The notes under the pieces: generated by a model | Database searches by the model: none | The model's input: the letters and a program-made list of their open reading frames with translations, nothing else | Told to the model about the DNA's origin: nothing | Part shown: positions 1 to 64,000 of the stretch, one piece after another | Numbering within the stretch: position 1 is the first letter of the stretch | How the letters are laid out: every line of letters starts with the position of its first letter | Program-made: the position numbers and the translations under genes | Assembly: GCA_041690135.1 (NCBI GenBank) | Contig: JAWLHY010000003.1 | Span: 608,001 to 672,000, forward strand | Reading direction: 5' to 3' | Origin: Armatimonadota bacterium | GTDB taxonomy: Bacteria; Armatimonadota; SYMT01 | Length of the DNA stretch: 64,000 bases

Positions 1-1316
1 TGCACGTCGGTGCCCGGCATGAACCACCGGTACTTGCCATAGGTGGCGACGATCGGCTGGACTCCGGTCCCGAAGTCCGCTACGTTCGGAAACACGACGG
101 TCCTGGCGGCGCCGACCGGCACGGTGATGCTCTGCGCCTCGGCCGCCCCGACCACGTACACGATGAACACCCCGGCACTGGCGGCGGCAGGAAGAAAGGC
201 CGGCTGGATGTTGCGGAAGGTCACGCTGACCGTCCCCTTGGGGAAACGCTTGAAATCTTCCGGCAGCGGTGGGTTGGTGACCTTTCGCAGGCCCGTGCCG
301 TCCGGTCGGATCGTGTACACGTCCGAGTGATAGAGGGAGGTCGCCGCCGCATGGCCGCTGGTAAACGCCAACTCCTTACCGTCGGGACGCCAGGCGAGAC
401 CGTTGATCCCCAGCGCGGCGGTCGCCGCGGGATGCGTCCAGAGTCGCCGATCGTTGCGACCGTCCGGATCGATAACGCGGATCTCCTTTCCGCCACGGAT
501 ATAGGCGATCTCGCCACCGGCCGGAACGCCGCCTGGCTTCGGCTGGGTGTCCGATTCCGGCCGAGCGTCCGCTTTCGACCGGACTTCCGGTTTCGGCTGG
601 GGGTCCGGCTCACCACGCCGTGGTTCGGGTACCGGCTTCGCAGAGGGCGCAGCCGGAGGGACCGGAGCGGGCCGAGCCGGTGCAGCCGCTACCCGGTCCT
701 CGGACGTCTTGCCGAAGGTGAGATTATCCAGGATGAGGGCGGTCTGGCCTTTTGGGATCCGCAGTTGCACCCGTCGGAGGGGCACCTCGGCCACAAAACC
801 CGCGAAGGCGGCGTGGGGTCGGGGCCGGGAATGAACGGTCAGCGTGAGGCTCTTGCCGTCGTCGGTCTCCACAGAGATATCGATCGAGGAGACCTGGGGC
901 TGCGCGGTCCAGAGATCGACCGCGAAGGCGGTCGTCCCCTCCGGAGGGGTGATGTCGAGGGTAGCATTCCCCGGCTGATTGGATGGCGACCAGCGGAGTG
1001 CAGCCCCCGTCCCGGTACGGTAGAGCGGCTGGTTCTCCACATAGCCACCGTCCGTCACGGTGACGACTCCGGGCCCGAACCGGCCCCCACCCGAGGTACG
1101 GATCCGCACGCTCCGTGTGGCTAACCCCTCCGGATTGCGAAACAGGGCAAATCCGTTCCGGCGGGCAAGCCCTTCGAAATCGATCGTCGTCAGTCCGGGA
1201 GAAGCCGCGACAAAGGCTTCGCGATCGGGAAACTGGCGAAGGCCGTCTGGCTGTCCGGCACCCGAGGCCAGAACCGGGACCGTCAGCGCGAGCAGAAGTA
1301 ACGTCCTGAGGAGCAT
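1..1316 (-). CDS. Secreted protein with Pro-rich linker and TolB/PD40-like beta-propeller repeats (partial, runs off window start)
   Basis: Not in the ORF track because it has no stop in the window. ATG at 1316 follows AGAAAGGAAGG. Hand translation gives MLLRTLLLLALTVPVLA (signal peptide), a Pro-rich linker, then IAYIRGGKEIRVIDPDG..LAWRPDGKELAFTS..DVYTIRPDGTGLRKVT. The frame stays open to position 3. Confidence 0.8.
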   Translation of the reverse strand, partial: MLLRTLLLLALTVPVLASGAGQPDGLRQFPDREAFVAASPGLTTIDFEGLARRNGFALFRNPEGLATRSVRIRTSGGGRFGPGVVTVTDGGYVENQPLYRTGTGAALRWSPSNQPGNATLDITPPEGTTAFAVDLWTAQPQVSSIDISVETDDGKSLTLTVHSRPRPHAAFAGFVAEVPLRRVQLRIPKGQTALILDNLTFGKTSEDRVAAAPARPAPVPPAAPSAKPVPEPRRGEPDPQPKPEVRSKADARPESDTQPKPGGVPAGGEIAYIRGGKEIRVIDPDGRNDRRLWTHPAATAALGINGLAWRPDGKELAFTSGHAAATSLYHSDVYTIRPDGTGLRKVTNPPLPEDFKRFPKGTVSVTFRNIQPAFLPAAASAGVFIVYVVGAAEAQSITVPVGAARTVVFPNVADFGTGVQPIVATYGKYRWFMPGTDV

Positions 1317-1636
1317 CCGGGTCCTTCCTTTCTGGCCCTATCGGGCAACGAAAGGGAACCCCATCGCGGGGTCCCGCGTGGCTCTGCCACGATGATGCTA
1401 TCCGAAGTCGCGGCACCACTGCATGACGGTTGGATTAATAACCGGAGGCGTGAATGCGCTGGACCGTGCCCCTGAAGTGACCAAACATAGCTCTGAAGGG
1501 CAACGGTCGCTCCGTAGTTAACTAGGCTGGTAGTTCTGCCTCCGCATCCACTTCGGTCCGTTATTCAGCCTTCGAAACCAGCGCCTCACTCCCTGCGGGG
1601 GTGCCGGTTCATGGACCCATCTCGAATTAACCCATC

Positions 1637-3646
1637 ATGTTTCGTACCAGCCTGGCCGTGTTACTCCTGGCCGCCACCACGGCGGGCGCCAATGCGCAGG
1701 AGTCCGCGAAGCCGCCTACCCAGGCGGAGGATCTCGGTAGCGCGAGCCTGGAGGACCTTCTTGGTACGGAAGTGACCTCCGTCTCGAAGCGGGAAGAACG
1801 ACTGGCCAACGCGGCGGCGGCCATCTATGTGATCACGCAGGAAGATATCCGTCGTTCCGGCGCGACGACGATCGCCGAAGCTCTCCGGATGGCACCGGGC
1901 CTGAACGTGGCTCGGATCAACGGGCATGACTGGGCGATCTCGTCCCGGGGCTTCAACAGCTTTTTCGCGAACAAACTCCTGGTCCTGATCGATGGCCGGA
2001 GCGTCTACACCCCACTCTTCTCGGGCGTTTTTTGGGACGTTCAGGACACGCTCCTGGAAGACATCTACCGCATCGAAGTAATCCGGGGACCGGGCGCGGC
2101 ACTCTGGGGAGCCAACGCGGTGAACGGGGTGATCAATATCATCACTCACAACGCGAAAGCGACCCAGGGCCTTCTCGCGACAGCCGCCACCGGTACGGAC
2201 GAGCGGTTTCTCGGTGGAGTCCGCTACGGCGATACGGTCGGGAAAACCGCGTACCGGGCCTTCGCCAAGTATTTCGACCGGGACGATCTTTTCGCCCCCG
2301 GGGGCGGAAGCGGCGGGGACGGCTACCGGATAGCGCGGGGCGGCTTCCGCTCGGATACCGACCTCCGCATCGACGAGACCCTCACGGTCACCGGCGAGTT
2401 CTACGACGGCTCCACGACCACCCGGCTGGGAGTGCCGACACCTGCAGCCCCCTTCACCCGTCTGACAGAGGACGATTACCCCCTCTCCGGTGGCCATCTC
2501 CTGGCCCGCTGGAACCGCCGCTCCTCGGCCACGTCGCAGTCGTCGGTGCGCGCCTACTTTGACCGTACCGAGCGAGAGAGCCCGGTTCACCGGGAGGCCC
2601 GGAATACGGTAGACGTGGAGTTCCAGCGGCAGCAAGTGCCCGCTTCCCGGCACGACCTGGTCTGGGGTCTCGGCTACCGGTTCACGCAGGACCGCCTGCA
2701 GAACTCTCCCACCATCCGCTGGGTAGACCGCAGCCGCGGAGACCACCTCTTCAGCGCCTTTGCACAGGACGACATCACGCTCCAGCCGGAGCGCCTGCGT
2801 TTGACGCTGGGAACGCGACTGGAGCACAACGACTACACGGGCTTCGAGATTCAGCCAAACGTTCGGTTCCTCTGGACCCCCACCGAGACCCAGAGTGTCT
2901 GGGGGGCGGCTTCCCGCGCCGTACGCACGCCGTCGCGGTTCGAACATACGGTCCGAGCCGTGTACAGCGCCTTCCCGTTGCCCGGTCCCCCCGGCGTCGG
3001 AGAAGCCCTGGTGGTCGGCACTCCCGACTACGGTTCGGAAGAGTTGATTGCGTACGAGCTGGGGTACCGGACGCAGTTGACGCCGCGGTTCTCCCTCGAT
3101 CTCGCTTCCTTCTACAACGACTACGACGATCTCCGGACCCTGGAACCCGGAAAGCCCTTCTTCGAACCCGGCCCGCCCCCCCGCGCCGTAACTCCCCTGA
3201 TCGCCCGTAATCGCCTTTCCGGACGGACCTACGGGGCGGAGCTTGCGGCTAACTGGAGCGTAACCGACCGGTGGCGGCTCAGCTTTTCCTACTCCGCGCT
3301 ACGGGTGGGTCTCCGACCGGACGCAAACAGCCGGGATCCCCTCGCCCGGGTGCCCGAAGGGGACACGCCGGAACACCAGCTCCACCTGCGCTCCTACCTG
3401 GATCTTTCCTCCAGGCTCAGCTTTGACGTACTCCTCTACCATGTCTCGCGCCTGGAAACCGGCAATATCCCGGCCTATACTCGCGCCGATGCGAGAATCG
3501 GCTGGCGGCCATCCCGGAACATGGAGGTCAGCCTCACCTTCCAGAACCTCTTCGACCGCCGGCATCAGGAGTTTCCCACCACGTTCCTGGTCACGCCGAG
3601 CGAAATTGGCCGGAGCGTGTACGGAAAGCTGACATGGCGCCGCTGA
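1637..3646 (+). CDS. TonB-dependent receptor (plug + beta-barrel)
   Basis: Signal peptide, plug motifs VITQEDIRRSGA..EALRMAPG and IEVIRGPGAALWGANAVNGVINII, C-terminal NLFD..GRSVYGKLTW. Confidence 0.93.
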   Translation: MFRTSLAVLLLAATTAGANAQESAKPPTQAEDLGSASLEDLLGTEVTSVSKREERLANAAAAIYVITQEDIRRSGATTIAEALRMAPGLNVARINGHDWAISSRGFNSFFANKLLVLIDGRSVYTPLFSGVFWDVQDTLLEDIYRIEVIRGPGAALWGANAVNGVINIITHNAKATQGLLATAATGTDERFLGGVRYGDTVGKTAYRAFAKYFDRDDLFAPGGGSGGDGYRIARGGFRSDTDLRIDETLTVTGEFYDGSTTTRLGVPTPAAPFTRLTEDDYPLSGGHLLARWNRRSSATSQSSVRAYFDRTERESPVHREARNTVDVEFQRQQVPASRHDLVWGLGYRFTQDRLQNSPTIRWVDRSRGDHLFSAFAQDDITLQPERLRLTLGTRLEHNDYTGFEIQPNVRFLWTPTETQSVWGAASRAVRTPSRFEHTVRAVYSAFPLPGPPGVGEALVVGTPDYGSEELIAYELGYRTQLTPRFSLDLASFYNDYDDLRTLEPGKPFFEPGPPPRAVTPLIARNRLSGRTYGAELAANWSVTDRWRLSFSYSALRVGLRPDANSRDPLARVPEGDTPEHQLHLRSYLDLSSRLSFDVLLYHVSRLETGNIPAYTRADARIGWRPSRNMEVSLTFQNLFDRRHQEFPTTFLVTPSEIGRSVYGKLTWRR

Positions 3647-4245
3647 ACTCCGGTTTCCGGAGCCGTCCGCAACGCTTCTCATCCGGATCGCTCTCCCGCA
3701 GGCGGCTGCTTGCCGCCTGCACAGCGAGCGTTCTCTTCGTGGGCGGGATTGCAGCCCACCCCCCACAGGCGCGGGCGGATGCACCGACCGAATATCAGAT
3801 CAAGGCGGCTTTCCTGTTCAACTTCGCGAAGTTCGTGGAATGGCCGGAACGCGCCTTTGCCCGCGCCGACAGTCCGATCGTCATCGGCGTGCTGGGCGAC
3901 GATCCCTTCGGTGCCGATCTGGACCGGCTGGTCCGGGGGAAGCGGATTGAGAATCGTGAACTGGTGATCCGCCGGTACCAGGATGTAGACCGGGCCGCCG
4001 GCGCTCATATCTTGTTCATCAGCGCTTCGGAGCAGCGGCGACTGCCCGCTATTCTGGCCGACCTGCGATCCTCTCCGGTGCTCACCGTGGGTGAGGTGCC
4101 CCAGTTCAACCGCCTGGGCGGCATCATCCAGTTCGCCATGGAGAACCGGAAGGTTCTGTTCGATATCAACCCGGGGGCCGCGGAACGAGCGCGATTGCGG
4201 CTCCGCGCGCAGCTACTTCGTCTTGCCCGGAAATCCGAGTCCTGA
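3634..4245 (+). CDS. yfiR: YfiR family (DUF4154) periplasmic protein
   Basis: EYQIKAAFLFNFAKFVEWP and GIIQF..FDIN...A....L....QLLRLA are typical YfiR signatures. Twin-Arg-like SRRRLL signal. Overlaps the receptor stop. Confidence 0.88.
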   Translation: MAPLNSGFRSRPQRFSSGSLSRRRLLAACTASVLFVGGIAAHPPQARADAPTEYQIKAAFLFNFAKFVEWPERAFARADSPIVIGVLGDDPFGADLDRLVRGKRIENRELVIRRYQDVDRAAGAHILFISASEQRRLPAILADLRSSPVLTVGEVPQFNRLGGIIQFAMENRKVLFDINPGAAERARLRLRAQLLRLARKSES

Positions 4246-4248
4246 TCC

Positions 4249-5820
4249 ATGCTCGTAAGGCACCGGTTCATCAACCTATCCATCCGCTGGAAACTGAGCC
4301 TGATCACCACATTGGTCAGCGTGGTGTCGCTGTTTCTCGCGTGCGGCGCGTTTCTCGCCTACGAGATGTTGATGTTCCGCCACACCACGACGGAGAAAGC
4401 GTCCGCGCTGGCTCGCGTCGTCGCAGCGAACTGCCGGGCAGCCCTGACGTTCGACGATCCCCAGGACGCAGCGGACACCCTGGAGTCACTGTCGGCGGAG
4501 CGTCACATCATTTGCGCCGCGCTTTACAGTCAGGACCGTCAGGTATTTGCCACCTATTGCCGCCCGGACCGGGCGAGCGAGGCAGAAGCTCTCATCCCAC
4601 CCGCTCCGGAGCCGGAAGGGATGCTGTTCCGCGGGGCCCACGGGGAGCTTTTCCAGCGCGTGAGCTTTCATGGAGAGGAGTTAGGGACCGTCTACATCCG
4701 CTCGGACCTGGAGGAAATGCACTCCCGGCTACGCCGCTATCTCGGCATCACAGTGCTCGTTCTGCTCGCGTCCGCGGCGGTGGCGCTGGTCCTTTCCACC
4801 CGGCTTCAGCAGGTCATCTCCAAGCCGCTCCTGCAGCTTTCGGACACCGCTCGCCTGGTCTCGGAACAGAAGGACTATTCGGTGCGCGTGGCGCCCTACA
4901 GCCGGGATGAGATCGGCGTGCTGATCGAGGGCTTCAATGAGATGCTGGCGCAAATCCAGGAGCGGGACGCGGCGCTTCTGGAATCTCAGGAGGAACTAGA
5001 GCACCGCGTGGAGCTCCGGACGCAGGAACTACAACAGGAGATCGCCGAGCGGAAACGGGCGCAAGATGAAGTGCACCAGCTCAATGCCCAGTTGGAAGAG
5101 CGCGTGGCGCAGCGGACCGCGGAGCTCGAGGCAGCGAACAAGGAACTCGAAGCGTTCAGCTACTCTATCTCCCATGACCTGAATGCTCCTCTCCGGGCGA
5201 TGGACGGCTATTCCCGCATCATCCTCGAGGAATATGCCGGCGAGATTCCCGAGGAAGGACGGCGCTACCTGGAACTGGTTCGCGCGAACGCCAACCAGAT
5301 GGGAGAGCTGATCCACGATCTCCTGGCTTTCTCACGTCTCAGCCGGCAGCCGCTCCAGAAAGAGGCCGTCGCTCCACGGGTGATCGTGGAAGAGGTGCTC
5401 GCGGAACTGGAGCTCCAGCGGGGGGACCGGAAACTGGTGGTGCAGGTCGGCGAGCTGCCTACCTGCCGGGCCTCTTCAGCGCTCTTGCGCCAGGTGTACG
5501 CGAACCTCCTCGGTAATGCGTTCAAGTACACCCGCGCTCGGGAGGAAGCCGTGATCGAGATCGGCAGCCAGGAGGAAGACGGATCGACGGTCTACTACGT
5601 GAAAGATAACGGGGTGGGGTTCGATATGCGGTACGCGCACAAGTTGTTCGGGGTATTCCAGCGGCTGCACCGCGCGGAGGAATACGAGGGTACGGGGGTA
5701 GGCCTGGCGATCGTCCAGCGAATCGTGCACCGGCATGGCGGCCGGATCTGGGCGGAAGCAGAGCGAAACCGGGGTGCCGCGTTCTACTTTACGCTGGAAG
5801 GGAGCAAGAACCATGTTTGA
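4249..5820 (+). CDS. Membrane sensor histidine kinase (periplasmic CHASE8-like, HAMP, HisKA, HATPase)
   Basis: Two TM segments, HAMP (DEIGVLIEGFNEML), H-box FSYSISHDL, N-box NLLGNAFKY, DNGVGFD, GTGVGLAIV. Confidence 0.93.
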   Translation: MLVRHRFINLSIRWKLSLITTLVSVVSLFLACGAFLAYEMLMFRHTTTEKASALARVVAANCRAALTFDDPQDAADTLESLSAERHIICAALYSQDRQVFATYCRPDRASEAEALIPPAPEPEGMLFRGAHGELFQRVSFHGEELGTVYIRSDLEEMHSRLRRYLGITVLVLLASAAVALVLSTRLQQVISKPLLQLSDTARLVSEQKDYSVRVAPYSRDEIGVLIEGFNEMLAQIQERDAALLESQEELEHRVELRTQELQQEIAERKRAQDEVHQLNAQLEERVAQRTAELEAANKELEAFSYSISHDLNAPLRAMDGYSRIILEEYAGEIPEEGRRYLELVRANANQMGELIHDLLAFSRLSRQPLQKEAVAPRVIVEEVLAELELQRGDRKLVVQVGELPTCRASSALLRQVYANLLGNAFKYTRAREEAVIEIGSQEEDGSTVYYVKDNGVGFDMRYAHKLFGVFQRLHRAEEYEGTGVGLAIVQRIVHRHGGRIWAEAERNRGAAFYFTLEGSKNHV

Positions 5821-6256
5821 CGGTCCGGCGGAGGTCCTCCTGGTAGAGGACAATCCTCACGATCTGGAGCTGACGCTGCACGCCTGGAGAAAAGTGGGAA
5901 GCTCAGCCAGAATCCATGTCGCCCGCGACGGCGCGGAAGCACTCGACTTTCTGTTCGGTGGCGGCGAATCCACCACGACAGGGGGTGATCCCAACCCCCG
6001 GGTGGTTCTTCTGGATCTCAAGCTGCCTCTCATATCCGGATTGGAGGTCCTGCGGACGATCAAGAGCGACGCCCGCACCCGCTCGATTCCGGTTGTGGTG
6101 CTCACTTCCTCGAAAGAGGAGTGCGACATCAGCGAGTGTTACGACCTGGGCGTGAACAGCTACATCGTGAAGCCGGTCCGCTCCGAACAGTTCACGAACG
6201 CCGTCCGCGAGCTGGCTTCCTATTGGCTTGCGCTCAACCAGCCTCCCCAGGCCTGA
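5813..6256 (+). CDS. Single-domain response regulator (Rcp1-like)
   Basis: VLLVEDNPHD, LLDLKLP, VVLTSS, NSYIVKP. ATG 5813 overlaps the kinase end and is preferred to the ORF-track start at 5735. Confidence 0.92.
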   Translation: MFDGPAEVLLVEDNPHDLELTLHAWRKVGSSARIHVARDGAEALDFLFGGGESTTTGGDPNPRVVLLDLKLPLISGLEVLRTIKSDARTRSIPVVVLTSSKEECDISECYDLGVNSYIVKPVRSEQFTNAVRELASYWLALNQPPQA

Positions 6257-6269
6257 CCTCCGGACGACC

Positions 6270-8222
6270 ATGCCTGTTCCTTTACACGTACTCTTCGTCG
6301 AGGACCGCCCCTCGGACGTCGACCTGCTGCTGTTCGAGCTGCGTCGCTCCGGCTACGAGGTTACGTGGCAGCGCGTGGATGAAGAGCCGGATTACCGCGA
6401 GCAGTTGAGGCCGGACCTCGATGTGATCCTGACCGATTACAACCTGCCGCAGTTCGACGCCACGACCGCTCTCCAGATTCTCCACGAGACGGGATTGGAT
6501 ATCCCCTTCATCGTTGTGAGCGCCTCCATCCCCGAGGAGTTCGCGGTGGAAATGATGAAGCAAGGCGCGGCGGACTACCTGCTCAAAGACCGCCTCGGCC
6601 GGTTGGGAGCGGCCATCGACAGCGCGCTGCAGAAGCACCAGGTTCGGGAGGCACGCCGGAAGGCCGAGGAGGCTTTGCGAGAGTCGGAAGCTCGTCATCG
6701 GGCCATTTCAGAGCTTTCTTCGGACTACGCCTATTCTCTCTACATTTCTCCCGACGGCAGTGTGGTCAGCGAGTGGATAACCGATGCCTTCATGCGCATC
6801 ACGGGCTTCACCCTGGACGAGGTTTCAGCTCGCGGAGGGTGGATGAGCCTGGTTCATCCCGCGGACCGCGAACGGCTCGAGTCCCGCTGGCAGGACCTTC
6901 TCGCCGGGTGCTCCACCACAGCGGAGCTGCGGGTCGCCACCCGATCCGGCGGGTTTCGTACTATCCGCGATCGGGCACGCCCGGTCTACGACCCCGCGAC
7001 CGGGCGCGTGCATCGGATCTACGGTGCGGCGGAGGACATCACCCAGCAGCGGCTGCTGGAGGAGCAGCTGCGTCACTCTCAGAAGATGGAAGCGATCGGC
7101 CGGCTGGCCGGGGGAGTCGCCCACGACTTCAACAACACGCTCTCCGTCATTCGGGGCTATACGGAGTTTGCCCTGGAAGATCTGCCTCCGGACACTCCCC
7201 TCCGCGAAGATCTGGAAGAGATTCGTAAAGCCGCCGACCGCGCGAGCAGCCTTACCCGCCAACTGCTCGCCTTCAGTCGCAAGCAAGTACTCGCCCCGCA
7301 TGATGTTTCGATCCGTGAGTTGATCCAGGGAGTCGAAAGGATGACCCGCCGCGTGATCGGCGAGGACATCGAGCTGGAGACCCGGTTCTCGCCGGGCCTG
7401 GACACGGTCTTCATCGACTCGGGACAGATGGAGCAGGTGCTGCTGAACCTCGTGGTGAACGCACGAGACGCAATGCCCGGAGGAGGGCGCCTGACCATTT
7501 CCACCGGGAGTGTCGAGCCCGACGAGTTGTTCATTGCCCGCCACCCCGAGGCGCGTCCGGAGCCTTATGTGGTCGTTGAGGTAAGCGATACCGGCTGCGG
7601 AATGACCCGTGAAGTGCTGCAGCGGGTTTTCGAACCTTTCTTCACCACGAAAGAGGCCGGCAAGGGCACCGGTCTCGGCCTGGCTACTGTCTACGGTACC
7701 ATCCAGCAGAGCGGCGGCTTTATCACGGTCTACAGCGAACCGAACTTGGGAACGACGTTCAAGCTCTATCTCCCCTGCATCACCTCCCGACCGCCGGAAA
7801 CCGGCTCCGCTACCGGCACCAGCGGCGCCGGCCATGCGTCGGAGACGGTCCTTCTGGTGGAAGACGAGGCGGAAGTCCGTAAACTCACGTTCCGTTTGCT
7901 CTCCCGGTATGGCTACCGTATTCTCGAAGCTGCGTCGGCGGAGGAGGCCCTGGCCCTGGCGCGACACCACCGGAACCCGATCCACTTGCTGTTGACCGAC
8001 CTGGTGCTGCCCGGAATGCCCAGTCGCGAGTTGATTGAGGAGCTCCGGCGCATGCATCCCGAGGCCCGGTTGCTCCTGACCTCGGGTTATCCGGATGAGG
8101 TGCTGGTCGGTCGCGGGCTGATTCAGCCGGGCGAGATGCTGCTCCAGAAGCCCTTCACCGCGCAGGACCTTGCCCGCAAGGTACGCGGGGCCCTGGACCG
8201 GATTCCGGACCCACTTCGCTAG
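6270..8222 (+). CDS. Hybrid histidine kinase (REC-PAS-HisKA-HATPase-REC)
   Basis: N-terminal receiver, PAS (VHPADR), QKMEAIGRLAGGVAHDFNN, FEPFFTTKEAGKGTGLGL, C-terminal receiver. Confidence 0.93.
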   Translation: MPVPLHVLFVEDRPSDVDLLLFELRRSGYEVTWQRVDEEPDYREQLRPDLDVILTDYNLPQFDATTALQILHETGLDIPFIVVSASIPEEFAVEMMKQGAADYLLKDRLGRLGAAIDSALQKHQVREARRKAEEALRESEARHRAISELSSDYAYSLYISPDGSVVSEWITDAFMRITGFTLDEVSARGGWMSLVHPADRERLESRWQDLLAGCSTTAELRVATRSGGFRTIRDRARPVYDPATGRVHRIYGAAEDITQQRLLEEQLRHSQKMEAIGRLAGGVAHDFNNTLSVIRGYTEFALEDLPPDTPLREDLEEIRKAADRASSLTRQLLAFSRKQVLAPHDVSIRELIQGVERMTRRVIGEDIELETRFSPGLDTVFIDSGQMEQVLLNLVVNARDAMPGGGRLTISTGSVEPDELFIARHPEARPEPYVVVEVSDTGCGMTREVLQRVFEPFFTTKEAGKGTGLGLATVYGTIQQSGGFITVYSEPNLGTTFKLYLPCITSRPPETGSATGTSGAGHASETVLLVEDEAEVRKLTFRLLSRYGYRILEAASAEEALALARHHRNPIHLLLTDLVLPGMPSRELIEELRRMHPEARLLLTSGYPDEVLVGRGLIQPGEMLLQKPFTAQDLARKVRGALDRIPDPLR

Positions 8223-9205
8223 CGATCCAGCTCCAGGTCCAGAAACGCCTGCCCCACCTGCGGATCGAATTCCGATCCCAGGCCGGCGGCGAGGATGTCT
8301 CGGGCCTGGGAACGTGGCCGCGCCGGACGATAGGCGCGATCCGCGGTCATTGCCTCATAGGCATCGACGACCCGGATGACACGGGAAAGATAGGGAATCC
8401 GGTTGCCGCTGAGGCGATCCGGATATCCCGTGCCGTCTGTGTTTTCGTGATGATGGCGGATAATGGTCGCCACTTCCGAGAGCTGGGCTACTTTCCCGGC
8501 AATCTCGGCGCTCCGAATCGGATGCATCCGCATCAAGGCCCATTCTTCTTCGGTCAGGGGGCCGGCTTTACGGAGGACGTGCTCCGGAACGGCGATCTTT
8601 CCGACGTCGTGGAGAAGCGCAGAGAATTCCAGTACGCGCAGGCGCGCCTCCGGCATCCCCAGTTTGTGCCCAAAGTGGAGCGATATCCGGGTTACCTCGG
8701 CTGAATGACAGGCGGTGTAGGAGTCTTTGGCGTCCACTGCGGCCACCAGGGCTTGAATAGTGCCGTGGAGCATCTCCGTAGTGAGGTCGAGCGTCCGCTG
8801 CCGGTCCCATTCCAGGCGGGCCAGGTTCTGCTCGATCACCCGGTTGAGCTGGGGCATCTCCACCGGTTTGGCGAGGAAGTCGGTCGCACCGGCACCCATG
8901 GCCGAGCGAGCGAGGCTGACCTCGTCGTAGGCGGTGAGCAAGATAAACGGCAAACCTTTCAGGTGCTGGTTGACGAACCCGAGCAGGTCCAGCCCCGTAC
9001 CATCTCCCATCTCATAATCGCAGATCACCAGGCTAAAAGGGCTCGAGGCCAAACGCTCTCGAGCCGCACTGACGCCGGTTGCCGTCTCGGCGTCATATCC
9101 CATCCGGCGCAGCCCCCGGACGAGAAACTTGCGAACCGCTTCATCATCATCCACCACCAGGATCGGCGGCGTGAATGGTACAGAGGTGAGGGGGGATACA
9201 GTCAT
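8219..9205 (-). CDS. Response regulator with HD-GYP domain (putative c-di-GMP phosphodiesterase)
   Basis: Receiver (ILVVDDD), LLHDVGK, HHENTDGTGYP. Confidence 0.92.
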   Translation of the reverse strand: MTVSPLTSVPFTPPILVVDDDEAVRKFLVRGLRRMGYDAETATGVSAARERLASSPFSLVICDYEMGDGTGLDLLGFVNQHLKGLPFILLTAYDEVSLARSAMGAGATDFLAKPVEMPQLNRVIEQNLARLEWDRQRTLDLTTEMLHGTIQALVAAVDAKDSYTACHSAEVTRISLHFGHKLGMPEARLRVLEFSALLHDVGKIAVPEHVLRKAGPLTEEEWALMRMHPIRSAEIAGKVAQLSEVATIIRHHHENTDGTGYPDRLSGNRIPYLSRVIRVVDAYEAMTADRAYRPARPRSQARDILAAGLGSEFDPQVGQAFLDLELDR

Positions 9206-9405
9206 TCATCACCATTTCAGGGTTCGGGATCCGCGCGACGACGCTCCCTTCCTGTATACCGAACCGGCTCCCCTCTTAGCACACCGGTCTCTCCGCGGCA
9301 GCCGCCTTCCCAGTGGGAACGCCATCCCGGCAACCCTTCGCTTGGGGTAGACTCGCGTCGCGCCTCCCGAAGGTTACCGGGGCGGTCGGGGCAAATCATG
9401 GTCTC

Positions 9406-10593
9406 ATGTTCACCATGCTCCGCGCCTGCACTGCCGCCGTCCTCCTGTTCGGAACCAGCGCGCTCCTCGCGAGTTGCGGCGAGCCACCCGTTGCCCGAGC
9501 CGCCACGGAGCGCGTGGAGCTGGTTCGGGTCCCGGACGGCGGCATCCAGCCGCAGGCGGTTGCCGATGAGCGCGGTACGGCGCACGTGGTTTATCTGAAG
9601 GGGGATCCCGGCGCCTGCGACGTGTTTTACACCCGGCGCACCGGGGCGAGTTGGTCTGTCCCCCTGCGCGTGAACCGCCGCCCGGGGAGCGCGGTGGCGA
9701 TGGGCACGATCCGAGGTCCGCAACTCGCCCTGGGCAAGAACGGCAGCGTCCACGTCGTCTGGTTTGGCTCCCGCCAATCCGGGCTGCAGGGTCCGGAAGG
9801 CAGTGCGCCCCTCCTCTACGCTCGGCTTTCTGAAGGCGGCGGGGCCTTCGAGCCGGAGCGGAACCTGATGCAGGCCAGCACCGCCCTCGACGGTGGTCCG
9901 GGGGTGGCGGCCGACGTCATGGGGAACGTTTATGTTGCCTGGCAGGCCGCCGCGCGCAAGGGCGAGGGCGAAGAAAACCGGCGCCTCTGGATCGCCCGCT
10001 CTACTGATGACGGCAAGAGCTTTTCCCAGGAGACCCCCGCGGGCACCGAGCCGACCGGCGCCTGTCCCTGCTGCAGCACAGAGGTCTTTGCCGACCGCAA
10101 GGGCCATTTATATACCCTCTACCGGATGGCCGCGAACCGGACGGAGCGGGATATGGTGCTCGTGACCTCCGCGAACCAGGGCCGCACCTTCCAGACCACG
10201 CGGATCGATCCGTGGCCGGTGGATTCCTGACCGATGAGCAGCGAGGCCCTCGTCGAGGGCCCGAACGGCGTGTCGGCTGCCTGGGAAACGCAGGGGCAGG
10301 TGAAGTTCGCCCGGGTGGAGCCCGGCGCGGCAAAACTCTCCACCCCCACCGCGGCACCAGGGACCGGCCGAAACCGGAAGCACCCGGTGCTCGCGGTGAA
10401 CGCAAAGGGAGAGACCCTGCTGGCCTGGACGGAGGGAACCGGCTGGAACCGCGGCGGCGCCCTGGCGTGGCAGCTATTCGACGCTGCGGGCCGTCCGCTG
10501 CCGGAGAAGGGCCGCATCGAGGGCGGCATCCCGGTGTGGGGCCTCGCCGCGACGGTGACCCGGCCGGATGGCGGCTTTCTGCTCATCCATTAA
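9406..10593 (+). CDS. BNR/sialidase-like lipoprotein, probable selenoprotein (in-frame TGA 10228-10230)
   Basis: ORFs 9313..10230 and 10234..10593 share a frame and are separated only by TGA-CCG, reading WPVDS-U-PMSS. Lipobox LLASC, Asp-box STDDGKSF and SANQGRTF, GACPCC motif, hairpin just 3' of the TGA. Confidence 0.82.
10245..10261 (+). promoter_or_regulatory. Putative bacterial SECIS element
   Basis: GGCCCTC-GTC-GAGGGCC perfect 7-bp stem. The G-initial loop starts 21 nt after the TGA and has the same GTC sequence as the fdh SECIS. Confidence 0.7.
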
Positions 10594-10630
10594 AAGAGCA
10601 GGAAGCCGCACCGGGGGTCCGGCACACCCC

Positions 10631-11671
10631 TCAGGCCGCCTGCTTCAGCACCACCTTCAAGGCACCGGTTTCTCCCGCGCGACTGAACACGTCGTAGGCC
10701 TCCATGGCATCCGAGAGGGGGAACGTGTGGGTCGCAAAAAGTGTCGGATCGAAACGCCCCGCCTGGATCAACTTCAGAAGCTGCGGCACGCTCACCGTGT
10801 CCACCAGCCGGGTGGTGATGGTGACGTTGTGGGCCCAGAGCCGCTCCAGGTGCAGGCAGGCCGGCTTACCGTGAACCCCGATGTTGGCGACCCGGCCGCC
10901 GGGCCGCACCAGGTCAGTGCAAAGCTCAAAAGTCTCCGGGACGCCGACTGCTTCCATCGCCACGTCCACGCCGGCGCCGCCGGTCAGCTCCATCACCCGG
11001 TCTCGGGTATCTTCGCTACTTCGAAGGGTTACGTCCGCGCCGAACTGGCGGGCGAGCTCCAGCCGGGCTTCTTCCAGGTCGATGGCGATGATCCGGCTGG
11101 GGCTGTAGAGCCGGGACAGCAACACCGCCGCCAGGCCGATCGGTCCCGCGCCCACGATCGCCACGACGTCGCCGGGTTTTACCTGGCCGTTCAGCACGCC
11201 GCACTCATACGACGTCGGGAGGATATCGGCAAGAAAGAGCACCTGCTCGTCGGTCAGCTCGTCCGGGACTTTGTAGAGACTGGTTTCCGCGTAGGGAACG
11301 CGCGCGTACTCGGCCTGGAGGCCGTGGATGAGATGGCCGAAGAGCCAGCCGCCGTGGCGGCAGTGGGAGTACATCCCTTCACGGCAGTAGTCGCAGCGAC
11401 CATCCGCTGTAATCGCCGGGATGAGCACCCGGTCGCCCTTCTTGAGGCCGGAGACGCTGGGGCCGATCTCCTCCACCACGCCCACCGCTTCATGTCCCAG
11501 AACAGTACCCGGCACCACTTCCGGAACGTCGCCTTTCAGGATGTGGAGGTCGGTGCCGCAGATGGTCGCGGTGGTAATCCGGACGATGGCGTCTGCGCCA
11601 GACTCGATCCGGGGATCTTCCACCCGCTCCCACGTCTTGCGGCCGGGCCCGTGAAAAACTACAGCATGCAT
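10631..11671 (-). CDS. Zinc-dependent alcohol dehydrogenase (MDR family)
   Basis: ICGTDLH, GHEAVG, DGRCDYCREGMYSHC, GAGPIG. Confidence 0.93.
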   Translation of the reverse strand: MHAVVFHGPGRKTWERVEDPRIESGADAIVRITTATICGTDLHILKGDVPEVVPGTVLGHEAVGVVEEIGPSVSGLKKGDRVLIPAITADGRCDYCREGMYSHCRHGGWLFGHLIHGLQAEYARVPYAETSLYKVPDELTDEQVLFLADILPTSYECGVLNGQVKPGDVVAIVGAGPIGLAAVLLSRLYSPSRIIAIDLEEARLELARQFGADVTLRSSEDTRDRVMELTGGAGVDVAMEAVGVPETFELCTDLVRPGGRVANIGVHGKPACLHLERLWAHNVTITTRLVDTVSVPQLLKLIQAGRFDPTLFATHTFPLSDAMEAYDVFSRAGETGALKVVLKQAA

Positions 11672-11844
11672 GGCTCTCTCCTATCCTGTAGGGAAGGTTT
11701 GCAGGGATATTACCCGCAGGATACCCGTTGGCGGAGAGCCTGATCGCGGTTTGTTCCGCGGATAGGCGCATCCGAGGTAGAGAAAGCCCTGGGTCCGGTG
11801 AACCCGGGCCCAGGGAGTGCAAGTGTGCCGAAGGGGACTGCGTT

Positions 11845-12324
11845 TTAATCAGAGGCCCGGTAGACCCTCCGGTAGCCAGCTACGCGGGCCTCTCCGGCAG
11901 GCCACATGATATAGCCGTAGGCGTGGCCGGAGCGGTTGTAGGGATTGCCCCGGAGGTTGGCGAGTTTACGCGACGTGATAATCCGGATGCGGCTCACCAT
12001 GACCCGACGCGGGTCATCCATCACGCGTCCCTCAGCCCGGACCCACTGCCCGTCGTCGAACCCGTCTTCGTCGACCTTCTCGCCATTGGGTCCCTTCAGG
12101 ACATAGGCATCCCCGAAGTGCAGTGTGTAGTCGGTCCGGCTGCGGCCGACGGCGATTTGCATCTTTTGCTCGTTCAACGTCCCTTTGGGCGGGCTGCTGA
12201 TCTGTCCCACGACCACGACCGGAGTGCCTTCCGGCAGGTGCGGAGTGGGACCACTCCGCGCTTCCATCCCCCGGCCGCACAGCAGCAAGCCGGTCATTAG
12301 AGCTGACGCGAGAACTGCACGCAT
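11845..12324 (-). CDS. Secreted hypothetical protein, one copy of a domain also present twice in 51826..52632
   Basis: GGAGG RBS before ATG 12324, signal peptide, GTPVVVVGQISS..KMQIAVG..DYTLHF..WVRAEGRVMDDPRR. Confidence 0.75.
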   Translation of the reverse strand: MRAVLASALMTGLLLCGRGMEARSGPTPHLPEGTPVVVVGQISSPPKGTLNEQKMQIAVGRSRTDYTLHFGDAYVLKGPNGEKVDEDGFDDGQWVRAEGRVMDDPRRVMVSRIRIITSRKLANLRGNPYNRSGHAYGYIMWPAGEARVAGYRRVYRASD

Positions 12325-12467
12325 CGTCTCCTCCATGCATGGAAGTGGGGCTCCGGAAACCCGCGAGATTGCAGTGTTCGTCCGAAGCCCCATTCTGCTG
12401 CGCATTTCCCCACGCCGCCCCCACCTCAAACGAGCGCAAGCGGAGCGAAGATGGGCACTACCGGGGG

Positions 12468-12929
12468 TTACTTACCCGCCTTGGCCTTGTCGTGGCCTTT
12501 GTGCTTTCCGTGGCTATCGTGCCCCTTGTGCAAACCGTTGTCGGCATGGACCTTGTGAAACTTCCCGGGATGGGCATGGAAGGTCTTGCGAGTCTGCGCG
12601 TTCGCGAAGAGGAAGAGCGCCCCCTGGTGCTCCATCCTCGGGCTCTTCGCCGTAAGGGTAAACGGCTTCCCGCTCACCGGGTCCTTAGCCTTCTTCAGGT
12701 ACTTCGCCGGGTGCTTCTTGATCTCGTCGATGCAGCCGGGGCAGCAGACCGGGACCCGCTCGTTGTTCACCATCAGGGCCGGCGCTTTCGCTGGGTGGGC
12801 CACCGGGGCCTCCATCACGGGACAGATGACGGCGCCCTTCGCATTGGCCTTCTTGTCGGCGGAGGCCGACCCGCCGAGCACGATCGTGGCCAGCAGGGTG
12901 GCGGAAAGGATGATCAATCGTCTGGTCAT
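12468..12929 (-). CDS. Secreted tandem YHS/TRASH metal-binding protein with His-rich tail
   Basis: CPVM..CCPGC..HPAKY, a second degenerate repeat DPVSG..HPGKF, tail HKGHDSHGKHKGH. Confidence 0.8.
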   Translation of the reverse strand: MTRRLIILSATLLATIVLGGSASADKKANAKGAVICPVMEAPVAHPAKAPALMVNNERVPVCCPGCIDEIKKHPAKYLKKAKDPVSGKPFTLTAKSPRMEHQGALFLFANAQTRKTFHAHPGKFHKVHADNGLHKGHDSHGKHKGHDKAKAGK

Positions 12930-13013
12930 GGTTCTTTCTTTCGGTTGAGGGAGCCGCGGGCCGACCTTCCGGATCGGTCCGCGACTTTAAGGTGGTAGGG
13001 ATCTGCGGCGGTG

Positions 13014-14348
13014 TTAGCGCACCGCCACCTGCCCCTTGTACATCTCCATGCCGCAGGTGAACGGCACCATGCCGCTCTTCTTCGGCGTAAAAGTCACTAC
13101 GGTCTTCTGGCCCGGCTTCAGCTTCCGCTTGATCCCCAAGCTGGGGAACTGGAGGACCTCGCCGCAGCCGGCCTTTTCCTTCAATACGAACGTCAGGGCA
13201 ACCGGCTGACCCGCCTTCACGCTGACCTTCGCCGGCAAGTACTCCCCATCGATGACCACCGTGGCTCGCTGGGCGCCCCGGCTGGTTGCCGCCGGCGTGG
13301 TCTTCGCAACGGATCCCCAGAGGTCCTCGGCCAGGAACGTAAACGGCACCGTATAGACCCGGTTGTTGTGAACGAACTGCGCCCAGGTCTTATAAAGACC
13401 CCCCGTGGGCACGGTGAGCTTGAAGGAGAAAGAAGGTCCCTTCTCCGTCACCATTGCGGGCGTCACCCGGAACGGCTCTTTCTCTCCGTGCATGGATGGC
13501 TGCGAGGGCGACGTCAGCGCGTGGGTATGCACCACTTCCTGTCCGTTCTGGCTGATGGCGAGCAGGTGGCCCATCGCCCCGATGAACGGCTGCATGTTCC
13601 GGACCGGCCTCCCGCGCCGGTCCTTGACCGTGTAGGTCAACAGGGCCGGCCTCTCCATCCGCAGCGGCTCCCCCTGGATCTTCAGCTCGAAGCGGAGGTC
13701 CCCTACCTGCATCACCCGCTTCGCACTGGGCGAAAGGGCTACCGTCCGCCCCTCGCCTCCGCCAATGGTCAGCGGAAGCGGGATCACCTGGTTGTCGCCG
13801 TCCGACGGGGTGAAGTCGGCGTAGAGCGTGTACTCGCCGGGCACCGGGAAGGTCCAGGTCTTCCGGAAGACTCCGTCCTCGCCCCGCACCGGGTGCTGGT
13901 GCTCAAACCAGCGGAGATCGCGCGTCACCATCAACAGGTGGAACAGGCGCTCATGGATCACCTCGAAGTCGGTGACGAGCTTGCCACTCTCTTTGTACTT
14001 GACGGCGAAGGCCAGCTCCACGGGCTTTCCGGCCACGGGGTTGGGAGATGTCTCGAGCTCGACCGTATATTCGTGCAGGTCGCCCTTCTCGAGTAGAGCC
14101 GCCAGCTTCTCGTATTTCGCCGGCTCCCCTTTGAACTTGACCACGCACTGCTGCGAGCAGAAGTAGAAGCTCTTGTTTCCGAGCTTGTGCTTCCACTTCG
14201 CCGTGTCGGAGTCGACCGTCATCCGGCAGACCGGGTCCTTCACATCGTGCGCGGATGCCGGGGCGCCCCCCGCGAACAAGAAACCCAGCGCGACGACCGC
14301 CCCCAGAGCCCAGCGACTCCAGCCTCTCTGCATCGAGTGTTTCATCAT
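13014..14348 (-). CDS. Secreted YHS + His-motif heavy-metal-binding + cupredoxin domain protein
   Basis: DPVCRM..YFCSQQC (YHS), IHERLFHL/FEHQHP and GAMGHL/VHTHA duplicated domains, C-terminal C..FTCGMEM cupredoxin (CupA-like). Confidence 0.85.
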   Translation of the reverse strand: MMKHSMQRGWSRWALGAVVALGFLFAGGAPASAHDVKDPVCRMTVDSDTAKWKHKLGNKSFYFCSQQCVVKFKGEPAKYEKLAALLEKGDLHEYTVELETSPNPVAGKPVELAFAVKYKESGKLVTDFEVIHERLFHLLMVTRDLRWFEHQHPVRGEDGVFRKTWTFPVPGEYTLYADFTPSDGDNQVIPLPLTIGGGEGRTVALSPSAKRVMQVGDLRFELKIQGEPLRMERPALLTYTVKDRRGRPVRNMQPFIGAMGHLLAISQNGQEVVHTHALTSPSQPSMHGEKEPFRVTPAMVTEKGPSFSFKLTVPTGGLYKTWAQFVHNNRVYTVPFTFLAEDLWGSVAKTTPAATSRGAQRATVVIDGEYLPAKVSVKAGQPVALTFVLKEKAGCGEVLQFPSLGIKRKLKPGQKTVVTFTPKKSGMVPFTCGMEMYKGQVAVR

Positions 14349-14371
14349 CTATTCCTCACCAAGCGTTCACG

Positions 14372-15304
14372 TTAGAAACCGTAAGAGTAGCCGGCGATCA
14401 CTCGCAGGCGGTCGCGCGGGGTACCGTCCCAACCGGCGATGTCGGACTGGATTCCGAAGTCCACGACCGAGCGGACTCCCACCTGCTTGCGGAACCCGAG
14501 GCCGATGCCCACGACTCCACCAGTACCGCGTTCCTCACCCGCCCGCACGGAGAGCTCCGCGAGGGCGGTCGAGTCGAAGCGGGTCGGGTACCCCACGGGG
14601 CGGCTGTAGCCCAGCACCACACCGGGGACGAACTGCCGCTCATCCCGCGCCGCGCCGGGGATGCCGGCGAGGTCCAGGTTCACGTGGAACCGGCCGTACT
14701 GCCCCGCCTGGCGGCTGGCGATGCCCCGCAGCCGGAAGGCCACCCCCTTCGCGTCTCTTCCGGTCGGGGCGAACAGGTCCGCCCGCAGAGAGAGCGCCGG
14801 GGTGTTGCCATACTGCCGATTGAAGTTGTGGAACAGCCCCACCGACACATCGCCCGGATCGAACCGGGTGTCATCCGTGCCGGCCCGGCCACCCACGCTC
14901 GGCTCAAACCCGACGTGGAGGTGGCTGTTCATGGCGAAGCCGTAGAGGTACTCCGCGTCCAGTCCTACCCCCAGCGGCCGGTTCCGTGGCCAGCCCAGGT
15001 TCAGCCCGAACTCCAGCGCCTGCTCCCGGAAGGCGATCGCCTCCGCGTCGTCGAACGAGAGCGGCCGGTGCGCGTCGATGTTGTTGTGGTCGACCGCGTG
15101 AGCCGATGTGGCGCTCGCGAACGCCGTCACGATCGCCAATCCCCAGGTCAGGATCCGCCGAGCGTTCGGGTGGGTGATGCGTATTGCGTATTGCGTAAGG
15201 GCTCGAACCCTCACACTTCCACACTTCCACCCCCCCATACTTCCGCACTCTCTGGCCGTCCGGAAGCCCAGCCACCGGCTTGTAGCCGATTTCAGCCCCT
15301 TCAC
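14372..15304 (-). CDS. Putative outer-membrane beta-barrel (start uncertain)
   Basis: GTG overlaps the upstream TGA (GTGA). Signal ends in SAHA. Alternating amphipathic strands and C-terminal GYSYGF. Confidence 0.7.
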   Translation of the reverse strand: MKGLKSATSRWLGFRTARECGSMGGWKCGSVRVRALTQYAIRITHPNARRILTWGLAIVTAFASATSAHAVDHNNIDAHRPLSFDDAEAIAFREQALEFGLNLGWPRNRPLGVGLDAEYLYGFAMNSHLHVGFEPSVGGRAGTDDTRFDPGDVSVGLFHNFNRQYGNTPALSLRADLFAPTGRDAKGVAFRLRGIASRQAGQYGRFHVNLDLAGIPGAARDERQFVPGVVLGYSRPVGYPTRFDSTALAELSVRAGEERGTGGVVGIGLGFRKQVGVRSVVDFGIQSDIAGWDGTPRDRLRVIAGYSYGF

Positions 15305-16890
15305 TTCGCACCTCGCACTTCGGTCCGATACGGGTTCTCGACGGGACCGCGGGCCGGAGCGTAGGTGTCCGGCTCCTTCCCTTCACGTTGCGCCCACTCG
15401 TCGAAGGAGAGTGCTTTCGCCTCCTTCAGCTTGGGGTGGGCCTTCACGTAGGCCTCGAAGGCGGCCCGGGAGGTGAAGGCGCGGCTCCACTCCTCGCAGC
15501 CGGTGTGGCTCTCTTCCTGCTCCAGGAACACCGCCCCCGGGGTGGAGGTCTTCAGGTTCCCCTGCTCATCGGAGATCACCACCAGCACCCGGTCCGGGTT
15601 CTCGGTGGGGATCCGCAGGATCGCCCGGCCTTTGGTTTCGGCCGACATGTCGCGAGCGCAGAGAACGCACCGTGTGCGCATCGTCCACCCGTCGGCACTG
15701 ACCGCCGCGTTCCGCCATGCCTCATTGCCCTCCCACAGCGGCATGGAGCAGTGGTGGCAGTCCGCCATGCTCATCCAGCCCAGTTCGGGCATCCACATCA
15801 ACTCCGGGGTCATGCCCTTCATCATTCCCATGCCGGGCATGCCCACGAAGTGCCGGTGGTCGTGCAGCCGGTCCGCCGACTCCGTCCCCGGCTTCTCGCC
15901 CCGGTGGGCCTCGGCGGAGACCATCCAGATGGCGAGCTTGATCTGCTCTTCCTTCTCCCGCTCCGACAGCCACTCCGAGGCGAGGATGTCGTTCACCATG
16001 TCGTGGAGCATGTGCAGGTTATCGAAGGCGTTGGCGATGTGCGGGAAGCGCGCCCCGAACACCGGGCTGACTTCCGCGAACATCGGCATGAACGGCCGGT
16101 CCGTGCGGTACAACTCCACCTTCCGGTACTGCTCTCCCGCCAGGTCGTAGGAGGCCTTCTGGTCCTCCGGCGCAACCCGGTAGAGCAGGTCGTACATCGC
16201 TCCCTGGAGCCAGTGGTACCCCCAGAAGAGTCCGTTCACCTTCGGGTAGGTGTTGCGGAACTTCTGACTGTACGGCTGGCTGTACAGGTAGTCCATGTTC
16301 AGCGGCAGAGGCGTGACGGCGTACGGCACGCTCTCGAAGTAGTACTTCCAGAGCCGCTCGATCTCGCGGTCCTTCTCCGCCTGCGTCAGTTTCTTGCTGG
16401 CGAGGACGTCGACCGTCTGGGCATGCAGGATGTGGGTCCAGTCGAAGACCTGCTCCAACACGCCGTACTTGCGCACGAACGTGGGCGAGAGGGCCGCCTC
16501 GTCGGGCATGAACTTCGGCGGGTCCTTCAGCACCCGGTCGATGCGGGCGAAGGTCTTCGTCTCCAACCGGCCCGCTTTGCCGGTCACCAGGTCCTCGTAG
16601 GCCATCGCGTGCCCTACGGAGACCCCGTTCAGGTCCCGCGCCAGCCGGGGCAGGTTGTAGACGTCGAAGTTGTACCGGCCCCGCTTGTAGAAGATGTGGT
16701 TCTGCTTCTTGTTGTCCAGCCACCCGGGCAGGTTCTCCGGCACCCGCGGCAGCGCTTCCCGCCGTTGTGCGGCGCTGCTCCCCGCCTCTCCCGGCCCTGG
16801 AACCCTCTCAACCACCTGCGCCGCGCCAGCCCCCAACGCCAGCGAGAGTAGAAGAGCACCCCCAGCTAACGAACTTGGAAATCGGTTCAT
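15301..16890 (-). CDS. Secreted His/Met-rich putative metalloprotein with C-terminal NosL-like Cys domain
   Basis: Signal peptide, GHAMAYE, WTHILH, GYHWLQ, NLHMLHD, HDHRH, Met-rich linker, CHHC..RCVLC..HTGC. Confidence 0.8.
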   Translation of the reverse strand: MNRFPSSLAGGALLLSLALGAGAAQVVERVPGPGEAGSSAAQRREALPRVPENLPGWLDNKKQNHIFYKRGRYNFDVYNLPRLARDLNGVSVGHAMAYEDLVTGKAGRLETKTFARIDRVLKDPPKFMPDEAALSPTFVRKYGVLEQVFDWTHILHAQTVDVLASKKLTQAEKDREIERLWKYYFESVPYAVTPLPLNMDYLYSQPYSQKFRNTYPKVNGLFWGYHWLQGAMYDLLYRVAPEDQKASYDLAGEQYRKVELYRTDRPFMPMFAEVSPVFGARFPHIANAFDNLHMLHDMVNDILASEWLSEREKEEQIKLAIWMVSAEAHRGEKPGTESADRLHDHRHFVGMPGMGMMKGMTPELMWMPELGWMSMADCHHCSMPLWEGNEAWRNAAVSADGWTMRTRCVLCARDMSAETKGRAILRIPTENPDRVLVVISDEQGNLKTSTPGAVFLEQEESHTGCEEWSRAFTSRAAFEAYVKAHPKLKEAKALSFDEWAQREGKEPDTYAPARGPVENPYRTEVRGAK

Positions 16891-16952
16891 CCCATTTTCC
16901 TTTTTCTTATTCCGCGTCTTCCGCGTTTTCCGCGGGCAGAAATCGGGTGCCC

Positions 16953-17450
16953 TTATTTCGCGAGTTCGAGCATCTGCTCGAGGTTGAGCGGCTTCGCATC
17001 CTTCAGCAGGGCGGGGTTCGCCTCTACCCACTTCTGGAAGGCGACCTGGGTAGTCAAGGCGCGGTAGCCGAGCTCGCAGCTCCGGTGGCTCACCTTATGG
17101 CCCACGAACACGGCCGTCTCGGGAGCCACGCTCCAGGTCCCTCCTTTCCGGGTCAGCAGGACCGGTTTGCCCTTGATCTCGGAGGGAGCCAGGATCGTGA
17201 CGTCGCCCTTGTAGGTCTTTGCATCGGTGAGGGCGCACCACACGCACCGGTACTCGATCCGCTTGCGGCCGAACTTGAGCGCTACTTCGTTGTCGAGCTT
17301 ATCCGTGTCCTGAACCACGTCCAGCTTGCACACCGGGCACTTCGCCTCATGGGCCAGGGCCGGGCGCTGGTCGGAATTCAAGACTGCGCCGCCGAGCAGC
17401 GCAGCCAGGGTGCCGGCCAGCAACGTCCGGCGGTGGAAAACGGTCTTCAT
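16953..17450 (-). CDS. Tat-exported Cys-rich (NosL-like) putative metal chaperone
   Basis: GAGGAG RBS, HRRTLL Tat-like signal ending ALA, CPVC..RCVWC..HRSC. Confidence 0.78.
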   Translation of the reverse strand: MKTVFHRRTLLAGTLAALLGGAVLNSDQRPALAHEAKCPVCKLDVVQDTDKLDNEVALKFGRKRIEYRCVWCALTDAKTYKGDVTILAPSEIKGKPVLLTRKGGTWSVAPETAVFVGHKVSHRSCELGYRALTTQVAFQKWVEANPALLKDAKPLNLEQMLELAK

Positions 17451-17843
17451 CGCTATCTCCTCAATCCGGTCTGAAACCCGCATGGTCAGAGCCGGAGGTT
17501 CTCGCATGGATCAGTTCTCGAACCCCATTCGAGCCGCTCGGCTATCGCCGTGTGGATCACGCGCCCTGTTCCGGCGGAACTGGCCCGGATGGGACGGGAG
17601 CCGCGGACGGCACGAGAGCATGCTCCGGGGACCTCTGCAGCACGCACCGAGACGCAATGGGGCCTCGGATAGGCAGCTAGAGGGATACGGCGGCAGCGCC
17701 CTTCATCGGATCACAGTTTCTGACCGGGTGCGGCGGAATCCGGGACTATGCCGGGTCTCCCGGGTATGGGAGTAGAGGCTTCGTCCATTCAACCGCGGGA
17801 ACAGACCCGTGGAACGATCAGGCGCAGAAACACCCGCTGGTGA

Positions 17844-18302
17844 TCAGGCCGTGGGGGGAGCGCGAGAAGGAGCGGAAGAGAGAGCTACCTGGGGTAGCGG
17901 GGGCTGGTCGCCAGAGGGAACGGCATGGGTCACCGTCGAGGGTGCCGGCCACGTGAGCCTCTGGGGCAAAACGGCCACGAAAGAGATGGCCGTGCTTAAA
18001 GGCGATAAGGATTCTCGAAGGGCCGCTGGTGCGGGGGACGCGGGCGCCTCGACGACGCAGCAGCAATTCCCCCGGTTAGCGGCCAGGACCTCCGGAGCGG
18101 AAGATCCGGCGGCGGGATCGCAGCAGCACCCACCGGCTTGCCCGGCGCCCGCCGTCAGCGTAAACTGGCGAGAGACCGCCTCGCCGGCCGCCATCCGCGT
18201 TCCGCAGGCGAGTGCGCGGACGGGGAACCCGGCAAGGGTGAAAGCCATTGCCAGGACCAGCGTCCACACCATCCAGCGGCGGCGATCCAGCGGAGTCGAC
18301 AT
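17844..18302 (-). CDS. Cys-rich leader protein ending in RAPP (DUF2946/CruR/CutF-like architecture)
   Basis: N-terminal RRRW plus hydrophobic signal, GCCCD and NCCCV clusters, Pro-rich C-terminus SSAPSRAPPTA-stop. First gene after the promoter. Confidence 0.72.
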   Translation of the reverse strand: MSTPLDRRRWMVWTLVLAMAFTLAGFPVRALACGTRMAAGEAVSRQFTLTAGAGQAGGCCCDPAAGSSAPEVLAANRGNCCCVVEAPASPAPAALRESLSPLSTAISFVAVLPQRLTWPAPSTVTHAVPSGDQPPLPQVALSSAPSRAPPTA

Positions 18303-18348
18303 CGAAAACCCTGAGGAACGGAACGGCAGGAGCGCCGCCCACAACCGA

Positions 18349-18377
18349 AGTATACCCCCAAGGGGTATCTCCGTCAA
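18349..18377 (-). promoter_or_regulatory. Sigma70 promoter TTGACG-N17-TATACT containing a CsoR/RcnR-type operator
   Basis: -35 at 18377-18372 and -10 at 18354-18349 with an exact 17-nt spacer. Palindrome ATACCCC-CAA-GGGGTAT at 18352-18368. Confidence 0.8.
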
Positions 18378-18445
18378 ACCCACGGGAAATTTTCTTTTCT
18401 CCTGCCCGTAGTGTGGGTAGGTAGGGCAAGCAGGAGGGAGACTGA

Positions 18446-19234
18446 ATGAAGGCAATCATCCTGGCGGCGGGCTATGCCATGCGCCTGCGGCCCCTTACCG
18501 AGAACTGTGCCAAGCCGCTGCTGCCCGTCGGCGGCAAGCCCATGATCGACTATCTCTACGAGAAGATCACCCAGGTGCCGGAAGTTGATGCAGTCCACGT
18601 GGTCACCAACCAGAAATTCACGGCCCAGTTCGAGGGGTGGGCCCGGAACCATCAGCATCCGCTGCCGATTACCGTTCACAACGACGGCACCCTGAGCAAC
18701 GATGACCGGCTGGGCGCCATCGGCGACATCCAGTTCACGATTGAGCGCGGGAACCTGGCGGGCGACGACCTGTTGATCATCGCCGGGGACAACCTTTTCG
18801 ATTTCAGCCTCACCGACTACGTGGAGTTCTGGAAAAGCAAGGGGGACGGAAGCTGCATCGCGCTCTACCGGTGCGGAAGCCTCGACCTGGTCCGCGAGTA
18901 CAGCAGCGTGGACCTGACGGAAGGGGACCGGGTCGCGGCGTTTACGGAAAAGCCGGCGAACCCTACTTCGGACCTGGTCGGCATCGCGACCTACATCTAC
19001 CACCGGCGCCACGTGCCGCTCGTCCGGCAATACCTGGAGGAGGGCAACCCGCCCGATGCCCCAGGGAACTTCATTGCCTGGCTACACCGGCGGGAACCCG
19101 TCTACGGCTACGCCTTCTCGGGGGAATGGCTCGACATCGGCTCCCACGAACAGCTCCTCGCCGCGGATAACCGCATGCGCCAGCGGAACGGCCTCCCACC
19201 CCGCGCCGAGTACGACGCGGCGGACTGCTCATAG
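18446..19234 (+). CDS. Sugar-phosphate nucleotidyltransferase family protein
   Basis: KAIILAAGYAMRLRPLT..KPLLPVGG, IAGDN, WLDIG. Confidence 0.9.
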   Translation: MKAIILAAGYAMRLRPLTENCAKPLLPVGGKPMIDYLYEKITQVPEVDAVHVVTNQKFTAQFEGWARNHQHPLPITVHNDGTLSNDDRLGAIGDIQFTIERGNLAGDDLLIIAGDNLFDFSLTDYVEFWKSKGDGSCIALYRCGSLDLVREYSSVDLTEGDRVAAFTEKPANPTSDLVGIATYIYHRRHVPLVRQYLEEGNPPDAPGNFIAWLHRREPVYGYAFSGEWLDIGSHEQLLAADNRMRQRNGLPPRAEYDAADCS

Positions 19235-19583
19235 GAACCGTACCCGCTTCCCCAGCCGTGCAGATCAACGTCCTGGTGGGTCGTTCGCAAGTGCCGGTTA
19301 TCAGTACCCGACCTGTCTCGCGGGCTCCCGTGGGCGTGGCTTCTGGTAACCGGAACGGATCCTGTGCTTGCACCGGCGGAAGTAGAGCGGGTAGCTCCGT
19401 CACCGCCGGGCCCTGACATTGTACCCGTCGTGCCGTGTGGGACGCCGCTAACTCTGGGGCAGGACCCGCACGGCAAATCACCCTGTAACATCCGCTCCTA
19501 TCCCGCAAGGCGGTGGAGCACGTCGTCATGAATCCGAACCGGGTTGAAGATCGATGTCGCCCATCGCCTGGCGGTTCCTATGA
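19229..19583. mobile_element. Candidate MITE (12-bp terminal inverted repeats)
   Basis: TCATAGGAACCG (19229-19240) and CGGTTCCTATGA (19572-19583) flank most of a non-coding gap between convergent genes. Confidence 0.35.
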
Positions 19584-19615
19584 ACTGATGCTCGGACAAC
19601 CTAGCCTTCGGGAGG

Positions 19616-20458
19616 TCAGGGTTCGATGCCCAACTCCCGGAGCTTCGCGGCGAGGCGTTCGGCCCGTTCTCGTTCGGCTTCGGCCCGCTCCCGTTCGGCA
19701 TCGGCCCGCTGGCGCTCGACCTCCGCCCGCTCTCGTTCCAGGCGGGCCTGTTCCGCACCTGCTTCGCCTGGGGTCGGGAGGAGACGGCCGTCGGGATAGG
19801 CCCAGCGGAGCCAGTCCGCCTCGACACCCTGGTAGCTGCCGCGCCATCGGACCAGCGCCAGTCCGAGAGGATGACAGGGCAGGCGCCCTTCCCCATCCGC
19901 TTCCACGGGGAGATATACCCCGTTCTGGAGCTGGAAGCCGGCCAGTTCACCAGACCAGGGATCGTAGTAAAAATAGCCCGGCACGCGCAGCTCGTTCTGG
20001 TAGACCAGCTTCTTCTCCCCGCGGTCGACATCCGCGGTCGTGCGCGACAGCAACTCAATGACGACGTCCGGCACGCGTCCTTCCTGCCACACGACCCAAC
20101 TCTTGCGTTCCCGGTGCGGTACGCCGAGCACCACGAACACGTCCGGACCGCGGAAGTGCCGGTTGCGAAGCTGCTCCTCACTGAAGTAGACGAACATGTT
20201 CCCGCCGACGAAGAAGTCGTCCCGATCCGCCCAGGCGAGCCGCAGCGGTTCCATCAGGAGATGCATCTGCTCGACGTGGCGCCAGCTTTCCATCGGTTCT
20301 CCGTCGCTGTAGGGAAGATCGTCCTCGGTGGGCAGGCGCACCCCTTCCGGCAGGCCGTTCGGTCCCGGCGGAAGATCATCTTCCATCGGCATTCGAATGA
20401 ACTTCGAGCGCTTCGGTGTCTCCGCAGCGGGTTGGGGCGCGGGAATCTCGACAGCCAT
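19616..20458 (-). CDS. Uma2 family (DUF820) endonuclease-like protein with coiled-coil tail
   Basis: YSDGEPMES..H, GPDVFVV, PDVVIELLS, YFYYDP, tail AERERAERLAAKLRELGIEP. Confidence 0.9.
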   Translation of the reverse strand: MAVEIPAPQPAAETPKRSKFIRMPMEDDLPPGPNGLPEGVRLPTEDDLPYSDGEPMESWRHVEQMHLLMEPLRLAWADRDDFFVGGNMFVYFSEEQLRNRHFRGPDVFVVLGVPHRERKSWVVWQEGRVPDVVIELLSRTTADVDRGEKKLVYQNELRVPGYFYYDPWSGELAGFQLQNGVYLPVEADGEGRLPCHPLGLALVRWRGSYQGVEADWLRWAYPDGRLLPTPGEAGAEQARLERERAEVERQRADAERERAEAERERAERLAAKLRELGIEP

Positions 20459-20773
20459 AGTTGGTACTTCGCTTCCGGTGTCGCAGGGAGTCAGCTCCCT
20501 CCTTATTCTACATTCAAGGCCCGTCGTCTGCATGCTACCCGGCGCTTTGAAGGGATACATCAGGTTCTACCCTCACTCGCGATCCCATGCGGTTGCAACC
20601 TGGACCCTTCAACCCGTAACCTTCAACCCCTGGCCCCCGAGGGGGCTTCAACCACCCCCTGCCGCTAAACCGCACCCGCTTCGAGGTTTCTCGGGGGATC
20701 TCAACGGTTTTCCTGCGAACTCCGGCGCCCGGTTGCCGTCAGAGGACAGTGATCTACGGCGACGAGGACTCTG

Positions 20774-22498
20774 ATGAAAGACCCCTGCAACTTCGAATCG
20801 CGGTGCGCCACGGCCCGGCCGGGCCACGAATTGGCCCGGCTGAACCGGCGGACGCTGTTACAGCGGACCGCGACCGGGGTGGCGGGGCTCACCTGCGCCG
20901 ATTTCCTCCGCTTCTTCCTGCAGAACGGGATGCCCTATCCCGGCCGGGACGCGGTAATGGCGGCCGAGGCGTCCCAGGCCGCGCGGGAGCCGCGGTTCCT
21001 GATCTACTGGTACATGGAGGGCGGCTGGGAGTCGTACGACATGTTCAGCCCGGTAATGACCCCCAACCACATCTTCCAGCGGTTGGACGATCTCTCCAAG
21101 GAGCGGTACCGGGTCCTCAACTGGGGCAAACCGGGGTACGGTATCTACAAGCACGGCAACATCCGCTACGGCTACCTGGCGGAAAACGGCAAGCACCACT
21201 TCCCGGAGATGGCGGTGCTCAGCTCCATGCACACCGGCTCGTTCCACTCGGGCGAGCGGCTCATGGTGCACATGGGCAGCTACAACCTGAGGCTCCAGGC
21301 CGACCGGGAGGATGATGAACGCTCCGTGATGCAGGCGTTCTCGGAGGTGTATGGTCAGCCATATGTGCTCCCCAACCTCTCCTGGCACTACTGGCTCTCG
21401 GATGGGGAGCTGAACGAGGTCCAGTACACCGGACGCAAGGGCTACTACCACGCCCTCGGTCCCACGCACGCCCACAGCATCTACGCCGGCACGCCGGCCA
21501 ACCTCAAGCAGTTCCTGGTCCGGATGCGCCAGACCTCGAGCGACCCCGTGAACCGCGAGATCCAGAAGTTCCTGGACGACGCGCACCGGCTCTCGACGAG
21601 CGACCAGCACCTGGAAGCGGTCCGCAGCTACAACTCGGCCCGGCAGATCTACCTCAACCTCACCCAGCGCGGCCTCAAGCTGGATGAAAACATGCTCTCC
21701 CAGCTCTTCACCGACGCCACGCTGCGGGAGCGGTTCGAGATCAAGCCGGACGATGAGCTGCTCACCTACCGGAGCGTGAACGGCAACAAGGCCCGCACCA
21801 AGTTCGCGCCGCGGACCAACGTCCAGGCGATGATGACCTACGAGTTGATGCGCGCCGGCCTGAGCTGCGCCTTCTTCATCGAGACCCGCGACATCCGCAA
21901 GTTCGACAGCCACTTCACCCGCAAGAACCTCTGGGAGGCCGACCGCCGCACCCCGCGTGGCCAGCCGGACCAGACGCAGATGATGAACGAGGATCTCTGG
22001 AAGCCGCTGAACGCGCTGGTCGAGCTGTTGAAGAGTACCCCCTGCCCCGGCACGCCGGGCAAGAGCCTCTACGACGTGACCACCATCGTCCTCACCTCGG
22101 AGTTCGGCCGCACGATCCACGGTGAGGTGGACGCCATCCAGAAGATGAAGATCTCCGACCAGGAGAAGCAGGAGCTGATCGACGGCCAGGATATCTCCCA
22201 GCACTGGAAGGTGACCTCGGCGGCGTTCCTGGGGGGCCGGGTCAAGGGCGACCGCCAGTACGGCGGCATCGGCGAGAACACCCTGATGGCGATTCCGATC
22301 CTGCCCGACGGCAGCATGGATCCCGCCTACGACCCGAACACCGGCGAGCTGAAACCAGGCGCCCGCAAGGACCCGAAGTCGTGGATCCCCAACCACGGCG
22401 ATGTCTACGCGACCGCCCTCTACCTCTCGGATATCGACCCCAAGGGCCGCGGCCGCAACGACCGGGGACCGCTGAAGTTCATCAAGAAGGGCGCCTGA
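20774..22498 (+). CDS. DUF1501-like protein (divergent)
   Basis: Tat-like NRRTLL, YMEGGWESYDMF, FDSH, LTSEFGRT, GGRVKG. Confidence 0.75.
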   Translation: MKDPCNFESRCATARPGHELARLNRRTLLQRTATGVAGLTCADFLRFFLQNGMPYPGRDAVMAAEASQAAREPRFLIYWYMEGGWESYDMFSPVMTPNHIFQRLDDLSKERYRVLNWGKPGYGIYKHGNIRYGYLAENGKHHFPEMAVLSSMHTGSFHSGERLMVHMGSYNLRLQADREDDERSVMQAFSEVYGQPYVLPNLSWHYWLSDGELNEVQYTGRKGYYHALGPTHAHSIYAGTPANLKQFLVRMRQTSSDPVNREIQKFLDDAHRLSTSDQHLEAVRSYNSARQIYLNLTQRGLKLDENMLSQLFTDATLRERFEIKPDDELLTYRSVNGNKARTKFAPRTNVQAMMTYELMRAGLSCAFFIETRDIRKFDSHFTRKNLWEADRRTPRGQPDQTQMMNEDLWKPLNALVELLKSTPCPGTPGKSLYDVTTIVLTSEFGRTIHGEVDAIQKMKISDQEKQELIDGQDISQHWKVTSAAFLGGRVKGDRQYGGIGENTLMAIPILPDGSMDPAYDPNTGELKPGARKDPKSWIPNHGDVYATALYLSDIDPKGRGRNDRGPLKFIKKGA

Positions 22499-22517
22499 GC
22501 GTAGTAGGACATCGAGG

Positions 22518-23891
22518 TCAGGCGAAAATCTCGCGGACCACGCTGCCGTACACATCCGTGAGCCGGAAGTCGCGGCCCCCGTGGCGGAAGGTGAGCTTCG
22601 TGTGGTCGAGGCCCAGCAGGTGGAGGATCGTGGCGTGGAGGTCGTGGATGTGGACCTTCCCCTCCACGGCCTCGTAGCCGTGCTCGTCGGTGGCGCCGTG
22701 GACATGCCCGCCCTTCACGCCCCCGCCGGCCAGCCACATGCAGTAGCCCTTGTTGTTGTGGCCGCGGCCGTCCTGGGTGGGATCTTCCGGGGTGCGGCCG
22801 AACTCGCCGCCCCACACCACCAGGGTATCCTCCAACAGGCCGCGCTGCTCTAGGTCCGCCAGCAGCCCCGCGATGGGACGGTCGATCTGCTGGCAGTTCT
22901 TCGGCATGAGCGTGCTGAGGAAGCCGTGATGGTCCCACTCGGTGTGCGTGATCTCGATAAAGCGGACCCCCGCCTCCGCGAACCGCCGGGCCAGCAGGCA
23001 TTGGCGCCCGAAGAGGTCCGTGGGGCCCTTGTCGATGCCGTAGAGATCGAGGGTGGCGTGCGACTCGCCGCCGAGATCCATCACCTTCGGTAGCTCCGCC
23101 TGCATCCGGAAAGCCAGTTCGTAGGACTGGATCATCCCCTCCACGCGCGGATCGGCAGTCTTCTCCGTCAGGTCACGGTTCATGGCCTGCAGGAGGTCGA
23201 GCTGCCGGCGTTGTCCGGTCTCGGTGATCCTGGGATTGGAGAGGTTGCCGAGCGCCAGGTTTTTGCTGGGCCGGTTCGCGTCGCCCAGGAGCGTGGCGGA
23301 GTACGCGGCGGGCAGGAAAGCGCTGCTGTAGTACCGGAGCCCGCCGAGCGCCGTGAGGGGATTGATGGAGATAAAGCCGGGCAGGCTCCGGTTCTCCGTG
23401 CCTAGGCCGTAAACCGTCCAGGCCCCCATGGAGGGCCGGACGAACTGGAAGCTGCCCGTGTGGAGTTGCTCCAGGGCCTGGGGGTGGTTCTCGTTGTCGG
23501 TGTGCATTCCCCGCAGCACGCACAGCTTGTCCGCGTGGCGGCCGGTTTCCGGGAGGAGCTCGGTGACCTCCAGCCCGCTCTGCCCGTGCCGCTGAAACTT
23601 CCAGCGCGCCCCGAGCAGCTTGCTGTTCTTGTTGCGGCCCGGCTTCCCGTGATCGACGGTAAGCCGCGGCTTCGGGTCAAACGTCTCCATGTGGGACGGC
23701 CCGCCCCGCATGCAAAGGAAGATCACCCGCCGGGCCCGGGCCGGAAAGTGCGGGAGCTTCGGCGCCAGGGGGCTCGGCGTCTCCCGCGCGGCGGCTTCCG
23801 CGGCCAGCCCGGTAAACGCCAGGTAACCGAAACCAGCCGAAGCGGCCTGCAGCAGCCGGCGGCGGGAGAGGGGTGCCTCATGGGAAAGCAT
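22518..23891 (-). CDS. DUF1501 domain protein
   Basis: SRRRLL, MRGGPSHMETFDPKP, WDHH, GGEFGRTP, HDLHATILHLLG. Confidence 0.92.
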   Translation of the reverse strand: MLSHEAPLSRRRLLQAASAGFGYLAFTGLAAEAAARETPSPLAPKLPHFPARARRVIFLCMRGGPSHMETFDPKPRLTVDHGKPGRNKNSKLLGARWKFQRHGQSGLEVTELLPETGRHADKLCVLRGMHTDNENHPQALEQLHTGSFQFVRPSMGAWTVYGLGTENRSLPGFISINPLTALGGLRYYSSAFLPAAYSATLLGDANRPSKNLALGNLSNPRITETGQRRQLDLLQAMNRDLTEKTADPRVEGMIQSYELAFRMQAELPKVMDLGGESHATLDLYGIDKGPTDLFGRQCLLARRFAEAGVRFIEITHTEWDHHGFLSTLMPKNCQQIDRPIAGLLADLEQRGLLEDTLVVWGGEFGRTPEDPTQDGRGHNNKGYCMWLAGGGVKGGHVHGATDEHGYEAVEGKVHIHDLHATILHLLGLDHTKLTFRHGGRDFRLTDVYGSVVREIFA

Positions 23892-23928
23892 GGCGCGTGG
23901 GGGTCCTTTCAGGGTTCACGGGCTACGA

Positions 23929-26814
23929 TCACCGGAGATAGCGGAACTCTCCACTGGCAAACACCGCCTGGCATAAGCTGGTCCAGCGTTCTTTCCGCAG
24001 GTCTTCCGGGGTAGGCGGTATCTTCTGCTTTGGATCGGCCAAGAGCGACTCGGGCGCGTTCAGGTACTCCTGCGCTCGGGCCGTTTCCCCAGCATTGGGG
24101 TCTCGGCTGAAGGCGAGCCGGTAGAGGAGGCGCACGCGGTCGCCGTCGGTCAGCGACGAATCCCCCAACAGCCGCTCCGCCGTGTGCCGGGCCTGGGCAA
24201 TCACCCAGGGGCTGTTCATCAGGTAGAGCGCCTGCGAGGGAACCGTGCTCTCCTCCCGCTGGGCCACCGGGCGCTCCGGCGAGGCGAAGTCGAAGAGGCT
24301 GTAGATCTCCGGCAGCACGCCCCGGATCACCGGCAGGTAGACGCTGCGGTGCGGGTGCTCGATCTGCGGCGGCAGGATCACCGGCTGGAAGGTGCGGTAC
24401 TCGTCCTCCCGGCGCGGGTGGAACCGCGCGAGGAACGGTCGCTCCGGTGGGTTCGGATCGAGTTGACCGCTGACGGCCATGATCGCGTCGCGGAACACCT
24501 CCGCGTCCAGGCGGCGCGGGCTCATCCGCCAGAGATAGATGTTGTCCGGGTCCTTTTCCAGGTTCGCCGGCACCGCGTCCGTCGCCAGGCGATAGGTCCG
24601 GCTCAACACGATCTCCCGGATGAGGCGCTTGAGGGACCAATGATCGACGAAGGAGCTGGCCAGATAATCAAGAAGCTCCGGGTGCGAGGGCGGGGATCCG
24701 GTGACGCCGAAGTCGTCCGGGGTGGAGACAAGGCCGCGGCCGAAGAGGTGGAGCCACACGCGGTTCACGAACACGCGGGCGGTGAGCGGGTTCCGCGGGT
24801 GCGTCAGCCACTCGGCAAGTTGGAGACGGCCGCTGCCTGCGGGATCGGGGCTCGCGGCCCCGGAGAGGGAGATCACCTGCAGGGTGCCGCGGGGCACCTC
24901 GTTGCCGAGATTGGTGGTTTCGCCGCGCACGTGGACCCGGCAGTTCTCGGGCATTGCCCGCTCGCGCACGCCCATCGCCCAGGCCGGCTCCGCGGGTGGG
25001 CTGTCGATCAGGGCGTTCAGTTCATCCTGCAGCTTCTTGATCCGCGCGTCCCAGTCCCGGATCTCCGCTTCCATCTGGACGATGCTCTGCTGGAGCGCCG
25101 CCTGGTCCGCCCCCGGCTTCTGCAACTGGTTCTTCGCGTCGGCCACCCGGCGCACCACCCGGTAGCGGTCGGAGCGTGCGGTGTTGAACGCCAGGTTCTG
25201 GGCCTGCAGCTTCCGGTAGTACTCCCGCGCGGGTTCGGTCAGCCGCTCCGCGTCCGGTCCCAGTGGCTGAAGCTCCGTATGGTGGAAGGCCGTCGCCTTG
25301 ATCCCGCGTGGACCGTACCCGTAGAGCGTTTCCGTGCTCCGCAGGATGCCGGCGAGCGCGTAGTAGTCCTTCGTGGGGATGGGGTCGAACTTGTGGTCGT
25401 GGCAGCGCGCGCAGGCGATCGAAAGGCCGAGGACGGAGCGCCCGATCACGTCGATCTGCTCGTCGATCATGTCCATCCGGAAGACTTCCGGCTTCAACTC
25501 CTCGAACGATTTCGGTCCCATCGCGAGGAACCCGGTCGCGATCCGCTGCTCATCCCGCTGGGAAGGCGAACCTGCAGGCAGGAGGTCGCCGGCGATCTGC
25601 TCCCGGATGAAATGGTCGTACGGCTTGTCCGCGTTGAAGCTGTCGATCACGTAATTCCGGTACCGCCACGCGTGATACCAGAAGATGTTCCTGTCCCGCC
25701 CGTTGCTATCGGCGTAGCGGGCCGCGTCCAGCCAGTGGCGACCCCAGCGCTCGCCAAAGTGCTTCGACCCCAGCAGCCGATCCACCACCCGCTCGTAGGC
25801 GCGGTCCAGGTTCGGAGCCCCGCCACCCCCCGGGTGGTTAAAGTTCCGAGTTCCGCGTTCCGCGTTTCGAGTCGGCGCAGGTCCTGGACCTGGGTTTCCA
25901 GTCCGCGACGGCGGACTTGGGTTAGTCAACCGCGTGGTTTCAACCCGCGGCCCAGCCGGCTTCCGAGTTCCAAGACCACTGCCTTCCGCCTTCTGTCTTC
26001 TGCCTTCTGTTCCTGGTTCGGTCAGCCGCGCGAGCTTGCCCGTATGGGTTTCACCCCGCGGCGCGCATTCCTTGAGGAACTGTTCGACTTCCTCCGGAGT
26101 GGGCGGGATGCCAATCAGGTCGAAGGTGACCCGCCGGATGAGACTGCGAAGATCCGCCTCGCGGACCGGGCGCAGCTTCTGCTGTTCCAGCCGGGCCAGC
26201 ACGAACCGGTCGATGGTGCCGCGGGGCCAGGCCGTATCCCGGACGGCGGGAAGCCGGGGTACGGTAGGGGGCCGGAACGACCAGAACTTCCGGCCCTCTT
26301 CGACGGTCATCCCCTTCTTCACGGCCACCGTGGCGCCGGTGCGCGGGTCCGGTGCGCCCATCTTGATCCACTGCTCGAAGTCGGCGATCACCGGGGCCGG
26401 AAGCTTCCCGGCCGGGGGCATCTTCGGGGCCTTGCCGGCGTGGTGAAGGGTGCGGAGGAGCAGGCTCGCACCGGGTTCGCCCGGCACCAGGCTGGGGCCG
26501 CTCTCACCGCCCTTGAGGAGACCCTCCCGCGTATCGAGGGCCAAGCCCGCCATCAACTGATTTTGCTTCGCCGCCGCGGCGGAGTGGCAGGAATAGCACT
26601 GCTTCACCAGGACCGGACGGATCTTCGTTTCGAAGAAGGCGATCCCCGCCGGATCGGGCTTCTCCGCCGCTCCGGCGGGAGCAGGAGACATTCCCCCTAC
26701 CCATCCCGCTCCAAGAAGGCTGAGGAGCGCGCCACCGAGACGCCGGAATATGCGGGGAGAGCATGCGAGCGGCAACCGGTCTCGCTTCTTCGCTGTTTCT
26801 GAGCGGTCCTTCAT
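23929..26814 (-). CDS. Planctomycete cytochrome c / DUF1549 / DUF1553 (PSD1) protein (start uncertain)
   Basis: FFETKIRPVL..CYSCH, WLDAARYADS, CARCHDHKFDPI, NPLTARVFVNRVW, PSHPELLD. Confidence 0.92.
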   Translation of the reverse strand: MKDRSETAKKRDRLPLACSPRIFRRLGGALLSLLGAGWVGGMSPAPAGAAEKPDPAGIAFFETKIRPVLVKQCYSCHSAAAAKQNQLMAGLALDTREGLLKGGESGPSLVPGEPGASLLLRTLHHAGKAPKMPPAGKLPAPVIADFEQWIKMGAPDPRTGATVAVKKGMTVEEGRKFWSFRPPTVPRLPAVRDTAWPRGTIDRFVLARLEQQKLRPVREADLRSLIRRVTFDLIGIPPTPEEVEQFLKECAPRGETHTGKLARLTEPGTEGRRQKAEGSGLGTRKPAGPRVETTRLTNPSPPSRTGNPGPGPAPTRNAERGTRNFNHPGGGGAPNLDRAYERVVDRLLGSKHFGERWGRHWLDAARYADSNGRDRNIFWYHAWRYRNYVIDSFNADKPYDHFIREQIAGDLLPAGSPSQRDEQRIATGFLAMGPKSFEELKPEVFRMDMIDEQIDVIGRSVLGLSIACARCHDHKFDPIPTKDYYALAGILRSTETLYGYGPRGIKATAFHHTELQPLGPDAERLTEPAREYYRKLQAQNLAFNTARSDRYRVVRRVADAKNQLQKPGADQAALQQSIVQMEAEIRDWDARIKKLQDELNALIDSPPAEPAWAMGVRERAMPENCRVHVRGETTNLGNEVPRGTLQVISLSGAASPDPAGSGRLQLAEWLTHPRNPLTARVFVNRVWLHLFGRGLVSTPDDFGVTGSPPSHPELLDYLASSFVDHWSLKRLIREIVLSRTYRLATDAVPANLEKDPDNIYLWRMSPRRLDAEVFRDAIMAVSGQLDPNPPERPFLARFHPRREDEYRTFQPVILPPQIEHPHRSVYLPVIRGVLPEIYSLFDFASPERPVAQREESTVPSQALYLMNSPWVIAQARHTAERLLGDSSLTDGDRVRLLYRLAFSRDPNAGETARAQEYLNAPESLLADPKQKIPPTPEDLRKERWTSLCQAVFASGEFRYLR

Positions 26815-27107
26815 CCCCAACGCTATCCCCCGGTCGCCGGCATTTCCCACTGCCCTCTGTGACCCCGTGGAACGCTCCAGGTTTCGCGCGCCGATAGGCA
26901 CACTGCGGCAACTCTCTTCCAGCTTTCAGAGAGTGCGGCAGCGATCCCGTGCCGTCTATCACGACCAACGGGCGTGGCCGGTCTCCCAGCCGACGTAGGT
27001 TTACGCCCCGAGGGGGTGCGGGCGCCGGGTACCCACGAAGTGGGTGTGGGCAGTTGCCTCGTGTAGCCGCGAGTTCACTCGCCCAGCCGCACCGTATGCC
27101 TATGGCT

Positions 27108-29000
27108 CTAACGGAAGGTCCACTCCTTGAGGAGCGCATTCCCAGCGCCACGCACGCGGACATACTCGATCCGGATCTCGCCGGGAGCGGTCCCCGGGTC
27201 CAGGCGGAGCGCCGTCAGCGGTCCGGGGACCGGCAGCTCTACGCGGTAGTCGTGCCATTCGCCATCGTGCTTCACCTCGAGACCGACGGATCGGTCGCGG
27301 TGGAAATTGGGGGCGGCCCGGGTTGTCCAGAACACCTGGCCGGGTCCCCGGCTTGCCGACTTCATCCGCAGCTCCACGGTAAACGGTCCGCCCCGGAGGC
27401 TCAGGCCCCGAGCCATGAGGAAGGGATCGTCTCCGGTGGAGCGGACGACGAGCTTCCCGGCGTTGATGGAGAGCAGAACCTGGGCGTTCCCGGACCACCC
27501 GTTCGTCTCCTGCCCATAGGCCGGGTTGGGGATGGGGACCAGCGCGCCGGTCTCCTTCAGGTGGCGGTCGATGAGTGCGTTCAACTCCCGCAACCGCTCC
27601 GGCATCTCCGCGGCGCGGTTGCGCGTCTCGCCGAGATCTTCCGCAAGATGGTAGAGCTCGAAGCGGTCCTCCTGCTTGGGACCGTCCGCGAAGAAGCGGA
27701 TCAACTTCCAATCACCCCGGCGGACCCAGACGGAGGGCAGGTTGCCGGTCGCGGGGGTGTAATGCGGAAAATGGCAGAAGAGGGCCTCCCGTTCCAGCCG
27801 CGGCGCGCCCCGCAGGACCGGCAAGAGGCTGATGCCGTCGAACTGCTGTCCGGGACGAGCGGCGAGGCCCGTGGCTTCCAGCAGGGTGGGGTAGAAATCG
27901 ATACTGGAGACCACCACATCGCTCTGGGTTCCGGGCTTCACCCGGCCGGGCCACGCGACGATCAACGGCGTACGCGTCCCGCCTTCATAGATGGTTGCCT
28001 TGCCGCCCCGCAGCGGATGGTTGCTGGTGGGAGGTCCTCCCTCGACCACGCTGTACATGTTGCCGCCGTTATCGGACGCGAAGACGATCAGGGTATCCGG
28101 TCCGAGCCCCAGTTCCTCGATCGCGTCCAGCAGCTTTCCGACCGCGCCGTCCATCGCCTCGACCATGGCGGCCATCACCGGGTTCCGCTGCGGGTCGCTG
28201 GGATCGATCCGCTGGCGCGAGGCCTCGATCAGGTCCGGCTTGCCCTGGAACGGGGCGTGGACCGAGAAAAGCCAGTAGTTCAGGAAGAAGGGTCGGTCGC
28301 GGTTCTGCCGGAGCCACTGGATCGCTTCCTGGGTCAGGCGGTCGTCGATGTGCTCCCCGGCCGGGCCGTTGGGGAACGCCGGGATCTTATAGGGCGACAG
28401 GTAGCTCGGCGGTCCGGGGTAAGAGCCGCCGGGCCGGTTCCACTCGAACCCCTGGCTCTCGGGCAGGTATGGCTCCCAGCCCAGGTGCCACTTGCCGAAG
28501 TGTGCGGTGCGGTAGCCCCCGTCTTTCAGGGCTTCCGCCAGCGTGTAGTAATCGTGCGGCAGCCGGGTGCAAGTCTGCGGAGTGACCGCCTTCTGATGGG
28601 GCGGAGCCTGGGCCGGCAGCTTCGGGTCCAGCACCTCCTGGCGGAGGTGGCCCGCCGGGGTGGTGAACCGCAGGCGACCGGGATAGAGACCCGTGAGAAT
28701 GCTGGCCCGCGTGGGGGAGCAGAGCGGATTGGCGGCGTAGGCGCTGGTGAAGCGCATCCCCCGCCGGGCCAGCCGCTCCAGGTTGGGGGTCCGGTAATAG
28801 CGGCTGCCGTAGACGGAGGTGTCCATCCAGCCGAGGTCGTCGGCCAGGATGAAGATCACGTTCGGCCGCTTCTTCCCCCGGCCTGTGCCCGCCTCCTGTG
28901 CCCCGGCATCCCGCACGCCGGCCGTCCCCACCACCAGCAGTACGAGGACGAGCCCTAACCCATGAACCAGTCGGGAACGGTTGCTACCAGTGGTGCACAC
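27108..29000 (-). CDS. Sulfatase (FGly-type) with C-terminal CBM-like domain
   Basis: PNVIFILADDLG, CSPTRASILTG, GKWHLG, SDNGG. Confidence 0.92.
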   Translation of the reverse strand: MCTTGSNRSRLVHGLGLVLVLLVVGTAGVRDAGAQEAGTGRGKKRPNVIFILADDLGWMDTSVYGSRYYRTPNLERLARRGMRFTSAYAANPLCSPTRASILTGLYPGRLRFTTPAGHLRQEVLDPKLPAQAPPHQKAVTPQTCTRLPHDYYTLAEALKDGGYRTAHFGKWHLGWEPYLPESQGFEWNRPGGSYPGPPSYLSPYKIPAFPNGPAGEHIDDRLTQEAIQWLRQNRDRPFFLNYWLFSVHAPFQGKPDLIEASRQRIDPSDPQRNPVMAAMVEAMDGAVGKLLDAIEELGLGPDTLIVFASDNGGNMYSVVEGGPPTSNHPLRGGKATIYEGGTRTPLIVAWPGRVKPGTQSDVVVSSIDFYPTLLEATGLAARPGQQFDGISLLPVLRGAPRLEREALFCHFPHYTPATGNLPSVWVRRGDWKLIRFFADGPKQEDRFELYHLAEDLGETRNRAAEMPERLRELNALIDRHLKETGALVPIPNPAYGQETNGWSGNAQVLLSINAGKLVVRSTGDDPFLMARGLSLRGGPFTVELRMKSASRGPGQVFWTTRAAPNFHRDRSVGLEVKHDGEWHDYRVELPVPGPLTALRLDPGTAPGEIRIEYVRVRGAGNALLKEWTFR

Positions 29001-29264
29001 TTTCGACGATCCCTCCGCTATGAACCGGGCAATTCTTTGCCAGAGCAGGACGCCTCCGGATGCTCCGGCCCTTTCCTTCTCTCCCCTTGGCGTCCTTCGC
29101 GTCTTGGCGGTTAGATCGGGTTGCCCAGCTCCGACAACACAAATTCAACCATTTTGGGACCACTCCCCTCCCTTCCGCCCGCGATCGCCCGCAACTTCGA
29201 CCGGTTGAGTACACTCGGAAGTGGGGACGATAAAGCGTAAGGGTTTCAATTCGGGAGGCGGACA

Positions 29265-30632
29265 ATGCTGCGCCTGGTCGGTAACGATCTTTCGGTCAAC
29301 TGTGCGGGGATGAAGCGCCGTAGTTTCCTGCAGGCCGGTTTCCTGGGCCTGGCGGGGCTGTCGATGGCGGATCTGCTCCGGATCCAGGCGGTCCAGGCCG
29401 CGCAAGGGGCGCCGAAGAAGAAGACGGCTTGCATCCTGGTGTGGCTGGATGGCGGTCCGCCCCAGCACGAGACCTACGACCCGAAGCCGGACGCCCCCGA
29501 GGAGTACCGCGGCGCCTACAAGCCGATCGACACCAGCGTCTCCGGGCTGCGCCTTTGCGAGTTGATGCCGGAGCAAGCGAAGATGGCCCACCGGATGGCG
29601 TTCGTCCGGTCGGTCCACCACGACAACGGGGACCACTTCGCGGGCGCGCACATCATGCTCACGGGCCGCTGGGGCGCTACCGGGGCGGACACCACCCCGC
29701 GCGCGCCTTCCGCCGCCAGCTTTGTCGCGGCCGTCCGCGGCGCCAACCGCGAGGGGCTGCCGCCCTACGTCGGGCTCGATAACCTCCACTCCGTGGGGAT
29801 CGTGCCCGGCTATCACGGCGCGAACTGGATGGGCGCGAAGTACAATCCGTTCATCGCGGACGACACCTCCGGCGGCAAGGTCGTCGGCACCCCGACCCTT
29901 TTCAAACAGACCGCCGACCAGACGCGCCTGACGAAGCGCCGCAAACTGCTGGATAAGGTGGATTGCCTCCGCAAGACGTTCGAACACGAGCCGAGCGTCA
30001 ACGCCACCGATCACTTCACGCAACTCGCCCTCCACACGCTCTTGAGCTCCGAGGTGCGCCAGGCGTTCGACCTCGACGCCGAGCCGGCCAAGGTGGCCGA
30101 GCGCTACGGTAACCACCCCTGGGCCCGCTACACCCTGCTCGCCCGCCGCCTCGTGGAGCATGGCGTCACCTTCGTCACCGTGAACATGGGCGGCTGGGAC
30201 ATGCACGACAACATCGCGGCCGTGGTGAAGCAGCCGGCCCTGGAGATGGACCGGGCCGTGGGCAATCTGGTCCGCGACCTGGACGAGCGCGGCATGCTGG
30301 ATCACGTTCTGGTGGTGGTGATGGGCGAGTTCGGCCGCACCCCCAAGCTGAACACGAACGGCGTGCCGGGCCAGACCGGCCTGCCCGGCCGGGACCACTG
30401 GGGCCAGGTGATGTCGGTGGCGATGGCTGGCGGCGGCCTCCGCATGGGACAGGCGATCGGCGCCTCCAACGACAAGGGCGAGTATCCCGCCGCCAGCCCG
30501 TACACTCCCGGCGACGTGCTGGCGACGATGTATCAGGTCCTCGGCGTGAACCCCCACACTGAGTTCCTCGATCGTGAGGGACGCCCCATGGTCGTTCTTC
30601 CGGAGGGGGAGCCCATCTCCGAACTGGTCTGA
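29265..30632 (+). CDS. DUF1501 domain protein
   Basis: KRRSFL, WLDGGPPQHETYDPKP, WDMH, MGEFGRTP, GRDHW. Confidence 0.92.
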   Translation: MLRLVGNDLSVNCAGMKRRSFLQAGFLGLAGLSMADLLRIQAVQAAQGAPKKKTACILVWLDGGPPQHETYDPKPDAPEEYRGAYKPIDTSVSGLRLCELMPEQAKMAHRMAFVRSVHHDNGDHFAGAHIMLTGRWGATGADTTPRAPSAASFVAAVRGANREGLPPYVGLDNLHSVGIVPGYHGANWMGAKYNPFIADDTSGGKVVGTPTLFKQTADQTRLTKRRKLLDKVDCLRKTFEHEPSVNATDHFTQLALHTLLSSEVRQAFDLDAEPAKVAERYGNHPWARYTLLARRLVEHGVTFVTVNMGGWDMHDNIAAVVKQPALEMDRAVGNLVRDLDERGMLDHVLVVVMGEFGRTPKLNTNGVPGQTGLPGRDHWGQVMSVAMAGGGLRMGQAIGASNDKGEYPAASPYTPGDVLATMYQVLGVNPHTEFLDREGRPMVVLPEGEPISELV

Positions 30633-30638
30633 ACGTAC

Positions 30639-30687
30639 CGGGTAAGGGTGCGGCGCGATCATCCCTCACGCGCCGCACCCTTACCCG
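30639..30687. repeat. Perfect 19-bp inverted repeat (REP-like or terminator hairpin)
   Basis: CGGGTAAGGGTGCGGCGCG-N11-CGCGCCGCACCCTTACCCG immediately after the DUF1501 stop. Confidence 0.75.
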
Positions 30688-30935
30688 TTGTTCTCGATTG
30701 GGTCCGCTCACGCCATCTATCTGACAACGACTTCTAGAGCGAGCGTCGCGGCCCTCGGGCACACAAGCCTCGGCCCGAGTCTCAAACGGCGGTCATGGTC
30801 CGTGGTCACCAAAGTGGCTCTGCGCTAGTGCTGCCCCAACTCCGTCGTATGTCAAATGCGATGTGGGCACTACGTCCGCTATCTGTCTCCGGGTATGATG
30901 TTCATGAACGTGATAGCTGCGTGAGAGACTAAACA

Positions 30936-31169
30936 GTTCATTCGGCTACAGTCGAAGAGGCGCGGACCCAGTTGGCTGACCTCATCCGGGCGGCCGTTGC
31001 CGGCGAAGAAGTCTTGATCCTGACCGGGGAGGAACTGGCGGTCCAACTGGTCCCACGGGCACCGAAGAAACGCACCCGGCAGTTCGGTAGTGCGCGCGGT
31101 TTGATCACGATGGAACCAGACTTCGATGAGCCGCTGGAAGATTTCGGAGAGTACACGAAGGTGAGGTGA
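30936..31169 (+). pseudogene. Orphan Phd/YefM-like (DUF2281-type tail) antitoxin, probably degenerate
   Basis: VHSATVEEARTQLADLIRAAVAGEEVLI..RQFGSARG...DFDEPLEDF. The homology region begins at GTT with no canonical start, and no toxin follows. Confidence 0.6.
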
Positions 31170-31268
31170 GGGGAGTGCCATATTTTGCACTCCCCTTCGG
31201 GGCAGTGGCTTAGGGCTGCCCACCGACGCTCCCATCTAACATACTGGGCACGTTGCTGGGCACGCAGA

Positions 31269-32606
31269 TCAGGCCTTGTGCATCGGGAGCTTCCACGGCT
31301 TCCGGTAGGGGCGCTCGTAGGACTGGGTGTTGCGTCCGGCTTTGCCCACCAGGTCCATCTTCGCCTTGTTCCACCGCACCGTCTCTCCGGCCAGCAGTGC
31401 CACGTTCGCCAGGTGGCAAACGATGGTGGTCTGCGCCATGGAGGCCAGGTTGGACCGCGGCTGCTCGCGCGATTTCACGCAGTCGAGCCAGTTCTGCCAG
31501 TGGTCGTTGGTGCCCTCGGCCTGTTCCTTCGGCAGCTCCTTGCCGGAGGGGTCTAGCACCTGCCACCCGCCGCGCCACACGCGCAGGGTGCGGCCGTCCG
31601 CGCTCACGAACTCCGTTCCATGGTCCGGGCGTCCGGGATGATCGCGGCCCGTCTCCCAGTGGAGCACGAAATTCGGCTCCTCGAACCGCATGATCGATTG
31701 GACCGTATCCGGAGCGGTGCGGTCATCCTGCGGGAAGGCGAGGCGTCCCCCATAGGAGCTGACCTCTACCGGCATCACGATATCGGTGCCCTGGCTCATC
31801 CCGAGCAGGGCGATGTCCATCATGTGCACCCCCCAGTCGCCCGTCATGCCGGTGCCGTAGTTCATGAACCATCGCCAGTTGCTGTGGACGTGGTTGGGCG
31901 CGTAGGGGATCATCTCGGCGGGGCCGGTCCAGAGCTCGTAGTCCAGGCCCGGCGGCGGGCTGCTCGGCTGCTGGTTGCCGACCGTGGCGGTATCGGTCTT
32001 CCAGGCGCGGGCCACCACGATGCGGCCCAGTTTGCCCGCCCGGATGTACGCCAGTGCGTCCGTGAACTCCCGCGTGCTGCGCTGCCAGGTGCCGACCTGG
32101 ACGATCCGCTTGAACTTGCGGACGGCGGCGTCCATCGCCCTGGCTTCAACGATGTCGTGTGAGATCGGCTTCTCGCAGTAGGCATCTTTCCCCGCCTCGG
32201 CGGCGTAGATGAGCGGCAGGGCGTGCCAGTGGTCCGGCGTGCTGATCACCACCGCGTCGATGTCTTTTCGCTCCAGCAGCTTGCGGAAGTCCTTGTACAC
32301 CTCCGGCTTGCGGCCGTACTTCTTCTCGACCGCCGCGAGATCTTTCGGGATGCGGCCCTCGTCCACATCGCAGAGTGCCGCCACCTCGACTTCCGGCTTG
32401 TTCATGAGCTGGTGCATGTTGTAGCTGCCCATCCCGTGGCAGCCGATGATGCCCAGCACCAGCTTGTCGTTGGCCCCCACCCGGTTCTGGGCGGCGGATG
32501 CAGTCCGGGTCGAAAGCACGCCCGAGGCGACGCCCAGGCCCAGGGCGGCGGTACTACCCGCCTTGCCGAGGAGCTCCCGGCGGGACAGGTTAGAACACTC
32601 TTTCAT
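31269..32606 (-). CDS. Tat-exported Gfo/Idh/MocA oxidoreductase
   Basis: SRRELL, TPDHWH, YCEKP, QVGTWQRS, DWGVH. Confidence 0.92.
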   Translation of the reverse strand: MKECSNLSRRELLGKAGSTAALGLGVASGVLSTRTASAAQNRVGANDKLVLGIIGCHGMGSYNMHQLMNKPEVEVAALCDVDEGRIPKDLAAVEKKYGRKPEVYKDFRKLLERKDIDAVVISTPDHWHALPLIYAAEAGKDAYCEKPISHDIVEARAMDAAVRKFKRIVQVGTWQRSTREFTDALAYIRAGKLGRIVVARAWKTDTATVGNQQPSSPPPGLDYELWTGPAEMIPYAPNHVHSNWRWFMNYGTGMTGDWGVHMMDIALLGMSQGTDIVMPVEVSSYGGRLAFPQDDRTAPDTVQSIMRFEEPNFVLHWETGRDHPGRPDHGTEFVSADGRTLRVWRGGWQVLDPSGKELPKEQAEGTNDHWQNWLDCVKSREQPRSNLASMAQTTIVCHLANVALLAGETVRWNKAKMDLVGKAGRNTQSYERPYRKPWKLPMHKA

Positions 32607-32671
32607 TTCACGCTCCTCTCTTGCGGCACCCGGTTCTCTGGTACACTAGAGACGGTGGAAGGAGACATCCG

Positions 32672-32896
32672 ATGAGTCGTACGCTCGAACAGTTGGTAGT
32701 CGATGACCTGAGCATTCCAGAACGCCTGGAACTGATCGGGATCCTCTGGGACAGCATCACCGATAACCCCCCTCATCCACCCGTGCCCGATTCGCACCTG
32801 GCAGAGATTCAGAGACGGCGAGCCGCCGCCAATGCGGACCCGCAGGGTTCCATCCCCTGGGATGAAGTCCGGGCACGGCTTCGGGGACGAGGATGA
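32672..32896 (+). CDS. Addiction module antitoxin (TIGR02574-like)
   Basis: GGAG RBS, LSIPERLELIGILWDSI..EIQRR..IPWDEVR. ATGA overlap with the toxin. Confidence 0.85.
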   Translation: MSRTLEQLVVDDLSIPERLELIGILWDSITDNPPHPPVPDSHLAEIQRRRAAANADPQGSIPWDEVRARLRGRG

Positions 32897-33189
32897 ATCT
32901 TCCCCTCTTCTTGCGCCCCGAAGCCGAAGAGGATGTGATTTCGGCACAGGATTGATACGAGCGACAGCGATCGTCCCTGGGAGATGGTTTCGTCCAAGAA
33001 CTGGCGAATACCTTTGACCGAATCATCCAGATGCCGGAGATGTACGCGGTCGCGTGGGAAGACGTGCGCTCTTGCCGTCTCCGGCGGTTCCCCTATATTA
33101 CCTATTACCGCATCCTCGACGATCGTATCGAGGTGCTCGCGGTACTCCGCGCAAACCGAGATCCCGCCACGCCCCGCAGTCGGGGCTGA
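32893..33189 (+). pseudogene. ParE/RelE toxin with nonsense codon at 32953-32955
   Basis: Hand translation: MNLPLFLRPEAEEDVISAQD*YERQRSSLGDGF..LRRFPYITYYRILDDRIEVLAVLRANRDP. The TGA sits where this family usually has Trp (WYE). Confidence 0.8.
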
Positions 33190-33250
33190 TCCGTGCCCGA
33201 GCTTGTAGGTCTTTCCTCCAAGTTATAGTCACGCTCCTGGCTTGACGAGC

Positions 33251-33281
33251 AAAAAAGGCCGCACCCGTGGGGGGTGCGGCC
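33251..33281 (-). terminator. Intrinsic terminator
   Basis: GGCCGCACCC/GGGTGCGGCC 10-bp stem followed by T6 on the minus strand, downstream of 33350..34069. Confidence 0.85.
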
Positions 33282-33349
33282 ATTCAGGAACACTTCTCAC
33301 ACTGGCTTGGGTCGAGGCGTAGCCGGTACCGGCCCCGCCTCCGAGGAGG

Positions 33350-34069
33350 TTACTCCACGCTCCAGGGGCTGCCGTCCTGGCCGCCGCCGAAGGGGGTGCG
33401 GAAGGGAACACTCTGGTCTTCCGCCACGGCGCCGGGCTTTAGCCACTTTACGTGCCCGTCCGCGAAGAGGAAGTTGGCGCCGTCCGAGTGGCGGATGCTG
33501 GCACGCGGCTGGGCAGCCTGGTAGTTGTAGGCCGTGGTATCGGACTGGAACGAGAGGCTGGCCCTGCCGTTCTCCATCTCGGCCAGCACAATGGTGGAAG
33601 CCGTCTGGTCGATCATCGCCTCGGGGCGACGCGAGATGGGGCTGGGAGCGGCCGGGTCCCAGTGGATCTCGTTGAACCCGTAACCGCAGAGACCGTCCCA
33701 CTCGCCCGTGGTGAAAGGACCCGCCGTCGGATCCCAAAGCGCCCCGGCCACACGGTGGCTCGGGCACTGGAAGATGCCGGCGTTCTTCACGTAGGGATGT
33801 ACGGCGATGCGCCAGGTGTAAGAGTTGGCGACCGTACCGGACACGCCGTACCACGACCCTGGGTACTGCTCATCGTAGTCCTGGGTGTACATCTGGATGG
33901 CCGTCCCGAGCTGCTTCATGTTGGAGCGGCAGCTCGAGGCCCGGGCGGCTTCTCTGGCACGGGCGAACACCGGGAAAAGGATAGCGGCCAAAATCGCAAT
34001 GATGGCTATGACGACTAGCAGTTCGATCAGGGTGAAACCCCGGCGCTTCCCGGAACGAATACCAAGCAT
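33350..34069 (-). CDS. Prepilin-type N-terminal cleavage/methylation protein, DUF1559-like with H-X9-DG motif
   Basis: [38 protein letters not shown] and [16 protein letters not shown]. Confidence 0.93.
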
Positions 34070-34223
34070 TCAGCAAACCTTTCTATCGACGAGCCGGCGC
34101 GCGGCCCGTAAACTGCAACACGACCGTTGGACGCGCGGAGACTAAAGAAAGTTACGCTGATTCTTAGGAACTTCTAAGTGGTGCATTCAGACACGAGATG
34201 AAAACTAAGGGATTGGCCCAAAG

Positions 34224-35135
34224 TCACTTCTCGGACCGGAGTCGCAGATGCCTGGAGAAGAACTCCCGGATTTGGGTTCGCGCAGCCGGAGTGTTAAAGG
34301 CGGGACCGCCATGGCCCGCCCCAGGGAGCACCTGGAGCGAGCTCTCCACGCCGGCCCGCTGCAGAGCTTCGTGTAGCTTTACACTCTGTTCCAGCGGGAC
34401 CTGGGGGTCCGCATCACCATGCATGATGAGGAACGGCGCGTCTCCTTTCGAAACCTGGTGATACGCGCTTGCCTGTTTCGCTTTTTCCGGCAGGTCCCGG
34501 ACGGTGCCGCCGAGAAGCTGGGCCCCGTTAGTCCGGGCGAGCTGCTCGGTGGTCTTGCCCGGAGAGAGGACGTTGTTCGGCATCGTCAGGAGATCGCTGG
34601 GGCCGTACCAGTCACACACCGCCTGCACGCGCTCCACGGGTTCCGGGCACGGGAGCGTTCCCATCAGTGCCGCCAGGTGCCCGCCGGCGGAGCCGCCCCA
34701 CGCCCCCACCCGCTCCGGCGCGAGGTGATACCGGTGCGCGTTCCGGCGGAGCCAGCCGACGGCGGCGCGGCAGTCCTCGATCTGCGCGGGCCATCGCCCC
34801 TCCTGGCTGAGGCGATAGTTGATGCTGGCCACCGCGAAGCCTTCCCCGGTGAGCCAGCGCGCCGGGCAGTTCCGCTTGCTGCCCTGGTTCCAGCCGCCCC
34901 CGTGCACCCACACCACCACCGGATAACGCTGTTCCGGCGTCCCCTCGGGGAGGTAAAGGTCCAGCAGCAGCGGCTTCCCGTCCGGCGGGGCATACTCCAG
35001 GTCCCGGTGTACCGTCCCCTCCACCACGGCGTTCTGCGCCTGCCCCATAATGGGCAGAATCCCCACCGCCGTCGACAGCAACAAACCGGTGCACATCTGG
35101 CGCAGCACCCGGCGGCGATTCCTGTTCCGAAACAT
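34224..35135 (-). CDS. Alpha/beta hydrolase (esterase, HSL-like)
   Basis: HGGGW, GGSAGG nucleophile elbow, HGDAD..V, GAGH. Confidence 0.9.
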   Translation of the reverse strand: MFRNRNRRRVLRQMCTGLLLSTAVGILPIMGQAQNAVVEGTVHRDLEYAPPDGKPLLLDLYLPEGTPEQRYPVVVWVHGGGWNQGSKRNCPARWLTGEGFAVASINYRLSQEGRWPAQIEDCRAAVGWLRRNAHRYHLAPERVGAWGGSAGGHLAALMGTLPCPEPVERVQAVCDWYGPSDLLTMPNNVLSPGKTTEQLARTNGAQLLGGTVRDLPEKAKQASAYHQVSKGDAPFLIMHGDADPQVPLEQSVKLHEALQRAGVESSLQVLPGAGHGGPAFNTPAARTQIREFFSRHLRLRSEK

Positions 35136-35261
35136 TGAAGTACTCCTTTTGAACGTACCAGACCTGAAACCCACGTCGTGCTGTCGTGTAGCTCTCGCAG
35201 CCGCTCAGTCACGGCACTGCGGTGCCGAGCCACCCGTCAATTTCGCGGCTTCGAGCGCAGG

Positions 35262-36025
35262 TTGGCGAGAGGAGCAGCAGAACCCCGGCAGATGAGGCGG
35301 TGCCCAGTCATGAGGCTTGACGGAGTCTCGCTGTGAGGCGGGCCTTCGCGACCCTAGGTACGGGTACCCGTCGTCGTTCACCGTGGCACCCGCTGGCGCC
35401 CGGGCGTCCACCATTTCTCCCTCACGACATCCGGAGCCTTCGTGACGATTGTTACCGGTGCACGTAACCGCCCACCGCAGCTCTCCGGTACCTGGGCGCA
35501 CGCCGCTCTTCATCACGGGATCCGGAATCCACGCTCGCGAAGGCCCGCCTTCCAGCGGGACTCCGGGCATGACGCATGCTTACTACGGTTCATCCAGCGC
35601 TGGCCTCGCCCCCTGCATCTGGAGTCGCCGGACACTCCCGCATACTTCCAGGCGCGGCAAGGGGGTCCTGAAGCCTCTGTCAGTCCTTGAGATTTCGGGT
35701 CCGGCTTGGCGAGAGGAGCAGCAGAACCTCGGCTTGGTAATCGGTGACCAGTCATGGTGCTTGACGGAGTCCCGCTGCGAGGCGGGCCTTCGCGACGAGT
35801 ATTTGCGGGTGCCTGTTTCTGTCCACCGTGTCACCCGCTGGTGTTTGGCGCGCCATTCTTCATCACGAGCTGTGGGGCCTTCGCTACTTCTGGCACAGGC
35901 TGCCCTGGCTCTCTCCAGTACCAGAGCGTGCACCGCTCTCCATCACAGGGTCCGGAGCCCATACCCGCGAAGGCCCGCCTCGCAGCGGGACTCCGGGCAT
36001 GACCCGCGCGTAATACGGTTCATCC
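35262..36025. repeat. Two tandem diverged ~330-bp palindromic units (REPIN/MITE-like)
   Basis: Units start at 35262 and 35706. Each carries 29-bp inverted arms, perfect at 35766-35794/35966-35994 and imperfect at 35322-35350/35536-35564. Confidence 0.8.
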
Positions 36026-36078
36026 CCTACCGGATCAGTTCCACTCGTGACGGCCCGGTACAATACTCCTCTGCACTG

Positions 36079-38589
36079 TCAGAAGACCCCCAGGTACCGG
36101 CCCATCCAGTAGGGCAGCAGGTAGTCGATGCCGGGGCTGATGAGCTCCGGGCTCCCCGGATCCAGCTCCACTTCACTCCCGGATCCTTCCGAGGTCAGGT
36201 CCAGCCACAGGCCGGTCGTGAACGGGTCCCGCTGCCAGAGGAAATCACTGCGCCGGCCGGGCCGCTTGTCCACCGGCAGGGCCTCCAGCGCCACTGCCAT
36301 GGTCTTTCCGGTCCGCGCCTCCAGGCTCTCGTCGCCCACCTTGGGGAAGAGCGGATCGTACGGCGCCACCCGGTCCGGAAAGAGGCGGAGGAGGTAGCCG
36401 GGGTCCGGGGTGGCCTGGTTCGGGTGTCGGAATCTCCCTTCATCCGATGCGCGGACCAGCCACTCGTGCATGATCGCGCGGATCTCGTCCCGGAGAGGCA
36501 AACGGGGATCGCAGCCCCGGCTTTGGTCCGCCAGGATCCTGGCGCGATCCTCCGGCGGCTCGACCAATACCCGGAGCAGGTCGAAGTAAGCGTTCCGGTG
36601 GTGCCGGGTCGTCCGCCGCAGCATGGCATAGCAGTCCCGGAGCGCCTGTGCCGCCGGTCGGTCGCGGCCCCCGAGTCGCGTGTCGGGGGGCTCTACCCCT
36701 TCCAGAAACAGGAGCATCCCCAGTTGCGCGTGGAGCAGGTTGAACTTGTAGTATTTCCCGATCGGATCGAGACAGGCGGCCCACATCTCCGGCCAGAAAG
36801 CCGGGTAAGCACGCTCCATTTCCTGGTAGGCGGCGCTGAACTCCTCCGGCGAGACCATGCGACCGACCCGGAGGAACATGAGCCTGCCGAAGAAGTCGTT
36901 CAGGAAGTGGACCTTGATATCCCCGTTGGGAGGGGTGGGGACCGTCCAGCGGTTCCGGATCAGGTACAACAGGGCGGCACGAATCTGTCTCCCGGCATCC
37001 TCCCGCAGCGCTTCCGCCTGGGGTCCGGGCGGCTCTCCATCGGCGGTAGGCCGCCCGAGGAAGTGATAAGCGTAACCCAGGCCCAACATCACCCCAGTGT
37101 ACTGGTCCCGGCTGGGCGCGTGTTCGGCAGCCCCGTAACCATACCATTCTTCCCCGTCGATCCGCACCGGGCCATAATAGCGCTGCCGGGTCTGTTCCGG
37201 TGGGTCGTTCAGCGGGGGATCGGTCTGGATGGAGGATTGGGCCGGAAGAGCGCTGCGCGCCAGGAGACCTTCCCGTCCGGTGACGGCGAAGAGATTGCGG
37301 AGGCCCCGCAGCGACCTCTCGATCCGGAAAAGCGCGGCGCCCCGGTCTTCGCGGTGGGTGCTGTGGTAGCGGAACGCCTCTGCGGCCAGGTAGTGGCCGG
37401 TCCAGAGGGCGGAATCGATATATCCCCCATAACTTTCCCCGGCCCGGGGTGGGGACGGGGCCGCCACTTCTGGCCGGCACGCAAGAGTCGTCGACCGGCG
37501 GATGTCGAACACCGCGCCATAGGGCATATGCCGAACGATGGACCGCTCGAGCCGCGCGGCCGCCCCGGCAAAATCGATCGTGGGGGGAGCGGGGGTGAGG
37601 GTCACCGTCTCGCGCCCCCAGCGCTGGGGGAGATCGTCGGCGTGGCCGGTCAGGAGGTCGGTCAGCAGTTGGGGGAGAGCTTCCAGATCGGCGATCTGTT
37701 CGTCGATCGGCACCGTCACCGGAACGCGAAAGAATAGCACCCGGACGGACGTCTTCACTCTACCCCGGAGGTAGAGACCTGCGTGCTTCCCGCGCTCCAC
37801 TTCCAGATGCAGCCGGGCGCGGCTGTGGATCGGTTTGCCGTTCGGCTGCCGCACGGTTCCGGAGTACTCCTGGGCTTCGATCTGGCTGACCGTCACCTCC
37901 TGGGAGGCTCCCTGGATAGGATAGGTGCCGGTGGCATACTCCCCATTAGGAAAGAAGAGGTTGGCCGTGACATCATCGTCGAACGGCTGGTCAAAATCGA
38001 GATGGAGGGTGGCGGTGCCGCGGGGGAACCGCGGGGCCAACTCTGGAACTTCGGGGTGCGCCGCGGTCGGCCGGACCTCCGCATCCACCAACGCGCGGAA
38101 GGCGATCTGGACCGACACGGGGATCTTGATCTTGATCTGCGTGGAACCGATCCCCAGGCCGATCCTGTGCCAGGTCTCCAGCCGTCCGGCGAGCTTCACC
38201 CGCCAGCCTGCCGGATCCACGGGTAGCCCCAGGCGAAAGCGGCTGGAATCCAGGGCCAGGTACCCCGGGGCTGCGGAGAGGTCGACCTCCTCGGCCCGGA
38301 GCCGCGGAACCCGTACCTCACCGGTCGTCCGCCGCCCTTCCTCGATCCGCTGCCGGAGTTGTCGCTCCAGCGTCTTTCGGAACGCCCCCCACGGCTCCGC
38401 CAGTCGCGCGTTGACGGGTTGCAGCGCCTCCGGAGTGTTCCTGCTCTCGCCCCACGGCCGGACCAGTGCCGCCCTTGCGCCCGGCGAGGACTCCGCGGGT
38501 GCCGGCCGCGCCCGGGATGCGTCCGCAGCCAGTACGGTCCAGGCGCTCAACAACGCGACCCCACACCCGCGCCACCTTCTGCCGCTCAA
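36079..38589 (-). CDS. Large secreted hypothetical protein, C-terminal helical (possible alpha/alpha-barrel) domain
   Basis: 836-aa ORF with signal-like N-terminus. Motifs DSALWTGHYLAAEAFRY, SRDQYTG, PGIDYLLPYWMGRY. Confidence 0.7.
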   Translation of the reverse strand: MSGRRWRGCGVALLSAWTVLAADASRARPAPAESSPGARAALVRPWGESRNTPEALQPVNARLAEPWGAFRKTLERQLRQRIEEGRRTTGEVRVPRLRAEEVDLSAAPGYLALDSSRFRLGLPVDPAGWRVKLAGRLETWHRIGLGIGSTQIKIKIPVSVQIAFRALVDAEVRPTAAHPEVPELAPRFPRGTATLHLDFDQPFDDDVTANLFFPNGEYATGTYPIQGASQEVTVSQIEAQEYSGTVRQPNGKPIHSRARLHLEVERGKHAGLYLRGRVKTSVRVLFFRVPVTVPIDEQIADLEALPQLLTDLLTGHADDLPQRWGRETVTLTPAPPTIDFAGAAARLERSIVRHMPYGAVFDIRRSTTLACRPEVAAPSPPRAGESYGGYIDSALWTGHYLAAEAFRYHSTHREDRGAALFRIERSLRGLRNLFAVTGREGLLARSALPAQSSIQTDPPLNDPPEQTRQRYYGPVRIDGEEWYGYGAAEHAPSRDQYTGVMLGLGYAYHFLGRPTADGEPPGPQAEALREDAGRQIRAALLYLIRNRWTVPTPPNGDIKVHFLNDFFGRLMFLRVGRMVSPEEFSAAYQEMERAYPAFWPEMWAACLDPIGKYYKFNLLHAQLGMLLFLEGVEPPDTRLGGRDRPAAQALRDCYAMLRRTTRHHRNAYFDLLRVLVEPPEDRARILADQSRGCDPRLPLRDEIRAIMHEWLVRASDEGRFRHPNQATPDPGYLLRLFPDRVAPYDPLFPKVGDESLEARTGKTMAVALEALPVDKRPGRRSDFLWQRDPFTTGLWLDLTSEGSGSEVELDPGSPELISPGIDYLLPYWMGRYLGVF

Positions 38590-38727
38590 TCGTCCCCAGC
38601 CTTCCCTTACGTACTGCCTGCGTGCCGGTTCCGGGCCTGGTAAACCCTGCTTCCATCTTACCCAACAGGCGAGGAAGGCCGTCGTAGCAAGCGCACGAAG
38701 ATTCTTGGACTGGGGATGATCTTTCGC

Positions 38728-40152
38728 TTACCTTCGCCGCTGCGGTACCTTCCAGTTCGGGTTGGGCACGTGAGCTTCGTCCATCAGCCGTGCCATCCGC
38801 TTCGCAACGTCCGGGTACTCCGCGGAGAGGTCCTTCAGCTCCTTGGCGTCCGCGGTGACGTCGTAGATCTCGACGGGGCCGCTCAGCATCGGCTGGCGCA
38901 CGGCCTTCCACTTGCCCACGCGCACCGCCTGCCGGCTTCCCTGCTCGTAGAACTCCCAGTACAGGTAGGGGTGCTGCTTCTGCCGCTCCTTCTGTCCCAG
39001 GAGGGTGGGAAGGTAGCTGACCGAGTCGAGCTTCTCCGGCACCGGGGTCCCGGTTACCTCGCCGACCGTGGCCATCAGGTCCCCATGGTAGCTGATGTGA
39101 TCGGACTCGGTCCCCGGCTTCACTTTGCCGGGCCAGCGGACGATCATCGGCACCCGGATGCCGCCGTCGTACAGGTCGCGCTTCGTACCCCGGACGGTCC
39201 CGCTGGAGCTGAAGAAGTTGGGGTCGTTGCCGGACTCCTTGTGCGGCCCGTTATCCGAAGTGAAGATCACGAGGGTGTTATCCCGCAGACCCTGCTTGTC
39301 GAGTTCCGTGAGCACCTTGCCTACCTGCGTGTCGAGGTAGGTGATCATCGCCGCATGCCCCTTGTTCTGCTCGGTCCAGGGCCGATCTTTGTAGATCCCC
39401 AGGTCCGGGACTTCGGCGCCGTTCTTGATCGCCCGGTTCGCCTCGTTGTTGGCGTGGGGCAGGGTCCAGGAAAGGTAGAGGAAGAAGGGCCGGTTCTTAT
39501 TCTCCTGGATGAAGCGCAGGGAGTGGTCCTGGATCGGATCCGCGGAGTACACCCGTTTCACGCTCGCCGTGCCGCTGCCGTTGGGGCGGAAGTCGCCTTC
39601 GTTCGGCAGATCCACCTTCGCCTCGTTCTTGAAGAGGAACGGCGGGTAATAGTTGTGGGCGTGGCTCTGGTTGAAGTAGCCGAAGAAGAAATCGAAGCCC
39701 TGGCGGTTCGGCAGGCCCATCTCCGCGCCGGGGGTGTTATCGCCCAGGCCCCACTTGCCGGTAAGGCCGGTGGTATAGCCGGCCTTCTTCAGCACCTCGG
39801 CCACGGTGACGTCCTCGTCCCGCAGCGCCTGCGCGGCCCCCGCGCCGTTGCCGCGGACCCACGTGTGGCCCATGTGCTGCCCGGTCATCAGCACGCTCCG
39901 CGAAGGGGCGCACACGGTGTTGCCTGCATAGTACTGGGTGAAGCGCATCCCCTCTTTCGCCAGGCGGTCGATGTTCGGGGTCTGGATCTGCTTCTGCCCG
40001 TAGCAGCCGAGTTCCCCGTAGCCGAGGTCGTCCGCCATAATGAAGACGATGTTCGGCTTGGAAGCCGGCGCGGCCCCTCCCGGCCGCACCGCCGCGACAC
40101 AGTTAAGGGAAAGCACGGAAAGCAAAGGGACGAGTGGTTTGAGGTTTTTCAT
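38728..40152 (-). CDS. Arylsulfatase
   Basis: PNIVFIMADDLGYG, CAPSRSVLMTG, GKWGLG, SDNGP, YLYWEF. Confidence 0.93.
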   Translation of the reverse strand: MKNLKPLVPLLSVLSLNCVAAVRPGGAAPASKPNIVFIMADDLGYGELGCYGQKQIQTPNIDRLAKEGMRFTQYYAGNTVCAPSRSVLMTGQHMGHTWVRGNGAGAAQALRDEDVTVAEVLKKAGYTTGLTGKWGLGDNTPGAEMGLPNRQGFDFFFGYFNQSHAHNYYPPFLFKNEAKVDLPNEGDFRPNGSGTASVKRVYSADPIQDHSLRFIQENKNRPFFLYLSWTLPHANNEANRAIKNGAEVPDLGIYKDRPWTEQNKGHAAMITYLDTQVGKVLTELDKQGLRDNTLVIFTSDNGPHKESGNDPNFFSSSGTVRGTKRDLYDGGIRVPMIVRWPGKVKPGTESDHISYHGDLMATVGEVTGTPVPEKLDSVSYLPTLLGQKERQKQHPYLYWEFYEQGSRQAVRVGKWKAVRQPMLSGPVEIYDVTADAKELKDLSAEYPDVAKRMARLMDEAHVPNPNWKVPQRRR

Positions 40153-40497
40153 GACAAGGGATCTCCGGGACAGCGGAAGTGGTGCGGAGCAAAAAACTCT
40201 CGCTTTAATGTACAGCGCAGCGAAAAAGAAGGTTCATGCGTGCGGTTTAGGGCAGAGCCGTTCCTGCAAGCCTCTAAAGGCGGCACCCGTAGGGAACGTT
40301 TCGCCGCAGCGTTCCGACGGATTGGACGCGATCTCGTCGTGCAAAATGGGCTCATTGGCGGTGAGGATCGGTTCCGCTTGGCCGAACTGGATCGATCTCG
40401 GAAAATGCGGAATGGAACGGCGTCACATTCCCTACCGACCGGCTCCTCCAGACGGCTCGGGACCCGAACCGCAGCCCTGCCATTCTCGTCGCGCCAC

Positions 40498-40569
40498 CGG
40501 ACCGAGATACCGATGGACCTCGATCGCGGCGGCAATGACCTGTTTTGATAGATCCTCGTTGATCAGCAT
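40498..40569 (-). pseudogene. Truncated GxxExxY protein (5' remnant)
   Basis: Hand translation MLINEDLSKQVIAAAIEVHRYLGP matches the GxxExxY N-terminus. Similarity then stops, and the frame ends at TAG 40432-40434. Confidence 0.7.
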
Positions 40570-40646
40570 GGCCTTCTTTCTTCCTTCCCTCTTCTTCCTC
40601 TCCGTGCGCTCCGTGTGCTCCGTGGTGACTTCCTATTTCCGACCAA

Positions 40647-42164
40647 CTACCTGATCATGCCGCCGGCGCCATAGTAGGGATAGCCGTCCCACGGCGCGCG
40701 GCCCTGCTGGCGGGGATCTCCGGTCTTGCGGAGGATCTCCTCCAGGCGCGCGGTCATCTTCTTGCGAGAGCGCGTGAACGCAGGGTCGGCAGCCACGTTA
40801 CGGAGTTGGTCCGGGTCGCTCTTCAGGTCGTACAGCTCCTCGGCGGGACGTCGCCCCACCGCCAGCTCGTAGAACCGCTGGACCGTCGGGTCGTCCCGGT
40901 GCTCCAGCAGGTACTCCTTCGTCGCGCCCCGGTCGATGTCCCCGAAGACCCCCTGCGGCTTCGCGTCGAGGTCGGGATCTCCTGCCGGCCAGCGGTCCGG
41001 TTCATAGTTCCGGATATAGAGAAAGTCATCCGTCCGGAGCCCGCGCATCGGATAGCCCTGCCGGTCGCGGCGGCAAAGGGTATGGCGCTCGAAGGCGATC
41101 ACGGCGGAGTCGCGGGACCGGTCCACGCGACCCGCGCGTTTGGAGGTGAGCACCGGCCAGAGGCTGCGCGCCGTCATCTCCTTCGGCGCTAGGACCCCCG
41201 CGGCTTCCAGCAGGGTGGGGGCCAGGTCCGGCAACGAAGCGAAGTCCGTCAGCACCCTTCCGCCCGCAATCTTTCCGGGGTAGCGGACCACGAGCGGGAC
41301 CCGGGTGCCCGCATCGTAGAGGTTGCACTTCGCGCGCGGCAGCGGGTTGCCGTGATCCGAGGTGAACACCACGAGGGTGCGGTCCAACTCCCCGCTCCGC
41401 TCCAGCGCGGCGAGCGCTCGTCCCAGGTGCTCGTCCGCGTGCTCGATCTCGGTGCTGTAGTCGAGCACCTCTTCCCGGATTTCGGGGCGGTCCGGCCAGC
41501 AGGCGAAGAGGCGGGCCTGCTCCAGCGCCTTGCCGCGTTTCAGCCCCAGGCCCTTTGCATAGCTCTGGTGCGGCTCCGAGGTCCCCAGCCAGAAGCAGAA
41601 CGGCCGGTCCTTTGTCCGTTCCGCCAGGAACTCCTCGAAGTTACCGGCGTAATCGACCGGCGACATACCGGGCGGGTTCATCTGCCGCTTCTGCGCGTAC
41701 GTCTTGCCGAAGGGGTGGACCGGAAACTCCGCCGCGGGCAGGAAACCGGGGCTCCACGTCTTGCCCGTGCTGCCCATGGTGTAGCCCGCCTCCTGGAGCC
41801 GGATCGTCCACATGGGGAACTTCGGCAGCAGCCGGCCCATCAGCAGACCGCTCTCCTCCAGCCGGTAGATCGGCTGCCCCGTGAGGATGGCGCTCCGGGA
41901 GGGCGTGCAGGAAGGGCAGGCGGTGAACGCGTTGTCGAAGCGCACCCCCTCTCGCGTCAGGCGATCCACGTTGGGAGTGCGGATGTGACGGTCCCCGTAC
42001 GCGCCCAGGTGCGCCGCCGACTGGTCGTCCGTGATCACGAAGAGGATGTTCGGCCGGTTCCGGGCGGCCCCCGGCTCCGCGGCCCGGAGTTGGGGCATCG
42101 ATACCCCATGCACACCGACCGCCACGCCAGCCACGCCAAAAAGGGACAAGAAGGGGAATTTCAT
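40647..42164 (-). CDS. Sulfatase (sulfamidase-like)
   Basis: PNILFVITDD, CTPSRSAILTG, SDHG, RRPAEELYDLKSDP. Confidence 0.92.
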   Translation of the reverse strand: MKFPFLSLFGVAGVAVGVHGVSMPQLRAAEPGAARNRPNILFVITDDQSAAHLGAYGDRHIRTPNVDRLTREGVRFDNAFTACPSCTPSRSAILTGQPIYRLEESGLLMGRLLPKFPMWTIRLQEAGYTMGSTGKTWSPGFLPAAEFPVHPFGKTYAQKRQMNPPGMSPVDYAGNFEEFLAERTKDRPFCFWLGTSEPHQSYAKGLGLKRGKALEQARLFACWPDRPEIREEVLDYSTEIEHADEHLGRALAALERSGELDRTLVVFTSDHGNPLPRAKCNLYDAGTRVPLVVRYPGKIAGGRVLTDFASLPDLAPTLLEAAGVLAPKEMTARSLWPVLTSKRAGRVDRSRDSAVIAFERHTLCRRDRQGYPMRGLRTDDFLYIRNYEPDRWPAGDPDLDAKPQGVFGDIDRGATKEYLLEHRDDPTVQRFYELAVGRRPAEELYDLKSDPDQLRNVAADPAFTRSRKKMTARLEEILRKTGDPRQQGRAPWDGYPYYGAGGMIR

Positions 42165-42374
42165 CGCAACTCAAGACCTTCACCGATCCAGCGCACCATC
42201 GCGAGTCGGCCGCCATTCATTTCGCGATCCACCGTCCGATCCCCTTGCCAGCCCAACGTTTACCACCCGAGGGGTGGCCCAATGCCCAATGCCCAACGCC
42301 CGCGAAGCCCGTCCGTCCGGTTAGTCGGCGGGAAGGGGAGGGTAAAGCAGAGCGCGGAAGGGAGCGTCGGGAAT

Positions 42375-43670
42375 ATGGGAACCGAGACACTGAGCCGGAG
42401 AGAACTGCTGGTTGGGGTGAGCGTGGGGGCGGCGGTGCTGGGCGGCGCCGCGGGGTGTAACCGGGGAGAAGAGCGGACGGAGGCCAGTTCCCGAAGGCCC
42501 CCCAGTGAGGAAGATCGAGAGTGGTCTTCCGTGCGCCGGCAGTTCCGGCTCGATCGGGATTACATCCACCTGGCGGGGCTGCTCCTCGCCTCGCACCCGG
42601 ACCCGGTGCGGGAGGCGATCGAGCGCCATCGCCGGGAGTTGGATGAGAACCCGGCGCTCTACCTCACCGGCAACAGCCGGGAACTGGAGTCGGAAGTCCG
42701 CGAGGCCGCCGCCGAGTATATGGGGACCCGTGCCCAGGACCTCGCCCTCACGGACAGCACCACCATGGGGACGGCGCTGGTTTACAACGGCGTGGAGATC
42801 ACCGAGGGGCAGGAGTTCCTCACCGCGCGGTTCGACTACTACTCCACGCACCAGGCGATCCGATACAAAGCCCGGAGGACCGGCGCCACCGTGCGGGAAA
42901 TCCCGCTCTACCAGGATGTTCGCACCGTCACCGCCGAGGAGATTGTGGAGAACCTGATGCGAGAGGTCCGGCCGGAAACCCGCGTCATCACCGCCACCTG
43001 GGTGCATTCCTCGACCGGCCTCAAGATGCCGATCCGGCAGATCGCCGACCGGTTACCCGAGATCAACGCCGGACGCGGATCGGCCTCACGCGTCCTGCTC
43101 GCGGTCGACGGCGTCCACGGCCTGGGGGTGGAGGCGACCCCCATCCCGGAGCTGCGGTGCGACTTCTTCATGGCCGGAACCCATAAGTGGTTGTTTGGGC
43201 CGCGGGGCACCGGCATCCTGTGGGGCAACCCGGAAACCCAGGCGCACGTAACTCCGACCATCCCCACCTTCAGCCGGCTGGAAGGCTGGGGGTCCTGGAT
43301 GACGCCCGGCGGGTTCAAACCGTACGAGCATCAGTGGGCGCTGGTGGAGGCGTTCCGCTACCATCAGCGGCTGGGGAAGGAACGGGTGCAGGAGCGGATC
43401 CATGCGCTGGCCCGGCACCTGAAGGAGGGCCTCGCCGGGATGCAGCACGTCACGCTCTACACCCCCATGGACGACGCGCTTTCCGCCGGGATCGTCTGCT
43501 TCATGGTGGATGGCCTGAGCCCGGAGCAGGTGGTCTCCCGCCTCCAGGACCGGGGGATTGTGGCTAGCACCACCCCTTACTCGCCTTCCTATGCTCGCCT
43601 GACTCCCGGCGTGTACAACACCACCGCCGAACTGGACCGCGCCCTCAGCGCAATCCGGGATCTGGCTTAG
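42375..43670 (+). CDS. Tat-exported class V PLP aminotransferase-like protein (PvdN/isopenicillin epimerase-like)
   Basis: SRRELL signal with AAGC lipobox, VDGVHG, GTHKWLFGPRGTG. The ORF-track 5' extension to 41352 is rejected. Confidence 0.88.
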   Translation: MGTETLSRRELLVGVSVGAAVLGGAAGCNRGEERTEASSRRPPSEEDREWSSVRRQFRLDRDYIHLAGLLLASHPDPVREAIERHRRELDENPALYLTGNSRELESEVREAAAEYMGTRAQDLALTDSTTMGTALVYNGVEITEGQEFLTARFDYYSTHQAIRYKARRTGATVREIPLYQDVRTVTAEEIVENLMREVRPETRVITATWVHSSTGLKMPIRQIADRLPEINAGRGSASRVLLAVDGVHGLGVEATPIPELRCDFFMAGTHKWLFGPRGTGILWGNPETQAHVTPTIPTFSRLEGWGSWMTPGGFKPYEHQWALVEAFRYHQRLGKERVQERIHALARHLKEGLAGMQHVTLYTPMDDALSAGIVCFMVDGLSPEQVVSRLQDRGIVASTTPYSPSYARLTPGVYNTTAELDRALSAIRDLA

Positions 43671-44262
43671 CAACCCGCCGGAGGCGCTCCACGGCCCGGT
43701 GCCGCCATCGCTCGCGGAAGTGCTCCCCGATCACGACGAAACCGGCAGCGCTCCACCAGTTGGGTGGGTCTCCCAACTGCCAGCAGTCCTCGATCCGGAC
43801 CCGGACCTCGCCGGTCCGGGCATCCTCCAGCAGCGTGAACCACTGGACGCCGCTCTCGATGTGCCCGCGCAGCGTTTCGTAGCGATAGCCGAAGATGCGC
43901 CCGTGCGCGTGCGGCTCCTCGGTCACCTTCCGGACCCGCACGCCGTTGAGGAAGTGGAAACCGTAAGCCCGGAACTCGAGGAGCATGTTGCGACCCAGGA
44001 GCGGCGCCTCGGGATCGAAGTAGGACACCGCAATGGAGGGATCGGAGAACTCGTACCCGCAGAGCGCCTGTTTCGCCCGCTCGAACAGCTCGCCGCCCCG
44101 GTCATGACCGAGCGAAGCTTCGAGCTGATCCTGCTTCCAGCCGGCTTCCTCGCTCATCTCATCCAGGGGAACCTGGAAGTTGACCTCGCACTGCTCCAGT
44201 TCACCCAGGTACTGCCGGATCTCCCGCTTCGACCACCCCCGCCCGTAACGCCAGTGCGCCAT
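43645..44262 (-). CDS. DUF1990-like protein
   Basis: LFERAKQAL..YEFSDP, FGYRYETLRGHIESG. Confidence 0.7.
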   Translation of the reverse strand: MAHWRYGRGWSKREIRQYLGELEQCEVNFQVPLDEMSEEAGWKQDQLEASLGHDRGGELFERAKQALCGYEFSDPSIAVSYFDPEAPLLGRNMLLEFRAYGFHFLNGVRVRKVTEEPHAHGRIFGYRYETLRGHIESGVQWFTLLEDARTGEVRVRIEDCWQLGDPPNWWSAAGFVVIGEHFRERWRHRAVERLRRVAKPDPGLR

Positions 44263-44277
44263 TCTCCCCTCCCGTGC

Positions 44278-44320
44278 CTTCTTCCCCCGGCTCTTCTTCC
44301 CCCGGCTCTTCTTCCCCCGG
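44278..44320. repeat. 15-bp tandem repeat, ~3 copies
   Basis: CTTCTTCCCCCGGCT x2 plus CTTCTTCCCCCGG, between divergent genes. Confidence 0.85.
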
Positions 44321-44424
44321 AAGCCACGCAATCAAAGTTCGGCGGCTCCGAGGTTGAGCCCCGCACCCGGCGGGTAGGTACCCAACGCGGGACTCCAGGC
44401 ACCGGTTCCAGAGAGGAGCAAACG

Positions 44425-44976
44425 ATGGCCGGCACCGACACATACACGCATGCGCGAGCGCTGCCGCTGCCGGAAGAAGGCGCCGCGGACGGCCAGGCGC
44501 AAAACCACCGCATCCGTCGGCTCACCATCGCCGGCCTCTGCACGCTCGGGGTGGCGGACTCCCTCTACATGCTGGCCTTCACGGAGGGTCTCATCGACTC
44601 CATGGCCTGTCCCTTCTTCGGGGAAGGCTGCGAGATCGTCGGGCGTTCCGAGCACGCGAAGCACTTCGGCGTGCCCAACTCGGCGGTCGGCGCCGTGGGC
44701 TACGCGGCCATGGCGGCTCTCGCCCTCTGGGGCGCGCGCAAGCAACCCGACGAGAAACCATGGCAGCCCCTCGCCCTCGCCGGCTTGGCCACCGCCTCGC
44801 TGGGGGTGAGCGCCTACCTGACCTACGAACAGGCCGCCAAAGTCCGCGCCTGGTGTTTCTGGTGCCTCAGCTCCGCGGCCATCAACGTAGCCGTTTGGGG
44901 GCTCTCACTTCCGGAAGCTAGCGAAGGCTGGGAAGAAAGACACGGCGTTTCGCATCCGCCCTCCCGTGGTAGGTGA
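44425..44976 (+). CDS. Vitamin K epoxide reductase (VKOR) family membrane protein
   Basis: GAGGAG RBS, CPFFGEGC loop cysteines, FGVPNS, WCFWC active site, about four TM helices. Confidence 0.88.
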   Translation: MAGTDTYTHARALPLPEEGAADGQAQNHRIRRLTIAGLCTLGVADSLYMLAFTEGLIDSMACPFFGEGCEIVGRSEHAKHFGVPNSAVGAVGYAAMAALALWGARKQPDEKPWQPLALAGLATASLGVSAYLTYEQAAKVRAWCFWCLSSAAINVAVWGLSLPEASEGWEERHGVSHPPSRGR

Positions 44977-45078
44977 TAGCCAGGCACGGAATCGGCACGC
45001 TGGGTCCCGATCCGCTGCCCGCTCCCATCGCAGGACTCTTTCCAACCGGGGGAAGGGTTTGCGTGGGACAGGAAGATC

Positions 45079-48000
45079 ATGGCGGAAAGATCCTCACGCA
45101 GCTTGCTCCGAAGTCTTCTCGAACGCTGGCCGGCCTACCAGGACCTGCAGGAGTGGCGCCAGGGCAAGCCCTTCACGGAAGTGGGCCTGGGCCCCACGGC
45201 CGTCTCACCGCAAACTCGCGGCATGGAGCCGCGCACCCGCAGCGCGGACAAGGCGGTGCCGAGCGTCTGTCCCTTCTGCGCCGTGGGCTGCTCGCAGCTC
45301 ATTTACGTGCGCGACGGCAAGATCATCGATATCGAGGGGAACCCGGCCTCCCCGATCAATGCGGGCACGCTTTGCCCCAAGGGAGCGGCAACGTTCGGCC
45401 TTTACGTCAATCCCTCGCGCGTGACGACCGTGAAGTATCGCGCGCCCTACTCGGACCGCTGGGAGGAGAAGCCGCTCGACTGGGCCATGGACCGCATCGC
45501 GCAGCTCGTCAAGGAGACGCGCGACCGCGCCTACCAGGAGAAGGACCCGGAAACCGGGAAGACGCTGAACCGCTGCCCCAATATCGCCAGCCTGGGCGGG
45601 GCCACCCTGGACAACGAAGAGAACTACCTCATGAAAAAGCTCTTCGGAGGCGGCCTGGGGATGGTCTGGATCGAGAACCAGGCCCGCGTTTGACACAGCA
45701 GCACGGTGCCCGGTCTGGGCACCTCTTTCGGACGGGGCGGCGCGACGACGGCGCAGTGGGACCTGCAGAACGCCCAGTGCATCGTGATCGAAGGCTCCAG
45801 TATGGCGGAGAACCATCCGGTCGCCTACCGCTTCGTGATGAAAGCGAAGGAGCGGGGAGCCACGATCATCCACGTCGATCCCCGGTTCTCGCGCACCTCG
45901 TCCCTGGCGGATCTCCACGTCCCCATCCGGCCGGGCTCGGACATTGCCTGGCTGGGCGGACTGATCAACTACGTGCTCCAGAACGATCTCTACTTCCGGG
46001 AGTACGTCATCCCTTACACCAACGCCGCCAGCATCGTGAGCGAAGACTTCGAGGATACGGAGGATCTGGACGGCCTCTTCTCCGGCTATGACCCGGAGGA
46101 GCGCCGGCACCAGGTGGACACCTGGCAGTACGAGGGACAGCCGGTCCCCGCGCCCGGGTACAACCCGGTCCAGCTCTCCACGCAGGAGCACATCCCACAG
46201 ACCGAGTCGCTCACCGAGAAGCCGATCCCGCGCGACGAAACCCTGCAGCACCCGCGCTGTGTGCTCCAGATCCTGAAGCGGCACTTCGCCCGCTACACTC
46301 CGGAGATGGTGGCGAAGACGTGCGGCATCCCGGAAGAGCTGTTCCACCAGGTCGCGCGGGTGCTGGTCGAGAACTCCGGACGCGAGCGGACGACGGCCTG
46401 GTGCTACGCGGTAGGCTGGACCCAGCACACCAAGGGCGTGCAGATCATCCGCGCCGCCGCGATCCTGCAGCTTCTCCTGGGCAATATCGGCCGGCCGGGT
46501 GGCGGAATCCTGGCCCTGCGCGGCCATGCGACGATCCAGGGCAGCACCGACATTCCCACCCTTTACGATATGCTGCCGACCTACCTCGGCCAGCCGAGCG
46601 CGCAGAAGAAGCACGAACACCTGGAGGAGTACATCCAGACGGAGCAGTCGCCCACGGGGTGGTGGGTCAATTATCCCAAGTACATCGTCAGCCTGCTGAA
46701 GGCCTGGTACGGCGATGCCGCGCGGGAAGAGAACGAGTACTGCTTCGACCACCTTCCGCGGATCACGGGAGACCACTCCCAGCTCCCGATGACCATGGCC
46801 ATCCACGACGGCGAGATCCAGGGGCTGTTCCTGATGGGCCAGAACCCGGCCGTGGGCGGTCAGCACGCGGGGTTCATCCGGAAGGCGCTCGCCAGCCTCG
46901 ACTGGATGGTGGTCCGCGACGGCTTCGAGCATGAAACCGCCGCGTTCTGGTACGCCTCGCCGGAAGTGCGGCGCGGCGAGATGGATCCGAAACAGATCAA
47001 GACAGAGGTCTTCCTGCTGCCCGCCGCGCTCGCGGGGGAGAAGGACGGAAGCTTCACCAACACGCACCGCCTGGTCCAGTGGCACGACAAGGCGGTCGAG
47101 GCGCCGGGGGATGCGCGCGGCGAGCCGTGGTTCATGTATCACCTGGGCATGCGGCTGCGGAAGCTCTACGCCCAGGACCCCGAGCCCGAGTCGATCCGGG
47201 TGCGGCAACTGCTGGACCTCACCTGGAGCTACCCCCTGGAAGGGGAGCGCCAGGAGCCGGTCGTCGAAAGCGTGCTGCAAGAGATCAACGGCTATCACGT
47301 CACCGACCGCAAGCCGGTGCAGAGCTTTGAGGATCTGCAGGACGACGGGTCGACGGCCTGTGGGGGGTGGCTCTACTGCGGGGTAATGCCGGAGCCGGGC
47401 GTCAACCTGGCCCGTAACCGGCTGCCGGACCCCGTGGAAGGGCCCGGCACGCACCGGAACTGGGGCTATGCCTGGCCTTCGAACCGGCGCATTCTGTACA
47501 ACCGCGCCTCCGCGGACCCGGACGGAAAGCCGTGGTCCGAGCAGAAACGATTGGTCTGGTGGGATCCGGAACAGGGGGTTTGGACCGGCAATGACAACCC
47601 GGACTTCCCCCGGGAAAAAGCGCCGGACTACCGTCCCGACTGGAGCCGGAACCCTCGGGGGATGGATGCGCACCCCGGCACCGCCCCCTTCATCATGATT
47701 GCGGACGGCCTGGGCTGGCTCTACGCCCCCTCCGGGCTTCAGGACGGCCCACTGCCGGCGCATTACGAGGCAGTCGAGTCGCCGGTCCGCAATCCCCTCT
47801 ACGGCCAGCAGATCAGCCCCACTTGCCAGGTCTACCATCGGCCGGAGAACCCGATCCACGCGGTGGACGACCCGGCGTACCCCTACGTGGTGACCAGCTA
47901 CCGCCTCACGGAGCACCACACCGGCGGCACGATGAGCCGCTGGATACCGTGGCTGGCGGAGATGCAACCGGAAGCCTTCGTGGAGATCAGCGAAGAGCTG

Positions 48001-48333
48001 GCCGCCGAGAAGGGCATCGAGAACGGGGATTGGGTCACCGTCTACACCGCGCGCGCCGAGACGGAGATGCGGGCGCTGGTTACGCCCCGCATCCAGCCGC
48101 TCCACCTCGACGGGCGCACCGTCCACGTGGTCGCGATGCCGTGGCACTACGGCTACATTGGGTTGGCGCAGGGAGACGTGGCCAACGACCTCTGCTCCCT
48201 GGTGACCTCCCCGAACATCAGCATCCACGAAGCGAAAGCTTTTACCTGCAACCTGCGGCCGGGCCGCCGTGCGAATGCCGAGAACACCCCGGTGGGGCAC
48301 GCCGGGAATGGAGAACGGAACCAGCGATCATGA
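45079..48333 (+). CDS. fdnG: Formate dehydrogenase alpha subunit, selenocysteine-containing (TGA 45691-45693)
   Basis: CPFCAVGC..CPKG Fe-S motif. NQARV-U-HSSTVPGL spans the in-frame TGA joining ORFs 45079..45693 and 45706..48333. Also ALRGH and TSYRLTEHH. Confidence 0.95.
45705..45723 (+). promoter_or_regulatory. SECIS element of formate dehydrogenase
   Basis: GGTGCCC-GGTCT-GGGCACC hairpin starting 12 nt after the TGA. The apical GGUCU resembles the E. coli fdhF SECIS. Confidence 0.88.
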
Positions 48334-49268
48334 GTGAAACCGAGGGGGCCGGGGAAGTCCGGCACGGACCGTTTCCGAGTGGGCAAACTCCTTCCCGTGA
48401 ATGGCCGTTCTACTACGATTATGCCACCGAATGCCCGCCTCCCCCGGGCATCGAGGCGGAGAAGACCTCCGGCTACCCCGTGCGGCCGGGGGAGGACTAC
48501 GGCTTCTTTACCGACACGACGCTCTGCATCGGCTGCAAAGCCTGCGAGGTGGCGTGCAAGGAGTGGAACCAGCTTCCCGCCGACCACATCGAGTGGCGGG
48601 CCACCAGCTACGACCAGACGCGCAGCCTGGGCCACAGCACGTGGCGCCATGTGAAGTTCATCGAGCAGCGTCAGGCGGAGGGCGAGCGGCCCCGCTGGCT
48701 TTTCCAGAGTGACATCTGCAAGCACTGCGCGCACGCCGGCTGCCTGGAGGCCTGCCCCACGGGCGCCATCGTCCGCACGGAGTACGGCTCCGTGCTGATC
48801 CAGCAGGATGTCTGCAACGGCTGCCTTTACTGCATTCCAAGTTGCCCGTTCGGCGTGATCACCCTCGACCGGGAGAGCGACGCCAAGGCGCACAAGTGCA
48901 CCTTTTGCTACGACCGGCTCCAGGACGGCATGGAACCCGCCTGCGCCAAGTCGTGCCCCACCGACTCGATCCAGTTCGGCCCGATCACGCAACTGCGAGC
49001 CCGCGCCCAGGCCCGGGTGGAAGCCCTGCACGATCAGGGATTTCCCGAGGCCCAGCTCTACGGCGACCCAGGCGGGCAGGGCGCAACGAACGGGGTGGAA
49101 GCCCTCAACAGCTTCTTCCTCCTGATGGATCACCCGAACGTCTACGGCCTCCCCGAGGCCCCGAAACTACCGGCCCGCCAGGTGGCTCCCGGCTTGCTCA
49201 CCAGCCTCGCCGCCGGCGTGCTCCTCATCGGCGCCACCGCCGCCGCCCTGCTGGGAAGTAGGCGGTAG
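48330..49268 (+). CDS. fdnH: Formate dehydrogenase beta (4Fe-4S dicluster) subunit with C-terminal TM helix
   Basis: CIGCKACEVAC, CKHC..GCLEACP, CNGCLYCIPSCP, KCTFC..PACAKSCP. ATGA coupling to alpha. Confidence 0.9.
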   Translation: MSETEGAGEVRHGPFPSGQTPSREWPFYYDYATECPPPPGIEAEKTSGYPVRPGEDYGFFTDTTLCIGCKACEVACKEWNQLPADHIEWRATSYDQTRSLGHSTWRHVKFIEQRQAEGERPRWLFQSDICKHCAHAGCLEACPTGAIVRTEYGSVLIQQDVCNGCLYCIPSCPFGVITLDRESDAKAHKCTFCYDRLQDGMEPACAKSCPTDSIQFGPITQLRARAQARVEALHDQGFPEAQLYGDPGGQGATNGVEALNSFFLLMDHPNVYGLPEAPKLPARQVAPGLLTSLAAGVLLIGATAAALLGSRR

Positions 49269-49487
49269 GCAGATGGCAGTGGGCAGTAAGCAGTCGGCGA
49301 AAGGCGGAAGGCGCTGTACTTGCACCTGGAGAAGTAGGGCGGAGGCTCCCCTACGGGCAAGCTGTCCCCGCCGGGCTTTGGGCTCGCCCCCGTCCTGCCG
49401 TGTGGGCTCCGCTTACCCCGGCATATAGGAACCCGCGAGGCAAAAGGTAACTTGAGGCTCACCCCGGACTGAGCATCGGCACTGAGA

Positions 49488-49640
49488 AGCCCCGGAGGGG
49501 CACCAGGGAATAGCCAGGGGAGCGAGCCTCCGGATGTGAAGCCCGCACAGAATAGCCCCGGAGGGGCGGCAGAGCATAGCCGGGGGTGCAAACCCCCGGA
49601 CGTGATGCCGACACAGAAGAGCCCTGGAAGGGCGACAGAG
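49488..49640. repeat. REP-like array with 66-bp period
   Basis: AGCCC(C/T)GGA(G/A)GGGC at 49488, 49554 and 49620, alternating with TAGCC(A/G)GGGG..CCGGA hairpins. Confidence 0.75.
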
Positions 49641-49702
49641 CAACGCACGTTGAGGAGAACGGTACCGCTCTGGACGACAGCAGCAGGCGGAAGGAATAAC
49701 GA

Positions 49703-50827
49703 ATGGCGCTACCGACCGAAACAACCCAACCGCAAACGGACCTGTTCGAGGAGGCTTCCCCTCCGGCGGCGATCATCCCCCTTCAAGAGGTCCTGGAGAA
49801 CACCCGGCAGCTCGCCTCGCTGGCCCCGGAATACCTTGCCGGCCACGCCGCGGCGAACCAGCGGAAGGACGGCCATCCCACCCCGGCCGAGGCGGACTAT
49901 TACGGCCTTCCCGCCATCAAGAAACCGGAGTGGGAGTGGTACATCCCCGCCTACTTCTGGTGCGGCGGGGTGGCCAGCGGCGCCTACATCACGGCGGCCC
50001 TGCTCGACCTGCGCCACCGGCCGGAGGACGCGGCCCTCGTTCGAGCCGGACGGTACATCGCCCTCACGGGCGCGGCGGTCAGTCCGGTGCTGCTGATCGC
50101 GGACCTGGGCCGCCCCGAGCGGTGGTACAACATGCTCCGTGTGTTCCGTCCCCGGTCGATGATGAATATGGGGGCCTGGGCGCTGGTGGCCTTCGGCGCC
50201 TTCACCGCTAAGGCGGCCGGTCTCCAGGTGCTCCAGGACCTCGCGCCGGAGAGCCGCGTCACCCGGTGGCTGCTTCCGGTGGGACGGGTCGTCACGGCGG
50301 CGGGCATTGCTCCCGCGGCCGTGATCGGCACTTACACCGGCTTGCTGCTCGCGGCGACCAACGTCCCCCTGTGGGCGGGCAGTCGCCGCACGATCGGCCC
50401 GCTCTTCTTCTGCTCTGCCATGTCCACGGGGATGGCGGCGGTGGACCTGACTTCCCGCATGCTGGGACCGGTCAGCGAAGCCGCGGAGGAACGCCTGAAA
50501 AAGGCCGAGGGGATCGCCCTGGGAGCTGAGCTGGCAATGACCGCCGGCGCGGCGGCCGAGCTGGGCGGGCTGGCGAAGCCCCTGGCCGGGGGAAAATGGG
50601 GGCGCGCCCTGCAGTTGGGCAGCATCGGGCTCGGCATGGTGGCGCCGCTCGTACTGCGGGAGGTAGGAAAACACCTGTCGCCCCGCCCTCGCAAGACCCT
50701 CGGGCTCCTGGCTTCCGCGTTGGTCCTGGCCGGCGGCGCCGTGATGCGCTTTGCCATAACGGAGGCGGGCAAGGAGCAGTGCGACGATCCGCAAGCTTAC
50801 TTCGACTACACGAGGCCGGAAGCATGA
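49703..50827 (+). CDS. nrfD: NrfD/PsrC family membrane anchor subunit
   Basis: YYGLPAIKKPEW..YFWCGG, LIADLGRPERW..ML, SMMNMGAW, YTGLLL. Confidence 0.88.
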   Translation: MALPTETTQPQTDLFEEASPPAAIIPLQEVLENTRQLASLAPEYLAGHAAANQRKDGHPTPAEADYYGLPAIKKPEWEWYIPAYFWCGGVASGAYITAALLDLRHRPEDAALVRAGRYIALTGAAVSPVLLIADLGRPERWYNMLRVFRPRSMMNMGAWALVAFGAFTAKAAGLQVLQDLAPESRVTRWLLPVGRVVTAAGIAPAAVIGTYTGLLLAATNVPLWAGSRRTIGPLFFCSAMSTGMAAVDLTSRMLGPVSEAAEERLKKAEGIALGAELAMTAGAAAELGGLAKPLAGGKWGRALQLGSIGLGMVAPLVLREVGKHLSPRPRKTLGLLASALVLAGGAVMRFAITEAGKEQCDDPQAYFDYTRPEA

Positions 50828-51096
50828 AGAACAACCGCCGCCGGAACGAAGGCTGGGCGCTCCAGGCCAATCTTCCCACCTCCGGCTCCCTGCACGGCGT
50901 GATCACCATCGTCCAGGAAGACCGCTTCCGCCTGGAAGATGCCCTGGGCCGTGGTTATCTCTTCACCCTGGGCCGCAAGGTGGCCCTGTCGCTACAGGAC
51001 CTCCAGAACTTCAGCCGCGGACGCACCCCCGTCACCGTCGAGTTCGAAGGCGCCCCCGACCTGGGCGCAGTCGCCACCGCTGTGCACACATGCTGA
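50824..51096 (+). CDS. Small hypothetical protein coupled to nrfD
   Basis: ATGA overlap, GVITIVQEDRFRL..VTVEF. Confidence 0.7.
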   Translation: MKNNRRRNEGWALQANLPTSGSLHGVITIVQEDRFRLEDALGRGYLFTLGRKVALSLQDLQNFSRGRTPVTVEFEGAPDLGAVATAVHTC

Positions 51097-51239
51097 GGGT
51101 CAAAACGATTGGTTACAAGAAAACCAAGCGACCGTCACTGCGAGGAGGGATAGAACCAACCGACTTCACAGACCACCACCGCCGCCTTGCCGGAGCGCAG
51201 TCGTTCTGAAGCTGTACCCCGTTACCCGACGTGGCAGAC

Positions 51240-51402
51240 CCCCTGGTCAGGGGAGTTGTCCTTACGCGGGTGTGGCAGCCTCCTGGTCAGCGAACCCGTC
51301 CCGTACCCAGCATCTTTATCCTTATCGTAGTCCTAATCCAATACGGCCCCTGGTCAGGGGAGTTGTCCTCACGCGATTGTGGCAACCTTCTGGCCGAACC
51401 GT
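51240..51402. repeat. Direct repeat of a structured ~55-bp unit, 107-bp period
   Basis: CCCCTGGTCAGGGGAGTTGTCCT is identical at 51240 and 51347, and similarity continues to GAACC(C)GT. Confidence 0.7.
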
Positions 51403-51825
51403 AGCAGTGGTTACATGCGCATACGGCCGATGGCTGCGCCCTTTTCCAGAACGGTAAGCTCCCGTATTCAGTGGACACGTCCTTTTACCAGGGGGATTGC
51501 CACGACCGGCATTGCGGCGGCTCCCGTCCAACACAGTTCGATGATTGGGAGAAAAGATCCCGCACTCGATTCGGCACAGCCGGTCTCGCAATGACGCCTA
51601 CTAGCCTTTCGAGGTCCTTCCAGGTGGTTTCGTCTTACATGCAAACGAACGCTCGCAGCAGTGGCTCCGCACTGCCCACACCCCCACACCCCCATACTCC
51701 CACCGCGTTTCATTGCCCGCCTGCTGGGTAAAGCGGGTTGGGTTAGGAGATACGGTCGCCAGGTACCCGAGACGGTTGGCGACCGTATGAAACGTCAAAA
51801 CCAGAGGATGGTTGGGAGGAAGGAA

Positions 51826-52632
51826 ATGAAAAAGGTAGCAGCAGCGGGACTGATGTCTTTGGCCCTGGCGGGATCCGCCGCGGCGCAGGAGATCGGCGCG
51901 CGGCCGGTAGACCGCGGGACGCCGGTGGTGATCGTCGGCGCGATCAGCAGTCAGCCGCGGGACTTTGGCTTCTTCCACGAAAAGAAGATGCAGGTCGCGG
52001 TAGGCGAGGAGAAGACGGACCACACTCTCCACCTGGGGAACGCCAAGTTCTTCGATGCCAGCGGGCGTGAGTTGGCCAAGAGCGACCTGCTGGACAAGTG
52101 GTGGGTCCGCGCGGAAGGGACCGTGATGAAGGATCCCCGCCGGATCAACGTCACCCGCTTGGTGGTTATCGGCAAGGAGCCCACGGCTTACCGCCAGAGC
52201 AGCTACTTCCGGCCGGGCCACGCGCAGGGATATGTGGTGGTCGAGAACGTGGCCGGCGCGCGCGAGGTCCTGCCTTCTACTCGCGTCTTCAGCCCGGGCA
52301 CCCGCGTGGAAGTGCTGGCCCCGATTAGCAGCCAGCCGCGCGATGCCGGGGTGGGCGTAGAGGAGAAGATGCAGGTGGCGATCGGTCCGGATAAGACGGA
52401 CTACACCCTGCACTTCGACGACGCGCAGTTGACCGGGCTCAACGGCCAGGAAGCGTTCGCCAGCGGCCTGCGCGACCGGATGTGGGTTCGCGCCTGGGGC
52501 CGCGTGATGGAAGACTCCCGCCGGATCCAGGTGGACCGCCTGGAAGTGGTGGCCAACGACGATGAGTCCTACCGCGCCGGCCAGCAGTTCGGCACGGGCG
52601 GCGAGTTCGGTTACATCCGCGCCGCGCAGTAA
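51826..52632 (+). CDS. Secreted hypothetical protein with two tandem copies of an uncharacterised domain
   Basis: GGAGGAAGG RBS, signal ending AAA-Q, two repeats of ISSQPRD..KMQVA.G..KTD.TLH..WVRA.G.VM.D.RRI. Confidence 0.82.
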   Translation: MKKVAAAGLMSLALAGSAAAQEIGARPVDRGTPVVIVGAISSQPRDFGFFHEKKMQVAVGEEKTDHTLHLGNAKFFDASGRELAKSDLLDKWWVRAEGTVMKDPRRINVTRLVVIGKEPTAYRQSSYFRPGHAQGYVVVENVAGAREVLPSTRVFSPGTRVEVLAPISSQPRDAGVGVEEKMQVAIGPDKTDYTLHFDDAQLTGLNGQEAFASGLRDRMWVRAWGRVMEDSRRIQVDRLEVVANDDESYRAGQQFGTGGEFGYIRAAQ

Positions 52633-52653
52633 CCGTCCCCGCTGGGGATGCTG

Positions 52654-52690
52654 GAAAGGGGAGCACCTCACCACGAGGCGCTCCCCTTTC
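52654..52690. terminator. Hairpin between convergent genes, probable bidirectional terminator
   Basis: GAAAGGGGAGC..GCTCCCCTTTC. Confidence 0.65.
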
Positions 52691-52740
52691 TTCGCTTCAC
52701 CCCCGGGCTAGCCGGTGGCGGGTCTCTGAAGTGGAAAGCG

Positions 52741-54048
52741 TCACTCCGCTTCTTCCGCCAGGCCTACGAGGGTCAGCGGCCCCTTGGGCAGCAACGGCGT
52801 ATCCTTCCACATCCGGATGAGTTCCCGGTAGGCCCGGCCCACCGGTCGCAAGTTACGGTCCAGGTCGTAGAGGCCTAGGGGGTTCACCCGGTTGTTTTCC
52901 TCCCGCAAGGCCGTGTCCCAATCCACCTGGTCCGTCAGGCTGTACCAGGTCATTCCCACCAGGGGAATGCCGTCCCGCCGGAGTTGCTGGATGTTCGTCC
53001 AGGTCTTCCACAGCCAGTGTTCCGCTTCCCCCTCGTAAGCATTTGTCTCCGTATGCATCACCGGCAGGTTATAGCGATGGTAATAGTGGCTGGCGAGCAC
53101 ATAATAGCCGAACACCTCGCCGCCGAACTCGCGGTTGTGCTCGTCCGTCAGCAGGTGCTCGTTGGCGGGATAGTAGTCGTGCCCCATCACGCAGTGCTCG
53201 CGCAGGTCGAGCGTCGCAAGGAACTCCAGCTCCTCTTCCGCCATACCGTGCTCGCGCAGGTAGAGGTACATTCCCGCGTTCACGGTATGACCCAGTGTGA
53301 GATCGAGCGAAAGAAAGCGCCGGTCGTTGTACATCTCCGCCAGTTCGGCGAGTTCCGGGCGGTTGGCGTGGGTGTGCTCCGAGGACTCGCACAGCACGAA
53401 CAACGCGTCCGGACGCTCGTCGATGATTGACAGCATGGCTTCCACGTTGGCGCGCACCAGGTGCTTGAGGGCGGTGACAAACGCCTGGTGGCTGGTGAGC
53501 CGCTCGTTCCACCACCCGTAGAAGGCGCTGAACTCCGCCGCGATGTACATCTCATTCACCGGCGTGTAATACCGGACCCAGGGATACCTGCGCGCGAAAG
53601 CCCGGGCGTACTCGCTGAACAGTGCGGGCCAATCCGGGTTCTGAAAACTGCCGATCCAGTCCGGCACCCCGAAGTGGCATAGGTCGACGATCGGGATCAG
53701 GCCCAAACGGCGCAGTTCCGGAAACACCTGGTCCGTCCACTCCCAGTCGTAGCGACCAGGGCCAAGGTGCATTCGGTAGTAGGGTGGTCCATACCGCAAG
53801 TAGCGAATTCCCAGGTCCCGCGTGAGCTCCAGGTCCTCCCGCCAGTACCGGTAATGACCGCACTTCTCCAACTGGTCGATGCGGCGGACGCCCCGTGGTG
53901 TTTCGATGATGGGATAGCTGCACTCGATGCCGGTGGCGAATAGGAAGCGCTGTGTGCTGGGGTTGGAGCGGCACCGGTCGTGGTAGTACTTCATCCACGC
54001 GTTCCGGGTAGATGGGTTCCTCCGGTCCTCGGTGTTGCGATCGCTCAT
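52741..54048 (-). CDS. Glycoside hydrolase family 1-like beta-glucosidase
   Basis: FATGIECS, DLCHFGVP, TPVNE acid/base, HTETN nucleophile, GLYDLDR. Confidence 0.88.
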   Translation of the reverse strand: MSDRNTEDRRNPSTRNAWMKYYHDRCRSNPSTQRFLFATGIECSYPIIETPRGVRRIDQLEKCGHYRYWREDLELTRDLGIRYLRYGPPYYRMHLGPGRYDWEWTDQVFPELRRLGLIPIVDLCHFGVPDWIGSFQNPDWPALFSEYARAFARRYPWVRYYTPVNEMYIAAEFSAFYGWWNERLTSHQAFVTALKHLVRANVEAMLSIIDERPDALFVLCESSEHTHANRPELAELAEMYNDRRFLSLDLTLGHTVNAGMYLYLREHGMAEEELEFLATLDLREHCVMGHDYYPANEHLLTDEHNREFGGEVFGYYVLASHYYHRYNLPVMHTETNAYEGEAEHWLWKTWTNIQQLRRDGIPLVGMTWYSLTDQVDWDTALREENNRVNPLGLYDLDRNLRPVGRAYRELIRMWKDTPLLPKGPLTLVGLAEEAE

Positions 54049-54363
54049 TTCGGCTGTTTCGTTCCCAATTTACCCCTCGGGCAAACACCCGGCACTGGAG
54101 CAGCAGCAGAGTAGATGTAGCTTACCTTTCCATCTCGCGTTTTAACGGGTGGTTGCACGGGAAGCACTGCAGTGGTCTGTTGTGCGGCGGAGAACGCCCT
54201 AGCCTCTCCGGTCGCGCAGTCGTGCATTCCCTCGAGACGGCAGCCCGAGCCGACCAGGTGGGCTGGGAGGCCGTGGGCGTGCCTACGAGAACTGGAACGA
54301 CAACCCTGCGCTCACGCCGTCCGATCTCCATGCGCACTGGCGGGAGCGCCGCGGACGAAGAGA

Positions 54364-55074
54364 ATGCTGAAGTTGAAACCACTCCTCGGGCTGGCCCTTC
54401 TGGGCCTGCTTTGCCCGGCTCTGACGGCTCCCGCCCATGCGGGGGACCCGGAACCGGTGCCCACGGCGAACCGAACGCGGTTTCCCAACTTCCTGGGGGC
54501 GACCGGCCTCCTCTACACGCCCAGTGCCTACACCTTCGGCAATGGGGAGACGGCGGGCCATTTCCATGCTAATGCCGATTTCTATGGCGGGGGGGCGCTG
54601 GCGGGGGTGACTGAACGGCTAGAACTGGGCCTCACGGTCATCGATGCGGATGATGAGCCGCGACGCAGCTTCTTCGACAGCGGAGGCACGGAGTTCATTG
54701 CCAACGGCAAACTCCAGCTCGTCCGGGAAACGGATGTCCTGCCGGCGTTCTCCATCGGGGTGATCGACGCCTTCAACGAGTTGAAACAAGACTCGAGTTG
54801 GTACTTCGTTGCCAGCAAGTATTTCACCCGCGGGGATACGGACGCGGACTTCGCTCTAGTAGGACACCTCGGTTACGGCGACGGCATCTTCGACGACAAT
54901 GTGTTCGCCGGGGTCGAGATGCTCTTCAACCAGAACATGGGGGCCATGGTCGAGTACCAGGACGACAAGTTCAACTTCGGCGTCCGGGGACGGTGGCGCG
55001 GTTTCGCCGCGACCGTCGGCCTGTTCGACACGAAGCACTTTGGGGGTGGTGTGAGCTACACCCTGCGCTTCTGA
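54364..55074 (+). CDS. Outer-membrane beta-barrel, YjbH-like
   Basis: Signal ending AHA, GATGLLYTPSA motif, C-terminal VSYTLRF. Confidence 0.7.
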   Translation: MLKLKPLLGLALLGLLCPALTAPAHAGDPEPVPTANRTRFPNFLGATGLLYTPSAYTFGNGETAGHFHANADFYGGGALAGVTERLELGLTVIDADDEPRRSFFDSGGTEFIANGKLQLVRETDVLPAFSIGVIDAFNELKQDSSWYFVASKYFTRGDTDADFALVGHLGYGDGIFDDNVFAGVEMLFNQNMGAMVEYQDDKFNFGVRGRWRGFAATVGLFDTKHFGGGVSYTLRF

Positions 55075-55107
55075 CGGGCGCCCGCGCGAAGATTTTCTCT
55101 CCTGTTT

Positions 55108-55151
55108 CGAAACGGCGCCGAGGTACCGATCGGTACCCCGGCGCCGTTTCG
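55108..55151. terminator. Long hairpin between convergent genes
   Basis: CGAAACGGCGCCGAGGTACCG-AT-CGGTACCCCGGCGCCGTTTCG. Confidence 0.7.
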
Positions 55152-55177
55152 TCTTGAGCGTTTCGCCCCCGCGAGCG

Positions 55178-55735
55178 TCAGCGTCGCCAGTAAACGCGCA
55201 CCAGGTGGTTATCGGCCGACCACCGGTATTCGACTTCCCCGTTGTGCGCCTTGTCGATGCGCCGTCCGATCCGCTGCGCCAGTTTCTCGTTCGTGGTTTC
55301 CACCACCAGCTGCCCATCCTCTTCGCGGATATCCATGATCCGCTCCAGGGCGTTCACCCCCAGGGCCCGCTGCTCTTCGTTGCGGATGAGGTTCAAGATC
55401 TCTTCCCGGTGCTCCTTCCAGTAGTCTCCCGAGAGAGTGACGATCCCCTGCGGATTGCGCTCGTCCACCTTCACACAGCCCGGACAGAGAATGGCCTTGG
55501 CGACCCCGGAGTTCTCGAGCAGCGATCGTTTGCGCTCGTCGAAGTACCAGTGGGCGTTCTCGAAAATGGCACCGCACCGCGCGCAGAGGGTTCCCGCTTC
55601 CCGGCTTTCATCGGGAATATAGGGGTCATCGAAATCATCGATGGTATCGCGAGGCAGGATCACATGCGGGTTGCCCACCCGGGGGCTGGCGATCGGATGC
55701 GTCGCCATGGGGTTCTTTGATGTGGATTTTCCCAT
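55178..55735 (-). CDS. BCAM0308 family protein
   Basis: DDPY, CARCGA, CPGC, LERIM..TTNEKLAQRIGR..VRVYW. Confidence 0.8.
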   Translation of the reverse strand: MGKSTSKNPMATHPIASPRVGNPHVILPRDTIDDFDDPYIPDESREAGTLCARCGAIFENAHWYFDERKRSLLENSGVAKAILCPGCVKVDERNPQGIVTLSGDYWKEHREEILNLIRNEEQRALGVNALERIMDIREEDGQLVVETTNEKLAQRIGRRIDKAHNGEVEYRWSADNHLVRVYWRR

Positions 55736-55898
55736 AATCCTCTCCCTTTCTTAAGGACCTTATCCCCGTGGTTCATGCGCTGCAAACGGGAGCGGCTCCA
55801 TCCCGGGACTGGCCGCAAGATGGGCAACATCGGAGCTTGCGCTATCCAAGGTCCCCCGCCTGTGCGTGAACTTCGATATTCTGGCAGCGCTAAAGAAC

Positions 55899-56037
55899 TG
55901 TGGAACGGGGTCGTGCTCGACTATGCGACCGACCCCGTTCCACATCCGGACGAGCGGGCTACATCCGCGCCGCGAACTAACGGCCTCACTCCAATAGCCG
56001 CAAAATGGGAAGCGTCTCACCCGAGACGCTTCCCATT
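55899..56037. repeat. Two 15-bp inverted repeats
   Basis: TGTGGAACGGGGTCG/CGACCCCGTTCCACA (55899-55944) and AATGGGAAGCGTCTC/GAGACGCTTCCCATT (56004-56037). Confidence 0.7.
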
Positions 56038-56202
56038 CTTGCTTAGCTCCCAGCACAACCTACCGCCTACTACTCACCTCCTTCATCCTTCATGCCCCCC
56101 CACTGCCCACCGCCCACTGTCCCCCCCTGGTCCCTTCCGTTCGCGTTTGGAAAAGGCTCTCCCGTGGCAGTAGGGGAGCGCACTACCCGTACCTGGCCGG
56201 AG

Positions 56203-57861
56203 ATGAAACCGATGCGGCATCACCTCACCCCCCTGGAAGGCGACTGGCAAGGCACGAGGTCGAACAACGCTTCTCCTCATGCTTCGGGGCGGGCGGGGCC
56301 GGTGGTCGTCTTCGGGATGGACGCGTGCGACATCGACCTGCTCCTTCGCTGGGTAGAAGAAGGGCACCTGCCCTTCCTCCGGTCCCGTCTGGAGTCGGGC
56401 GCCTTCTGCCGGCTGGACTCCACCCGCAACCTCTTCAGCGACGCTCCCTGGCCAAGCCTGAACACCGGCTGCTCGCCGGGCCGGCACGCCTTTTACAACC
56501 ACCTGCAGATCCGGCGGGGCAGCACGGAGATTGACCGGGTGGATGCCCACCACTGCCAGCAATTGCCGTTCTGGACCTCCCTGAAGGGCTCCGGGAAGAA
56601 GGTCGCGCTGGTGGATGTGCCCAAGACCTTCCCCGTGGAGGGGCTCGAGGGAATCCAGGTCTGCGCCTGGGGAGAGCATTACCCACTACTCCACCAGCCA
56701 GCATCCCACCCGCCGGTGTTGGCGGAGGAGCTCGCGCGCCGCTTCGGCCGCTATCCGCACCCACGCGAGGTGACCCTGCCGCGCTCGCGCGCGCAGGAAC
56801 GGGGCATCCTCCGGACGCTGCGGGAGAATCTGCGGCGCAAGGAGCGGGCGGTTGCGCACCTGCTGGAACGAGACCGCTGGGACCTCTTCTTCGCAGTCTT
56901 CTCCGAGATCCACTACGCCGGGCACCAGTTCTACCACTATCAGGAGCCGGCGCACTGGGCTCATGAGCCGAACGCCCCGGACGACCTGCGCCGCGCTCTG
57001 CTGGATCTGCACCGGGAGCAGGATGCCGCGCTGGCCCGTCTCTGCAAGCAACTGCCGGAAGAGGCACGCTGCTTCCTGGTCTCCGTCCACGGCTTCGCCA
57101 CGAACCATTCGGGAAACCACCTGATGCTGGAGGTGCTGGAGCGCCTCGGCTACTACGTCCGCCGACCTCCGGAACCGTCGCCCGGCGGGGTGGGCCGGCT
57201 ACTCCACGCCACGCGGGGATTGCGCGGCTTGATCCCGAGGGGGCTGCGTGACGCGATCAACACCCACCTGGTCCCGGAAAGCGTCCACGACCGCGCCTAT
57301 TCCGCGGAGTTCAGCGGCGGCACGGATTGGTCCCGCACCCGCGCATTCTTCCTGCCCAGCGACCACTTCCAGGCGCTGATCAGCGTGAACCTGCGAGGCC
57401 GCGAACCGCAGGGAACGGTGGAGCCGGGCACGGAGTACGACGCAGTGTGCCGCACACTCCAGGAAGATCTGCTCCAGCTCATCAATGCGGACACCGGGCG
57501 GCCCGCCGTCACCGGCGTGGTGAAAATCGCCGACGTCTACGCCGGCCCCAACCGTCATGAACTGCCCGACCTGGTGGTCCAGTGGGCGGAGGCCGGGAGG
57601 ATCGAGAGGGTGCGCCACCCGCGGTTCGAGACGATCGAGCGTCCGTACCCGGAACTGCGGCGCACCCAGCACGCCCCGGACGGTTTCATGATCGGCTGGG
57701 GTCCGGGCATCCGCTCCGGAGCGCGGCCGGAGCGCGCCAGCACGCTCGACTTCGCCCCCACCATATTAACCCTGCTCGGCCAGCCACTGCCCACCCACCT
57801 CGAGGGCCGGGTTCTCGAAGAGTTGATGACGCCAAAGCGGCAACTGGCAGCGGCGGCATGA
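56203..57861 (+). CDS. Alkaline phosphatase superfamily / type I phosphodiesterase-like protein (start uncertain)
   Basis: VVFGMDACD, WPSLNTG..PGRH, IHYAGH, VSVHGF, NLRGREPQG, DFAPTIL. Confidence 0.85.
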   Translation: MKPMRHHLTPLEGDWQGTRSNNASPHASGRAGPVVVFGMDACDIDLLLRWVEEGHLPFLRSRLESGAFCRLDSTRNLFSDAPWPSLNTGCSPGRHAFYNHLQIRRGSTEIDRVDAHHCQQLPFWTSLKGSGKKVALVDVPKTFPVEGLEGIQVCAWGEHYPLLHQPASHPPVLAEELARRFGRYPHPREVTLPRSRAQERGILRTLRENLRRKERAVAHLLERDRWDLFFAVFSEIHYAGHQFYHYQEPAHWAHEPNAPDDLRRALLDLHREQDAALARLCKQLPEEARCFLVSVHGFATNHSGNHLMLEVLERLGYYVRRPPEPSPGGVGRLLHATRGLRGLIPRGLRDAINTHLVPESVHDRAYSAEFSGGTDWSRTRAFFLPSDHFQALISVNLRGREPQGTVEPGTEYDAVCRTLQEDLLQLINADTGRPAVTGVVKIADVYAGPNRHELPDLVVQWAEAGRIERVRHPRFETIERPYPELRRTQHAPDGFMIGWGPGIRSGARPERASTLDFAPTILTLLGQPLPTHLEGRVLEELMTPKRQLAAAA

Positions 57862-58838
57862 AACAGGTACTCGTAACGGGAGCAACCGGCTTCGTGGGCA
57901 GTCACCTGGCGGAGCGGTTGGCGGCGGAAGGAGATCGGGTGAGGGTGCTGGTACGGTCGGAGCCAGCGCCGAGCCTGCTGGAACAGCAGGGGGTGCAACC
58001 TATTTCCGGCGACCTCCGCGATTCGGAATCGCTGCGCCGGGCGGTGGCGGGCTGCGAGGTCGTGTATCACGTCGCGGCGCTCACCACCCGACAGCATCCG
58101 TCCTCTCGCGATGCCGAGGCGGTGAACGTGGACGGCACGCGCCACCTGCTGGAGGCGTGCCGGTCGGCCGGAGTTGGCCGGGTGGTGCACGTCAGCACGG
58201 CTGGCGTCTACGGCACGTTGAAGGCGGTGGAAGTGGACGAGGAGACGCCGCCCGCGCCCAACACCGTCTACCGGGCTACCAAGCTGCGGGCGGAACAGGC
58301 CTGTCGCGAGCAGGAGCGCCGGGGAGGTACTCCGGTGACGATTGCCCGCCTCGGCAGCGTCTACGGCCCTCGGTCACGGAACTGGCTCGGTCTCGTTGGG
58401 GCGTTATGCGGACCGAGCTTCCGAATGGTGGGCGAGGGTGAGAACCACCTGGATCTCGTCCATGTGTCGGATGTGGCCGAAGGATTGGTCCGCTGTGGTC
58501 GAACCCCCGGAGCAGGGGGCCGTACCTACTTGATCGCCTCGGGCGAGCGGGTGCGCCTGCGGGACTTCCTCTCCCTACTGAATCGGGAGATGGGCGGAGC
58601 GTGCCGCCTGGGACAGGTTCCGGAGCTGCCGTTCCGCGCCTACCACCGGCTCTGCAACACCGTCTTCCGGGCCACCGGCGTCGAGCTCCCGCTGGCGCAC
58701 CGGTATGAGATCTTCCTGGCCAACCGCCGGCTTTCCATCGCCCGTGCCCGTGAAGAACTGGGCTATCAGCCGCGTGTCTCCCTGGAAGAGGGCCTCCCCT
58801 CACTCATCGCCTGGTACCGGGCGCAGGGATGGGTATGA
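57858..58838 (+). CDS. NAD-dependent epimerase/dehydratase
   Basis: VTGATGFVGS, YRATK. ATGA overlap with the upstream gene. Confidence 0.9.
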   Translation: MKQVLVTGATGFVGSHLAERLAAEGDRVRVLVRSEPAPSLLEQQGVQPISGDLRDSESLRRAVAGCEVVYHVAALTTRQHPSSRDAEAVNVDGTRHLLEACRSAGVGRVVHVSTAGVYGTLKAVEVDEETPPAPNTVYRATKLRAEQACREQERRGGTPVTIARLGSVYGPRSRNWLGLVGALCGPSFRMVGEGENHLDLVHVSDVAEGLVRCGRTPGAGGRTYLIASGERVRLRDFLSLLNREMGGACRLGQVPELPFRAYHRLCNTVFRATGVELPLAHRYEIFLANRRLSIARAREELGYQPRVSLEEGLPSLIAWYRAQGWV

Positions 58839-59176
58839 GGCGTGTTGCGTAATCCGCCGTGCTTGCCCTGGCCTGGGCCAGATGAGCGCCCGCAAACCCG
58901 CCCTGGAACTGGGGATGTTCCACCCTGTCTCACCCCGTTCGGAAAAGCCGGCCGCCTGCCGTCCTGTTCTTATCCGTATCCGAACCGGACCATCGCTCCC
59001 CGCCTTTTCAGCCGGCGCCTTAGTCGTCTTCTTGCAGTGCGGCCGCAGCACTAAGGAACCGTTAAGGAATAACGGCTACATCGTTTCCAGCCCGTACGGG
59101 CTTCGCCGTGTGTAGCCGGGGCACCCACTTGTGGGTCGTCACTCGCCCAACTGTAGCGGCTATTGTTTAGCACTCC

Positions 59177-59947
59177 CTAACCTCGGTATCCGCGGAGGTA
59201 ATCGCGAGTCTCGGGCTCCCTGGGAGCGTCGAAGACGTGCGAGGCGGGCCCATGTTCGACCAGGCATCCGGCCCCGTCCCGCAGCCAGAAGAGCGCCGCC
59301 GCGTCCGCCAGGCGGCGGGCCTGGGCCAGGTTATGGGTGACCACCACCAGCGTATAGCGGCCGCGGAGGCGGAGGATCAGCTCCTCGATGACGCCGGTGG
59401 AGAGAGGATCGAGGGCGCTGCATGGCTCGTCCAGCAGGAGAACTTCCGGCTGAAGCGAGAGGGCCCGCGCGAAGCAGAGCCGCTGCTGCTGCCCTCCGGA
59501 GAGGGCGAGCGCCGGGGCGTCGAGGCGGTCGCGGACCTCCTCCCAGAGGCCGACATCGCGCAGGCAAGCTTCGATCCGGAGGGGGCGCTCCTCCCTCGCG
59601 CAGCCGTGCTCCCGCAGGGGCAGGTCCAGGTTGGCGCGGATCGAGATCGGAAAAGGGTTGGGGCGCTGGAAGATCATTCCCACCCGGCGGCGATGGGCGA
59701 GGAGATCGAGGCGCGGGTCAAGGAGGTCCGTCTCGTCCAGGCGCAGGCTCCCCTCCACCCGGCAGCCGGGGATCAGGTCGGTGAGACGGTTGAGGCAGTT
59801 GAGAAAGCTGGTTTTGCCGCAGCCGGAAGGGCCGACCAGCGCGGTGATGCGTCCTGCCGCGACCCCGAAGGTCACGTCCCGGAGGGCGAGCCGCCCCCCG
59901 TAGGAGATGCGGAGGCCTTCCGCCTGAATGAGGGGTGAAGGATTCAT
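59177..59947 (-). CDS. pstB: Phosphate ABC transporter ATPase
   Basis: GPSGCGKT, VGMIFQRPNPFP, LSGGQQQRLC, DEPCSALDP. Confidence 0.93.
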   Translation of the reverse strand: MNPSPLIQAEGLRISYGGRLALRDVTFGVAAGRITALVGPSGCGKTSFLNCLNRLTDLIPGCRVEGSLRLDETDLLDPRLDLLAHRRRVGMIFQRPNPFPISIRANLDLPLREHGCAREERPLRIEACLRDVGLWEEVRDRLDAPALALSGGQQQRLCFARALSLQPEVLLLDEPCSALDPLSTGVIEELILRLRGRYTLVVVTHNLAQARRLADAAALFWLRDGAGCLVEHGPASHVFDAPREPETRDYLRGYRG

Positions 59948-60945
59948 ACCCGGTATGTCTTCCGCCTCCAGTGAGTTGTAAGCCAGGCCGTGCCGCCGTT
60001 CAGGGCCAGCAGGAGGCCGATCAGGACGAGGGCGGAGGCGCAGGCGCCGCCGTCGCCGCCGGAGACGTTCATGGAGAGGTCGTAGATGTGGACCGAGAGC
60101 GCGCGCCCGGAGTCGTGGAGCGACTCCGGCATGCGGTCCACGTAGCCGCTGGTGAAGACCAGGGCGGCCGTTTCCGCCAGGGCGCGCCCGATCCCCAGCA
60201 CCAGGCCCGCCGCGAGGGCCGGCAACGCGGCAGGGAGCAGGATCCGGAAGAGGGTCGTGGTCGGCGAGAGCGACAGCGCGGCCGCGGCCTGGCGATATTC
60301 GGTGGGGACGGCTCGCAGCCCTTCCTCCGCAAGGCGGATGAAGAGCGGCAGCACCATGCACGCCAGGGTGAGGCCACCCGCCAGGATGGAGAACCGCAGC
60401 CCCAGCAGCTTGCAGAAGAGGGCGTTGCCGAACAGGCCGAAGACGATGGAAGGCATGCCGGCGAGCACATCCAGGCTGCGGCGGACCCAGCGCCCGGACC
60501 GGGTACCGGCATGGGAGAACTCCGCCAGGAAGACGGCGGCCGGCGCTCCCACCGCCACGGAGCTGACCATCGCCACCCCCAGAATGAGTAGCGTGGAGAC
60601 AAGGATCGGGCCGATGCCGCCGGACCGCCCCGCATCGGCGGGGGGCGTGGTCAGGAAGGCCAGAGAAAGGCGCGCCGCGCCCTGAAAGGCGACCGCGGCC
60701 AGCAGCCAGGCGAAAACACCCGCCACGAGCCCCGCGGCACCCCAGACGACTACCGCGGCCAGCCGGTCCGCCCGGAACGCGCGGTTAAGCAGAACTGCAG
60801 AGGGCTCGCCCCCGTCCCTGAGCTGGCGAGCTTGCCCGTATGGAACCGCGGCCGGCCGCCGGAGAGTTGGTCCGCTTCTTCCGCGTCCTTCCGCGTGTTC
60901 CGCGGGCATAATTCGCTTTCTCATTCCGTGGTCTTTTCTAGACAT
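59944..60945 (-). CDS. pstA: Phosphate ABC transporter permease (start uncertain)
   Basis: GGIGPILVST, GMPSIVFGLFG, GRALAETA. Confidence 0.88.
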   Translation of the reverse strand: MSRKDHGMRKRIMPAEHAEGRGRSGPTLRRPAAVPYGQARQLRDGGEPSAVLLNRAFRADRLAAVVVWGAAGLVAGVFAWLLAAVAFQGAARLSLAFLTTPPADAGRSGGIGPILVSTLLILGVAMVSSVAVGAPAAVFLAEFSHAGTRSGRWVRRSLDVLAGMPSIVFGLFGNALFCKLLGLRFSILAGGLTLACMVLPLFIRLAEEGLRAVPTEYRQAAAALSLSPTTTLFRILLPAALPALAAGLVLGIGRALAETAALVFTSGYVDRMPESLHDSGRALSVHIYDLSMNVSGGDGGACASALVLIGLLLALNGGTAWLTTHWRRKTYRV

Positions 60946-61810
60946 GCCGGGTTCTCCGTTCCGCGAACTCCGCCGCGAGGACGAAGAAGACGATCGCCGC
61001 CGCCAGCGCAAGGCCGCTCACGAAGAGGGCCGCCCGGTGGCTCCCCTGGGCGTAGGCCATCTCCAGCGCGATGTTCGCCGTGAGCGTGCGGACCGGGTCG
61101 AACAGGCCGCGCGGTACCTGCACTACGTTGCCGCAGACCATCAGTACGGCCATCGTCTCCCCCAGGGCGCGCCCGGTCGCCAGGATCACCCCGGCAATCA
61201 GCGCCGGCCGGGCCGCCGGCAGCGCCACCTGGGAAACGGTGGTCCAGCGCGAGAGCCCCAGTGCCGCCGCTGCCTGCAGGTACTCCGTGGGGACGGCCCG
61301 CAGCCCCGCCTCCACGGTGAGGGCGAGGGTCGGCAGCACCATCAGCGCCAGAATCAGGATCGCGGCGAGGAGGCTGGCGCCGGGAGGGTGGAGGCGGTTG
61401 ATCAGCGGCACCAGCACCACCAGCCCCCAGAGCCCGAACACCACGGAGGGGGTGCCGGCGAGGAGCTCGAGCATCCGGCGATAAAGGGCCGCCAGCCGGG
61501 GCGGCGCGTAGAAGCAGCAAAACACGGCCGACAGAAGACCCAGCGGTCCGGCCAGGAACAGCGCTCCCGCCGCCGCCAGCGTGGTGCCCACGAGCATGGG
61601 GCCCAGGTTGAACCGTCCCTGGGTCGGATACCAGCCCCGGTCCGTCAGAAAACGCAGCGGGCCGGTGGCATGCAACACCGGCGCGGCTTCCAGCGCCAGG
61701 AACAGCACCATCAACACCACGAGCAGCCCCGCCCCCACCGCCGCCAGGCGCGCGGTACCGTGGAGGAGAGCATCCGCCTGTGCCCGGCGGCGACTACTCG
61801 GTCTGCCCAT
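60938..61810 (-). CDS. pstC: Phosphate ABC transporter permease
   Basis: ELLAGTPSVVFGLWG, GRALGETMAVLMVCGN, RTLTANIA. Confidence 0.9.
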   Translation of the reverse strand: MGRPSSRRRAQADALLHGTARLAAVGAGLLVVLMVLFLALEAAPVLHATGPLRFLTDRGWYPTQGRFNLGPMLVGTTLAAAGALFLAGPLGLLSAVFCCFYAPPRLAALYRRMLELLAGTPSVVFGLWGLVVLVPLINRLHPPGASLLAAILILALMVLPTLALTVEAGLRAVPTEYLQAAAALGLSRWTTVSQVALPAARPALIAGVILATGRALGETMAVLMVCGNVVQVPRGLFDPVRTLTANIALEMAYAQGSHRAALFVSGLALAAAIVFFVLAAEFAERRTRHV

Positions 61811-62708
61811 CCGCCACCGGTACGAAGTACTGCTTCTCCACCAGGTCCCGGACTTCCGGAGACCCGGCAAAGTCCAGGAAGGTCTTGACCAGCCCCTCCG
61901 GTTCCGTGCGGGTGACCAGGTTCAGCGAGCGGGAAAGGGGGAACTTCTCGTTCTGGACGTTCTCCGTGCTCGCCTCCACGCCGCCCACGGGCAGCAGCCG
62001 GATTGGCACCCCCTGCGTGACCTGGTACTCCGCCGCGCCGATCGAGACATAGCCCAGCGCCCGGGGGTTGCCCGCGACCGTTTTGATGCCCTGCTCGTTG
62101 TCCCCGATGATCACCTGCGCGCGGACGTCCGGGTTCTCCAGCCGGAAATACTGCAGGAACAGCTCCAGGGTGGAGCGCCCTTCCGCCTTGTGGACCACCG
62201 TAATCGGCCCCTCCCTGCCGCCGACCTCCTTCCAGTTCCTCTTCTTGCCGGTATAAATCTCCACCAACTGGGCGTCCGCCAGGCTCCGCACGAGGTTGTC
62301 GCGGTGGACGATGACGCAGATGCCGTCCCGCGCAACCGGGAAGGCGCGAAGGTCTTGCTCGTCCGGCTTCAGATTGCGGGACACCATTCCGATGGCGGCC
62401 AATCCCTGCCGCGCGTCCGCGATGCCTCGCGAGGAGCCGCCGGTCTGCACGTCCACGCGGACCCCGTCATGCTGCTGCTCGAACCGCTTGCCGATCTCCG
62501 CGGCGAGAGGCGCGACGGTACTGGAGCCGGTGAGGGTGAGCCGCCCCCCACTTGAAGCCGTCGGGGTGGCGTTCGCCTGGGCACCACCTTCCGAGTGCGT
62601 GGGAGCGCACCCGGTGAGGGCGCCCAGGATGGCCGCCGTCAGGAGGGGCAAGGCGCGGAGGCGGAAGAGGCCGCGGGGGAGCGAACGAGTTCCGAAGGCC
62701 GCAGGCAT
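61794..62708 (-). CDS. pstS: Phosphate ABC transporter substrate-binding lipoprotein
   Basis: LTGC lipobox, GSSTVAP, GGSSRG, GMVSR, PLSRSL. Confidence 0.9.
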   Translation of the reverse strand: MPAAFGTRSLPRGLFRLRALPLLTAAILGALTGCAPTHSEGGAQANATPTASSGGRLTLTGSSTVAPLAAEIGKRFEQQHDGVRVDVQTGGSSRGIADARQGLAAIGMVSRNLKPDEQDLRAFPVARDGICVIVHRDNLVRSLADAQLVEIYTGKKRNWKEVGGREGPITVVHKAEGRSTLELFLQYFRLENPDVRAQVIIGDNEQGIKTVAGNPRALGYVSIGAAEYQVTQGVPIRLLPVGGVEASTENVQNEKFPLSRSLNLVTRTEPEGLVKTFLDFAGSPEVRDLVEKQYFVPVADGQTE

Positions 62709-63009
62709 GCTCGATTTCCGTTGGACGTCAATTCATATGAACCGATGGTCAACTATTGGCGGCGGAGCCCGGGGAGTCCTTCTCCAGGGATCGGAGGCCG
62801 GCCCGGCGCCCTCTTGAGAGTTCGTTGAGAGCCTCCGGCCATAGTTCCTGGTGTCGGCCGCCCGAGGCGGGGAGATTGCATCCCCGGGAATCTGGGGATA
62901 AGGGCGTTGAACCAACCGGGGTCGGGATAGGGCCGGCCCCCGAAACAGGAACCCCGGCCGTAGGGGACTGCCGCGCAGACCGGCGGCACGTCGGGGAGGA
63001 GGGTTGAAG

Positions 63010-63423
63010 ATGCTTGGACCGGAACTGGCGGACAGCGCCGTGCTGCGGCGGATCGCCCGGCGAGTGGAAGATATCCTGGAGTCCGCCCGCGAGCGCGAGC
63101 GGAAAGGCCAGAGCCTGGCGCTAGACATCGACGCCCGGTTCCGGCTGGAAGAGGTCGGCGCGGTGCAGTTCCAGCTCGCCAGCGCCATCCTGGAAGAGGC
63201 GGGAGGCCTGGGCCAGGATGAAGTGGTCGGCGAGCTGCTGTCGCTGGGCCTGGCTTCGGTGTTGAACGGTGCCGCCCGCGCTGCGGGGATGCGCGCCGAA
63301 CTGGGCGACCTCTCCGACGATATGGATGAAGACGAGGACGAAGAGCTCCTCGGCGCGCGCCGGCTGGACCTGGAGAGCTTCCCCGGCGTGCGCGGAGCGT
63401 TCCCGGGAAGGGTTTTGAATTAG
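63010..63423 (+). CDS. Hypothetical protein, acidic C-terminal segment
   Basis: GGAGGAGG RBS, coding-like codon usage. No family recognised. Confidence 0.6.
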   Translation: MLGPELADSAVLRRIARRVEDILESARERERKGQSLALDIDARFRLEEVGAVQFQLASAILEEAGGLGQDEVVGELLSLGLASVLNGAARAAGMRAELGDLSDDMDEDEDEELLGARRLDLESFPGVRGAFPGRVLN

Positions 63424-63500
63424 CCAGAACGTGCTGCGTATTGCGTGACGCGTAGCTCGAACCACTGGGGTGAGGCTTACTGGGGGAAACGGGGGAAGGG

Positions 63501-63535
63501 AGCCGTCTGGGCCTTTAAGGGTCCGGACGGCTTTT
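63501..63535 (+). terminator. Putative intrinsic terminator
   Basis: AGCCGTCTGGGCC..GGTCCGGACGGCT stem with G-U pairs, followed by a T run. Confidence 0.55.
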
Positions 63536-63696
63536 CGTCTGGGAAGTCACCTCGCTGGCGGGTGTGGCGGTCGCCTCGTTTAGGCAGGGCACCCACTCGT
63601 GGGTTTTCACTCGCGCGGGCCAAACAGCCAGCCACCAAGGTGCTCTCTACTTCCCCGTTTCCGTCAGTCGCTGTAGTATTAGCCAGGCATCGAAGT

Positions 63697-64000
63697 ATGA
63701 ACCCCCAGGACGAAAAGACCGATCACAATCCCACCCCGGTACCGCGGCTTTACGGGCTCATCGCGCGGGCGGCGCCGGTCGGGGTGTTGTTCCGGCGGGG
63801 GCCGTCGAAGCAGGTGCTGCTCGTCTACTGGGACATGGAGCGGGATCGGTTCTATCCGGGCCAGTGGCTGAAGGGCCGGATCTACGAGCGCCGCTGCGAC
63901 CTTTCGCCGAGTGGACAACACCTGGTGTACCTGGCCGCCAATCAGAAGCCGCCCTATCATTCCTGGACGGCCGTTAGCCACCCGCCCTATCTGACGGCAG
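63697..64000 (+). CDS. Conserved hypothetical protein (partial, runs off window end)
   Basis: Not in the ORF track. Reads MNPQ..RLYGLIARAAPVGVLFRRGPSKQV..GQWLKGRIYERRCDLSPSG..SWTAVSHPPYLTA and stays open to the end. Confidence 0.75.
   Translation, partial: MNPQDEKTDHNPTPVPRLYGLIARAAPVGVLFRRGPSKQVLLVYWDMERDRFYPGQWLKGRIYERRCDLSPSGQHLVYLAANQKPPYHSWTAVSHPPYLTA

Follow-up and report, generated by a model that had tools for sequence, protein, structure and literature searches.

A candidate copper-handling operon of the bacterial envelope with a CsoR-type operator and an RAPP leader peptide

What does an operon of six apparently exported proteins do, and is copper the metal to which it answers? The question arises in a window of 64,000 nucleotides (the whole stretch of DNA analysed here) from an Armatimonadota bacterium (assembly GCA_041690135.1, contig JAWLHY010000003.1), for which the original prediction had proposed an undescribed envelope copper system, built from uncharacterised families and held under two layers of control. 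All six genes lie on the minus strand between 12468 and 18302, as predicted, and a hydrophobic N-terminal segment can be read by eye in all six translations. The features are as follows, in window positions, with domains of g3 in residues.

18349-18377, minus strand: sigma-70-like promoter TTGACG-N17-TATACT (10 of 12 matches)
18353-18367, no strand assigned: CsoR-type operator TACCCC-TTG-GGGGTA (TACCCC-N3-GGGGTA), within the promoter spacer
17844-18302, minus strand: g1, putative exported leader peptide with Cys motifs, 152 aa
17451-17843, minus strand: leader-to-g2 intergenic region, 393 nt (55-617 nt in relatives)
16953-17450, minus strand: g2, predicted NosL/MerB-fold protein with a twin-arginine signal
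15301-16890, minus strand: g3, exported protein of 529 aa with a helical N-domain (about 51-324), a His/Met-rich linker (about 343-373) and a predicted NosL/MerB-fold C-terminal domain (376-506)
14372-15304 (start uncertain: 15304, 15238 or 15214), minus strand: g4, predicted outer-membrane beta-barrel
13014-14348, minus strand: g5, exported YHS + YtkA-like + Cupredoxin_1 protein
12468-12929, minus strand: g6, exported YHS/TRASH-type protein with a His-rich tail

Beyond the 393 nt between g1 and g2, the genes are separated by 62 nt (g2-g3), an overlap or short gap (g3-g4), 23 nt (g4-g5) and 84 nt (g5-g6). Comparison of 80 related loci confirmed that the core is conserved together: all loci that could be assessed had g2 (77 of 77) and g4 (79 of 79), and in all of them, from several phyla, g2, g3 and g4 lay in synteny; g5 occurred in 62 and g6 in 22 of the 80. 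The g2-g3-g4 core is an undescribed module whose probable role is to trap or move envelope copper. That the proteins belong to uncharacterised families holds for g3, which has no Pfam or NCBIfam family, and in part for g2 and g4, which are marginal to known families; the leader type has already been described. The proteins had also been called rich in Cys, His and Met, which overstates their composition, since these residues make up 6.7-8.1% of g1, g2, g3 and g5 against 6.9% of a neighbouring alcohol dehydrogenase, and g6 alone stands out (13.1%). Candidate metal ligands thus appear to lie in conserved motifs and not in bulk composition. As anticipated, a Pfam scan of the six genes and the scanned flanks found no P-type ATPase, RND or multicopper oxidase domain. 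Regulatory context, gene neighbourhood and folds are the grounds on which we assign the operon to copper, and they uphold the reading as an envelope copper system. With moderate confidence, we favour a copper-induced module for periplasmic copper handling or for the outer membrane. Its in silico support comes from operator boxes, leader conservation, synteny, folds, the paralogy of g2 and g3, domain fusions and a docking model; we infer that copper is the ligand, which way it is transferred and which sign the leader switch has.

Both elements of the proposed transcriptional control were located, the palindrome inside the promoter spacer. The promoter is the sole sigma-70-like site within 11500-18600, but it is unremarkable alone because shuffled sequence averages 0.8 such sites. 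The exact box TACCCCNNNGGGGTA occurs at only 2 sites in the 9.1-Mb genome, and a reversed control pattern at none. The second site adjoins the genome's single csoR gene (92.2 bits; Pfam 2.8e-26), in front of copZ-cupredoxin-copA (HMA-Cupredoxin_1-P1B ATPase), and the encoded CsoR carries, as read from its sequence, a Cys...His-x3-Cys pattern that we take to be its Cu(I) ligand set. Relaxed C/G-tract boxes precede csoR itself and the g1 operon, occur twice at the copZ promoter, and are also found at C10, where the box precedes a DJ-1/PfpI protein with a twin-arginine N-terminus. The g1 operon resembles a CsoR regulon (csoR, copZ, copA) in its C/G-tract palindrome overlapping the promoter, but here the box precedes exported proteins of unknown families and not an efflux ATPase. 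At low cytoplasmic Cu(I), CsoR would occupy the box between -35 and -10 and block transcription, and copper would free it, as at the copZ-cupredoxin-copA promoter. A CsoR-type box between -35 and -10 is also found in loci L005, L008, L009, L010, L039 and L040, and 7 of 53 leader promoters carry one, so that context supports copper induction through CsoR for this clade only; the CsoR layer appears to be lineage-specific and the leader layer general.

This second layer was likewise upheld by comparison. g1 has two CCC motifs and seven Cys and ends in SRAPPTA-stop, with RAPP (codons 17853-17864) two residues before the stop; 65 residues separate its Cys pair from RAPP, and 61-69 do so in 49 of 53 leaders. 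In 52 of the 80 related loci the first ORF of the operon is exported, bears a Cys motif and ends in RAPP plus 2-5 residues, and RGPP or RSPP leaders were found in 4 more. Among all 11,966 stop-to-stop ORFs of the 80 loci, 58 end in RAPP, with such an ORF upstream on the operon strand in 52 loci; the background in the bacterium's own genome is 68 of 85,981. Outside the signal, Cys motifs and tail, g1 seems free to drift in sequence, because tblastn found it in only 1 of 80 loci. These comparisons indicate that g1 is a real leader. An ordinary small copper-binding membrane protein would also have seven Cys and an export signal, but that g1 is one, with a RAPP tail of no regulatory role, is barely credible in view of this drift and of a RAPP that keeps both its spacing and its place 2-5 residues ahead of the stop.

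The two-layer system had been called undescribed, which stands for the protein core but not for the leader, whose design is that of CruR and CutF, known copper-sensing arrest peptides (the sections on these leaders in PMC9426467, PMC9973294 and bioRxiv 10.1101/2025.02.05.636593); arrest of CruR at RAPP has been demonstrated in vitro (the account of the arrest in PMC12992588). CruR of Bordetella pertussis (Bp2923, DUF2946/PF11162) is, as the passages on it in PMC9426467 describe, likewise the exported first gene of a copper-related operon, with a Cys motif at a fixed distance from a RAPP that ends just a few residues short of the stop; the leader is followed by a long intergenic region rich in G+C. 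It differs in family (PF11162 matched neither g1 nor 7 orthologues even at E <= 10, and g1 has no Pfam family match), in its Cys motif (CXXC, against CCC/CxC in g1), in spacing (45 residues, against 61-69) and in effect, as CruR lowers expression of an uptake operon whereas the g1 promoter is predicted to be copper-derepressed. CutF of Rhodobacter capsulatus (cutFOG) is likewise an exported leader with a Cys motif, and its C-terminal stalling motif increases the expression of a copper-detoxifying protein with a Tat signal encoded downstream (PMC9973294; bioRxiv 10.1101/2025.02.05.636593). Its stall site is an EF-P-sensitive PPP instead of RAPP, and its short intergenic region forms a stem-loop over the ribosome-binding site, whereas g1 and g2 are 393 nt apart and folding across 23 loci revealed no consistent masking of the g2 site and no clear unmasking by a stalled ribosome (mean unpaired 0.42 free, 0.45 stalled and 0.45 with a control footprint; p = 0.12 and 0.71). 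The intergenic region has no Rfam family match and folds no more stably than its shuffles (z -0.18), and the leader transcript is C-rich (C 38.6%, G 30.7%).

In the copper-induced module that we favour, g1 would be a short-lived exported leader whose CCC and CxC motifs stand some 65 residues ahead of RAPP, a spacing that would place them outside the exit tunnel, plausibly across the translocon, when the ribosome reaches RAPP. Copper bound to the nascent peptide could then alter the duration of the stall and with it expression of g2-g6; we favour a CutF-like sign, in which copper lengthens the stall and expression rises. The 393-nt gap and C-rich leader RNA, on the other hand, resemble those of the CruR system, in which copper lowers expression, and this counts against a copper-induced operon.

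Immediately downstream of the leader region, g2 has a twin-arginine N-terminus (HRRTLLAG, by eye), absent from several Fimbriimonadaceae orthologues, a point against the favoured reading, and orthologue alignment columns give an invariant motif H-x3-CxxC...CxxC...HxxC. Its AF2 model (pLDDT 87.6) matched NosL (Z 9.4) and MerB (Z 9.3 and 9.1) in a VIA structure search, well above the next unrelated chain (4.6), so that the modelled fold is of NosL/MerB type. The C-terminal domain of g3 gave VIA values of 8.8, 8.4 and 8.4 to the same fold, and profile alignment identifies it as a paralogue of g2 (hhalign probability 99.1%, E 1e-18), with all six Cys/His positions aligned. NosL, the copper chaperone of N2O reductase (PDB 7OG7, 2HQ3; Z 9.4 for g2 and 8.4 for the g3 C-domain), is extracytoplasmic too, and PMC4999995 describes both it and MerB as TRASH-like treble clefs in duplicate. 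g2 and the g3 C-domain differ from NosL in having no PF05573 match, and they keep the CxxC...CxxC...HxxC ligand set. NosL carries a lipoprotein anchor, whereas g2 and g3 have Tat or Sec signals with no lipobox seen. Under the favoured reading g2 would be a free version of the g3 C-domain, passing Cu(I) to g3 by like-to-like exchange.

NosL and CtaK, a relative of YtkA, serve as chaperones in delivery and not as detoxification proteins, which counts against our best reading and points to another, namely that the operon serves copper acquisition or delivery, the barrel admitting copper and g3, g2 and g5 chaperoning it to cuproenzymes. In that case the leader would act like CruR, with copper relieving the stall, Rho terminating and expression falling, and together with CsoR it would confine expression to a middle copper band. 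Besides the NosL fold and the YtkA-like domain of g5, the long gap (393 nt; 55-617 in relatives) and C-rich leader RNA, as in the cruR region described in PMC9426467, would suit this, as would fusions of the g3 N-domain family to cytochrome c and the copper chaperones for oxidase assembly in CruR-headed operons (same sections of PMC9426467). We nevertheless find it unlikely: the operator in the promoter is also that of the copA efflux locus, scans of the genome gave no NosL family member and nothing above cut-off for NosZ, and the genome's other RAPP leaders stand ahead of a barrel and of a secreted, Cys-Cys-rich protein next to an RND pump. Neighbourhood ORF clusters in the 80 loci also resemble CopA (28), RND (13) and CsoR (7), judged by eye from representatives, and a DUF305 cluster, its representative confirmed by Pfam, occurs in 13.

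The MerB likeness raises the possibility that the module deals with a different thiophilic species (Hg or Ag, or an organometal split at a MerB-like site), its copper control being incidental. g2 exceeds the Pfam MerB cut-off (28.4 against 27 bits), MerB chains (PDB 3F0O, 5C17) are the top Foldseek and VIA matches of the g3 C-domain, and g3 has an invariant C-A-R-D (C411-D414), which presumably recalls the Cys-x-x-Asp of the MerB active site. However, the N-terminal part of MerB is lacking, NosL scores equal MerB scores, both regulatory layers are of copper type, no mer genes were seen among the neighbourhood ORF clusters of the 80 loci, and MerB is cytoplasmic whereas the module proteins are exported, all of which makes this reading very unlikely.

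The N-domain of g3 belongs to no known family and has no structural match (best Z 5.3, among helical noise). Across the 119 non-self g3 homologues listed, identity is 60-79%, and the few whose sources are named include Armatimonadota, Zixibacteria and Cytophagales; 7 His are invariant (g3 has 16 in its 529 residues), together with many acidic and aromatic residues. A conserved His cluster, to which the favoured reading assigns no role, lies in the N-domain (H94, H153, H156, H226, H293, H296), and among 73 distant representatives of the wider family at least 85% retain each of H94, H293, D161, D290, N291 and D301. In other organisms N-domains are fused to g4-like barrels (6 representatives), and fusions to DUF2231 (2), Cupredoxin_1 (1), cytochrome c and a PQQ propeller also occur in the family; the present genome joins DUF2231 to a Rieske domain. 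Such conservation and fusions, with no multicopper oxidase in the cluster, would fit a periplasmic metalloenzyme not yet described, such as a Cu(I) oxidase replacing the missing enzyme, seated on the barrel, with NosL-like domains supplying substrate or metal and the g5 cupredoxin as redox partner. We consider this quite unlikely, as the domain has no structural match, H153, H156, H226 and H296 are confined to the g3 subfamily, no cofactor can be inferred, and contacts with several partners could equally explain the high conservation.

For g4, the Phenol_MetA_deg match scores 19.7 against a cut-off of 22, although 10 of 24 orthologues do match; a Pfam scan gave no other family at E <= 0.01, and the C-terminal residue is Phe. 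We regard g4 as a predicted outer-membrane beta-barrel and a divergent member of that family. A complex model of the g3 N-domain with g4 scored 0.81, against 0.00 for the best of 3 controls; of solved complexes 116 of 157 attain this mark, as do 2 of 215 mismatched pairs, counts that apply only roughly here because we supplied alignments of our own. Runs agreed in at least 88% of contacts, with partner pLDDT of at least 88, and the model supports docking of the g3 N-domain on g4. PcoB/CopB and CusC are outer-membrane copper proteins encoded in copper-controlled operons with periplasmic copper binders, an arrangement that g4 would share; it differs in its sub-threshold Phenol_MetA_deg match and in its pairing with a dedicated periplasmic cap protein, not with an RND/MFP pump or multicopper oxidase. 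In the favoured module the helical domain would dock on the periplasmic face of the barrel, and the net role would be to buffer the copper that CopA pumps out and either to pass it through the outer membrane or to retain it there. Being passive, however, a barrel has no means of driving copper up a gradient, which counts against this reading.

The last two genes, g5 and g6 (YHS/TRASH, YtkA-like, cupredoxin), would add periplasmic binding capacity. g5, placed on either side of the core, has the YHS and cupredoxin domains first proposed for it, both above cut-off (YHS 40.2 bits against 30.3; Cupredoxin_1 57 against 27), and a YtkA match just below (24.4 against 25.9). For g6 a double YHS had been suggested; one sub-threshold YHS (23 bits against 30.3) and a Cys motif upstream of it were found, and a second YHS was not backed. 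In locus L074 a single ORF resembles g6, g5 and g2 together.

On the minus strand of the window, from 18302 to 12468, six open reading frames (ORFs) lie head to tail, separated by short gaps except for 393 nt 3′ of g1. This bears out the original prediction of six co-oriented genes behind a TTGACG-N17-TATACT promoter that holds a TACCCC-N3-GGGGTA palindrome. The promoter is the sole such match within 11500-18600, and as shuffled sequence yields about one match too, it carries little weight alone. The features of the region are as follows.

20774-22498, plus strand: DUF1501 protein
19616-20560, minus strand: Uma2-family endonuclease-like gene
18446-19234, plus strand: nucleotidyl transferase, divergent from the promoter
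18377-18349, minus strand: sigma-70-like promoter, TTGACG-N17-TATACT
18367-18353, inside the promoter spacer: palindrome TACCCC-TTG-GGGGTA
17844-18302, minus strand: g1, leader peptide with terminal RAPP
16953-17450, minus strand: g2, predicted NosL/MerB-like fold
15301-16890, minus strand: g3, 529 aa
14372-15304, minus strand: g4, predicted barrel
13014-14348, minus strand: g5, YHS, YtkA-like and Cupredoxin_1 domains
12468-12929, minus strand: g6, YHS/TRASH-type protein
10631-11671, minus strand: zinc-type alcohol dehydrogenase

The flanking genes are ordinary ones. A seventh co-oriented ORF (11845-12429, minus strand; at most 194 aa, 11 Met, signal-like start at MRAVLASALMTG) begins 38 nt 3′ of g6; because it has no relative in any of the 80 related loci compared below, it is probably outside the conserved module. 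The proteins had also been described as rich in Cys, His and Met, which holds for g6 (13.1%) and not for the others, whose content is near the 6.9% of the neighbouring dehydrogenase; g3 has 16 His in its 529 residues. Judging from the sequences, the candidate metal ligands are located in conserved motifs. Rfam gave no match at E ≤ 1 over 12000-19000, and NCBIfam none for g1-g4.

We searched for relatives of g3. Among 8,000 candidates scored, 514 homologues had E ≤ 1e-3; of the 120 that were listed, the 119 other than g3 itself share 60-79% identity and carry only ‘hypothetical’ or signal-domain labels as source names. A pattern scan across 185,579 species, each represented by a single genome, returned 286 candidate stretches, 277 of which encode a g3 relative. 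The best 80 of these 277 loci come mostly from Armatimonadota (Fimbriimonadaceae, Chthonomonas, Abditibacteria), with a minority from Elusimicrobiota, Zixibacteria, Holophagae/Acidobacteria and Ignavibacteriales. In these 80 loci g2 is directly 5′ of g3 in 77 (the other three contigs begin inside g3) and g4 directly 3′ of g3 in 79 (the remaining contig ends inside g3), while g5 and g6 are found within 8 kb in 62 and 22, respectively, in the order leader-g2-g3-g4-g5-g6 or leader-g6-g5-g2-g3-g4; the genes are thus co-conserved, as the proposal of an operon had implied. Clustering of neighbouring ORFs placed CopA-like proteins in 28 loci, RND-like in 13 and CsoR-like in 7 when cluster representatives were judged by eye, and DUF2231 in 15 and DUF305 in 13 where the representative was confirmed by Pfam. 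The genome itself has no second g3, and our literature searches turned up no publication describing g2-g3-g4 as a module. We regard g2-g3-g4 as a conserved, unannotated three-protein core that predicts a barrel-cap complex and provides testable hypotheses for three families without function. Two loci have peculiarities. In L074, a 712-codon frame (6285-8423, plus strand) joins g6-like YHS/TRASH, g5-like YtkA-like and g2-like parts; this could be a real fusion of three members of the operon, or else an artefact of assembly. The contig of L043 is titled as a Methyloversatilis MAG and has the same layout and match coordinates as the Armatimonadota/Chthonomonas loci L041 and L044, probably a binning or labelling issue and not gene transfer.

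Family searches and structure prediction assigned a NosL/MerB-like fold to g2 and the g3 C-domain and left g1 and g3 without a Pfam family, in keeping with the original expectation of uncharacterised families. In Pfam, g5 matches YHS and Cupredoxin_1 above cut-off and is YtkA-like, g6 matches YHS below cut-off, and g2 matches MerB (PF03243) at 28.4 bits (cut-off 27; profile positions 19-122 of 126); NosL (PF05573) matches neither g2 nor g3, nor anything else in the genome. The AlphaFold2 model of g3 (pLDDT 82.9, pTM 0.83) comprises a helical domain at about 51-324, a His/Met-rich linker (HDHRH...GMPGMGMMKGM...MWMP...GWMSM) and a C-terminal domain at 376-506. Structural comparison matched the C-terminal domain to MerB2 (Z 8.8, rmsd 3.0 over 121 residues), MerB (Z 8.4) and NosL (Z 8.4), and the g2 model (pLDDT 87.6) to NosL (Z 9.4, rmsd 3.3, 111 of 134 residues aligned), MerB (9.3) and MerB2 (9.1), the next unrelated chain scoring 4.6. 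Foldseek gave no match for g3 at E ≤ 0.001, with MerB chains at the top of its list; sequence and profile searches of the PDB gave no usable match for g2, the g3 C-domain or the g2 and g4 profiles, and no alignable MerB; and the ESM Atlas returned nothing beyond the protein's own unnamed cluster. The residues C-A-R-D of g3 presumably resemble the catalytic residues of MerB. Handling of an organometal or of a thiophilic metal other than copper, a reading on which the MerB matches bear, seems to us quite improbable.

The alignment of g2 with the g3 C-domain (hhalign probability 99.1%, E 1e-18, 127 columns) identifies the two as paralogues at the sequence level. Six candidate ligands coincide, C38, C41, C69, C72, H122 and C125 of g2 corresponding to C378, C381, C408, C411, H462 and C465 of g3, and all six positions are invariant in our alignments. 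Since the NosL/MerB fold is described as a duplicated TRASH-type treble clef (PMC4999995), the operon is largely built of TRASH-superfamily metal modules, namely g2, the g3 C-domain, the YHS domain of g5, and g6. Maturation of N2O reductase was ruled out as a role because the genome lacks a member of the NosL family, a second g3, and a NosZ above cut-off (best 43.9 bits versus 625).

The helical N-domain of g3, taken from the full g3 model, gave only helical-bundle noise in structural searches (Z ≤ 5.3). A profile search of 1.84 billion representatives returned 437 matches at E ≤ 1e-3, many of them the N-domain only, in other architectures. The domain sits behind a Phenol_MetA_deg barrel in two of 25 proteins scanned by Pfam, and phmmer with g4 found four more of 87 in which it is fused to g4-like barrels; other partners are DUF2231 (2), cytochrome c (1), a PQQ propeller (1) and Cupredoxin_1 (1). 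The N-domain defines a wider unannotated domain family. The proteins with these other fusions are P0145, P0175, P0177, P0187 and P0189, and DUF2231 is also a neighbour of g2 in 15 of the 80 loci. Across 73 distant members the only His retained are H94 and H293, together with D161, Y184, R212, N219, D290, N291 and D301; an enzymatic role for the N-domain, on which these residues bear, is in our view unlikely. For g4 itself, the match to Phenol_MetA_deg (PF13557) was 19.7-20.5 bits, below the cut-off of 22; a match at E ≤ 0.01 was obtained for 10 of 24 orthologues (best 2.5e-7). A comparison with a second barrel of this genome revealed no similarity.

We modelled g4 together with g3 residues 45-340, which yielded a score of 0.81 versus 0.00 for the best of three controls; 116 of 157 solved complexes reached the score mark of this modelling, as did 2 of 215 mismatched pairs, counts that are rough with our own alignments. 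Runs agreed in at least 88% of contacts, with partner pLDDT of at least 88, and the model supports binding of g4 by the g3 N-domain. Short g4 segments touch the first g3 helices in the model, and these segments presumably form the barrel's periplasmic face. Fusions and complex model agree in suggesting that g3 caps g4. The idea that invariant g3 and g4 residues concentrate at the modelled interface was dropped, as our own count gave no clear enrichment.

Two layers of control are predicted, and CsoR and arrest leaders are both control devices of known kinds. The genome (9.1 Mb, 97% complete) has a single CsoR-family gene (C3:513120-513338; 92.2 bits, Pfam 2.8e-26), whose sequence contains RYC...GHLESC, a Cys...His-x3-Cys pattern that we take to be a Cu(I) ligand set. 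The C/G-tract inverted repeat (TACCC...GGGTA) overlapping the g1 promoter is common to the cop efflux locus: the exact palindrome TACCCCNNNGGGGTA has two sites genome-wide, versus none for the reversed control, one in the g1 promoter and the other at C3:514042, about 75 nt ahead of an HMA (CopZ-type) gene, with genes for a Cupredoxin_1 protein and a P1B ATPase that contains two HMA domains next in line. When the pattern was relaxed, further boxes appeared: another one in the copZ promoter, one about 90 nt 5′ of csoR, and a pair at C10:293782. The generic box pattern is not enriched genome-wide (9 sites versus 4 and 8 in two controls), and the C/G-tract version appears to be the mark of this small regulon. 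In the related loci, TACCC-N3-7-GGGTA occurs at 26 sites in 18 of 80 loci, and in L005, L008, L009, L010, L039 and L040 it lies between or overlaps the -35 and -10 elements directly 5′ of the leader, as in the window. A CsoR-type box is present at 7 of 53 leader promoters, the window included, so the CsoR layer would be confined to this clade. The pair on C10 corresponds to boxes near 3283 and 3313 of L087 (G000:C10:290500-297000), in the promoter of a minus-strand gene (2274-3242). Its 322-aa product belongs to the DJ-1/PfpI family (Pfam 1.7e-26) and has a twin-arginine N-terminus; the gene may be another member of the CsoR regulon.

The second layer is the leader g1. A tblastn search recovered g1 in only one of the 80 loci, and reading the DNA between box and g2 in seven relatives revealed in each a leader ORF of 150-190 codons with an N-terminal hydrophobic segment, CC(C), CxC, and a terminal RAPP followed by 2-5 residues. 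Of the 11,966 stop-to-stop ORFs with 50 codons or more in the 80 loci, 58 terminate in RAPP plus 2-5 residues; an operon-strand RAPP leader lies 5′ of the operon in 52 loci, four further loci have RGPP or RSPP, and 10 of the other 24 have less than 1 kb of upstream sequence. The background in this genome is 68 of 85,981 ORFs, and only three of the 68, g1 and two outside the window, combine a membrane segment, several Cys and a PSRAPPT[AS] tail. In 49 of 53 leaders the last Cys pair and the Arg of RAPP are 61-69 residues apart (65 in g1); of the exceptions, three have an additional CxC close to the tail and one has a distance of 77 residues. All 53 contain a hydrophobic 15-mer (mean Kyte-Doolittle ≥1.7), at most 40 residues from the chosen start in 51, where the start was constrained to the hydrophobic segment and export signals were judged by hydrophobicity; the other two, L039 and L064, have their most hydrophobic window far downstream. 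The leader is the first gene of a metal-related operon, with 55-617 nt to the next gene. That g1 is non-regulatory we consider very improbable.

This arrangement is reminiscent of the copper-sensing leader peptides CruR of Bordetella pertussis and CutF of Rhodobacter capsulatus. CruR is the first gene of copper operons and combines a CXXC motif, a 45-residue spacing, RAPP three residues from its end and a long intergenic region (PMC9426467). Motifs of the RAPP type stall ribosomes and are kept out of proteomes, and arrest of CruR at RAPP has been demonstrated in vitro (PMC12992588). In design, g1 is similar to CruR (Cys motif, fixed spacing, C-terminal RAPP, long gap, first gene; PMC9426467) and to CutF (PMC9973294; bioRxiv 10.1101/2025.02.05.636593). 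The leaders differ from CruR in spacing, 61-69 residues in 49 of 53 versus 45, and carry CC(C) and CxC in place of the CXXC or CxxxC copper motif of CruR/CutF-type leaders, although these may function in the same way despite the other letters. As PF11162 (DUF2946) matched none of eight leaders at E ≤ 10, g1 is not classed as a family member, and by analogy we file it as probably working like CruR/CutF outside that Pfam family. Considering the lengths of the ribosomal tunnel and the translocon channel, a 65-residue spacing would place the Cys motifs past the tunnel, and plausibly past the translocon, with RAPP at the peptidyl-transferase centre. The main text of the CutF paper and three of its small supplementary files mention no Armatimonad, MerB, YHS, NosL or cupredoxin (its File S1 context table and Table S1 of Roy et al. 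could list such neighbours); nor does the EMBO J 2025 paper, in its main text, mention Armatimonad, YHS or twin-arginine.

We also evaluated how stalling might act on g2. In the minimum-energy fold of the window sequence the last g1 codons pair with the g2 ribosome-binding region, with a stability no better than shuffles (z -0.18). Across 23 loci, the g2 ribosome-binding site was unpaired at 0.42 in the free state, 0.45 with a simulated stalled ribosome and 0.45 with a control footprint (p = 0.12 versus free, 0.71 versus control), with no consistent opening. A C-rich leader RNA and a long gap would be compatible with a CruR-like Rho-type mechanism. A terminator scan flagged a 6-bp hairpin without a T-run (GCTACCCCAGGTAGC; 17884-17898, minus strand), followed by a C/T-rich run, 20 nt 5′ of the RAPP codons in g1. 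Because the promoter is predicted to be copper-derepressed and the neighbourhoods resemble resistance loci, we infer that a CutF-like positive sign of the switch is favoured. To copper acquisition or delivery under CruR-like logic we give a clearly smaller, though not negligible, chance than to detoxification.

Our preferred interpretation, which we hold with modest confidence, is copper detoxification through buffering and/or outer-membrane passage of copper delivered by CopA. The g4-g3 barrel-cap complex would carry a NosL-like metal domain within a copper-controlled module, and the free paralogue g2, with the auxiliary YHS, YtkA-like and cupredoxin proteins g5 and g6, would serve that domain. 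Envelope copper handling in diderms is known mainly from Proteobacteria (CueO, Cus, Pco). A more ambitious reading, which taken as a whole is doubtful, would make g3-g4 an outer-membrane copper machine of a new kind: a small barrel with a helical periplasmic cap bearing its own conserved His/Asp site, tethered by the Met/His linker to the NosL-like domain, which g2 would load with Cu(I). The machine would oxidise or expel periplasmic copper, and so stand in for Cus-type systems or multicopper oxidase across Armatimonadota and several further phyla, with expression requiring both a new arrest-peptide subfamily that reads periplasmic copper and a CsoR that reads cytoplasmic copper. With the leaders described here, the copper-sensing arrest leaders would come to include a subfamily missed by Pfam, whose Cys motif differs and whose spacing is longer. 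An arrest leader stacked on a classical CsoR switch would also lend itself naturally to testing if copper in the cytoplasm and copper in the periplasm are sensed separately.

The two other leaders of this type in the genome have different surroundings. The second, in L085 (G000:C3:589000-599500), lies about 10 kb outside the window (9191-9679, minus strand) and has a signal, 7 Cys and the tail PSRAPPTA; 3′ of it on the same strand are a 124-aa ORF and a 295-aa barrel-like protein (ending ...ETFF; no Pfam match), and further on a DUF2231-Rieske fusion and a fatty-acid-hydroxylase-family gene. The third, in L086 (G000:C13:149500-160200; 9382-9990, minus strand), has the tail PSRAPPTS. On the other strand of L086 are a 197-aa ORF that looks TetR-type by eye and an AcrB-type RND pump. 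The ORF next after the leader (8698-9252, minus strand) encodes a 184-aa secreted protein consisting mostly of Cys-Cys pairs (CC more than 10 times; no Pfam match), which may be a periplasmic metal sponge.
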